Source: Eledone cirrhosa
Lineage: Eukaryota
Assembly (NCBI GenBank): GCA_964016885.1
Contig: OZ024745.1
Coordinates: 87,420,001 to 87,484,000, forward strand
Direction: 5' to 3'
Length of the DNA: 64,000 nucleotides
A program made the position numbers and the translations under genes. The notes beneath the pieces are model-generated. The model was not told the DNA's origin. It saw nothing but the letters and a program-made list of their open reading frames with translations, and did not search any database. This document shows positions 1-64,000 of the stretch, one piece after another; the first letter of the stretch is position 1, and every line of letters starts with the position of its first letter.

Positions 1-1665
1 ATTTTATAGTGTGTTTGTTAAATATTTTACTATAGATATGTGAGGGAGGGAAGCATTTATTTAAGGCACTAAAGAATAATTTAGGAATATTATTATTAAT
101 AGAGATGGAGAAAGGAGCATTATACCAGATTATGTTTTTGTATCTAGGTCTTTTATTAAAGTTATTGGAATGATCATGATTAATTATTCTACTGTGAGAT
201 CTTCTAGAATTTGTTTCTTTACTATATTTGATTTTATCAGGATAGCCGGCTTTAGAAAGCGCGTTATTATAGTAATTGGCGTTAGCACCAAAGATATTTT
301 TATTAGAAGATAGGTTAGATATTCTTTTTCCAATATTACTAATTATAGCATTCTTAATATTAGTGGGGTGGTTAGATTTAAAATTAACATAATTTAGGTT
401 CTCATTGTTTTTATGGTAAGGGTAATATAGGCCAGTGTCAAGATTAAGAGATACATCCAAGAAATTAGCTAGTTTGATGCTGTTATCAAATTCAATTTTA
501 AGTTATGTTGGTTAAAGAGATTACGTATATTGTTCTTAATAATATTAAGGTTAACTATGTTGCAATTTAAGATAGTAAAGAGTCCATCGTCACGATAAAT
601 TCCACCGCGAAGTTGAGGAATTTTCCGACTCAAAGAGTTCAAAATAAAGATACCAATTAAATCTGTCAATTGGGATGCATCGGATGCTCCCATTGTGATG
701 TCGAAGTTGTTAGCGGTATCAGCTCTGGTCCAATATTCATTGTTGAATTCTAGGATGGTTTTACGTGCGGTGAGAATGATGTGATGTTCATCTGTGGTGA
801 TGTCAGAATATTTAAATGCGAAAGATAGAGCATTGTTGAGAAGTGAAAGCGAAATAGAAGAATAGTAGATGGCAATATCAAATTGAACAAATTTTAGTTT
901 GTTTTTATTATTCAATTTGTTGAACCAGCCAATCACTTCAGAAGTACCAAATCATACATTTAAGTTCAAAGAAGAGCAATTAGAACGAACCTGTGGGATA
1001 ATTATATCCAAGATGGCTTTACTAACAACCCCCAGATCTGATTTAGAGGGGGCGATTAATTTAACAGGTAGTTCAGTACGAAAATTGTTTTTGTGATCCT
1101 TGAGATTTATCCTCGGAGTTCTTGGGAGGAATGGTTCGGTCTTTTTTCCGATGCCAAGTTTTGACATAATCTCAGAGGCTTCAAAGTTTATGGATTCTAA
1201 ATTATCATGGTTGGTTTTACGATATTTTTTCCTAAGTTCCGTTAGGATAAGGTTGTTATAGTTATCCTTGGAAATACCATATAAATTATTGGTTTTGTCA
1301 GACTGGACTAAAACATTTTTTGAGGAATTTAGGTTTGAAATTGTGTTCTTGAGATTTACAAGGTGCTCTTGTCCTTTGTAAGGGTATCTCTTGAATTTAA
1401 GATTTTTTATAATTTTTGTTAACTCTTCCTCGAATTGCACTAGATGTTTGTTGGAAGGAGGATTTCTTCTAGAATTAAATAGATGATCGAAGAAGTTATG
1501 TTCTTTGGTATAGAAGTTCCCTTTTAGGCGCTGGTCATAGAAATAAGCTATCCATCTAAGTCTTCTTACAAATGTGTCAGTTTTTTCAATTAGAAGTTTG
1601 GTGAATTCAGATTTACCAGGTATAGGAATGTCTTTAGTTGAATTGGTTATGTTGTAATAATCCAT
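1..1665 (-). mobile_element. Penelope-like retroelement (Hydra-type) RT ORF, degraded, running off the window edge
   Basis: ORFs 952-1665 (STKDIPIP...LIEKTDTFVRRLRWIAYF, SDKTNNLY) and 469-936 (QFDIAIYYSSI, ITMGASD, GGIYRDDGL). Reading continues past an in-frame stop at 469 (NFLDVSLNL...SNHP). Frameshift near 940-950. Confidence 0.85.
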
Positions 1666-2000
1666 GTTGTAGAAGAAAAAGGTAAAGGACCATCAAAAGG
1701 TATCCAATATGAGAGTTAGCGCTCAACCGTTAAGGAGCAAGTTAATGTAGGAGGTGAGTTTTATTGTAGTACAATAAAGCAATGCAGATATCGGATAAGA
1801 AGCACTCTACAGTTTGTAAGACTGGAGTATACATATTATGTATTCTCCAGTACCACAATAAAACTCACCTCCTACATTAACTTGCTCCTTAACGGTTGAG
1901 CGCTAACTCTCATATTGGATACCTTTGATGGTCCTTTACCTTTTTCTTCTACAACATGGATTATTACAATATAACCAATTCAACTAAAGACATTCCTATA
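1622..2000. repeat. Inverted pseudo-LTR arrangement at the 5' end of the PLE
   Basis: ~1622-1790 is the reverse complement of ~1850-2000; both arms encode [16 protein letters not shown] small hairpin lies at 1821-1851, followed by (TA)n. Confidence 0.85.
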
Positions 2001-2001
2001 A

Positions 2002-2032
<31 letters not shown>

Positions 2033-2053
2033 TAAATACATATATGTATATAA

Positions 2054-2151
<98 letters not shown>

Positions 2152-2427
2152 TAAAACATGTCTATAGAATCACCAGATAAAATATATACTGTTTCCTCTC
2201 CCAATTAGCATAATTAACCATATAAAAAATCGATTAGACCAAGCTATAAGAATAAAGGCTTCTATGAAGGAATCTCCGACAAATAACCGAAAACAGCCCT
2301 TCGCGGCGGTTGCGACGGAGTATTTATCGAGTATTTCGACCGCGTGTATAAATCGACCAGGTATACAGTCAACTAAACAGAATTATGTGTAAAATAAAGT
2401 AGGAGAAAAGTGAACATATTTAGTTAC

Positions 2428-2501
2428 CTCTACCATGGTTTCGTCCGCATTTTAAGATATCCGATAACATTGGACATCTGGAGCACCGGACTCTTCAGGA
2501 G
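2428..2501 (-). ncRNA. Type I hammerhead ribozyme (mirror copy of 3082-3155)
   Basis: Reverse complement reads ctc-CTGAAGA-gtccg...cggac-GAAA-ccatgg-TA-gag. Confidence 0.7.
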
Positions 2502-2702
2502 TTAGCTCAAATTTAGACAATTAATTTTCCAAAGTGATCGCGCCAAGAATACATTAAAAAATGGCTAAGAATCGTGACGTAGCAGCGGTCAAGTAAAAAG
2601 AATATGATTAGTTGCTTACGGCTGGTGGCCTTTTGCTAGAAAGCGCAGCCCAATACAGCCAAAATTGTATCACAACCTAACGGGAGATTATTACATATAA
2701 AG

Positions 2703-2821
<119 letters not shown>

Positions 2822-3081
2822 GCAACGGGTCACTTTGTGGCTCAATGAAGAGTTAATAAATTAAATAATCAGAGCTATATATCATAAAACATGTCTATAG
2901 AATCAATTGAGATACAATTTTGGCTGTATTGGGCTGCGCCTTCTAACAAAAGTCCACCAGCCGTAAGCAACTAATCACATTCTTTCTAACTTGACCGCTG
3001 CTACGTCACGATTCTTAGCCATTTTTGAATGTATTCTTGGCGCGATCACTTTGGAAAATTAATTGTCTAAATTTGAACTAA

Positions 3082-3155
3082 CTCCTGAAGAGTCCGGTGC
3101 TCTAGCTGTCCAGTGTTATCGGATATCTTAAAATGCGGACGAAACCATGGTAGAG
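3082..3155 (+). ncRNA. Type I hammerhead ribozyme with palindromic stem III
   Basis: ctc CTGAAGA gtccg...cggac GAAA ccatgg TA gag. Core is intact; stem I is short. Confidence 0.7.
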
Positions 3156-3424
3156 GTAACTAAATATGTTCACTTTTCTCCTAGTTTATTTTACACTTAA
3201 TTCTGTTTAGTTGACTGTATACCTGTTCGATTTATACACGTGGTCGTAATACTCGATAAATACTCCGTCGCAATCGCCGCGAAGGGCTGCTTTCGGTTAT
3301 TTGTCGGAGATTTCTTCATAGAAGCCTTTATTCTTATAGCTTGGTCTAATCGATTTTTTATATGGTTAATTATGCTAATTGGGAGAGGAAACGGTATATA
3401 TTTTATCTGGTGATTCTATAGACA

Positions 3425-3600
3425 TGATCCTTCAAGTTAATCCTCGGCTGTCTAGGTAAGAATGGCTCGGTTCTTCCTTCTATTCCTAAATTGATAATTA
3501 ATTTGTAGGCTTCTTCATTAATTTCAGTAAGATCATCAGCCGGGCCTTTTTGTAATTTTTCCTAAGTTCCTTTAAAATCAAGTTGTTATATTCATCTTTG
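3425..3600 (-). pseudogene. Fragment of a second Hydra-type PLE ORF
   Basis: Translates to KDEYNNLILKELRK...TEPFLPRQPRINLKDH, homologous to 1095-1270. Confidence 0.75.
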
Positions 3601-4385
3601 AATAATGTTGATTATTAATAACTATGAGACCCTAATTAACAAAAAAAGTGAATTATTCTCTAGTTGCCTTCATAAAGCTACGTCCACATTTTTAGCCTCC
3701 CACAAAACTAGGAAAAAAGAGAGAGAAACACTAAACCATTAAAAACTTGGTTGTCATACTTATATAATCAACAGGGAAAAACATTAATGGCCTTTAATAT
3801 TGCATTATCTTATAACTATCTATAGGAGTGAATGAAAGACACTTGTTCAATAACACGCCGGAACATTGATATACAAAACATAATATTATTAACCTTGATC
3901 CATACCATTATTTCTTTATTTCTCTATCTTTATCTTCCTATCTAAGTTTTAAATTTTAGTTTAATATCCAACCAATACATTTTTACGGAACTTATTTCTA
4001 ACTATGAATCTTTCAGGCGTTTACATTTTTGATCTCTTATTTATAATATGTATGTAATTATATTCTGTAAGTTTTTAAATATACCTACCGCATTTTTATA
4101 TCCATGATTCAAATATAGAGCAAATATCCAAACTATAAATTATTATAGACCTTATTTTGAACTCTGAATTATCCATGCATTTATTATTGTTTTTCTTATA
4201 TATATGTATGTATTTAACTGTAACACGTCGAATTTTATTATATAAAATTATAACCGATATCATTTACCTAAAGTATACTGTATCACTAATACATAATATA
4301 TAACCATATATACCTCCCTGTATCTTTCTGTAATTGATCAAAAGAACATCTATTTTATTAATATTTGTATTTTAATATATATATA

Positions 4386-4790
4386 TATTTATTAAAATAA
4401 CAGATTAAAGTTTAAGCAAATAATCACTGCTTTCACCCTTAACGGGATCTTCTGAAACTAACTTAGAAGTTGTGAATACTTATTATGGATAGTTTTAGCG
4501 TACGGCGTTGTTTGACTCAACAAGAGGTATACGTAGATGACGAGTTTATGATTTCACTTGTATTTCTATGAAAGTTTATCTTGGAGTAATAAAACTGAAA
4601 AAGTGAAGAATAACATGGTCAACAGTTAGTTTCAAAAGATCCCGTTAAGGGTAAAATCAGCGATTCTTTGCTTAAACTTTAATCTGTTATTTTAATAAAT
4701 ATTTGGTCTACGGTTCTTATATATTTGATATATATTTATCCTTATCGAACCCTCTTTGGATTTTAGTCTTCAAATTTATTAATATTACTA
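4386..4790. mobile_element. PLE-terminus-like fragments in inverted orientation, with an HHR-like motif (4409-4460, minus)
   Basis: 4386-4462 is inverted relative to 4627-4703. Same family as 40655-40815 and 42010-42175. Confidence 0.7.
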
Positions 4791-4978
4791 TATATATATA
4801 TATAGCAGTATGTAGGTGGGTATATATATATGTGTCTGTGTGTGTGTGTGCAGGTGCTTGTGTGTAGCTGTTTTTTTTTCTTTTTAAATTCCATTTCGTG
4901 CTATACTGCACGTTTGATGATTTCAGTAACATATCAGAAGTGATTGCTAGCCACACCACATCCCACTACTGTTACTTG

Positions 4979-5283
4979 GAGAGAGAGAGAGAGTGTGTGT
5001 GTGTGTGTGTGTGTGAGAGAGTGAGAGAGGGAGTGAATGTGTTTGAGAGAGAGAGAGAGGGAGTGAATGTGTTTGAGAGAGAGAGAGAGAGTGAGAGGGA
5101 GAGAGATATCGAGAGAAAGAGAGAGAGAGAGAGAAATAGTGTGTGTGTGTGTGTGAGAGAGCGAGATATATATATATATAGTGAGAGAGAGAGAGTGAAT
5201 GTGTTTGAGAGAGCGAGTGCGAGAAAGAAACATGTTAAGTAGTGGCCCACTTAACCAACTTTAAAGAATGAGAGACAAATGTG

Positions 5284-5323
<40 letters not shown>

Positions 5324-5372
5324 GGAGAGATAGAGAGAGAGAGAGAGTTGGTGAGATAGAGAGAGAGGGAGT

Positions 5373-5423
<51 letters not shown>
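4979..5423. repeat. (GA)n/(GT)n compound microsatellite
   Basis: Seen directly in the sequence. Confidence 0.95.
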
Positions 5424-5428
<5 letters not shown>

Positions 5429-5459
5429 GTGAGTGAGTGAGACGAAGATAGACAAATCT

Positions 5460-5590
5460 ACCCCAGCTCATGGTTGGTACTTAATCTACCGATGAACGCG
5501 AGAGTTGACTTTGTAGGTATTTGAACTCAGATTGTAAAGAGGTACTTTAACTACCTTAAGGTACTTTAACTACTCCACCGATTCGCAGAC
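5460..5590 (-). mobile_element. Diverged tRNA-derived SINE fragment
   Basis: cccagc..ggtactt..accga..agttgact..atttgaactcag matches the SINE copies at 15590 and 25938. Confidence 0.5.
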
Positions 5591-6215
5591 ATCACGTTGT
5601 GTATATGTATAAATATGTATGCATGAGTTTGTATATATATATAGATATATATATATAATGAAAAATTAAAAATTAGAAGTTAGGATTATCCATCATCAGT
5701 TGTCTAGTAGGCATCATAGGTATTTCTTCGCGTTAGCGACAAGATAGCTCAGCCTAGGGCGATTCAATAATTAAAAAAGAAGTGGGTGGAGAAAGAGAAA
5801 GACATGTAAACAGACACGATGGGTGAAGCAACGTAAAGAGAGGAAAAAAGGAAAAATATCAAGTCAATAATTCATTTCGAACATAAGAACAGGCGAATGT
5901 GTATGAATGTATGCATGCACATATATGTTCAATTCATTGAACATACTGTAACATATAAAATACATTGGACACTTGTAATTTACAAAAGAAAGATGGACGC
6001 CGTTTCATTCTGGTTTAGTACAAATGGACTCAGATTACTTTAGCTTTCTCTTGTCCTTCTCCTATCAATTGATTGACTTGATGACAACAACTTGCAAACG
6101 CTTATTATCAAGATGTTTGTTTGATCAGTATTTTCTCCAAGGTCACCAAGTACCTTCGATTATAAATAAAAATGTCTGTATTTAAAATATTGCATTGTAA
6201 AGCGTCATATACGTT

Positions 6216-7024
6216 TGTCAGATAGAGTGGTGTCAGGTAGAGTGGAGGTGTCAGGTAGAGTGGAGGTGACAGGTAGAGTGGAGGTGACAGGTAGGGTGGA
6301 GGTGACAGATAGAGTGGAGGTGACAGGTAGAGTGGAGGTGTCAGGTAGAGTGGAGGTGACAGTTAGAGTGGAGGTGACAGGTAGAGTGGAGGTGTCAGGT
6401 AGAGTGGAGGTGACAGGTAGAGTGGAGGTGACAGGTAGAGTGGAGGTGACACGTAGAGTGGAGGTGTCACGTAGAGTGGAGGTGTCAGGTAGAGTGGAGG
6501 TGTCAGGTAGAGTGGAGGTGTCAGGTAGAATGGAGGTGACAGGTAGAGTGGGGGTGACAGGTAGAGTGGAGGTGTCAGGTAGAGTGGAGGTGTCAGCTAG
6601 AGTGGAGGTGACAGATAGAGTGGAGGTGTCAGGTAGAGTGGAGGTGTCAGGTAGAGTGGAGGTGTCAGGTAGAGTGGAGGTGACAGGTAGAGTGGAGGTG
6701 ACAGGTAGAGTGAAGGTGTCAGGTAGAGTGGAGGTGACAGGTAGAGTGGAGGTGACAGGTAGAGTGGAGGTGACAGGTAGAGTGGAGGTGACAGGTAGAG
6801 TGGAGGTGTCAGGTAGAGTGGAGGTGTCAGGTCGAGTGGAGGTGACAGGTAGAGTGGAGGTGTCAGGTAGAGTGGAGGTGTCAGGTAGATTGGAGGTGTC
6901 AGGTAGAGTGGAGGTGTCAGGTAGAGTGGAGGTGTCAGGTAGAGTGGAGGTCACAGGTAGAGTGGAGGTGTCAGGTAGAGTGGAGGTGTCAGGTAGAGTG
7001 GAGGTGACAGGTAGAGTGGAGGTG
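6216..7024. repeat. 18-bp minisatellite GTGGAGGTG(T/A)CAGGTAGA, ~45 units
   Basis: Direct tandem periodicity with two main variants (GTCAGG and GACAGG). Confidence 0.97.
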
Positions 7025-7079
7025 TTGTTATCTTTATTGTGTTGACATATTGGTGACGTGCTGTGGTCGTGTAAGAAGT

Positions 7080-7600
7080 AGTGGTAGTGGTTTAGTGTTT
7101 GGTGGTGGTGTGGTGGAGGTGGTGGTGTTAGAGATGGTGTGGTGGATGTGGTGTGTAGGAGATGGTGGTGTTAGAGGACATGTGGTGGAAGTGGTGTGGT
7201 GGAGGTTGTGTGGTGGATGTGTTGTGTTGGAGGTGGTGTGGTGGAGGTGGTGTGTTGGGTTGGAGGTGGTGTTGTTGGAGGTGGTGAGGTGGATGTGGTG
7301 TGGTGGAGGTGGTGTGGTGGGGTGGAGGTGATGTTGTGGAGGTGGAGTGGCGGAGGTGGTGTAGTGGAGGTGGTGTGGTGGAGGGTATGTGGTGGATGTG
7401 CTGTGGTGGAGGTGGTGTGAGGGAGGTGGTGTCGTGTAAGTAGAAGTGGTGAGGTGGCAGTGGTGTGGATGAGGTGGTATGGTGGAGGTGGTGTGCTGGA
7501 AGTGGTGTGGTGGAGGTGGTGTGGTGGAGGTGGTAGTGGTGTGGTGGAGGTGGTGGTGTTGGATGTGGCGGTGTGGTGGAGGTGGTGTGGTGGATGTGGT
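7080..7600. repeat. Degenerate G/T-rich tandem repeat (GGTGGTGTGGTGGA-like)
   Basis: Seen directly in the sequence. Confidence 0.9.
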
Positions 7601-7877
7601 ACAGATAAACGTGTTGCCTGGTGAGTTAGGGGCTTTGAGCTATTGTTTTGGTCGGTGAATTCAAAATCAATTTATACAGTTCGATATCGAATGTTGGTTG
7701 TTCAGTATTGAATTTTACGAGGTGTTGGATGTAAGTCTCCTGGTGAATAAAAATTCGATATATAAGGTGTAAGACTATAAAATTTAGCAATATAAAAAAA
7801 TCGGAAGTAACGTCGTTGTTGATGCTGATGATGATGATAATGATAATATTAATAATAATAATAATAATAATAATAAT

Positions 7878-8226
7878 GCTTTCTTTATTAACCACAAGGG
7901 TTTACATAAAGTAGACATTAAGGACAGTACAGGACAATACAGGACGGTACAAATGGGCATTTCTGCGTGTAAAAAACAAAAACAGAGGATGTAATAAAAT
8001 TAACAATGAAAAATTCCCCAATAGGGGGAGACTTCGGAGGGACATTTGTGGAGAAAGCCCATTAAAAGCCACATTGACCCTGACCACCAGGGCAAGTGCC
8101 CTCTCCCAGTTTTCCACCTTTAATTTACAGACACATACTCAGAGTAGGCCCATTCACTCGGGCCATTCTTGCTTCTCTCACCTATCTTTCAACAAAATGC
8201 TGGGAAGAGAGCACTTCCCTCTCTAT
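7878..8226 (-). mobile_element. 5'-truncated Tx1-type element (3' end only)
   Basis: Near-identical to 15789-16140 and similar to 9646-9992. Its 3' end abuts (AAT)n. Confidence 0.9.
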
Positions 8227-8227
8227 T

Positions 8228-9592
8228 GAGCAGAAGCAACGGAATCCATGCACCAACAGGTGAGATGATAAATGAAATTGACACTGAAGAAGGATGCAAG
8301 TATTTGGGTGCTCTGGAGGCTGATGACATCAAGAACAAAAAACTGAAGGAATTGATAAGATCTGAATATATTTGGAGAGTAAGGAGCGTATTGAAATCAC
8401 ATCTGAACAGTAGGAATGCCATAAGTGCAGTAAATTCACGAGCTGTCTATTATTAGGTACAGTGCGGGAATTCTGAGAAGGAATGTTGCTGAACAAAAAG
8501 AAATGGATAGGAAGACTAGGAAGCTATTGACTATCTACAACATGTTCCCCAAGAGGAGTGATGTCGATAGACTCTACTTAAGGAGATGTGAAGGTGGAAT
8601 AGGTCTTATCAGCATAGAGGACTGTGTTCAGATGGAAAAAAACAACCTACAAAAATTCGTCACTGATAGAAAGGAGCCAATTCTCAGAATTGTACTGAAG
8701 GAGAGGATAATAGACCAGGGGATGTCCAAGGAGGAAATAACAACAAGGAGAAAGAGCAGCCTTCATAAAAATCCCTTCATAGTACCTTCTTTGAGAAAAC
8801 TGAATTCAGAGATCCACAGACATGGAACTGGTTGAAAAGAGGAGACCTTAAAAAGGCTACAGAAGGAATGCTAATGACTGCGCAAGAGCAGGCCCTCAAA
8901 ACGAAGTGACTAAAACACCATATTTACAAGGAGGAGGCTAGCCCACTGTGCAGGATCTGTGGAGAGAGAGAGGTGACTGTGGCTCACATTGTATCCGAGT
9001 GTAAACACCTAGCCCAGACTCACTATAAAGGCTGGAACATGATTTGATGGGCAGGGTGATCCACTGGCACCTATGCAAAGTAAACAATTTACCACATTCT
9101 GAGAAGTGGTATGAGCATAAGCCAGAGTCGGTGATAGAAAACGATCAGGTGAAAGTGCTGTGGGATTTTAGGATACAGACGGACAAGAAACTGGAACACA
9201 ATAGACCTGATCTGGTGGTTTTGGACAAGGAAAAAAGATCGTGCCTGATTGTGGATGTGGCCTGCCCATTCGACACGAGAGTGCAAGAGAAGGAGCGGGA
9301 GAAAATTAACCGATACCAGGACTTAAAGTGGGAGGTAAAAAGGATTTGGAACTGCCATGAAGTCAAAGTGGTCCCGATTGTCATGGGCGCACTAGGTACT
9401 ATCTCAAAGAGTTTCCAGGGATGGTTAAAGACAATTGGCACCGCCCCGCTTTTTGGAACACTTCAAAAGGCATGCTTGCTGGGAACAGCAAGAACCCTCC
9501 GATACGTCCTGAATATCTGAGGCTGCAGGTAGTGGCTTGATATTCATTTCAACAAACTTTCCAGTAAACTAACATCAATGACTGAGACTCAA

Positions 9593-9594
<2 letters not shown>
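8228..9594 (+). mobile_element. R4/Dong-type non-LTR retrotransposon, 3' part (late RT, CCHC zinc knuckle, restriction-like endonuclease), degraded
   Basis: CKYLG, DVDRLYLRRCEGGIGL, CRICGEREVTVAHIVSEC, LWDFRIQTDKKLEHNRPDLVV..IVDVACP..EKINRYQDL. Ends in (AAT)n. Confidence 0.9.
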
Positions 9595-9647
<53 letters not shown>

Positions 9648-9891
9648 TGTTTTCTTTATTAACCACAAGGGTTCACATAAAGTAGACATTAAGGACAGTA
9701 CAGGACAATACAGGACGGTACAAATGGGCATTTCTGCGTGTAAAAAAACAGAGGTTGAAATAAAATAACAAAGTAAAATTCCCCAATAGGGGGGAGACTT
9801 CCAAGGGACATTTGTGGAGAAAGCCCATTAAAAGACCACAGTGGCCCTGACCACCAGGGCAAGTGCCCTCTCCCAGTTTTTCACCTTTAAT

Positions 9892-12800
9892 TTATAGACA
9901 CATACTCAGAGAAGGCCCATTCATTCGGGCCATACTTGCTTCTCTCACCCATCTTTCAACAAAATGCTGGGAAGAGAGCACTTCCCTCTCTACCCTGATT
10001 TTCCTTTTCAAATGAAATTTGAAAAAGTTAATCAGGGCATCACCGAAGAGGTAAGTGCTCGTCTTCAGCCCTTTCAAACGTGTCCACCATACTATCTCTT
10101 TCGCCATGGCCACCAGACAGATAAAAACTGCCTGCCCTTCCAGGCTAAAGGAAGGGGGCGGGGCAATCCTCACGATGGACTCAGCTGATAGCTGGATCCG
10201 TCCTACACGTGACAGCAGGTGTTCGACATAAACCCACAAGTCAGCAATGCTCGGACACTGGACGAGTGCGTGCAGGACGGTTTCGTCGCCCTGCGCGCAT
10301 CTCGGACATGCCCGGCTGACGGCACCTCCATGCCTGTAGAGTTTATCCCGAACTGGCAAAGCTCCTCGGTAGCACTGCCAGGCCAGAGATTTCTGGAAGT
10401 TGTCCACAGGCCCCGGCACGAAAGTCCTTCCGAAGAGATTGGCTAGTTGATTTTCGTCGACGCCTAGAGTTTCTCCAAGTACGTCGTCGCTCTTCCCCTC
10501 CACTAATCCCCTATAGAACGCCAAGGTGGAGTTTCCACCGATCACATTGTCCGATTGGTCGAGGGCTGTGAGCGCCTGAAGACATTCCAGTACCCAAGCG
10601 CTCCCTCTCGGTCTTCGATTGACCCAGGACTGCAGCTCCGTCAAGGAGACGAGCTGGGGAAAAACGTGTCTTGCAAACGGCGACCACACCTGATCACCGT
10701 CGAGGAAGAGGTGGAGATGTCGTAGCCTGAGCGCGTGTCTGCGCATCATCAGCCACGGCATGCCCAGCCCTCCACGTAGCGGGTGTTGACAGCAGATGGA
10801 CCGCCTGACCATCGGAGCGCGTCCCTTCCACAAGAAGCGAAAGAGCAAACGCTCCAGCGCAGTCAGGCGGGGCTTAGGACAAAGTACGACGGTCAGGCGG
10901 TAGTAGATGACGGATGCGATGTACGCATTCGCCACCTCCGCTCGACCTTTCAGGGATAGCTTCCTCTCGGCCCATTTCTGGGTGAGAGAAGCCACCCTGC
11001 TCGTCACCTCGTCCCAGTTTTTGTCCGTCTGGAGGTCTGAACCGAACCAGACCCCTAGCAATTTAACCGGTCCGTCCGTCCAGCGCCCGACGACGCTGTT
11101 GGACGGCATGGACCTGCCTCTCCAGGTGCCGAGCTGCAGGCCCACTGACTTTTCCTGGTTGATCATTGCTCCTGTCACCGCTTCGTATTCTCTTAGTGTA
11201 GTGCCGTTGGCCTCGATGTGTTTGGCGTTCGACACCACTACGGTGACATCGTCCGCATATGCTGACACGGATCTTCCGCATCCTAGTTCGCGCGGGACCC
11301 CCTTCAACGTCTCCAGTTTGTGCAGTAATGGCTCGAGAGTCAATACGTACAATAGGGACGAGAGGGGACATCCTTGGCGGACCGAGCGCATGATGTTGAA
11401 CGGTTCCGAAAGGTGACCGTTCACTCTCACTACAGAGCAGATGTCGCTGTCCATGGCAGCGATCCAGCCTCTGAAGACGGGCCCAAAGCTAGCCGCCCTC
11501 AGGACTGCCGCTAGGTAACGATGGTCGACCCTATCGAAGGCTTTCGACTGATCTAAATTGATCAAAGACCCACCCGTGCCAGGTTCCCTAGCTACCCTCT
11601 CTACGATGTATCGCATGAGGTGGAGGTTGTCGTGGATGGATCTGTCGGGAATGGCACATGTCTGTGCCTCTCCCACCAGACCACCAACGACAAGCGCCAA
11701 CCTCTTTGCTAGCACCTTGGCCAAAATCTTGAACTCTGTGTTTAGCAGAGTTATGGGCCTAAAATTATCTATGTTATCCCCCTTGTTCGGATCCTTTCTC
11801 AGCAGCGCCACCGCTCCTCGGCTCACAGAGCTGGGAATTCTCCCGTTCTGTTGCCAGTTGCAGTAGACGTCCGCCAAGAGGCCTCCGAACAAGTTTGGCA
11901 TTTGTACATAAAGTTCATAGGGCAGACCATCCAAACCAGACGATTTTCCCCTTGTGCAACTAGTCATTGCATCCCGTACTTCAGTGGTTGTTATCGGCTT
12001 TTCGCAACACTCCGCCTCAGTGGCCGAAAGCCGCGGCAGTCCGTCGAGGTAGACACTAAAGTCCATCCCTCGATCCGGCCCGCCACTGCCCCCGAACAGT
12101 TGAGCGAAGTGTCGCTGAAAAGCTTCACACATTTGCCCGGGATCGAGTAGCATGCGCCCGTCGTGGTCCACCAAAGACCGGATCGTGGCTTTGTTGCCAC
12201 GACGCGCCTCCGCCACTCGGGCCCATTGAACGGCTTTCGTCCCCTAGTGTCTGAGAGCACGCACCCTAGCTCTGACAACGCAGCCTTCGTGCTTTGCATT
12301 GAAGAATTGGTCAAGGGCCAATTTCGCCGCAAGTACGTCGGTCGCGATGCCTTTGCTAAGCGCCTCATCTAATTTTCTAACTAATTCTCCCTCTGCTCTA
12401 TTTTTCTCTATTGCTAAAGTCTTACTAAACCTAATGGACTCTATTCTAATTGCTCTTTTCAGAGCAAACCACCACTTGTTGTTGACGATGGCCCCCGTCA
12501 ACGCCCGCTTAACTTGTTCGCTAATCCGGTCTCTGTAGGCCTTGCGCGCTGGTAAGGACGCGTTTGGCTTCCAGTAGTCGGGTCCTCGTCTATGAAGCCT
12601 ATCTAAGTCAAGCACACAGATCACAAATTTGTGGTCCGTGTAGCTGACTATCTTGAATTGTGGACAGCCTATGCTAGACCTATCTATTTCCCTACAAAAT
12701 ACTCTATCTAGATATGATCTGGATGACCCTATGCGATTTGTCCAAGTCCACATTGGTACATTCGGGAAATCCATTCGGTACCTGTCAGACAGTTCAAAAC

Positions 12801-13311
12801 GTCTGAGCAGGTTGGTGAGTCTCTTGCACCCTCCTTCCCTATCCACTAATCCCACACAATCCCAGCGTGCATCTAAGATCCCGTTCCAGTCGCCCACTAA
12901 CACTAAAGAGCGGGACGTTCCAAGAAAGGTCTCCAGACGCCGGAAGAAATCAGGCCGCCCTGCTCCTGTCGGGGCATAGACGGCCACTAACCTGAAAGCT
13001 TGCCCGTCTCCGCTGGTCACGTCCAGCACCACCATCTTACCTTCTAGGTCCAGGAAGATGGCCCGTATGGCAAGATCCAAACCTCTCCGAAAAAGCACAG
13101 CAACTCCTCCCCCCGATCCCGGACGGCTGGGAGATGCGTACACATCGTAGCCGCCGAAGATCGGTGCGAAAGCCTGTGCTTCGGAGATTCTGGTCTCGCT
13201 GATGGCCACTACATCTATGTTTAGTGACCTGAGGTCGTTGAGCAGGTGGCCCTGCTTCCATGACGACCCCAAGCCACGCGCATTTATGCTGCCTATTCTG
13301 AGTGAGGTCAT
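9892..13311 (-). pseudogene. Copy A ORF2: APE endonuclease + RT + C-terminal CCHC zinc finger, one in-frame stop at 12244-12246
   Basis: GSINARGL, ISET, VYAP, GDWN, SYLDR, TDHK (APE); SGLDGLP, NFRPITLLN, DQSKAFDRV, VRQGCPLS, AYADD (RT); CPRC..ETVLHALVQC. Confidence 0.92.
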
Positions 13312-13345
13312 GTTGAAAAGGAGTGGAAAAGATGGGAAAGACCAC

Positions 13346-15322
13346 TTACCTTACTTCTCGTAGGGGAAGGACGGTTTTTCCATCCTTTTCACTGCTTGTG
13401 GCCTCCTCAGGAAGGATGTCCTTATAAATCCTCCTGGAGAGTGCTTGTCGGAAGTCTCCGATGTCTTTGGGGAATTTTTGTTTTAGTGTCATGTACGTTT
13501 TCTGTGTGATGCGAGTGATTTGTATGTGTGGAGGTGGTGTGAATTTTGGGGTTGTTGTGTAGTCTTTTTCTGTGATGCTGGTGTTGTGTTGGATGCAGTG
13601 CAATAATTGCTTGTTGTTCAAATTTAATGCTGTGTAGTGTGTATCGTTTTGGTTGTTTTGTTTTGTTTGCGTTTGTTGTGGGTTTGTTTCTGTTTCGCAT
13701 TTTGGTGACTTTTGTGGTGTAGGTGATGGTGGTGTTGGAGTTAATGATGGTGATGGTGTTGGTGTTTGGGTTGATGGGGTTGGTGATGCTGGTGTGGATG
13801 GTGGCATATCTGTCCTAACTTTTTTGTTTCTTAGTTTATTTGTTTCCCTCTGTATTTTGTTTTTGGAGGGGGAAGGAAGAGAATTTTTTCTTTTTTGGCA
13901 CTTTTTTTTTTCCGGATATCGTTTCCCACTCCTCGTCGTCACAATCTTTCTCCAGTTGTGATAGGCCGGGGAGTGGAAAATCCTCCACAGCCGTTAGTTT
14001 TGGTTGTGGTGTGGTGGATGGTGTAGGCGCTGGTGCTAGTTCTGAAGCGTTGGGTGGTGGTGGTGTTGGTTTTGCTGGTGGTGGTAGTGGTGTTGGTTTT
14101 GCTACTGTTGCTGGGGTTGTTGCTGTTATAGTTGCTTCTGTTGTTGCTGCTACAGTTGTTGCTGCCATCTCTGCTACTGGTGGTGTTGATGGTTGTGTCA
14201 CTGGGGTGGGTAGGAGAGGTGGCCTCAACCTTTTAGCCTGAGGGCAGAAAGCCCTTAGGTGGGTTCCTTCACCACAAACGACACACCTAGGTCTTCTTCC
14301 CTCGACAATTACCGTGAGGTGGCTGCCGTCAGTGAGGTCTATTACCTCTGGGATCTCCTCAATGCTTTTTTGGTCCGCTTGGATCAGGAGCTCCATCCCA
14401 GATCCGGACCAGTTTTCCTGCTTTTCTTTTGCTATTGTTATTATTTTCGTGTTGGCCTCGATGCCGGCGAGGACAGCCGCTATTAGCCAGGGAATTTCGA
14501 TGGCCGGTGGAACGTGGGTCACCCTGATCTTTACGAGTCTCTGGCCACAATAGCTTGGGACGAGTGTGAAGGGCCATGGAGTGTTCTCTAGCCTCCTCTG
14601 GTGTTTCAAAGAACACGTCTACGGTTCCATACTTTTGCCCACGTCTGATGTGGGTTTTTCTTGCCCACACATGTCCCAAAGCTTTTTGTATTTGGGACTC
14701 GGATGCCCGTTCCACTCGGCGCGATTTTACATTTATTGTTCTATACGACACGGTGCATAGGCGCCGATGCTCCATTTTATTAGGTGGGTGGGTGAGGCTG
14801 ACCCTGTACCCATCTTTCTTTACCCTTTGTTTGGCATTTTCTAAATCCTCCTGAGTTACCGTAAATGCTTCGAACTGTTTTGCTACTCTGGCGAAACTGA
14901 GGGGGGGGGGGGGTTTATAATGTCATTGTTGTTGTTGTTGCTATCGTTAATATTAATTTTAGTTTCAGTTGTGGTGGTGGTGAGGTCAGTCGTCTTTGGT
15001 GGGGAAGAGTCCATTTTGCTTGATTTCATTTCGACATCACCAGTTAATTTTTTTTTTCTTCTTTTGTTTCTGTTGTCGTGGTGGTGGTGGTGGTGGTGGT
15101 GGTGGTTGTCACGGTGGTGGTGGTGGTGGAGGCTTTAACACCTGCAGTCATTGGTAATGGCGGGAAATGAATGTCTGCCTGAGACAAATTTAAAATATTG
15201 CTAGTGCTTATATTTTTTTTTGTGTTGGCAAACGTAGTAACATTTACAATGGTGGTGTCGGTGTGAGGTGTTAATTTGTGAGGAAGGCTTTCAGCTGCTT
15301 CGTGCAGAGGTGAATTAGCCAT
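13346..15322 (-). pseudogene. Copy A ORF1 (gag-like, CCHC knuckle, Pro/Thr-rich), frameshifted
   Basis: Pieces 15044-15322, 14359-14775, 13836-14609 (CVVCGEGTHLRAFC) and 13346-13942; homologous to ORF1 of B, C and D. Confidence 0.8.
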
Positions 15323-15529
15323 TTTTTTCAAAGAAATTTTTTTGATAATAATAAAAGTTTAAATTTTGGGCACAAGGCCCCAATCTTTTTGGGTGTCCTT
15401 TTCGGAAAACAATGTATGTGCGCTTATAAACAGTTAACAATAAAATTTTCCATAAATGACAATTTTTAACAAACGGAAATAACAAACCTTTGCGGAGCTC
15501 ACGATGATACGATTTACTACGTAGGTCGC

Positions 15530-15589
<60 letters not shown>

Positions 15590-15590
<1 letters not shown>

Positions 15591-15770
15591 TGTTTCTACT
15601 TTAGGCACAAGGCCAGCAAATTACCCAGTGCATTACTGGTACTTTATTTTATCGACCCCGTAAGGCTGAAAGGCAAAGTCAACCTCGGCGGGATTTGAAC
15701 TCAGATCATAAAGGGACGTAACTATGCTGGAAAGCATGGCGTCCGACCCTCTACCGATACTGCCAATCCA
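15590..15770 (-). mobile_element. tRNA-derived SINE
   Basis: A box TGGCAGTATCGG, B box GAGTTCAAATCC, tail CCTTGTGCCTAAAGTAGAAACA followed by (ATT)n. Multiple copies in the window. Confidence 0.9.
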
Positions 15771-15788
15771 TATAATAATAATAATAAT

Positions 15789-18700
15789 GTTTTCTTTATT
15801 AACCACAAGGGTTTACATAAAGTAGACATTAAGGACAGTGCAGGACAATGCAGGACGGTACAAATGGGCATTTCTGCGTGTAAAAAACAAAAACAGAGGA
15901 TGTAACAAAAAATAACAATGAAAAATTCCCCAATAGGGGGGAGACTTCCGAGGGACATTTGTGGAGAAAGCCCATTAAAAAGCCACAATGACCCTGACCA
16001 CCAAGGCAAGTGCTCTCTCCCAGTTTTCCACCTTTAATTTACAGATATATACTCAGAGTAGGCCCATTCACTCGGACCATTCTTGCTTCTCTCACCCATC
16101 TTTCAACAAAATGCTGGGAAGAGAGCACTTCGCTCTCTACTTTTTTTATTTCATTTTCAAATGAAATTTGAAAAAGTCAATCAGAGCATCACCGAAGAGG
16201 TAAGTGCTCGTCTTCAGCCCTTTCAAACGTGTCCACCATACTATCTCTTTCGCCATGGCCACCAGGCAGATAAAAACTGCCTGCCCTTCCCGGCTAAAGG
16301 AGGAGGGCGGGGAAATCCTCACGATGGACTCAGATGATAGCCGGATCCGTCCTAAACGCGACAGCAGGTGTTCGACATAAACGCACAAGTCAGCAATTTT
16401 CGGACACTGGACGAGTGCGTGCATAACGGTTCGTCGCCCTGCGCGCATCTCGGACATGCCCGGCTGACGGCACCTCCATGCCTGTAGAGTTTATCCCGAA
16501 CTGGCAAGGCTCTTCGGTAGCACTGCCAGGCCAGAGATTTCTGGAAGTTGTCCATAGGCCCTGGCCCGAAAGTTCTTCCGAAGAGATTGGCTAGTTGATT
16601 TTCGTCGAAGCCTAGAGTTTTCCCAAGTACTTCGTCGCTCTTCCCCTCCACTAATCCTCTATAGAATGCCGAGGTGGAGTTTCCACCGATCACATTGCCC
16701 GATTGGTCGAGGGCTGTGAGCGCCTGAAGACATTCCAGTCTCCAGGCGCTCCCTCTCGGTCTTCGCTTGACCCAGGACTGCAGCTCCGTCAAGGAAACGA
16801 GCTGGGGAAAAACGTGTCTAGCAAACGGCGACCACACCTGATCACCGTCGAGGAAGAGGTGGAGATGTCGTAGCCTGAGCGCGTGCCTGCGCATCATCAG
16901 CCACGGCATGCCCATCCCTCCACGTAGCGGGTGTTGACAACAGATGGACCGCCTGACCATCGGAGCGCGTCCCTCCCACAAAAAGCGAAAGAGCAAACGC
17001 TCCAGCGCAGTCAGGCGAGGCTTAGGACAAGGTACGACGGTCAGGCGGTAGCAGATGACGGACGCGATGTACGCGTTAGCCACCTCCGCTCGACCTTTCA
17101 GGGATATCTTCCTCTCGGCCCATTTCTGGGTGAGAGAAGCCACCCTGCTCGTCACCTCGTCCCAGTTTTTGTCCGTCTGGAGGTCTGGGCCGAACCAGAC
17201 CCCTAGCAATTTAACCGGTCCGTCCGTCCAGCGTCCGACGACGCTGTTGGACGGCATGGACCTGCCTCTCCAGGTGCCGAGATGCAGGCCCACTGACTTT
17301 TCCTGGTTGATCATTGCTCCTGTCACCGCTTCGTATTCTCTTAGTGTAGTGCCGATCGCCTCGATGTGTTTGGCGTTCGACACCACTACGGTGACATCGT
17401 CCGCATATGCTGACACGGTTCTTCCGCATCCTAGTTCGCGCGGGACGCCCCTCAACGTCTCCAGTTTGTGCAGTAATGGCTCGAGAGTCAATACGTACAA
17501 GAGGGACGAGAGGGGACATCCTTGGCGGACCGAGCGCATGATGTTGAACGGTTCCGAAAGGTGACCGTTCACTCTCACCACAGAGCAGATGTCGCTGTGC
17601 ATGGCAGCGATCCAGCCTCTGAAGACGGGCCCAAAGCCAGCCGCCCTCAGGACTGCCGCTAGGTAACGATGGTCGACCCTATCGAAAGCTTTCGACTGAT
17701 CTAAATTGATCAAGGACCCACCCGTGCCAGGTTCCCTAGCTACCCTCTCTACGATGTATCGCATGAGGTGGAGGTTGTCGTGGATGGATCTGTCGGGAAT
17801 GGCGTATGTCTTCGCCTCTCCCACCAGACCACCAACGACAAGGCCAACCTCTTTGCTAGCACCTTGGCCAAAATCTTGAACTCTGTGTTTAGCAGAGTTA
17901 TGGGCCGGGAATTATCTATGTTATCCCCCTTGTTCGGATACTTTCTCAGCAGTGCCACCGCTCCTCGGCTCATAGAACTGGGAATTTTCCAGTTCTGTTG
18001 CCAGTTGCAGTAGACGTCCGCCAAGAGGCCTCCGAACAAGTCTGGCATCTGTACGTAAAGTTCATAGGGCAGACCATCCAAACCAGGCGATTTACCCCTT
18101 CTGCAGCCAGTCATTGCCTCCCTTACTTCAGCGGCTGTTATCGGCTTTTCGCAAGACTTCGCCTCAGTGGCCGAGAGCCGCGGCAGTCCGTCGAGGTAGA
18201 CACTAAAGTCCATCCCTCGACCCGGCCCACCGCTGCCCCCGAACAGCTGAGTGAAGTGTCGCTGAAAAGCTTCACACATTTGCCCGGGATTGAGTAGCAT
18301 GCGCCCGTCGTGGTCCACCAAAGACCGGATCGTGGCTTTGTTGCCACGACGCGCCTCCGCCACTCGGGCCCATTGAACGGCTTTGGTCCCCTCGTGTCTG
18401 AGAGCACGCACCCTTGCCCTGACAACGCAGCCTTCGTGCTTTGCATTGAAGAATTAGTCAAGGGCCAATTTCGCCGCAAGCACGTCGGTCGCAATGCCTT
18501 TGCTAAGCGCCTCGTCTAATTTTCTAACTAGTTATCCCTCTGCTCTATTTTTCCCTATTGCTAAAGCCTTACTAAACCTAATGGATTCTATTCTAATCGC
18601 TCTTTTCAGAGGAAACCACCACTTGTTGTTGACGATGGCTCCCGTCAACGCCCGCTTAACTAGTTCGCTAATCCGGTCTCTGTAGGCCTTGCGCGCTGGT

Positions 18701-21700
18701 AAGGACGCGTTTAGCTTCCAATAGCCGGGTCCTCGTCTATGAAGCCTATCTAAGTCAAGCACACAGATAACGAATTTGTGGTCCGTGTAGCTGACTATCT
18801 TGAATTGTGGACAGCCTATGCTAGACCTATCAATTTCCCTACAAAATACTCTATCTAGATATGATCTGGATGACCCTATGCGATTTGTCCAAGTCCACAT
18901 TGGCACATTCGGGAAATCCAATCGGTACCTGTCAGACAGTTCAAAACGCCTGAGCAGGTTGGTGAGTCTCTTGCACCCTCCATCCCTATCCGCTAATCCC
19001 ACACAGTCCCAGCGTGCATCTAAGATCCCGTTCCAGTCGCCCACTAACACTAAAGAGCGGGACGTTCCAAGAAAGGTCTCCAGACGCCGGAAGAAATCAG
19101 GCCGCCCTGCTCCTGACAGGGCTACGGCCACTAGCCTGAAAGCTTGCCCGTCTCCGCTGGTCACGTCCAGCACCACCAGCTTACCCTCTGGGTCCAGGAA
19201 GATGGCCCGTATGGCAAGATCCAAACCTCTCCGAAAAAGCACAGCAACTCCTCCCCCCGATCCAGGACGGCTGGGAGATGCGTACACATCGTAGCCGCCG
19301 ACGATCGGTGCGAAAGCCCGTGCTTCGGAGATTCTGGTCTCGCTGATGGCCACTACATCTATGTTTAGTGACCTGAGGTCGTTGAGCAGGTGACTCTGCT
19401 TCCATGACGACCCCAAGCCACGCGCATTTATGCTGCCTATTCTGAGTGAGGTCATGTTTAAAATAGAGTGGAAAAGATGGGAAAGACCACTTACCGTACT
19501 TTTGGTAGAGGAGGGATGGTTTTTACATCCCTTTTCACTTGATCGTTTGGTGAAGGGACCGTTGAATCGTCCCTTCGGCTGGTCGTCGGCTCTTCTAAGA
19601 GAATGTCTGAATATACTCTTCGATTGATAGTTCCTCCTAGGTCCCTGAAATCACCAACTGCGTTGGGGAATTTCGTTTTAATGTTTGTGTATTGTTTCTG
19701 TGCTATTTTTAGCAGTCTTATGTTAGTTGGCGTTTTGATTGGTGCTGGTATTATGTAGTCCTGTTGTGAAATGTCTGTGTGTTCAATTATGTAAGTCATT
19801 AGTTTCTTGTTGTGTGTATTTATTGCCGTGCATTTGTTTTTCTGGGGGTGGGGTGTGGTTCTGCTATTTTCTTGTCGTTGTTGCTGGGTGTGTGTGTTTT
19901 GTTGTTGTGTTTGCGATGTTGGTGCTTGTGGTGGTGGTGTTGAAGGTGTTGTTGGCGGTGGGGTTGTCACCGGTGGTGATGGTGGTGCTAGTGTAGGTGG
20001 TGATGGTGTTGGTGGTGTTGCTGCTGTGGGTCTCTTTGCAGTAGACTTTACCCTTTTCTCATTTCTTTTCTCCCTTTTCAAAGGCGACGATGCGCTGCTT
20101 CTGCGTTTGTGCCTTCTTACGACCATTTGCCATCCCCCTCCCACCTCACACTCCATGTCTGATTCTGTGAGGTCGGGGAGGGGTACCAGCTCCACTCTTT
20201 CACTTGTTGTTGTTGGTGATGTTTGCACTGGAGTCTCTGTTGCAGCTGCATTTGGTATTGCTGTTGTTGTTGTTAATATTTCCACTGCTGCTGCTGTTTT
20301 TGATTTCCGTGGCGTGGGTATGGGTGCCACGGACCTATCGTTCCTGGTTGCCGCTTGTCCTGTTGCTGGTAGTTGTGGAGCCGGTTTCGGAAGGAGGGGG
20401 GTTTTCTCCTTTCTCAGGGTCTTCTCGTTGCAGAAGCACCTGAGGTGAGTCTTCGATCCACAGCGAAAGCATTTCGGGCGTTTGCCCTCAACACTTATGG
20501 GCAGTTGAGTGCCGTTATCGAAGTCTATCACATCCGGGATAGCTTCGATGCACTCCTGGTTGGTTTGGATTACCATCTCAATGGAGGTGCCGACCCAATC
20601 TTTTCTTACTTTTTTCTGTACTTGCAGTACAGTTGTTTTGTCCTCGATTCCGACGAGGACAGACGCGGCCAGCCAAGAAGGGGCCATTCCGGGGGGGACG
20701 TGGGTCAGTTTGACCCTCACAATTTTTTGCCCGCAGTAGGAGGGCACCAACACCATTTCCTCGCTCCTTAGGGTCACTACGGATTGGGCCTTTGCCTCCT
20801 GGGGTGTGGCAAAAAGTACGTCTACGGTGGCATATTTTTTGCCTCGGGTGATGTGCGTTTTCCGCTGCCACACAGACCCCAAGGCTTTTTGTATTTGGGC
20901 CTCTGTGGCTCTTTCCACCCTACGGGATTTTGTACTTACTCTACGTTACATGACCGTACAGTGCTGTTGGGTTTCGAAAAATTTTTCCGCTGCCTTGCAG
21001 ATTGCTCGGTGTCCATTCTTTGTCACCATCTTCTTCACTTCCGCTAATTCCTCATTTGTTATGAGGATTGTTTCCAAGTTTTTCGCAATACCTGCAAATG
21101 AGATTGGTTTTTCTTTGCTGCTGTTGTTGTTGTTGTCGTCAGAGCTGCTGTTACTTTTGTTGTTGCTGCAGGTACTACGACTACTGCCTTCGCCGCTGTT
21201 GCTGTGGTTGTTTTTGGTGTTGCTGCTGCTAATGCTGTTGTTGTTTATGCTGCTGGTGATGCTGTTGCGGCTGCTACTTTTGTTTTCATTGTCACTGTTG
21301 CTGTTGTTATTACGGCTGCTACTGCTATTATTCCTGACGTCAGACGAATGAACTGGGTTTTCGTATTTCCCGCACACCTGTTTCGTCGCTGTCGTCCTGG
21401 AGAAACCTTGCACGCTTTGCACGAGACTTTTCTTTTCTTTCGTCGCCTGCGAAAGCGAAGGGAGGGAGAGAGACACATTTAAAGAAGGGAGGGAGAGAGA
21501 CAATCTTCTCTCTGCTGTAGTGATGATTGAGGAAGAAGTAGACGGAATGAGTGGGAGTGACCTATGCAAATTCTTTTTCGTAGCCATGTTGATTTTTTTG
21601 TTTAAAATAAATATTGGGTACAAAACCCCAATAAGCAGTTATTTAACCCCGAAGGGCCAAATAACGGGCAGAAAGACCCCTCTCACGAGGAGGAGGGTGT

Positions 21701-21803
21701 TTTTGTCTACAAGTTGGTCTAAGTTTTAAACAATTTACAATTGTTATAGCGTTCAAAATTTACAGTACCTTACAGAGCCGAGCCTCCGTCAACCATAGCA
21801 TTC
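15789..21803 (-). mobile_element. Tx1-type element, full-length copy B (C-type 5' UTR/ORF1 + A-type ORF2/3' UTR)
   Basis: ORF2 19455 to ~16038 with a stop and frameshifts, nearly identical to A. ORF1 ~21587-19491 with one in-frame stop at 20946 (CFRCGSKTHLRCFC), very similar to C. Confidence 0.92.
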
Positions 21804-21847
<44 letters not shown>

Positions 21848-21849
<2 letters not shown>

Positions 21850-24800
21850 GTCAAATGATAAAATCGCATACCGGATCGGTCGTCACCCGAGTCAAAAAGG
21901 GCCTTGTACCTCAGAGAGGAACCAGAGTGGGGTCGGAAAATCAGTTAATGGTTCAAACCTTCCCATCACTTCGGAGCTGGAGACCTCCCATAACCGGAAT
22001 ACCCCTACTGTTGGCCCTCCATGCTCACCACCAAGAAATCCAAAGAAAAAGAAAGAAACATGGTCAAGGGAAGACAATAAAGAAGTCCTTGAGGCTTTCT
22101 ACACTGCCATGTACTACCCATCAAATAGATCGAATACAGAACAGACATATATCAACTGGAAAAAGAAACATACCGAAAACAGAGGCTATATTGACAGTAA
22201 CAAACTAGCCAATATACGACTATTAGCACAAAGTCAGCGAAGGGAAAATGAAACATGGGTCAGTGGAAACGAGGTAAATTGTAACACTTCGAAGTCCAGG
22301 TTTGGAGCGGAATCACTGACAACAAATCAAATTAAAGAAAGGATCGAAAAAGTGGAGGGAGTGCATGCTCAAGATGAAACTCAAAATGAAAACAATGAGA
22401 TCGTAAATGATAAAGAAATGAATGAGAATGAACTTGCCAACTTGAAGGATGGAATTATGATCGAATGGATGAAAATGAAAGAATCTGACATGGAGAAACG
22501 AGACACTCTACCTAAGATCCAGAACTCCAAACAGAACCAAAAGATAATACACAAGACTAACACAATTCTCAAAAGCATTATCATCACAAACAAACTAAAC
22601 ATTACTGATCTAAATCATCTGTATTATGCATTGGCTAAAGTCACCACTCATTTATGTGGAGTGAAAATGAAAAAACAAAGGACTTCCCACAAGAAATCTA
22701 CTTGGCAAGAGAACATCAATCACCAAATAAACCTTCTCCGATCTGACATAGAAATTTTAACAAACTACAAAGTAGGTGAACATGTTAAACAAACTAAACT
22801 TAGAAAATTGAAAAGAAAATACAGTATAAAATCAACAAGTGACATAGACATGCTGATAGAAATAATCAAGCAAAGAGTGTCGGCCAAAGCTGCTCGTATA
22901 AGGCGCTTTGAAAAACGATCTAGATTCTATAAGGAAAATAATATGTTCAAAAACAACCAAAGAAACTTCTACAGAAAAATTAGCAAGTCAACAATAACTG
23001 CAAATCAATACCACCCAAGGAGGAAGGGCAAGAATTCTGGGAAAAGATCTGGGCCGAAGAAAAAGTTCATAATATACATGGCTCATGGATAGACAGACAA
23101 ATGAAATATATAGCTTGAGGAGCAAACATGGGAAAATATGACAGTTGAACAGTTGCGTTTGGCTCTTAGAAAAACCAGCAAATGAAAATCCCCAGGAAAA
23201 GACAAAATACCAAATTTTTGGATAAATGCCTTCATAGAGTCTCATGAGCTGTTAGCCCAACTTTACAATGAAATAGTTAAGGAGCCAGAAAAGATACCAT
23301 CATGGCTAGTTAACGTCATTACATTCCTACTTCCAAAGAATGATGAGACAAACATTCCCAAAAATTACAGACCGATAACTTGCTTGACCACAATGTATCA
23401 ATGTATAACATTTTAACATCAGTCCTAACTGAATATACATATGACCACCTGATAACAAATGATCTATTTCCCAATGAGCCGAAAGGGTTTAAACGAGGCT
23501 CATATGTCTGTAAAGATCAGCTTTTGGTTAACAAAATGATATTGGAAGATTGTCATAATAGACAAAAGAATCTATCAATTGCTTGGATAGATTATAAAAA
23601 AAGCATTCGATAGTTTGCCACACAGTTGGATTGAAAAATGTTTAGGGATTTTCAAAATATCTCCCGTTGTCAGGAGGTTCCTGTCATTCAGTATGAAGAC
23701 ATGGAAAACGACACTCCTTTTGAATAGTGAAAAAAAATCACTGGAAGCTGGTGAAGTTAATATTAATTGTGGAATTTTTCAGGGTGACTCTTTATCACCG
23801 CTTTTATTCTGCATCTCACTTATACCATTAAGTAAAATGCTCAATGAAACAAAACACACATATATAAAGTCTTGTTCTACACGGATGACCTGAAACTATT
23901 TGCAAAAAATGATGAACAATTGCAAGGGCTATTATCCACTGTGAAGCCGTTCAGTGATGACATTAAAATGGAGTTTGGACTAGATAAATGCGCCAAAGCA
24001 ACGTTCACCAGAGGAAAGCTGCTGAAAACTTCAGACATTAATCTTGATCGGGGGAATGTGATACGAGAACTTGATCAAGAGGAAACTTACAAATATCTAG
24101 GTGTTTGTGAAGGAGACGGGATCAAGCACTCGACAATGAGGGAAAGGACAAGGAAGGAATGTTACCGCAGAGTAAGAGCGGAATTGAATGCAAGGAATAG
24201 GATCGATACCATAAACACACTTGCCATACCAGTAGTAACATACAGTTACAATGTCATCAACTGGTCAAGCACAGAGATCCGTAGGCTCGATACAAAAATT
24301 AGAAAATTCTTAAACTTGCACAGAATGCATCACCCTAAGACAGATACAAATAGAATATATCTCCCTAGGAAAGAAGGAGGGCGTGGGTTAATCACGTTAG
24401 ACATTGCGTTGAAAACTGCAACAATTGGATTATCTACATATCTAAGGGAATCACATGATTGGATGATCAAACTCGTTTTGAAACACGAAAGCATCAAAAG
24501 ATCATACTCCATTACAAAAGATGCACAAAGATACAGTAATGGACTACAAATTTCAGAAGTTCCATTTACTGCTGAAATGAATAACAGAAAAAGCAAAGCA
24601 GGTAAAAGTAACTGCAAAGAAAGATCTGCTACAGAAACTGGATGGAAAATACCCAGAATGAGCTAACAATCCTGATGTTGACAAAACTTTAACCCATCAG
24701 TGGTTGGCATCCTCTGGACTGAAATCGGAGACTGAACTGAAGGACTGATTATATCAGCACAAGATCAGTGTCTGCCAACAAAAAATTACCAAGCAAACAT

Positions 24801-25515
24801 AATAAAAAATGGATGCAACCCATTATGCCGTGTATGTAAAAACAACCAGAGACCATTGATCATACAATTTCAATGTGCAGTCCTATAGTTCCAACCGAAT
24901 ACCTAAACAGGCATGACAGAGCTGCACAATACATACATTGGATAATGTGTAAGCATTTTGACCTGCCCCATCAAAAGTATTGGTGGGAGCATCAACCACC
25001 TCCAGTACTTGAGAAAGATCACATCTCAATCTTGTGGAACTTTAGCATCCCTAACAGACCGAAAAATAGATGCAAATAGACCTGATATAATACTGAAGGA
25101 CTTTAAAAAGAGGGTATGCCTGCTAATTGATATGTCCGTTCCAATAGACAAGAATGTATCTATAAAAACATTTGAAAAATTGAGCAAGTATAAGGACCTG
25201 GAAATAGAAATTGGAAAAATGTGGAAATTGAGAACTAAAACAATACCAGTGGTTGTAGGCGCTCTAAGAATGATACCTAAGGGGTCTAATGATTACTATA
25301 CCGCGTATAGGAGAAATACGAAATATAGTACTAATGGGAACTGCCTATATACTAAGGAAGATTCTGTCAATATAAGTACATCACAAGTCTAAACACCTAA
25401 AGATGCATGTTTGTGTATGTATGTTCTTTCTTGAACATGGCGGACCTTGTTGTCCCTGAGATCACTAGTTGTGACTTGGTGATAACTCGTATGAACATAA
25501 AGCAAGATAAATGCA
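21848..25515 (+). mobile_element. R4/Dong-type non-LTR retrotransposon, near full length, degraded
   Basis: N-terminal ETWSREDNKEVLEAFY; RT motifs NYRPITCL, AWIDYKK, GIFQGDSLSPLLF, FYTDDLKL, YKYLG; zinc knuckle; endonuclease NRPDII..LIDMSVP..EKLSKYKDL. Flanked by (AAT)n on both sides. Confidence 0.92.
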
Positions 25516-25557
25516 ACTGTAATAATAGTAATAATAATAATAATTATAATAATGGGA

Positions 25558-25923
25558 TTGGACAAGGAAAAAAGATCGTGCCTGATTGTAGATGTAGCCT
25601 GCCCATTTGACACGAGAGTGCAAGAAAAGGAGAGGGAGAAAATTAACCGTTACCAGTACTTAAAGTGGGAGGTAAAAAGGATTTGGAACTGCCATGAGTC
25701 GTCCTGATTGTCATAGGCGCACTAGGTACTATCTCAAAGAGTTTCCAAGGATGGTTAAAGAAAATTAGTCCAGCCCCGCTTTTTGGAACACTTCAAAAGG
25801 CATGCTTGCTGGGAACAGCAAGAACCTTCTGATACGTCCTGAATATCTGAGGCTACAGGTAGCGGCTTGATATTCATTTCAACAAACTTTCCAGTTAAAT
25901 AACATCAATGACTGAGACTCAAA
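25558..25923 (+). mobile_element. 5'-truncated copy of the first Dong-type family
   Basis: Highly similar to 9221-9594; lies between AAT tracts. Confidence 0.9.
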
Positions 25924-25937
25924 GAATAATAATAATA

Positions 25938-26122
25938 ATTGTTTCTACTTTAGGCACAAGGCCAGCAATTATCCAGTGCATTACTGGTACTTTATTTTAT
26001 CGACCCCGTAAGGATGAAAGGCAAAGTTAACCTCGGCCGGATTTGAACTCAGATCGTAAAGGGACGTAACTATGCTGGAAAGCATGTCAGAACCTCTACT
26101 GATACTGCCAATTCACCGCCCT
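25938..26122 (-). mobile_element. tRNA-derived SINE, full length
   Basis: Starts GGGCGGTGAATTGGCAGTATC; has A/B boxes and the same tail; lies within (AAT)n. Confidence 0.9.
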
Positions 26123-26123
26123 C

Positions 26124-26159
<36 letters not shown>

Positions 26160-26161
<2 letters not shown>

Positions 26162-29100
26162 TATCTTTATTGGCCACAAGGGCTGACATGAAAGAAAAAC
26201 ATTACTCACGGCACCGAACGGTTCAGGACGGTACGATGTGGGTTTTGTACGTGTAAAGATTTTTATTATTTATATAGGAAAAGAAAAAAAGGACATAGAA
26301 ACATATATATATTTCAACAATACAAATGAAAATTGAAACAATGAAAAATTCCTCAACAGGGGGGAAACTTCCGAGTGTTACTCGTGGCGAAAACTACACA
26401 AAAGACCACTACAAGCCTGACCACCAGGGCAAGCGCCCTCTCTCAATTTTTCCATTTCTCAAACTACAGGCGTATATTCAGAGCGGTCCCGTTCACTCGG
26501 ACCATTCTCGCTACATTAACCAACTTTCAACAAACTTGCTAGAAAACAGCACTTGCCTCTCCACCCTGATTTTCCTCTTCAAGTAAAACTTGTAAAAGTT
26601 AATCAGAGATTCGCCGAAGAGGAAAGTGTCTCTCTTTAACCATTTCAACCTTGTCCACCACACAATCTCTTTTACCATGGCCACCAGGCAGTTGAAAACC
26701 GCCTTCCCTTCGTCCTCGAAGGAAGACGGCGAGACCATCTTCCCAATGGACTCAGTTGAAAACCGGATCGGTACTACACGCGACAGCAACTGTTCGACAT
26801 AGCTCCACAAGTCAGCAATGCTCGCGCACTGAACGAGTGCGTGCACGACGGTTTCGTCGCTCTGTGCGCATCTCGGACAGGCTCGGCTGACGGCATTTCC
26901 GTGCCTGTAGAGCTTATCTCGAACCTCTATAGAACGCCGAGGTGTATGTTCCACCGATACTGGTGCCCAGCTGGTAGAGAGCAGTGAGCGCCTGGAGACA
27001 TTCCAGTTTCAAAGCGCTATCCCTCGGTCTTTTCCTGACCCAGGACTGCAGCTCCGTCAAGGAGACGAGCTGTGGGTAAACGTGCCTGGCGAACGGCGAC
27101 CACATCTGTTCACTGTCAAGGAAGCACCAGAGATGTCGCAACCTCAGCGCATGTTTGCCCATCATCAGCCATGGCAAGCCCAGTCCTCCACACAACGGGT
27201 GACGACAGAAGATGGATCGTCTGACCATGGGAGCGCGTCCCTTCGAGAAAAAGCGGAAGAGGAGGCGCTGCATTTTGGAGAGAGTTGGGCCGGGGCAATG
27301 GACGACGGTGAGGTGGTAGCAGATGACGGATGCGATGTACGCATTCGCCACCCCCTCCCGGCCTTTCAGGGACAGCTTCCTCTCGGTCCATTTCTGGGTG
27401 AGGGAGGCCACCCTGCCCATCACCTCACTCCAGTTTTTCTTCATCTGGAGGTCCGGTCCGAACCAGACCCCTAGCAATTCAACCGGTCCGTCAGTCCGAC
27501 GCCCCACGACACTGTCGGACGGCATGGATTGCCTCTCCAGGTGCCGAGCTGCAAGCCCACCGACTTTTCCTTGTTTATCTTTGCTCCTGTCACCGCTTCG
27601 TATTCCTTGAGAGCGGTGCCGAGCATCTGGACGTGTCTGGTGCTCTCCACGACCATGGTAATGTTGTCGGCGTAAGCCGACTTGGAATTCCAGTATCCTA
27701 GTTTGCGTGGGACGCCCCTCATCGCCCCCAGTTTGTGCATTAACGGCTGCAGAGCCAATACGTACAAGAGGGACGAGGACGGACAACCCTGGCGACCAAG
27801 CGCATGATGCTGAACGGCTACGACAGGTGACCATTCACCCTCACAACTGAGCAGATGTCGCTGTACACCGCAGCAATCCAACCCCTGAAAACGGACCCGA
27901 AACCGGCTGCCTCGAGGGACTGCCGCCAGGTACCGATGATCGACCCTATCGAATGCTTTGTATTGATCCAAATTGATCAGGGCCCCACCCGTGCCAGGTT
28001 CTTTAACCACCCTCTCTACGATGTATCGCATGAGGTGGATCTGTCCGGAATGGCGCATGTATGCGCCTCTCCATCGAGACCCTCGAAGACAAGCACCAAA
28101 CTCGTTGCTAACACCTTGGCCAAAATCTTGAACTTTGCGTTTATGGGCCTGACATTATCGATAACATACCCCTTGTTCGGGTATATTCTCAGCAGCGCCA
28201 CTGCTCTCCGGCTCACAAAACTGGGAATGCTCCCTTCTGCAGCCAGTTGCAGTAGACGTCTGCCAAGAGGTCACCGAACAAGTCTGGCATAAATGCACAA
28301 AGCTCGTAGGGCAGACCATCCAAACCTGGCGATTTACCCTCGTGCAGTTAACCATAGCTTCCCGTTTTTCACAGGCTGTTATTGGCTTTTCGCAACATTG
28401 TGCTGCGGTCGTTGAGAGCCGAGGCAGTCCGTCGAGGTATGCACTGAAGTCCATACCCCGATCCGGGCCGCCGCTGATCCCGAACACTTCAGCAAAGTGC
28501 TGCTGAAAAGCTTCACACATCTGCTCGGGTTCGAGCAACACGTGCCCGTTTTGGTCAGATAAAGACCGAATTGTGGGAGTGTTGCCACGACGCGCCTCTG
28601 CCACCCGGGCCCATTGGACGGCTTTTGTCCCCTCGTGTTTCAGAGCACGAGCTCTAGCTCTGACAACGCAGCCTTCGTGTTTTGCGTTGAAGAATCGGTC
28701 GAGTGCCAATCTCGCCGCAAGAACGACTGTTACTATGCCTGTCCTAACCGCCTCTTCTAGCTTTCTCACCAGCTCTCCCTCTACTCTATTTTCCTCTATC
28801 ACAAGTCCTTTGCTAAACCTAATCGACTCTACTTTAATTGCCCTTTTCAGGCCGAACCACCACCTGTTGTTGACGACCGCTCCCGTCAACACCCGCTTAA
28901 CTAATACGCTAATCCGGTCTCTGTAGGCTTGGCGCGCCGGGAAAGACACGTTCAGCTTACAGCAACCGGGTCCTTGTCTATGAAGTGTGTCTATGTCGAT
29001 CTCTCAGATCACAAATTTGTGATCTGTGTAGTCGACTATTTTAAATTGTGGACAACTTATACTAGCCTTATCTAGTTCTCTTCAGAATACCCTATTGAGA

Positions 29101-32049
29101 TACGATCTGGATGACCCGATGCGGTTTGTCCATGTCCACATTGGCACATTCGGGTGATCCAGTGGATACCTGCCATACAGTTCAAAACGACTCTGCAGGT
29201 TGTTGAGGCTTTTATACCCTCCTGCCCAGTCTACTAGCCCCACACAATCCCAGCATGCATCCAAGATACCGTTCCAGTCACCCACTAACAATAAAGAGCG
29301 GGACGTTCCAAGAAAGGTCTCTAGACCTCTGAAGAAATCTGGCCGTCCTGTCCCTGTCGGGGCATAGACGGCTACTAGACTGAAAGCGTTGCCTTCGGTG
29401 CCGCTTACGTCCAGCACCACCGACTTACCTTCTGGGTCCAGGAAGATGGTCCGTATGGCGCGACCCAAGCCTTTCCGAAACAACACAGCCACTCCGCCCC
29501 CCGCTCCCGGACGGCTTGGCGATACGTACACCTCGTAACCGTCGAAGATCGGTGCAAAAGCTTGCGTTTCGGAGATTCCCGTCTCGCTGATGGCCACGAC
29601 ATCTATGTTTAGTGACCTGAGGTCGTTAAGCAGGTGACGCTGCTTCCAAACCGAGCTCAAATCACGCACATTTACACTTCCGATCCTGAATACGGCCATG
29701 TTGGGTGAGGAACGGGGAAAGTGAGAAAGAATCACTTACCTTGATCGTCTGGTGTAGGGACCATTGATTCGTCCCTTCGGCTGGTCGTCGGCTCTTCTGT
29801 GAGTATATCCGAGTATACTCTCCGGTTGAGTATCCCTCCTAGGTCTCTGAAATCACCAACTGCTTTGGGGAATTTCATTTTAATCTTTGTGTATTGTTTC
29901 TGTGATATTCTTGCCAGTCTTATGTTCGTTGGTGTTTTGATTGGTGCTGGTATTATGTAGTCGTGCTGTGAAATGTCTGTGTGTTCAATTATGTAAGTCA
30001 TTAGTTTCTTGTGTGTATTTATTGCTGTGCATTTCTTTTTCTGGGGGTGAGGTGTGGTTCTGCTATTTTCTTGTCGTTGTTGCTGGGTGTGTGTGTTTTA
30101 TTGTTGTGTTTGCGATGCTGGTGCTTGTGGTGGTGTTGTTGAAGGTGTTGTTGTTGGCGGTGGGGTTGCCGCCGGTGGTGATGATAGTGCTAGTGTGGGT
30201 GGTGATGGTGTTGGTGGTGTTGCTCCTGTAAGTCTCTTTGCAGTAGCCTTCACCCTTTTTTCATTTCTTCCCTCCCTTTTCGAAGGCGGCGATGCGCTGC
30301 TTCTGCGTTTGTGCCTTCTTGCGACCTTTTTCCACCCCTCTCCCACCTCACACTCCATGTCCGATTCTGTGAGGTCGGGGAGGGGTACCAGCTCGACTCT
30401 TTCACTTGTTCTTGTTGGTGATGATTGCAGTGGAGTCTCTGTTGCAGCTGCAGTTGGTATTAATGTTGTTGTTAATACTTCCACTGCTGTTGCAGTTCTT
30501 GATTTCCGTGGCGTGGGTATGGGTGCCACAGACCTATCGTTCCTACTTGCCGCTTGTCCTGTTGCTGGTAGCAGTGGAGCCGGTTTCGAAAGGAGGGGGG
30601 TTTTCTCCTTTCTCGGGGTCTTCTCATTGCAGAAGGACCTGAGGTGAGTCTTCGACCCACAGTGAAAGCATTTCGGGCGTTTGCCTTCAACACTTATGGG
30701 AAGTTGAGTGCTGTTATCGAAGTCTATCACATCCGGGATAGCTTCGATGCACTCCTGGTTGGTTTGAATTAACATCTCAATGCAGGCGCCGACCCAATCT
30801 TCTCGTACTTTTTTCTGTACTTGCAGTACGGTTATTTTGTCCTCGATTCCAACGAGGACAAACGCGGCCAGCCAAGAAGGGGCCATCCCGGGGGTGGGGG
30901 GTGGGGGGGGGGAACTTGGGTCAGTCTGACCCTCACAATTTTTTGCCCGCAGTAGGAGGGCACCAACACCATTTCCTCGCTCCTTAGGGTTACTAAGGAT
31001 TGAGCCTTTGCCTGCTGGTGTGTGGCAAAAAACACGTCCACGGTTGCATATTTATTGCCTCGGGCGATATGCGTTTTCCCCTGCCACACAGACCCTAAGG
31101 CTTTTTGTATTTGAGCCTCTGTGGCTCTTTCAACACTACGTCATTTTGTGCTTACTGTACGGTACGTGACCGTACGGTGCTGTTGGGTTTCGAAAAATTC
31201 TTCGGCTGCCTTGCAGATTGCTCGGTGTCCGATTTTCCTCACCATCTTCCTTGCTTCCTGTAATTCCTCATTTGTTATAAGGATGGTTTCCAGGTTCTTT
31301 GCGATACCTGCAAACGAGATTGGTTTTTCTTTCTTGTTGCTGTTGTCGTCAGAGCTGCTGTTACTTTTGTTGTTGCTGTTGGTAACACGGCCGCCGCCGC
31401 CGCTGTTGCGGCTGTTATTGTTGTTGTTGCTGCTGCTGCTGCTGCTGTTGATGTTTATGCTGCTGTTGATGTTGTGGCGGCTGCTACTAGTATTTTCCTC
31501 GCCACTGTTGCTGCTGCTGCTGTTATTACGGCTGCTGCTATTCTTCATGACGTCAGACGAAAGACATGGCTTTCCGTATTTACCATACACATCTTTCGTC
31601 GTTGTCGTCGTCATGGAGAAATGTTCCACGGTACGCGCGTTCTCTTGATGAAGAACGCTACGAGAAACTACATTTTTCTTTTTCTTTAATGGCGTCGCTT
31701 GCGAAAGAGGTGACAAAGGCGACACCACATTTAGAGAAGGGGGGAGACAATATTTTCTCTGACGTAATGACGATTGGGGAAGAAGAAGACGGAAGGAGTG
31801 GGAGTGACTTGAGAAAATTCTTTTTTGTAGCCATGTTTTTTTACGGTTTAAAATGAATATTGGGCACAAATCCCCCATAACTAGTTATTTAACCCCGAAG
31901 GGCCAAATAACGGGCAGAAAGACCTCTCTCACGAGGAGGAGGGTGTCTTTATCTACAATTTGGTTCAAGTTTTAAACAATTTACAATTGTTATAACGGTT
32001 AAAATTTACAATAAATTACAGAGCCGAGCCTCCGTCAACCATGGCATTC
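26160..32049 (-). mobile_element. Tx1-type element, full-length copy C, degraded
   Basis: ORF1 ~31834-29732 and ORF2 from 29699, both with stops, frameshifts and deletions. 5' end matches copy B. (AAT)n on both sides. Confidence 0.9.
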
Positions 32050-32079
<30 letters not shown>

Positions 32080-32081
<2 letters not shown>

Positions 32082-35000
32082 TGATTTCTTTATTGGCCAC
32101 AAGGGCTGACATCAAGAAAAATATTACAGACGGCACAGGACGGTACAGGACGGTACGATGTGGGTTTTGTCCGTGTAAAAATTTTTATTATTTATATAAG
32201 AAGCGAAAAAGAAAAAAGACATAGAAACATATATATATATATATATATAAAGAATAAAAATGAAAATTCAACCAATGAAAAATTCTCCAATAGGGGGGAA
32301 GCCTCCGAGGGTTACTCGTGGCGAAAACCTCACAGAAGACCACGGCCACCCTGACCACCAGGGCAAGCGCCCTCTCTCAATGTTTCCCCATTCCTCAAAC
32401 TACAAGCGTATATTCAGAGCGGTCCCGTTCACTGGGACCATTCTGGCTACATTCACCCACTTTCTAGAAAACAGCACTTGCCTCTCCACCCTGATTTTCC
32501 TCTTCAAGTGAAAAAGTTAATCAGGGGTCGCCGAAGAGGAAAGTGTCTCTCTTTAAACCTTTCAACCATGTCCACCACACAATCTCTTTCGCCATGGCCA
32601 CTAGGTAGATGAAAACCGCCTTCCCTTCCTCCGCGAAGGAAGACGGCGAGACCATCTGCCCAATGGACTCAGTCGAAAACCGGATCGGCCCTACACGAGA
32701 CAGCATCTGTTCGACATAGCTCCAAAAATCAGAAAAGCTCGGGCACTGAACGAGTGCGTGCAGGACGCTTTCGTCTCCCTGTGCGCATCTCGGACAGGCT
32801 CGCCTGACATCACTTCCGTGCCTGTAGAGTTTATCTCGAACCGGCAAAGCTCCTGTTCACCGTCAAGGAAGCACCAGAGATGTCGCAGCCTCAGCGCATG
32901 TTTGCGCATCATCAGCCAAGGCATGCCCAGTCCTCCACGCAACGGGTGTTGACAGCAGATGGATCGTCTGACCATGGGAGCGCGTCCCTTCCACAAAAAG
33001 TGGGAGAAGAGGCGCTCCATTTTGGTGAGAGTTGGGCCCGGGAAAGTTGATCAGGGCCCCATCCGTGCCAGGTTCCTTAACCACCCTCTCTACGATGTAT
33101 CGCATGAGCTGGAGGTTGTCGTGTATGGATCTGTCCGGAATGGCGCACGTATGCGCCTCTCCCACGAGACCCTCGACGACAAGCGCCAAACTCGTTGCTA
33201 ACACCTTGGCCAAAATCTTGAACTCTGGGTTCAGCAGAGTTATGGGCCTTAAGTTATCGATAACATCCCCTTGTTCGGGTCTTTTCTCAGCAGCGCCACC
33301 GCACCCCGGCTCACAAAACTGGGAATGCTCCCGTTCTGCTGCCAGTTGCAGTAGACATCTGCCAAGAGGTCGCCGAACAAGTCTGGCATATACGCATAAA
33401 GCTCGTAACGCAGACCATCCAAACCTGGCGATTTACCCCTCGTGCAGTCAGACATCGCTTCTCGTATTTCACCTGCTGTTATCGGCTTTTTGCAGCACTG
33501 CGCTGCGGTCGTCAAAAGCCGCGGCACTCCGTCGAGGTATGCACCAAAGTCCATACCCCGATCCGGCCCGCCGTCGCTCCCGAACAATTGAGCAAAGTGC
33601 TGTTGAAAACCCGCACACATCTGCTCGAGTTCGAGCAACATGTGCCCGTTTTGATTAGGCAAAGACCGAATAGTGGACCTGTTGCTACGTCGCGCCTCCA
33701 TCACCTGTACCATTAAACGGCTTTCGTGCCCCCGTGTGTCTCAGGGCACGCGCTCTAGCTCTGACAACGCAGCCTTCATGCTTTACTTTGAAGAATTGGT
33801 CGCGTGCCAATCTCGCTGCAAGCTCGTGGTTGCGATGCCTGTCATAAACGCCTCTTCTAGTTTTCTAACTAACTCTCCCTCTACTCTATCACTACTCCTT
33901 TGATAAATCTTATCGATTCCTCCCTAATAGCCCTTTTCAGGCTAAAGCACCACCTGTTGTTGACGATCGCACTCGTCAACGCACGCTTAACTAATTCGCT
34001 AATCCGGTCTCTGTAAGGTTTGCGCGCCGGGAACGATGAGTTCAGCTTGCAGTAGCCGTGCCCTTGCCTATGGCGTCTATTTAAATAAACTTCACAGATC
34101 ACAAATTTGTGGTCCGTGTAGTAGACTACTTTAATATGTGGTCAGCCTACACCAGCCTTATCTGTTTCCCTATAGAATACCCTATCTAAATACGATCTAG
34201 ATGACCCGATGCGGTTTGCCTATGTCCACCTTGGCACATTCGGGTGATCCAGTCTATACCTGTCAGACAGTTCAAAACGTCTGAGCAGGTTGTTGAGGAT
34301 TTTACACCACTGCCCTGTCTACTAGTCCTACATACTCCCAGCGTGCATCTAAGATACCGTTTCAGTCGCACACTAACACTAAGAGCGGGACGTTCCAAGA
34401 AAGGTGTCTAGACGTCTGAAGAAATCTGGCCGTCCTGGTCCTGTTGGGCCGTAGACGGCTACTAGTCTGAAAGCGTTGCCTTCGCTGCCGGTCACCTCCA
34501 GCACTACCGACTTACCTTCTGGGTCCAGGAAGATGGCCCGTATGGCGAGATCCAAGCTTCACCGAAAAAGCACGGCAAACCTTCCCCTCGTTCCTGGACG
34601 GCTGGGAGATGCGTATACAACGTAGCCGCCGAAGATCGGTGAGAAGGCTCGTGCTTCGGAGATTCTGGTCTCGCTGATGGCCACCACATCTATGTTTAAT
34701 GACCTGAGGTTGTTGAGAAGGTGACCCTGCTTCCAAGATGACCCCAGGAGACGTACATGTATACAGCCTGATCTAAGTACGGCCATGTTGGATGAGAAAC
34801 GGGGTAAGTGAGAAAGGATCACCTACCTTCATCGTGTGGTGAAGGGACAGTAGAAACGTCCCTTTGGCTGGTCATGGGTGCTTCCAAGAGGATGTCAGTG
34901 TATATCCTCTTGGTAACCGACCCTCTAAAGTATCCAACTGCGTTGGCGAATTTTTCTTTTAACAGTTTGTACTGTTCTATTTTGATTTCAATTAAGTTTA

Positions 35001-36800
35001 GGTTTTTCGGGAGAGTCTTAGTGTTGGTGGGTGTAGTAGTTTTTTTTTCTGTGATGTCCGTGTGCTGCTTTATATGTTGTAAGAGTTCTTTATTTGCCAT
35101 GTTTATGGCTGTGTACTTTTTGAGGGGAGGGGTAATTTTGTTGCTGTTTTCTTGTTGTTGCTATTGGGTGTGTGTGTTTAGTTGTGTTTGCGATATTGGT
35201 GTTTTTGGTGATGCTGGTGGTGGTGTGGTTTTTGTTGGTGGTGATGCTTGTGGTGGTGGTGTTGCTGAAAGTCTCCTCGCAGCCTTTCCCCCTCTTTGTC
35301 TGCCTTCGCTTTTGGAGGGTGAATCTAAAGGGTTTTTCCCTTTTTGTTTTTTGTGGCAGACCGTTTCCCACTTCCCTCCCGCCTCATACTCTATGTCGGA
35401 TTCCGTGGCGTCTGGGAGGGCTATGAGCTCCACTGCTGTTGGTGGTGGTAGTGGAGCCCGCTCCGGCGATTTTGCCGCCGGTGTAGCTAATGCAATTGTT
35501 GGTGTTGCCGCCACTGCTGCCGCTGCTTTAGTTGTCCGTGGACTTCGTATGGGTGCCACGGACGTTGCCCTCCTACTCACCATGGAAGGGTCTTCTGCCT
35601 CTGTTGCCTGCCCTGCTCTTGGTAGCAGCGGATCAGGCGTCGCAAGGAGCGAGGCCCTCTTCGCGGTAGTGTCCTGTGGGCCGAAGACCATGAGGTGACT
35701 CCTCTGTCCACAGAGATAGCACTTTGGGCGCCTTCCTTCCACGCTTATAGAGAGTTGGTGTCGTTCTTCGAGGTCTATGATGACTGGGGTGTCTGTATTA
35801 GCATTTGCATGCCTATTCCTGACCAGTTCTCTCTTCCCATTTTCTGTATTTGCAGTATAATGGTATTCTCCTCGATTCAAGCCAGTACAGATGCGGCCAT
35901 CCAAGGTATGGGCAGTTGGGCGGGACCTGGGTCACGTTGACCCTCACCACTTTCGCCCGCAGTAGGAGGGCACCAAGATTATCTCCTCACTCTTTAGGGT
36001 TTCCAAAGTGTGAGACTTCACCTCTTGGGGGGTTGGCGAAATGTACGTCTACTGCGGCGTACTTTTTGCCTCGGGCGAGGTGGATTTTGCGCACCCAGAC
36101 GCACCACAAGGCCTTTTGAATTTGAGCCTCCATGGCTCTCTCCACCCGATGTAACATTTTGTTTACGGTGCGGTAAGTCACCGTGCGGTAGTTGCTGGTC
36201 TTTGAAGAAATCGAGTGGAGGCTTCAGGGAAACTCTATTGTAATTCTTTGACACCATGGCACTTGCGACTGCCATCTCCTCCTCCATGACTAGCACTGTC
36301 TCTATATTTCGGGCCACGCCTGCGAAAGAAGTGGCCCATTTTTCAACGGCACCATTATTGCTCTCACTACTGCTGCTACTGGTATTGTTGTTGCTGCTGT
36401 TGCTGTTATCACTACTGGTATTGTTGTTTGTGTTGTTGCTGTTATCACTGTTGTAGTTGGTTGTGTTTTTGGTGCCACCATTGTTGTTGTTTTCGGTGCA
36501 ATTTGTATTGTTGCTGTTGGTGTTGTCGTTGTTTATTTTCTTGTTAGTGTTGTTAATATCGTTTCTGCATTTGTTCTCAATGTTTTCTGTTGTCTGTATT
36601 TTGGTTGACGCTGCTATTGTTGTAGTTGGTGTGGTAATTTAAAAAAAAATAGTGTTCTCAGTTTTGTTGTCTTTTTTCACCTTGTTTGTGGTGGTGTTTG
36701 TTGTATGAATTTCTGTAACCCTCCTCTCAACTTTTACGCCGTTGTCACACGACAGCAGACATATTGCTGGGGGCGTGGCTCAGCCATGATATTTTTAATT
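32080..36800 (-). mobile_element. Tx1-type element, copy D, internally deleted, with a third ORF1 type
   Basis: 3' UTR resembles C. APE/RT remnants run from 34786. ORF1 contains CYLCGQRSHL. Deletions at ~32852 and ~33043. Confidence 0.88.
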
Positions 36801-37520
36801 CATCAACCGCATGCAGTTCTCTGGCTACAACCAAAGAGACAGAATCAGAGTATACAAAGGAGCCACGGAGAAGTATAAGACCCTCATAGAACTGGACATG
36901 ATAGGAATTTGCCCATTATACAGGAGCAAATCATGGAATAGCTTAGATAGGACTAAACATATGATAGGGAAAGCTACCACATGGTACGACAACCAGAGAT
37001 ACCAGAATGTCATGTTTGTAGACTCTAGCCCTGGAGGGAAATTAGCTAACCAGTGTAGAAAGGTCGAGAAAGACCCACTTAAAGATTAAACTGGTAAAAA
37101 AACCAGGAACTACCATAAAATCCCTGATCAGCAAAACATACCCTTTTAAGAAAACCCACTGTACTAAAAGGAAATGTGTTATGTGGAAAGTAAACGCCCA
37201 GATAAACTGTAAAACTAGAAACGTAGTCTTTAGCATAAGATCTCCAGAGGGTACTTCCAGAAACATGACAACATACATAGGCGAAACAGCTCGTAGCATA
37301 GGAGAAAGGATAGACCAACACTGAGGGGGGGGGGGATTAAAAGGACGAAAAAACGGTTCAGTACTATACGAACACGTCAGACAACAACATGACGGTAACA
37401 TAGACAACATAGAAATTAAAATAATATCTAAACATAGAAATGACCCAGCAGATACGCAAATCAGAGAGGTAAGCGAAATAGAGCTAAGAAGGCCAAAGCT
37501 AAACAGAAAAAAATGAATGG
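36801..37520 (+). pseudogene. PLE C-terminal linker + GIY-YIG endonuclease fragment
   Basis: CPLYRSKSW..WY..VMFVDSSPGGKLA, then NCKTRNVVFSI..TYIGETARSIGERIDQH..VLYEHV..QIREVSEIELRRPKLN. Confidence 0.8.
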
Positions 37521-38212
37521 AATAACAACACCCAAACAAACAATACTGATGTAAGAGAAATATCAATAAATAAATAAATAAATAAATATATACACAAGCA
37601 CAATAACAACAAACAAATATAAACACACACTAGTAAACTAACATAGAATACAATAACTAAAACACAGTCACCCAAACGCGAAAACACACCAAAAACTACA
37701 CACACAAGCAAACGCATGCGCAGATAAGAAGACAAAAATAAATAAATAAATAAACAGATAAAATAAAAATGGCGTAGATATACAATACAAGAGGAGGAAC
37801 ATAATAGTACCACTGATGATGTTACAGATGTGCAAAGAAAGAACTTTGTTAGACTATATATATGTGTTTATATCTATATTATATCTGTATTTTTGACCGT
37901 TGGTCAGTCGTGGCAAACATTGAGGATTGAATGAATTAAATGTGGAGATATAAAAGATACAGAAGTGAGAACCAACCAAACAGTGAGTGTGTTCTGTTAT
38001 TTGTTACAATATTATTACAACAATATGACCCTCCCCAAGATAACAATATATATATATATATATATACATACATATATACACATACATATATACATATACA
38101 TATGTACAAATATATGTGTGAATGAATATATATATATATTTATATATATATATGCGGAGAGAGAGAGAGAGAGTGAGTGTAAGAGAGAGAGAGAGTGAAA
38201 TAATGAAATATT

Positions 38213-40440
<2,228 letters not shown>

Positions 40441-40594
40441 TTGACTCTGTATTCCGTTTATCTTTCACCGAAAGTGATTTTTCATTGCATCTCTTCTTTC
40501 CATGATATCCGGATTACATTGAGTTCTTCATACGGATTGGACACTACCGTAAACTCTTGGTAGATTTATCTACATATATATATATATATATATG

Positions 40595-40655
<61 letters not shown>

Positions 40656-41825
40656 ATAATAATACATTTGAAGACTAAAATCCAACGAGGGCTCGATAAG
40701 GAAAATATATATCAAATATATAAGAACCGTAGAGCAAATATTTATTAAAATAACAGATTAAAGTTTAAGCAAAGAATCGCTGCTTTCACCCTTAACGGGA
40801 TCTTCTGAAACTAACAAAGTCAATCTGTAAACGCAGAACTGGATATTTCAAAAAACGTTGCAACCGGAGGAAGACAGGAAGACGATACTTTGGTTCGTGG
40901 TAACGTTCGCTGGCAAAGAACGGGAAAAAACGAATAATACGTCATTAATAGGAGCGGTGAAAAACAATTACGCGCAAAGACAGAACCACGTTTATGGTAT
41001 AAAAGAGGTCGTAGACTAATGTTCTCTTAGGTGGTGCATAGAGTCGTTCTCTGGCAATGAACGAAAAAACGAAGATAATAAGTCAAATGTGGAGCGTGGA
41101 GAACAATAGCACGCAAAGACAAAATCACCGCCAATAGTTTCAAGCAGCGTCTTAACATGCATACCCATTCTTTTCGTTTCCCTCTTAGAAGGAATAGGAC
41201 GTCACTTTCAGCTTATATCTGGAGTCTAAAAGACAACCACACCCAATATAAGTTACACTGGGAGATCCTAGCTAGGGCTAGATCGTATGACGGAAATAAA
41301 AGACCATGTGACCTCTGCGCCGCTGAGGCCCTGGAAATACTCTACGCCACAGACCACATCTTAAACAAAAAATCTGAGGCAATTTCGGCTTGTAAACATA
41401 AATTGCACAACACTTTCCTGTATTACAGCCCCACGATATACCCTAACGGATAGCACGATCTATACGTGGATATTTTACGTCTTGATGTGGGAGCTAAGTA
41501 TATGTTTGTTTATTCCTTTACTTATTTGCATAGGTAAGTATATATTACCCGTATGTTTTGTGAAGCTAGTTAGAATTTTGGTCTCCTAGTTAGAATTTTA
41601 GTCTACAACTTCTGCTATACCATTTACGTGGTTTTGTCTTTGCGTGCTATTGTTCTCCACGCTCCACATATGACTTATTATCTTCGTTTTTTCGTTCATT
41701 GCCAGAGAACGTCTCTATGCACCACCTAAGAGAACATTAGTCTACGACCTCTTTTATACCATAAACGTGGTTCTGTCTTTGCGCGTAATTGTTTTTCACC
41801 GCTCCTATTAATGACGTATTATTCG

Positions 41826-41886
41826 ATTAAATAAAGTACCAGTAATGAACTGGGTAATTGCTGGCCTTGTGCCTAAAGTAGAAACA
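41826..41886 (+). mobile_element. 5'-truncated SINE with an 8-bp TSD, inserted in one PLE repeat arm
   Basis: TSD ATTATTCG at 41818-41825 and 41887-41894. The other arm (~40930) shows the empty site. Confidence 0.9.
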
Positions 41887-42012
41887 ATTATTCGTTTTTC
41901 CCCGTTCTTTGCCAGCGAACGTTTCCACGAACCAAAGTATCGTCTTCCTGTCTTCCTCCGGTTGCAACGTTTTTTGAAATATCCAGTTCTGCGTTTACAG
42001 ATTGACTTTGTT

Positions 42013-42063
42013 AGTTTCAGAAGATCCCGTTAAGGGTGAAAGCAGCGATTCTTTGCTTAAACT
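42013..42063 (+). ncRNA. Hammerhead-like motif with variant core CAGAAGA
   Basis: agttt CAGAAGA tccc-gttaa-gggt GAAA gca...tgc TT aaact. Confidence 0.6.
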
Positions 42064-42170
42064 TTAATCTGTTATTTTAATAAATATTTGCTCTACGGTT
42101 CTTATATATTTGATATATATTTTCCTTATCGAGCCCTCTTTGGATTTTAGTCTTCAATTTTATTATTATT

Positions 42171-42246
<76 letters not shown>

Positions 42247-42247
<1 letters not shown>

Positions 42248-43270
42248 ACGGCGTAATTCGGGCTGTCTGTTAACAAACAAACCGAACATTATAATAAATG
42301 TTCGGTAAACCCATACGTACATATATATATGTGGTGTATGTATGTATATATATATACATACTACTGTACGTCTGTATACATATATGTATGTACGTATACA
42401 TACTTATATTTAAGTATCAGCCGTACTAAGAGTGTGAAATGAAATTTCGTTTCATTCTTTTCCATTTATCGTTTTCGGTACGTCCGGCCAACTAACTCAC
42501 TCGATATGCAAATTAGGCTGCTCAGCCGTTAATATGCATAAGGAAGGTATGTACTTTCAAATGTTCAATCATCTGACAGGAAGGTACGCGATGCTAACGA
42601 TAGCTAATAAGCTTGAAACTAGTTCATCGTTCCTTTGTTAGTGTTGAACAAAGGGGCAACGATGGTTGCCGAACACTGTACGGCGTAATTCGGGCTGTTT
42701 GTTTAAAAACAAACCGAACATTATAATAAATGTTCGATAAACCCATACGTACATATATATATATGTGTGCATGTATGTATATATATATACATTCTACTGT
42801 ACGTCTGCATACCTATATGTATGTACGTATACATACTTATATTTAAGTGTCAGCCGTACTAAGAGTGATAAATGAAATTTCGTTTCATTCTTTTCTATAT
42901 ATATGTATATATATATTTCTTTACATACATTTCTTCTTTTTCTCCGTCTTTCTTTGTAACTGTGCTTAACACTAAATATTTATAAACACTTCCCTACCAA
43001 GCCAGCTTCCGACCTTAATGGTTGCTATATTTATGGTACGTAAAAATTATTTATAAAACTGGTTATTTATTGTATTTTATCTGACGAAGGCATGCCATAT
43101 TTTTAATATGGTATCCCTGAAATATGTATAATGAAATAAATATGGTTTTATAAATATAGTTTCCATTTGTTTAATATCGTATATCTACTCCAAAAACTTG
43201 TCGAGTGCTTTATATCAGTTATAAAATATTTACTTGTTGTAACCCAACAATTTAAAATAAAACTTTTGCA
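42247..43270 (+). mobile_element. PLE-terminus-like unit with a ~220-bp direct repeat (42247-42471 / 42678-42893)
   Basis: Direct repeat followed by an HHR; flanked by (TA)n. Confidence 0.6.
43073..43138 (+). ncRNA. Type I hammerhead ribozyme
   Basis: tattttat CTGACGA aggcatgccatatt..aatatggtatccct GAAA tatgta TA atgaaata. Confidence 0.75.
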
Positions 43271-43341
43271 TATATATAAATCTATATCTATATATATATA
43301 TACATGTATATATATATATAAATACATATATATATATATAA

Positions 43342-43399
<58 letters not shown>

Positions 43400-43403
<4 letters not shown>

Positions 43404-44650
43404 AAAATTAAGATAGATTAAAAGAATTCAATCAGAATCGAAATTGTGGGAGTCATTCCTTAACGGAATGCGCCATATCGCCTGGAAAATAAGCTCTAGG
43501 ACTTTGTAGGTACGAGCATTTAATAATAACTAGGAATTGATCAACATATATATAAATAAATATAAACATGAAAAATCACAGGAGATAATTTCTACAAGCG
43601 TGTAACCACGCATGGCTAGTAGGTAACAAGTAAATAAAGTTAACTAGAACTTCAAAAATATATACCTTTTAATGATTAATCTTCCCCGTATATATTTCAT
43701 TAAAGAAATATATTTCACCAATTAATCAGATGGTAAGTCACGGAAAGTGGATATTATTGGATTATCAACAAGGAAGAATAATATCAAGCGATCCATGTTT
43801 ACACTTCGAGTCAAAATCTTAAACTGGCCGTTACCACGAGTTGATATAACACATCACAGCGGCTTCGTTTCAGTGGCGTGAATAGGTATTCGAATAAATA
43901 TATTTCTTTAATGAAATATACAAGGAAGATTAATCATTAAAAGGTATATATTTTTGAAGTTCTAGTTAACTTTATTTACTTGTTACCTACTAGCCATGCG
44001 TGGTTACACGCTTGTAGAAATTACCTCCTGTGATTTTTCATGTTAATATTTATTTATATATATGTTGATCAATTCCTAGTTATTATTAAATGCTCGTACC
44101 AACAAAGTCCTAGAGCTTATTTTCCGGGCGATATGGCGCATTCCGTTAAGGAATGACACCCACAATTTCGATTCTGATTGAATTCTTTTAATCTATCTTA
44201 ATTTTGGATATAGATATATAAATACTGCTCCTTAATTGTAGAGCTAACTCTGTTGAAGGGAATTGACTGCTATTTCTAGTTGTCGAAAATCTATTCACGT
44301 CATTGAAACGAAGCCACTGTGATGTGTAATATCAACACGTGGTAACGGCCAGTTTAAGATTTTGACTCGAAGTGTAAACATGGATCGCTTGATATTATTC
44401 TTCCTTGTTGATAATCCAATAATATCCACTTTCCGTGACTTACCATCTGATTAATTGATGAAATATATTTCTTTAATGAAATATATACGGGGAAGATTAA
44501 TCATTAAAAGGTATATATTTTTGAAGTTCTAGTTAACTTTATTTACTTGTTACCTACTAGCCATGCGTGGTTACACGCTTGTAGAAATTATCTCCTGTGA
44601 TTTTTCATGTTTATATTTATTTATATATATGTTGATCAATTCCTAGTTAT
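43400..44650. repeat. Complex inverted/direct repeat unit (one forward and two reverse partial copies)
   Basis: 43400-43715 is inverted at ~43895-44210; 43525-43870 is inverted at ~44305-44650. Confidence 0.85.
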
Positions 44651-44719
44651 TATATATATATATATATATGTTATATATATATGTTATATATATATATATT
44701 ATATATATATATATATATA

Positions 44720-45362
44720 TGCCAAAACTAATGTAGGAAGGAAATTCCTTGAACTATTAGACAAACATTTTCCTCCTATTCATAGATATTATAAGATTTT
44801 TAATAGGAATGTAGTTAAGATCAGCTACTCTTGTTGCCCATCCATGAAGTCCAAAATCACCAGTTCAAACCGTACGAGGATAAATCCAGGATGCAGTTGC
44901 AGGAAGCCGGATGAATGCCCATTGCAGGGTAAATGTAACACAAAATCTGTCGTTTATGAGGCTAAGATAACGCCAATTATCAACAACCAGCCAGCCAGAA
45001 GTGAGCGATATGTCGTTATGACCCAGGACAGGTTTAAAACCAGATTTTACTCACATGTCGCTTCTTTTAAACACTCAGATAAACGAACATCAACGGCCCT
45101 CGCAAGTAAGGTATGGGATCTCAAGGATAGTAATATCCCGTACTCTATTGATTGGTCTATATTAGACCATTCGAGGGAGTACCAAAGGGGCACAAAGAAT
45201 TGTTCTTTGTGTACCACAGAAAAGTATAGGATTTTGCTAAACTTGAGAGCCACTTCTGCTTGCCTTAACTCAAAGACTGAGATCTTCAGATGCTGTCCTC
45301 ATCTGAAATCGCATCTGATCTGTAACTGGATTGACACTCCTACGATAAATCAACCGCCTTGA
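44720..45362 (+). pseudogene. Hydra-type PLE linker + GIY-YIG endonuclease, 5'-truncated open frame
   Basis: KTNVGRKFLELLDKHF..KISYSC..CSCRKPDECPLQGKC..VVYEAKI..FKTRFYSH..TALASKVWDLK..CSLCTTEK..CPH. Confidence 0.88.
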
Positions 45363-45631
45363 ACTCCTTCTCTGCTCTTTACGTCTGCTACGGTTTTTAT
45401 TTTGCTGATTCTACCTTCTGTACTCTTGTATATTAAAAAAAAATTTTTTTCTCTCTTACCTCCCCTTATATTTTTACCTCCTCTAGCCCCCCCCCATATA
45501 TTATTTTTGTTTTGCCCTCCACATACCTATGTGTATGTGTATGTATCTTTGTGTGTATATATATGTGTGTATATATATATATATGTGTGTATGTGTGTGT
45601 GTATGTATATATGGGTGTGTATGTATATATG

Positions 45632-45666
<35 letters not shown>

Positions 45667-45757
45667 GTATGTGTGTGTTTGTGTATGTGTATATATATGT
45701 ATATTTGTGTATGTATATGTTTGTATATGTGGATAAACCAGGTTTTTTTCACTTTTT

Positions 45758-45815
45758 TTCATTCTGAAGACTGAAGGAAACATTTTTTGCTTTTAAGAAA
45801 CCTCTGGTGAATGGA
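45758..45815 (+). ncRNA. Degenerate hammerhead (GUG at the cleavage site)
   Basis: ttcatt CTGAAGA...GAAA cctctgg TG aatgga; homologous to 47067-47122. Confidence 0.5.
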
Positions 45816-45986
45816 ATAATTGCCTTATGTTGCTTTAGTACCTTACTACTATATATACGTTTATGTAAGGTTCATTTGTCTTTGCTAATACTGAGTTTTA
45901 CACATACACACATGTATATATGTGTGTGTGTATGTGTATGCACATGTGTATATGTACGTATGTGTGTATATGTGTGTGTATGTATG

Positions 45987-46057
<71 letters not shown>

Positions 46058-46361
46058 GTATATATGTATTTGTATGTATGTATATGTGTGTGTGTGTTTA
46101 TTATTTTATTATTTTTTTATTTTTTTATGTATATATGTGTGTGTGTGGTTGTGTGTGTGCGTGCGTGTGTGTGTATGTTTGTGTGTATTTGTTTTTGGTT
46201 GTGCGTGTTTTTGATATATACGTATTTGCATGTGTATAATTGTTTAGCTATGTATGTATATGTGTGTTTACGTATATGCGTGTATGTGTGTGTGTGTGTG
46301 CGTTTATATATTTTGTGTATATATATATATGTGTGTGTATATGTATGTATGTGTGTATGTG

Positions 46362-46394
<33 letters not shown>

Positions 46395-46640
46395 GTATGT
46401 ATATGTGTGTGTGTGTGTATATAATTACATATACATATGTGTGTGTGTTTAATATGTATACGTGTGCGTGTTTGTGTATGTATGTGTTTTTGTGTTTGTT
46501 TATGTACATTTATGTGTGAGAGTGTGTGTATGTGTTTACTGTTCCGTACGTATGTGTGCGTGTTTTTTTGTGTGTATTACTTACTACGCGTGTCTGTCCT
46601 GTTAGCTGGGTCATGTATCGCTGTCAAAAATTTAAAAATA

Positions 46641-46675
<35 letters not shown>

Positions 46676-47066
46676 TTTTTCTTATTTTTATTTGTGTGTG
46701 CGAATATGTAGAGGAGTGCATTCATGTATGTGTATGTATGTACGCTTTGTATGTTTGTGTGAATGTATGTATGTGTGTATATATATGTGTGTGTGTATGG
46801 CTATGTTTGTGTATGTGTATGCTTGTACACACACATGTGTATGTGTGTGTATTTGTGTGTGTGTATATGTATATATATGTATATATATATATGTATATAT
46901 GTATGTGTGTGTAAGTATGCTTTTGGTTTTTTTTTGTGTGTGTGTTTGCATGCGTCGTTTTATTTTATTTTATTTTTCCTTTCCTTCTCCCTTCTCCAGC
47001 CTCACTTTCATATAGATTGTATTTTTTGGTTTGTAATCCAAATTCAATAAACAAACCAGCTTTTTC

Positions 47067-47122
47067 CCGTTCTGAGGATTGAAAGCAAAACCTTTTGCTT
47101 TTAAGAAACCACTGGTAAACGG
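47067..47122 (+). ncRNA. Type I hammerhead ribozyme, canonical
   Basis: ccgtt CTGAGGA ttgaaagcaaaa-cc-ttttgcttttaa GAAA ccactgg TA aacgg; all three stems pair. Confidence 0.85.
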
Positions 47123-47157
47123 AATAATTGCCTTATGTTGTTTATTACATAATAATA

Positions 47158-47275
<118 letters not shown>

Positions 47276-47294
47276 TTATATATATATATATATA

Positions 47295-47332
<38 letters not shown>

Positions 47333-47825
47333 AATGTAGATTGTAGATATAGATATATAAATGCACTCATTTCATTATTTTGTTAATGGCTGCCATAATT
47401 TCATGGTAATCAATCATTGTTCCAGCAACTGTCTCATAATTCACCTCCCTCAGACTGGCCAATAATAAAACAATGTTAACTCCAGAGTTATTGGCCCTTA
47501 TTGATAATTTATCATTCTCAATTTTTTTTGTATTCATCTTTCCACTCATATAGATGGCTTCCTCCCACTCCACGATAACGCGAGTTCTCACCCTATCTCG
47601 TACTTTATCGGCGGCCATATTGTTTTGACATTGTTTTATTACGAGTAAGAAACAATTAGTTCTGTAATTTACAGACTCTATCATGATTGATTACCATTAA
47701 ATAATAGAAGCTACAAATATATAAAAAAAAAATTGCATTTCCCATAAAAAAAACATAGTAAAGTTTCAGATTTTTATCCTCACTAGTTGATATATATTAC
47801 TATAACGGATGCAAACACACCCACA

Positions 47826-47874
<49 letters not shown>

Positions 47875-47876
<2 letters not shown>

Positions 47877-48410
47877 TAAAACATGTCTATAGAATCACAA
47901 GATAAAATATATACTATTTCCTCTCCCAATTAGCATAATTAACTATATAAAAAATCGAATAGACCAGGCTATACGAATGAGGCTTCTATGAAGGAATCTC
48001 CGACAAATAACTAAAACTAGCGCTTCGCGTCGGCCGTAGCGGAATATTTATCGAATATTTCGACAGCGTAATCGCCTAGATACAGTCAACTAAGCAGAAT
48101 TAGGTTTAAAATAAACTAGGAGAAAATAGAATACATTTAAATACCTCTACCATGGTTTCGTCCGTGTTTTAAGTTTTCCAATAATTATGTAATAATTATA
48201 TAAACTCATATCTAGACATTAAATTTTCCAAAACGATCGCGCCAAGAATTCATTTCAAAATGGCTAAAAATCGTGACGTAGTCGCGGTCAAGTTGGAAGG
48301 GGTGTGGTAGTTGCTTATGACTGGTGGCATTTTTGCTAGAAAGCACAGCACAATACAGCTAAATTTGTATCTCAACCTAGTGGGAGATTATTACATATAA
48401 AAGTTTACAT
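47875..48410. mobile_element. Diverged copy of the 2149-2710 repeat family
   Basis: Same start (cataaaacatgtctatagaatcac) and end (ttattacatataaa..tttacat); flanked by (TA)n; half of the HHR core is missing. Confidence 0.85.
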
Positions 48411-48451
48411 ATATATATACATACACATACATATACGTGTTTTGCAACTGG

Positions 48452-48492
<41 letters not shown>

Positions 48493-48562
48493 TAGAGAGA
48501 GAGAGAGAGTGAGAGAGCAGACAGAGAATGAGAGATATAAATGTATGCATATACGTATTTAT

Positions 48563-48594
<32 letters not shown>

Positions 48595-48654
48595 GTATAT
48601 ATATGCGTGCATATATATGTATACACGCACATGCACACACCCATACGCACGCAT

Positions 48655-48687
<33 letters not shown>

Positions 48688-49690
48688 CACATATAATGTT
48701 TGTGTTTGTGTGTGTGTGTAGAGAGAGAGAGATAATACTGAAAGATCGCGTGTTATTGAAAATGAAAAGTATCTTTAAATTTATCTTTTACTGAGTATTG
48801 TTTTCTTAATTCTTGTGGATGAAGAAATGATATTGTATTTGATCCTAGCATATTACTGGTATCTATTTTACATATCCTCTCTATATAAACCCAGAAGAAA
48901 CTCAGAATAATAAGCTAGTTACTTTTTAACTGCAGATGAGCCATTATCGAGCATACCGATTGTTAAATTTGATCCAACCGTCACACTATTCTAAATTTTG
49001 CACATACATTTTGTATTTATGGCTATATTAGTTAATACTAGTAGAAAAACCACATTTCGGGTGGTTTTCTGCTAGCATGTGTAGTGTGTATATTGATATT
49101 ATACGCAGGTATATATATATATGTAGATATGATACATCAAATACAATCGTAATTGACAATATATAATACATAGAAATTGAACGAAGACTGCGTTACACTG
49201 TCTTATTTAATCAGTAACGCAATCCATGATACATTAAAAAAGACGATATTATATATGAACTACATTAGGAGAAAATTAGTATGTTTATTTAAGCGATGGC
49301 TAACCGGAAGTGTTGACATTTCAGAAATTTTAAAGAAGTGAATCTTTAAATAAACAAAATATAAATATATTTAATCAACAGCCACGAAATTTAGTAGATA
49401 AATTATGTAATATTCATTCATTATTTATTCAAAGTAATCCAACTTATTTTACTAATGGGATAAATTATAAACCGTACGCAGTCCCGCGCTCCTTACTTTA
49501 TTATAGTTTAACTATCCTTTGTTTCAATAAACTGTACATAGAGAAAAATATGGATGCTATTCCTAGGAGGTCTATCCTCCACACGAATGCTTTCTTGTTA
49601 GTTCGAGAGAAATAGAATTATTCGTATAAAGTATGATTGAAATATTTGGTGTAAATATAGTCCTGTTGTTATTTATTATTAGTATTATAT

Positions 49691-49893
49691 AGGGCGGTGG
49701 ATTGGCAGTATCGAGGGCGGTGGATTGGCAGTATCGGTAGAGAGTCGGACGCCATGCTTTCCAGCATAGTTACGTCCCTTTACGGTCTGAGTTCAAATCC
49801 CGCCGAGGTTCACTTTCATCCTTACGGGGTCGATAAAATAAAGTACCAGTAATGTACTGGTGGATTGCTGGCCTTGTGCCAAAAGTAGAAACA
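49691..49893 (+). mobile_element. tRNA-derived SINE, full length, with its 5' 23 nt duplicated
   Basis: A/B boxes present; imperfect TSD attattagtatt / attagtagtatt. Confidence 0.9.
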
Positions 49894-50963
49894 ATTAGTA
49901 GTATTGTGTAAACTAAGTTAGCCCTGATTGAACTGCTTTAGTCTACCAAATGAGGATCACAACATACTGCTCAAATTCTATAAATTATTAATCGAATTTT
50001 CTAGTGCATCAGACAGTTCTTTTCCCTCAAGTTTAAATTTCTAAATTTTATTGTCTTATAGAGTGTAATTTATAATTAGGGCAAAATTACTTCCATAGTC
50101 ATGGCAAATCAGTAACAGATTACTACAGAGAAAAATATGAAAAGAAAAAAAATCATTATTAGACTATTTCTTTATATTTGGAATTTTGATAGATTTACGG
50201 TAAACTTGGTATTGCAATAACCCTGATATAGTGTATTTCTCTGAGATGTCGTCTTCTGATATAACTGAAAATAACAGAATTTACCACTCTAAAGAATTAA
50301 TCCTCTCTCACAAACTAACTAAAAACAATGTAGCATAAAAGCAAACCTCTCCCAATATTATCTGATTATACAACTGAAAAACAGAAATTCATATTGACTA
50401 ATAAAACTATAGAACTTGTTTAATAAAAGAAAGATCCTTGTAATTGATAAGAAAAATCAAACGAATATAGACAAGGTTGCGATCCCATTAAGCCAGAATG
50501 TAAATGAACGAATCGCCATTTTTACATTTGTTTGTATATGCCCACCTTTTTATATATATAGTAGATAAGAATACTATTATGTACATAGAAATGTATATTT
50601 GCATTCTGTCATTTTGTTAGATGTTGAATGTGAAAATTGATAAATTCTTTTAACTGGTTTTCTCAGTGCCAGATACTTTATTGTAAATAATCTTCAGTTC
50701 ACAAACCAACCAAAATTCAGTTTTGTTTTTCATCTCTCTTGAATACATAAAAAGAGAAAAGGCCCGTAGTATTCAAAATAATAAAGAGGGAATTAATTCA
50801 ATCACTTTGATACGTCTTCATATCAAGATGGCGGTGTCGTTAGAAGAGATTAGATTAATTGAAATAGCAATATTTCCTTTGAAGTGCTTCTTTTAAAGTA
50901 ATATGTATAAGGGGTTTTATTATTCTTTATAAATATGTTTTCCAACTTTAAATATATACACAC

Positions 50964-50999
<36 letters not shown>

Positions 51000-51402
51000 T
51001 TATGTCAGTCTTTCATGAGTGTCTGCCTGTTTGCGTGTGAATATTACACTTCTGTTACAAAATATTATTTCAATTGTGAAACAATTGCGGAGAAGATTTT
51101 ATTAAATTATGCGAAATACTATCAGCTGAATGTTTTTTTCCCATTCTTCATCAAAAGATTTTTGATGATTTCCCCTGTTTCCTTCATATTATATAACGTA
51201 AATATATAATTTCCTCAAATGGGAATATATATATATATATGTGTGTCTATATATATATATATACACATACATACACATATATATAAATATACATACATAT
51301 ACATGCATATACATATATATATATATACAAGCAAATTGTAAACGTAAACATGTATGTATGTTTTTGAAACGGTGCGCGAGTTTGAAATTAGAAATTAGAA
51401 AT

Positions 51403-51603
51403 TATAAGCTTTCACCGTATTTTAGACTAAAGAAATTTCTAGCCTGATAGTGGGGTTTATAACCCTCGGAGAAATGGAAAAAGATGAGTGTTGCCGTACA
51501 TTGGAGGCATGTACAGCAACACTCATCTTTTTCCATTTCTCCGAGGGTTATAAACCCCACTATCAGGCTAGAAATTTCTTTAGTCTAAAATACGGTGAAA
51601 GCT

Positions 51604-51607
<4 letters not shown>
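51403..51607. repeat. Near-perfect palindrome with ~95-bp arms
   Basis: ataagctttcaccg...gtaca [ttggaggca] tgtac...cggtgaaagcttat. Confidence 0.92.
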
Positions 51608-51635
<28 letters not shown>

Positions 51636-51706
51636 CATAAATATACTTATATATAAATACATATATAGATAAATATATAAATATATATACATATACATTC
51701 ATATGC

Positions 51707-51765
<59 letters not shown>

Positions 51766-51767
51766 AA

Positions 51768-52611
51768 TGTATATATAATGTATTTTGCAATATACTTTAT
51801 GCTTAATTAAAAGCATTTTGAAGACCGTATGCTATTGTTTTAGAGTAGTGACAAACTCACTTACTTTAATCTCAGCAAACAGGGGAGATAAAGCCAACAA
51901 GGCCTTGTTTCTGCATTTTTTTATGCTTATAAAGGCTAACTACTCCCTCCTGTCTACTGAGATCACTGATGTTATATTCTTATAGAATTCTAGTAAATAG
52001 TTAGGAACTGATTATACAGAGCGATTGCCGGTCAGGCAGAAATTAAAAATTAGCATCAGTGATCTCAGGAGACAGGAGGGAGTAGTTAGCCTTGATAATC
52101 ATAAAAAAATGCAGAAACAAGGCCTTGTCGGCTTTATCTTCCCTGTTTGCTGAGATTAAAGTAAGTGAGTTTGTCACTACTCGAAAACAATAGCATAAGG
52201 TCTTCAAAATGCTTTTAATTAAGCATATAGTGTATTGCAAAATACATTATATATACATTCATATATATATTGCTATTTCAGAGCTCCAATTCTAATTTTT
52301 CATTTCTGCCTGACCGGCAACCGCTCTGTATAATCAGTTCCTGATTATTTACTAGAATTCTATAAGAATATAACATCAGTGATCTCGGTAGACAGGAGGG
52401 AGTAGTTAGCCTTTATAAGCATAAACAAATGCAAAAACAAGGCCTAGTCGGCTTAATCTCCCCTGTTTGCTGAGATTAAAGTAAGTGAGTTTGTCACTAC
52501 TCTAAAACAATAGCATACGGTCTTCAAAATGCTTTTAATTAAGCATAAAGTGTATTGCAAAATACGTTATATTTACATTCATATATATATTGCTATTTCA
52601 GAGCTCCAATT
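51768..52611. repeat. ~280-bp unit: one forward and two reverse tandem copies (PLE pseudo-LTR-like geometry)
   Basis: 51768-52045 is inverted at ~52050-52290 and ~52300-52611; flanked by (TA)n. Confidence 0.85.
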
Positions 52612-52614
52612 ATA

Positions 52615-52659
<45 letters not shown>

Positions 52660-52660
52660 T

Positions 52661-52717
<57 letters not shown>

Positions 52718-52719
<2 letters not shown>

Positions 52720-52880
52720 GGAACGAGTAGGACCCCGACGGCTGAGCTCAAGCCGTTTCGACGGCTAATTCTGTAGTAGAGTGGGTAATAGGAACGAGTA
52801 GTACCCCGACGGCTGAGCTCAAGCCGTTTTGACGGCTAATTCTGGTCCATCTGGTTCCTTACCACATTTCCTTCGTTATA
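52718..52880. repeat. Fragments of the 55705-57316 repeat family
   Basis: accccgacggctgagctcaagccgtt occurs twice; ctggttccttaccacatttccttcgtt is the reverse complement of 55704-55732. Confidence 0.8.
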
Positions 52881-53749
52881 TATATATTTATATATATGTG
52901 TGTGTGTGCGTGTGTGTGTGTGTGTGTGTGCATGTGTGTGTGTAAAGTAGTGTAATATTTGGAGTTACGACAATGCGAAACGGTCTGTAAATCAAAAAAA
53001 TTGAAGACTGCAAAGATGATTGTGTAACCTATTATTTTATATATCTACACTAATATTTCGGGACTAAAAAACCTTCATCAAAATATTACAATAAGAAATT
53101 GGTTCGGAACTGAGTGCATTTATTTTTATAGATTCCCCATCCTAGTTTTTTTCTTTTGAAAGCGGTTGTCTATTTATAAATGCTGGAATTGGTGTGAGGA
53201 TGACACAATATCTGGACTGTAATGGATTTAATGCTTTGTGCGTGCGCTTGCTTCTGTCAAATATTGCACACTTCTGTTTATGTTTATAAGTCAAATTTGT
53301 CGATGGCAATTATTGTGTTTAGAGTTGGATATGCTAGCTATTCTGGTTTGAGTTATGTGTTTTGGCTGTGTGCACGTGCGTGTTCATATCAAATATTGTG
53401 TGTCTAGTTGTAACTGTTTAAATTGGCTATTCTTGACAAGTTTATGCGTGTAAACGCTACCTCAAAACAACATAATATCCACCATAATTAAAATCACACA
53501 CCCGCTAATTTGTTTCCCCCTGTTTAGCCTTAATGGTTACTGGACTATTTACACAAATTGTGCACCAGAAAACTCCTAGAAAACATACAGTACATACTCC
53601 ACCAACACATAAAACAATTCTCCAAAACATTACAAAAAATAGCCATAACTCCAGAGTATCTGCTCCAATAAACTCGCACGTATCCAGAGCAAATACAGAA
53701 AGGTAGCAGACTGTGTAACTCTCACTGCACACTTTCTAGAAGCACTAGA

Positions 53750-54300
53750 GGCCAACGGATACCCAGTATTCACCTTGAGTGGTCTTAGGGGACAAAGTGT
53801 CGGAAACATAAGACGTACTCCAACACCTGCTTCCTAAAGTTGCGGAACTTCAGTTAAATAAATAAAAACGACGATCTACACAGGGCATCCACATGAGGGG
53901 GAGCTTCGATATAAATTAGCCCAATCAGATCCTTCATTTCGAGGACACCTACATAAAAAGTGGCCCAGTTACGACAACAGCAAATACACGCCCGCAAGCA
54001 GCCCCATTTGTTACACAGGTATGTACCTGCGTGCATACGTGATATACCGCCTTAATTACGACAAATGCAGTGATTTGTATATCGGTTGTAACATTAGACA
54101 GCTTCACAGATACTTTAGAGAACATCACAAAACATCCGCATCTTACTACAAGAAGTACCGGCAAATGCGAAAACATCAACAAAGACATACACATTGAAGC
54201 TTGGGATAGGAATATCGTCAATATTGGAATCAAAGAATCTATACAAATAGCTAGGTTTAACCCACAAATCAACAACACATTAGAACTCAGTACACAATAG
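53750..54300 (+). pseudogene. Highly degraded PLE GIY-YIG remnant
   Basis: From ~54039 it reads VIYRLNYDKCSDLYIGCNIRQLHRYFREHH, then IGIKESIQIARFNPQIN. Confidence 0.65.
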
Positions 54301-54464
54301 TTAATAGCGCACACATAACTTTTGTCATAAAAAAGTGCATACACATATAACCTAGTCCAAAATAACCAACTTAAACACAATTGCAACACTACACAACTAC
54401 ACACAGTATTTGCCATCGGAAAGTTTGATATAAAGTGATAATGATTAGGAAAGATAAATAAAAT

Positions 54465-54605
54465 GTCAAGTAGCAGAGTCGTTGGAAGTCGGAAAAGAAT
54501 GCTTTATGGTACTTGGTCCGGCTCTGCTCTCTGAGTTCAAATTCCGCCAAGGTCAACTTTGCCTTTCATCCTTTCGAGGTCTATAAAAAAAGTACCAGTC
54601 TAGTA
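54465..54605 (+). mobile_element. Diverged SINE
   Basis: ctgagttcaaattccgccaaggtcaactttgcctttcatcctttcg..aagtaccagt. Confidence 0.75.
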
Positions 54606-55480
54606 TTAGGGAGGATTCCTCCTCTATATTTTTTTCTCATTCCCTCTCTCTCACTTTCTATTTTTCTCTGGAAGAAACCTGCTGTACTCAGGCCTGGGGA
54701 GGGATGGGCTCCGCCAGGCTTAAATTGCCCAAGCAACGTCGTATGTCAATACGACGCCTCTACGACTCTATCAGGAGCTACGCGACCATGCGTATATATA
54801 TATATATATATGTATATATATAGTTACACCTAGCTACAAGTGTGTATTAAGCATTTTGATACACATTATAGAATCACACACACGCACACGAACCCACTCT
54901 CATTTTCCTCTCATACTTACACATGCTTGTACATGTGTATTTGCGCATCTCTCTGTGTGTTTCTGTTTGTTTGTGTATATATTTGTATGTCTATGCGTGT
55001 CAGTGTCTGCGTGTATGTGTATGTGTATAAACCCGAGAGAATATATTTGTTGTTTATTTAAATGTAATTGCTAAATCTTTACAACAATTTTCAAAATGTT
55101 TACCATCCAAATGTTACCACTCAACCTACATTTACGTGGTCTGTCTGGTCAGAATATACGTCAGACACCTGTTGCGCCAGAAATTGTCTGATTGCTAGAA
55201 AACACTCAAAAGACTGTTAAAATATTGTAGATACAATAAACACACAGCATGGTCTAATTAGCTTAATGATTTTAACTCGATAACTAAATGAGTTATTTAT
55301 GATTTGATTATAGATGAGAAGCCACACGATTCTCTGTGCGGTGCTTCCCAACACGAAACAAAAGAGATTCTGTGTTTACAATCGTTTCGCAATCTGATCA
55401 ACTCGCCAGAGTAGCTGCAGTGCTAGCCCCAAAAGCACACACATGTACTCACACACATAATTACAAACATGATATATTCT

Positions 55481-55586
<106 letters not shown>

Positions 55587-55654
55587 AATACAGAGGTACA
55601 CATACGCACACTCACACACACACATTTATATATATGCATATATATATTCATTTG

Positions 55655-55703
<49 letters not shown>

Positions 55704-55705
<2 letters not shown>

Positions 55706-57318
55706 CGAAGGAAATGTGGTAAGGAACCAGGTGGACCATAACGCACCAAAGTACTCAATACTTGAGGTAGTAGAGTGGGTAATAGGAACCAGTAAGACCC
55801 CGACAGCTGAGCTCAAGCCGTTTCGACGGCTAATTCTGGACTAAATGAAAATTTATCCTGGTATTTAAATAGCCGATCTTCTCAAGGGGTAATTCCATAT
55901 ATGGTCAAAGTGATTGTCAAAAATCAGTAGTAATTCTGTGGTTGCAAATTAGTAGGGGAGATGGTGGCTAAACCTGCCAGTAGGAGAAAGAGGGGAGGGG
56001 GTGGAGTAGACCCAATCAAGCGTTGGTAGTGCCAGCTACAGCTGGGCATGAGGTCAAAGAAGATACAGGGGAGGGGGAGGGGGAGGAAGTCGGAACGGTA
56101 GGTAGAACAATGGGGGGTAGAAATATATAGGAAAGAAAAAAAAATACTGAGAGTGAAGAAAAGCAAATAAGTGTAAAGAAAAAAGTAAAGTAAATTCTAC
56201 GACCTAGGTCTCTAGCTATTGTTAGGCTAGAATAAATAAATAAATAAAGAAAGAAAGAAGTAAAGAAGGAAATAAAGAAATAACGAAATAAGTAAAAGAA
56301 CTAGGTGGGACGGAATAGGCAAGGACCCTTTTAAGAGGTATAAGTACGTAAATGATACGGTGACGGGTCAACAAAAGGGGCCAAAATACTAAAGAGACTA
56401 CCACGAAATAAACAATAAAGGTTTCCATCCCGGGCACAATGCCAGCAACCACCCAGTGCAGCAAAGTGAACTAGTACGAGATAATAATTCTGAGTCCCGA
56501 GAAAAATATATACTAATGCTAACTCTAAAAGATCTAAAACAAGCTACATGAAAGTTCGAACGAAGTAGAGGTAGAATACGGAAAAATAAATTCAGAATCC
56601 ACCCCGCCCAAAAGAAAAGCGAAGAAAGAAATACTGAAACGAAAAAATAAGGCATAAGTGCCACTAAGAAATATAGAGGGCACAGAGAATAGTGGGAGCG
56701 GTCGGAAAAAGGGGGATACTTGTCCCCTTTTTCCGACCGCTCCCACTATTCTCTGTGCCCTCTATATTTCTTAGTGGCTCTTATGCCTTATTTTTTCGTT
56801 TCAGTTCTTTTACTTATTTCGTTATTTCTTTATTTCCTTCTTTACTTCTTTCTTTCTTTCTTTATTTATTTATTCTAGCCTAACAATAGCTAGAGACCTA
56901 GGTCGTAGAATTTACTTTACTTTTTTCTTTACACTTATTTGCTTTTCTTCACTCTCAGTATTTTTTTTCTTTCCTATATATTTCTACCCCCCCCCATTGT
57001 TCTACCTACCGTTCCGACTTCCTCCCCCTCCCCCTCCCCTGTATCTTCTTTGACCTCATGCCCAGCTGTAGCTGGCACTACCAACGCTTGATTGGGTCTA
57101 CTCCACCCCCTCCCCTCTTTCTCCTACTGGCAGGTTTAGCCACCATCTCCCCTACTAATTTGCAACCACAGAATTACTACTGATTTTTGACAATCACTTT
57201 GACCATATATGACCCCTTGAGAAGATCGGCTATTTAAATACCAGGATAAATTTTCATTTAGTCCAGAATTAGCCGTCGAAACGGCTTGAGCTCAGCTGTC
57301 GGGGTCTTACTGGTTCCT
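55704..57318. mobile_element. Foldback PLE-terminus-like unit with long inverted arms
   Basis: 55785-56300 is inverted at ~56805-57318, and 56636-56714 at ~56724-56803. A SINE-tail-like piece lies at ~56415-56462. Confidence 0.8.
57211..57306 (+). ncRNA. Type I hammerhead with a U3-A8 compensatory core (mirror copy ~55795-55890)
   Basis: gacccc TTGAGAA gatcggcta...tagccgtc GAAA cggc-ttgagctca-gctg TC ggggtc. Confidence 0.75.
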
Positions 57319-57824
57319 ATATATATATATATATGGGGGGGGGAGGGTATGTGAGCGTGTTAATTGAAAGGGTGTAAAGCGACGAGTGTATATGAATTTT
57401 CATAAAACTATTGGAATCTCTGTGCGGTGTACCTGTGAACAGGTTAAAATATAACAACATATTGAGCGGAGAATGGAGGGAGGGAGAGAATGTAAGAAAC
57501 AGTCTAATGCATGAGACGATAAATGAGAGGGGCACAGAGAGAGAGAAAGAGAGAAAAGAGAGAGAGCGAGAGAGAGGGAGAGAGAGGAGGAGAAGAGTGG
57601 AGAAAAGCGGGAATGAAATCGATGGAGCAAATTATGTGTGGTACTTTGTAAACAGAAGCCCGTCCTGACAGAATGGTCGTCAAGCGAATATATATATATA
57701 TATATATATATAAAGAATTAGTATATCTACCAACACATGTATACAGATGCATACCTATGCTAGCAAATATATAGGTTTTGTCTTAATAACTTTGTTGTTC
57801 AATGCAAGGGGATGCAAAACAATA

Positions 57825-58334
57825 ATATGAAAGACGTAAAATAAGAAAATTATAAAAATTAACTTACTAAAATTTCACTCCAACTAATTAGTTTCAGAAT
57901 GGGAGTAAACATGGTTTCCGAATTCTTTATAATTCTCTCGAAATTATTTTGTTGAGCAAAAATTTGCCAAAACTGCTACTATAGTTCATAGTAATGGTTC
58001 GGCTGCTGTCTTCTTAACACACCACTCCTCACTGATTAACCTCGATGTCACGTGATTGATTCTTTTGAATTTGCCACCGACCAAGTAGGCAGTGATTTTT
58101 TCAGTGTCTTGGAACTTAGTCCACGCTTTGCTTTTTTCCATCCACTGAATTATTTTTGTATAAGATCCCTGTGTCCACGCCTTGCCTGGGAACTTAACCG
58201 AGAATAGACTTCCCTGATGACGAAAGGATTTCTCCGTGCGGTCATTCGGAAAGCATGTTTATTCCCTTTCAGAAACTAATTAGTTGGAGTGAAATTTTAG
58301 TAAGTTAATTTTTATAATGTTCTTATTTTACGTC

Positions 58335-58342
<8 letters not shown>
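57825..58342. repeat. Inverted repeat with ~95-bp arms
   Basis: 57825-57922 is inverted at ~58244-58342. Confidence 0.8.
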
Positions 58343-58417
<75 letters not shown>

Positions 58418-58607
58418 AAAATGGAACGGGAACAAAACAGAGAGGCAGTACGAACAAAAGTTTATTAGTTTCACGCTCTTGAGAGTGGGGGGGATGCTTA
58501 AAGCGTCAGTATGCGGTAGGCCGTATGAGCACTCAATGCCCTCGTAGAGCAGAGTATGATATCACAGAAAAAAAGAGAATCAGTGTTGCGATGAAAGGAA
58601 TTTATTG

Positions 58608-58703
58608 GACATATTACAAATGTTTCTCGGACGACCAGCTCGAGGCACGATCGATATGGTGATCACACCTGACTCTGAAATCAACACGGTCGTCAGATAC
58701 GTC
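58608..58703 (-). ncRNA. Type I hammerhead-like motif
   Basis: Minus strand: gacgtat CTGACGA ccg...ccga GAAA catttg TA atatgtc. The base of stem II is imperfect. Confidence 0.55.
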
Positions 58704-59349
58704 TCGATTCTACGAAGCAGATTTTCCTATAGTCCTTTAACATCGAATTTCTTCGTTTATTGATTTAGATCGTGTTGTATGAGTAGTCAAGAACTGTACA
58801 CGTCATCGGTATTTCTAGCCACTCCTGGTTGCCCACTTCTTGCTTCCTCTCGTTCCCCACCTGTCAATCAAAATTTCTTCATGTATCAGAATTACTACTA
58901 TGGTGTGAGAGGGGCTGTAATCTTGAACGGCTGGCATCCCTTCGACGACCTCATTGCCCCTAGGTGCCTTATTCTACATCGGTCAGGTACACACCAGCAA
59001 TTATGCTGTATGCGGCATTCATCATAAATAATGTTTTGCGGGAATTTAAAAAAACAAGAACAATCATGGGGATATTTAGCGTAACATTTGTAGGACACAG
59101 CCTTAGGATACACTCCGCCATACATATTTCGAAAAGAAAAGGAAAAAGGGAAAGAAAGAACCTGTAGCCAGAACGTTTTTAAAAAACATTTAAAAAAAAA
59201 AGCTTTCAACAGCCATTCAAACGGAGGGGCTACATCAAAGGTGTTATCAACAAATAGACCCAATTCTATTCTCACACACTGGACTCAGGGGAGGGTGCGT
59301 AGCCAAGACGCCGCACACTTATATAGGCAGATGGGAAAAGAAAACTCCA

Positions 59350-60124
59350 TGGAAAGTCATCCGTACCCCCACGAATACATGCTCAGACAAATACATCGAC
59401 CCATGCATGCACTCGTGCTCATGCATGTCTGTGTGGGCACGCACACATACCGCGTGCTCAACACCGGATGCATATACTTGAGGAGTTCATCCCCCCCTCG
59501 CCCATCCGTTCCCCCACGTGCCGCTGCGCAGCTGGTGCACACAGTATTGCATGAGACAACGCATTTGAAGCCTTGACCCAACCTGATCACGTGGCGGTGT
59601 GAGTCCGATGGTGTCTGCACAATATGCCTACATGTTACGGCAGCACAATATCCCTGCAATAATCGCATGTAGCCTGTGTGGCCCATATACACCATTCCAT
59701 GTTGCCGATATACACACGCACACAACGCATGCCGCTGGCACATTACATCATACATACACTCCACGTGCATTCCATATATATCATTGTGAAGCACATACCC
59801 TTTATATTCCATGTATACACACAAACCCATGCACATCTCATATATACTTTTATGAAATGGATGTTACACATAACCACAATATATATAACTTGTTTGTGCA
59901 CGCACGCACGCACGGCCCACACCTATCTCATGCAATACTGTGTGCATCATCTGCGCAGCGGCGTGTGGGGGGACGGGTGGTGGGGGATACTCATCAAGTA
60001 TATGCATCCGGTGTTGAGCACGCGGTATGTATGCGTGCCCACACAGATATGCATGAGCACGGGTGTGTGCATGCATGGGTCGATGTATTTGTCTGAGCAT
60101 GTGGGGGTACGGATGACTTTCCAC
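59350..60124. repeat. Inverted repeat with ~200-bp arms
   Basis: 59350-59556 is inverted at ~59925-60124. Confidence 0.85.
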
Positions 60125-60338
60125 ACAGCGCAATACAGAACTATAGACTTCTAGTAATACCTTATAGCCTCCCTAATTCTATCCCACTGGAAGATGTCTA
60201 CAACTATCTTATCAGCCCATAAATCAATCATACCTTCGCTGTTACCTACTACTTCGGACCAAGGATTTATATCTCTCATTAGCACTCACGATCTCTAACA
60301 GACGAGCCTAATTTTAAGTACATTATTTTATTACTCCT

Positions 60339-60487
60339 CATGCTTTCCAGCATAGTTACGTCCCTTTACGATCTGAGTTGAAATCCCGCCGAGGTTGACT
60401 TTGCCTTTCATCCTTACGGGGTCGATAAAATATAAAGTACCAGTAATGCACTGGGAAATTGCTGGCATTGTGCCTAAAGTAGAAACA
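60339..60487 (+). mobile_element. 5'-truncated SINE with a 17-bp TSD
   Basis: TSD ATTATTTTATTACTCCT at 60322-60338 and 60488-60504. Confidence 0.92.
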
Positions 60488-61097
60488 ATTATTTTATTAC
60501 TCCTTGAAATCTCACTTTCCACTTATTATTCTTATTATTCTTATTATTATTATGAACATCTCAATATAGCCCTAATAGTAGTCATCATGTTCTATATACC
60601 TACCATGCACATTTTACTACTTTACTATCTTCTGTTATTTATACACGATTTGTTATTGATGCTGTAAAAACTAAACCCCCACGATTCGAACTAACAATCC
60701 CTACCTTTAGTATAGGCCACTTAAATAACGAATCTACAACTCTATTTAACACCACATAAAAACTATCATCATCACTAAATTAATCAAACGAAAACGTTTA
60801 TCTGTCAAATAATAAACAAATAAAAAGTAAATCTCCAGTTTATTGCTTGAATACCTACAGCGCAGAGGATATCTCATAAATTCTGTCTCCAAGTACATCT
60901 TAGTGGTTACTGTCATCTAGTCGCTACCCTATCACTATATCTAATGTACCCTATAGCAGTTTTCACATGTAAATTCCATACATCTGTATCATATCAGTCT
61001 GTTTAACATGCTAGATTCTCCATTATACTCTATCTCTTACATTGATGTTATTATTTTAATTGAATGCTATCTAGTTATTTTATTTTATTATTGATAT

Positions 61098-61265
61098 CAG
61101 TATCGGTAGAGGGTCTGACATGCTTTCCAGCATAGCCAAGTCCCTTTACAATCTGAGTTCAAATCCCGCCGAGGTTAACTTTGACTTTCATCCTTATGGG
61201 GTCGATAAAATAAAGTACCAGTAATACACTGGGTAATTGCTGGCCTTGTGCCAAAAGTAGAAACA
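61098..61265 (+). mobile_element. SINE with an 11-bp TSD
   Basis: TSD ATTATTGATAT at 61087-61097 and 61266-61276. Confidence 0.92.
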
Positions 61266-61504
61266 ATTATTGATATTATTGTTCAGGTTTAATACCACAC
61301 TTATATAAAATCCATGCCTTATGTATTTTCTTCATTTCACCCGCTCCGATGAAACAGACTGGTTATAAACAAAGTATTGGCGGTCGATTGGCGCAAAATC
61401 AGGCGTATAGCAAACTCTAGACCTGCCAGATCAAATAAACAATTGTCAGCAATGTGAATAAAGCCCTTGTTGTATAGCGAACCATGTCAATCTTCTTTCT
61501 TGTA

Positions 61505-61920
<416 letters not shown>

Positions 61921-62624
61921 CTGGTAACATGTATCCCAGTACAACCTGTCTCATGGTCGGGTCGTTGGCGACAAAACTGGCAACCCCACCAAGGTTTCTT
62001 GGTGAGGAGGGTGACTTTGGACATCCTGCAGGACTAAAAACGAAACCTGTCAAAGGACAAAGGAGCTCTTAAGAGTCAATGGCCATCAAAAATCACCGGG
62101 AGAGATGACCCCTTAGCCTTTGTCAAGGCAGAATTCTAGGAGAAAGAAAACTCTGATATAGCACCTGCAACCCTGATGGAATCCAATGATGTTGACTTGT
62201 TCTTCTTTTTGGTAAATATCATCTTGGTTAAGAGAGTGGGACTGGCTTTGTGCAGTGCCTTTGCTCACTATAAAAGCTTCACGGCACAGGCATTGCTTTA
62301 TATCTGGAGATCTCTCTGCACTTGTCATCACATGGTACCATGGGCCCAGCACTATGTGTCAATAATTGTCACAAGTGTAGTGTTTGCACCAGAGTTTTCA
62401 AGTTGCTGGCTGGACTAAAATGTCACACTCGTTCAGTGCATCGGTAGGGGTTCTTCTACATGGATATAAAGTAGTGGCCGTACTCGAAAACGAGTTGGTA
62501 GCCACCATATATATATATATAAATATATATATAAAAAATATATATAAAAATGAGCGGAGCAAGCAATTATCAAACAATCTTTTAAATAAATTAAAAAACG
62601 ATTTAACTATTCACCTGTTCTATT

Positions 62625-62704
62625 GCTGTTACCGACGGTTTCACTAATCAAAAGATTGGAAATCCAGAGAATTTCCAATGGAAAGAATTAGATCTTCAGA
62701 CAGC
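62625..62704 (-). ncRNA. Type I hammerhead ribozyme
   Basis: Minus strand: gctgt CTGAAGA tctaatt...gattagt GAAA ccgtcgg TA acagc. It lies between short inverted repeats 62550-62575 / 62781-62810. Confidence 0.78.
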
Positions 62705-63779
62705 TATTTCCATACCATAAGGGTGCAAATATCATAGTAAGTCAATATTTCGTTACTGCCCGACGCATGCGGTCAAGCCGTGTTTGATAATTGCTTGCTC
62801 CGCTCATTTTTATAGTTCTGGTATCTCAAATTAGTACCATCGAACCACAACTATTATAAACACCATGCATATTTCTATAGGGTCCTAGTGCTTGTTGGAA
62901 TATCCATACCCTGTTATTATATATATATATATATATATATATCACATATCATGTATCACATTTATAAGATAGGTATTATCTTGTAATTAACATTAAATAA
63001 CAAATTATCTCACTAATTAAGCACAATAAATTAATATGAATTGAATTATTAAAATGGACATCATATGAAAACAGAAAGAATCAAATAAACAACAAAACAG
63101 ACAATATAAACGAGAAAAAAACAAAGTCTGCAATTCTCACGATAATATTAATATCATTAAAGTTTTAAATGATGATGAAAAGAAAAATATTTTAAAAGGT
63201 TTTTCAATTCATTATCTTTTGCATATTTTATATCTTTATATATTTTGAGGAAAATGGCAAATGTCATCCGAACAGAATTCTAATTGAATTGAATCTTTTG
63301 TCTGTGTGTCGTATGCATACCGAGGGGTGTTCAGTAGATCTGCTGGATATTTTTTTGCATGTGACAAAATTTCCATTTTCTTTTCTTTGTAACATACAGA
63401 TCTTGAGATATTTAAACTCCGGGTTGTATATGATTGCGTTTTTATCGACAGTATAACTCGCTATGTCAATCAAAAAGCTCCCTCTACGTGAAATTGAAGA
63501 CATGCTATAAACTATTTACGATAAACATATATAAGAAAAATCGAAAACTGTCTAAAACAAAACAATCCTAGCCAAAGGCGAAAACGACTTTAATAGTGAC
63601 AAAGTTGATATGATATTTCAATTGATTATTTCTAATAGCAAAAGTAATACAAGAGCTGAACATAGAAATATGAATGTTCTTGTTTCTTTTTTTCACATTT
63701 GAGCTGAAAACATTTATATTCTTTAGTAAATTGGATGGCAAATGCTATTGAGCGACGGATAAAAGGACTTAAGATATAT

Positions 63780-63942
63780 GATTGCATGGCTATGTTAAGA
63801 GTTCAAATTTTGCTGAGAATAGCTTTGCCTTTCATTCTAAAGGGGTTGATAAATTTTAAGTACCAATAATGCACTGACATCGATTTAATCGATTTTCTCC
63901 TCCCCCCAAATTGGCGAACTTGTACCTAAATCAGAAACCATT
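63780..63942 (+). mobile_element. Old, diverged SINE
   Basis: gagttcaaattttgctgag..ctttgcctttcat..ggggttgataaa..aagtaccaataatgcactg..cttgtacctaaatcagaaaccatt. Confidence 0.7.
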
Positions 63943-64000
63943 AGTATTTATTTATTGATTCATTTGTGTTATTCAGTTGAACGGATGGCTTCGATCACAC

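Follow-up and report, generated by a model that had tools for sequence, protein, structure and literature searches.

The LINE family B is a chimera of single origin with a derived double ORF1 tail, in which the 5' half of one family (C) is combined with the 3' half of another (A), and it arose once, by a join at the donor motif at the end of ORF1 that was probably made by splicing. A preliminary description of the window, i.e. the whole stretch of 64,000 nucleotides analysed here, had proposed a splice-made chimera from the copy of B found in it. The chimera is borne out by what follows, whereas the splicing step is only favoured, by the conservation of the motif independently of reading frame, by a second donor-exact join (L332) and by the existence of stacks in which an A element follows a C element. 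The features concerned are as follows (a slash within a sequence marks the point of splicing or joining):

15789..21803, minus strand: element B, a full-length copy of the chimeric family between (ATT)n arrays, composed of a C-type 5' UTR and ORF1 followed by an A-type tail, spacer, ORF2 and 3' UTR
19491..21587, minus strand: ORF1 of B, with a CCHC knuckle and the double tail at its end
16039..19455, minus strand: ORF2 of B, frameshifted in the window copy; homology to A indicates AP endonuclease, RT and zf-RVT domains
26160..32049, minus strand: element C, a degenerate copy, whose family is the source of the 5' half of B
9646..15530, minus strand: element A, directly downstream of B, whose family is the source of the tail, ORF2 and 3' UTR of B
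19537..19538, minus strand: chimeric junction CAAG/TGAAAAGG, the AG being common to both parents as a 2-nt microhomology
19496..19537, minus strand: A-derived second ORF1 tail of B, with an extra G; in old B0 copies otherwise equal to old A copies
13391..13393, minus strand: CAG/T site in the ORF1 tail of A at which the 3' half of B starts, a putative weak acceptor with its AG at 13393-13392

Along the minus strand the stack in the window runs D, C, a fragment, an unrelated element, B and A, with (ATT)n separating most members and bounding A, B and C each; such stacks are also found at other loci, in keeping with the head-to-tail arrangement in (ATT)n first described. The unrelated element (21848-25520) is degenerate and RT-bearing and lies between C and B on the same strand. 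A short element of ~180 nt is furthermore found between the ATT arrays of stacks (15591-15773 and 25925-26123 in the window); it recurs at other loci, with very high read depth in one run, and is probably a SINE. An 18-bp tandem repeat of 44 copies, with open frames on both strands, occupies 6229-7025. The window copy of B has one in-frame stop in ORF1 (20946-20948).

Chimeric structure and single origin of family B

On the minus strand C reads ...GACGATCAAG/GTAAGT at 29740/29739, A reads ...CACAAGCAG/TGAAAAGG at 13392/13391 and B reads ...AACGATCAAG/TGAAAAGGGATG at 19538/19537, all as previously given. Over the 2,266 nt upstream of the join B is 86% identical to C, its similarity to A being confined to short patches, and over the 3,749 nt downstream it is 94.9% identical to A and ~80% to C, in agreement with the earlier assignment of the two halves. 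The join is indeed out of register, with both ORF1 tails and an extra G present in B. This G had been credited with keeping the fused tail in frame to the A-type stop, and it does keep the A frame, but it is not needed for a stop, since the frame without it terminates 5 nt earlier; its effect is therefore to restore the A-type frame rather than to rescue termination. The G is present in 269 old-grade copies and absent from 4, and the latter, being so few and scattered over sub-lineages, are more likely secondary losses than representatives of the primary product. L154 may be a candidate for a primary product lacking the G, and four old A copies that also carry it may be recombinants or represent the parent type.

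The junction pattern of B has 2,420 exact matches in the 3.0-Gb genome, hence B, with at least 2,420 copies, is a family and not a lone copy; intact donor patterns occur 4,407 times in A and B taken together and 583 times in C and D. Among 30 loci with the ORF1 end of C, 21 are C-type (one being the window's own), one is a deletion and 8 belong to an older grade, B0, which shares the junction of B and whose tail is that of old A copies with one G added. Separate trees were built from 73 selected rows for ORF1 and 83 for ORF2, near-identical young copies having been thinned before both. In the ORF2 tree A, B0 and B group in one clade (SH-aLRT 100) to the exclusion of the single-tailed F, C and D, and in the ORF1 tree B0 falls within the C cluster at a distance of 2-3 shared substitutions, the single-tailed D being outside and young B reached via intermediates. 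The ORF1 of B thus groups with C and its ORF2 with A, from which it also follows that the double tail is derived. The opposite polarity, with an ancestral double tail of which A and C each lost one part by deletion, had been raised at the outset as an outcome that would undo the chimera. It is contradicted by the position of B0 in both trees and by the single tail of family G, supporting evidence was sought and none was found, and we regard it as extremely improbable.

The ORF1 of one family and the ORF2 of the other have also been combined between A and B, in homologous register (L029, L096, L128 and L160), and splicing is therefore not the sole route by which ORF1 and ORF2 are swapped. L051 and L106:9910 have a C- or D-type ORF1 and a spacer before an ORF2 basal to the C group, with the breakpoint off the donor. 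Runs of B-type donors on one strand at a spacing of ~6-7 kb, five at G000:C1:55427395-55453333 and three at C1:56165990-56178081, are tandem arrays of the same family.

The donor motif at the end of ORF1

The motif at which the C-type half ends is not particular to C, as the ORF1 ends proper to A, B and D carry it too:

29716..29742, minus strand: ORF1-end donor of C, AAG/GTAAGT (29740/29739), with a predicted 9-bp hairpin starting from the -1 base; one mismatch in the window copy
13344..13352, minus strand: ORF1-end donor of A, AAG/GTAAGT, last upstream base 13350
19489..19497, minus strand: own ORF1-end donor motif of B, CG/GTAAGT, last upstream base 19495, overlapping the ORF1 stop
34821..34829, minus strand: ORF1-end donor of D, a single-tailed outgroup, AAG/GTAGGT, last upstream base 34827

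The sequence AG/GTAAGT, which is the consensus U1-binding 5' splice site, is located 38-40 nt ahead of the ORF2 ATG in the majority sequences of A, B (as CG/GTAAGT), C, D, D2, F and G, the last being a family whose endonuclease start is only ~60-66% identical to that of A and whose ORF1 tail is unalignable. When the majorities of A, C, D, F and G are compared, all 9 motif positions are invariant, whereas upstream of the motif 2 of 27 positions are and downstream of it 6 of 33. Of 30 G copies 27 have the exact G/GTAAGT, as have 8 of the 13 old F copies; motif counts for the other families are biased by the fetching of loci, and the C class includes some misfiled B variants. The phase in which ORF1 crosses the motif is 2 in A and B but 1 in G and in all 11 C loci whose open frame is at least 150 aa long, and protein constraint therefore does not explain the motif. 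It is a feature of this clade, since among 8 distant L1-like elements from metagenome contigs (26-31% identity) only L414 has something similar at the ORF1 stop, namely GTGAGT; L407 has GTGAG ~60 nt inside ORF1, and the other six are without the motif. In L414, ~100 nt before the ORF2 match, the donor-like end of ORF1 reads GGT GAG TAA, in the same phase as in G.

In structure predictions the pyrimidine tract behind the donor pairs with the motif, usually as a hairpin. In C, D and D2 the predicted stem extends from -1 to +8 and has 9 bp, with z ~ -2 to -4 in 8 of 11 copies; in G it has 7 bp and is shifted in register, in F it has at least 6 bp, and in A and B the pairing is no better than that of shuffled tracts. 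The pair at +8 is A-U in C and D but G-C in F, both sides having changed. Such a hairpin, if formed, would hide the donor from U1.

Ordinarily the motif likely serves to bind U1 without being spliced as a matter of routine, a notion suggested by analogy with Ty1/copia elements and by the fact that neither of two candidate acceptors is conserved. The first of these, a strong CAG in the 3' UTR that would make the whole of ORF2 an intron throughout the clade, was rejected because the site exists only in A and B and is absent from C, D, D2 and G; it reads CAG/AAATGCC behind a long pyrimidine tract (window position 9733, minus strand, with a matching site in B) and belongs to the top 5% of the AGs of A. 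Rejected likewise was a mini-intron of 52 nt that would fuse ORF1 to ORF2, since the fusion is in frame in A and B and not in C, D, F and G, and a search with patterns spanning the junctions concerned found no genomic copy without the segment. This GT...CTCAG segment lies at 13349-13298 in A and at 19494-19443 in B, both on the minus strand, and the AG near ORF2 codon 5 has no consistent phase relation across families. In L103, on the minus strand upstream of locus position 4819, a GTGAGT with its pyrimidine tract leads almost directly into an A-like 3' UTR with an ATT tail, and this short derivative is possibly a non-autonomous element.

That a U1-type site is retained at the ORF1 stop irrespective of reading frame suggests control at the RNA level, either of ORF1 versus ORF2 expression or of termination. 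Whether the expression control of this octopod LINE clade includes a 5' splice site at the ORF1 stop that is gated by a hairpin, and whether this site, the elements being piled head to tail in (ATT)n, occasionally splices promoter and ORF1 of one family onto the ORF2 of a neighbour, we consider to be evenly balanced. If it does, the spliceosome would act as a module-shuffling recombinase for retrotransposons, and one of its products would be the largest family sampled.

Splicing, template switching and other routes to the junction

Further donor-exact joins were searched for genome-wide as ORF1 ends continued by non-donor sequence, with patterns that represent ~80-84% of the possible continuations at even base use. 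For A/B donors, of which 4,407 are intact, there were 40 variant matches and no splice-conform join; apart from chance hits and point variants these matches comprise small deletions, two inversions and a single large deletion, which has no AG. The 5 variant matches for G donors were all small changes, none of them splice-conform. For C/D donors one pattern set gave 11 matches (8 B variants, one deletion within the tail of B and 2 chance hits); a second gave 50, and among the 40 of these that were inspected B variants number 36, the others being 2 chance hits and one duplicated 6-nt deletion, while the other 10 all continue with TGG, a known B0 variant; and a third gave a single match, L332 (G000:C7:35091394, plus strand; locus 1516/1517). 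In L332 a D2-type ORF1 is joined at the exact donor, and in frame, to CTTTGCCAG/TTCGGG near the end of an A-lineage ORF2 (the zinc-finger end), followed by a 3' UTR and an ATT tail; judged by its sequence, it is an ORF1-only element. The corresponding site in the window is:

10352..10354, minus strand: CTTTGCCAG/TTCGGG in ORF2 of A, window counterpart of the site used by L332 elsewhere in the genome

The 3' part of L332 is 78-83% identical to the A lineage and 69-73% identical to C/D/D2-type ends, which makes it a second inter-family join, and most inspected C and D copies are without an AG at the join site. It is a single old copy whose acceptor score is average and in which the AG at the join is again a 2-nt microhomology. 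As to the stacks, in 4 of 20 C loci the element that comes directly next is an A element that has its 5' part, old-grade A in 2 of these, and A-like elements follow 3 of the 7 D2-type loci mapped.

Over 884 kb of aligned elements, among which are some loci in duplicate and references, 74 deletions of at least 40 nt were called, 37 with a microhomology of 2 nt or more and none with GT-AG ends. Under a null for viable out-of-register C/A joins that is weighted by the microhomologies of these deletions, 0.9-1.5% fall at the donor with an AG and 0.02-0.08% are the exact B junction, and by a hand estimate ~0.04-0.1 donor-exact joins would be expected by chance among the 583 C/D donors and 0.2-0.3 among all families, the nulls for B and L332 being post hoc and ignoring hot spots. 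Given these expectations L332 provides only moderate support.

If B was made by splicing, either a read-through RNA across a C-then-A stack or trans-splicing would have brought the C exon onto the weak CAG in the ORF1 tail of A, two possibilities that are indistinguishable in B. The motif would bind U1 snRNP but normally be masked by the hairpin and only rarely be spliced, and the weak CAG may have been chosen because an element with two working ORFs results only from acceptors that lie just upstream of the ORF2 start. Insertion of the G would then have restored the A-type frame before amplification, and the joined RNA, having kept the promoter, ORF1, a stop near the ORF2 start and ORF2, would have been retrotransposed to ~2,400 copies. 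Splicing is favoured because the breakpoint fits an exact exon end, which the above null makes rare, because the 190 nt before ORF2 hold 17 AG, of which the A site and only one other are YAG, and a nearby CAAG homology was skipped, because the motif is invariant across families and in two phases, because L332 is donor-exact at a CAG and none of the 74 ordinary deletions has GT-AG ends, and because the C-then-A stacks exist and no intermediates of a two-step origin were found among 19 matches. The two-step origin, by a 5-nt AGTGA homology combined with loss of GTAAG, was rejected since 0 of 19 and 0 of 5 matches are intermediates; loss of GTAAG as such does happen (A copies L129 and L133, G copy L441).

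A possible but not a probable alternative is template switching by the RT, or DNA deletion in a C-then-A stack, at the 2-nt AG microhomology, whereby the hairpin would steer the event and the bases just 5' of the C/D stem would be the first accessible landing site, no splicing being involved. Template switching would have a structural reason to land at the donor, since the hairpin starts there in C and D, and it speaks against splicing that both donor-exact joins come from C and D2, where the predicted 9-bp stem begins at -1, as it also does in D, in contrast to the weak pairing in A and B. The acceptor of B is moreover very weak, as had been cautioned from the start, its 4 pyrimidines in 15 placing it in the weakest tenth by pyrimidine count, where 91% of the 394 AGs of A score at least as high. 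The other early caution also holds, in that the AG shared by both parents is expected under microhomology as well, half of the ordinary deletions having 2 nt or more of it. The in-register A/B swaps are likewise in agreement with template switching, as is L225, an unselected large deletion that starts 2 nt into a B0 donor; two non-splice deletions (L157 and L247) end within 2 nt of the A site used in B. It should also be mentioned that the 4,407 A/B donors, although more numerous and less masked, gave no spliced copy, an absence that is softened by the consideration that most spliced RNAs would lack ORF2 and be poorly mobilised.

Template switching is, however, in poor agreement with the CAG at both joins and with the fact that a 4-nt CAAG microhomology 3 nt upstream, which it should favour, and a 10-nt in-register homology both went unused in B, and it leaves unexplained why an exact U1-complementary 9-mer is kept while the register of the hairpin shifts between families. 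A combination of the two processes can also be envisaged, in which the free C-type 5' exon from the first splicing step was the acceptor template for an RT jump from A-type RNA, the spliceosome setting the left end and the RT making the join. Non-LTR RTs jump to RNA 3' ends, and such a jump would account for the exact left end together with the poor acceptor, but it does not predict the CAG on the right side in both joins and seems very unlikely to us. Splicing thus remains the favoured origin of B, and it is directly testable, as both parents, the intermediate grades and the required stacks are still in the genome.

Relation to known systems

ORF2 contains the Pfam domains PF03372, PF00078 and PF13966 (AP endonuclease, RT and zf-RVT), its best PDB matches are LINE-1 ORF2p (E ~1e-42, as against 1e-21 for R2), and the order of its domains and the separate ORF1 (21587-19491) upstream of the ORF2 start at 19455 are those of the L1 clade. 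Named homologs are from Argonauta hians and Octopus sinensis, which makes an octopod the likely host; a named Tx1 reference was not found, the homologs compared for this purpose being unnamed or hypothetical. Insertion into a specific repeat target is common in Tx1 elements, and A, B and C lie head to tail, each bounded by (ATT)n; the Tx1 label used in the preliminary description is plausible. The ORF1 of B has the sequence CX2CX4HX4C and zf-CCHC clusters as Atlas neighbours (0.91-0.94), without a Pfam match, and a search for ORF1 homologs found none.

The origin of new LINE 5' ends and ORF1s is an open question to which template switching is the usual answer. ORF1 swapping occurs in L1-clade elements, and replacement of ORF1 or the 5' UTR is usually attributed to RT template switching or homologous exchange. 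Like B, such replacements yield a new ORF1/ORF2 combination that amplifies, but the join in B differs in being out of register and on a conserved donor. Turnover of the 5' UTR in the L1 clade is treated in the accessible text of PMC13174262. The repeat annotation of Octopus vulgaris (PMC13282606) lists 13 L1-Tx1 families with recent activity, its main text containing no mention of splicing, and the accessible part of PMC5203782 contains nothing on LINE splicing. In the literature covered, consisting mostly of open papers without their supplements and of few Repbase reports, we found neither a LINE-to-LINE ORF1/ORF2 swap at a conserved ORF1-end donor nor a description of a U1-type site at the ORF1 stop of non-LTR elements.

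Spliced L1 copies are known as SpIREs, which in the accessible text of PMC5860796 arise within one L1, in the 5' UTR or from 5' UTR to ORF1, and are described as dead ends. They resemble B in having an internal LINE junction that matches a donor and an acceptor, and their conserved donor, which is rarely used and possibly masked by structure, is similar to the ORF1-end donor described here; the GT donor and AG acceptor are likewise present in the unspliced parents of B and L332, the AG being at the same time a 2-nt microhomology. SpIREs are however spliced within one element, whereas in B and L332 two families are joined at the end of ORF1, and a dead end is in poor agreement with at least 2,420 B junctions, even if the single copy L332 may fit that description. 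A splice origin of B, if true, would contradict the dead-end view of spliced LINE copies.

Host exons are furthermore cis- or trans-spliced onto L1, including RAP1GDS1/L1PA2, and some of the products are still mobile; as far as the accessible texts go, such chimeras of mRNA and LINE-1 have been proposed as a route for the evolution of LINE 5' ends (PMC13174262; bioRxiv 10.1101/2025.02.02.635956). As may be the case in B, an upstream exon is joined at its donor to a LINE that keeps coding capacity, but there the exon is a host exon joined at or near the 5' UTR, whereas B received the whole 5' UTR and ORF1 of another LINE and thereby an ORF1/ORF2 swap. The best functional analogy for the motif is the shGAG intron of plant Ty1/copia elements, for which the accessible text of PMC5580714 describes a conserved U1 site near the end of Gag with a second role in blocking premature termination, and in both cases a U1-type donor is found at the end of the structural ORF. 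The plant LTR elements however have a defined acceptor and a demonstrated spliced RNA, whereas the LINEs described here are known from DNA and have no acceptor conserved across families.

Spliced L1 copies, splice chimeras of host exons and L1, and a U1 site at the Ty1/copia Gag end are thus already known; new here are a motif kept across families in two ORF1 frames and next to unalignable tails, and a second donor-exact inter-family join. Among chimeras that resemble spliced L1 copies, B is unusual in having founded a large family.
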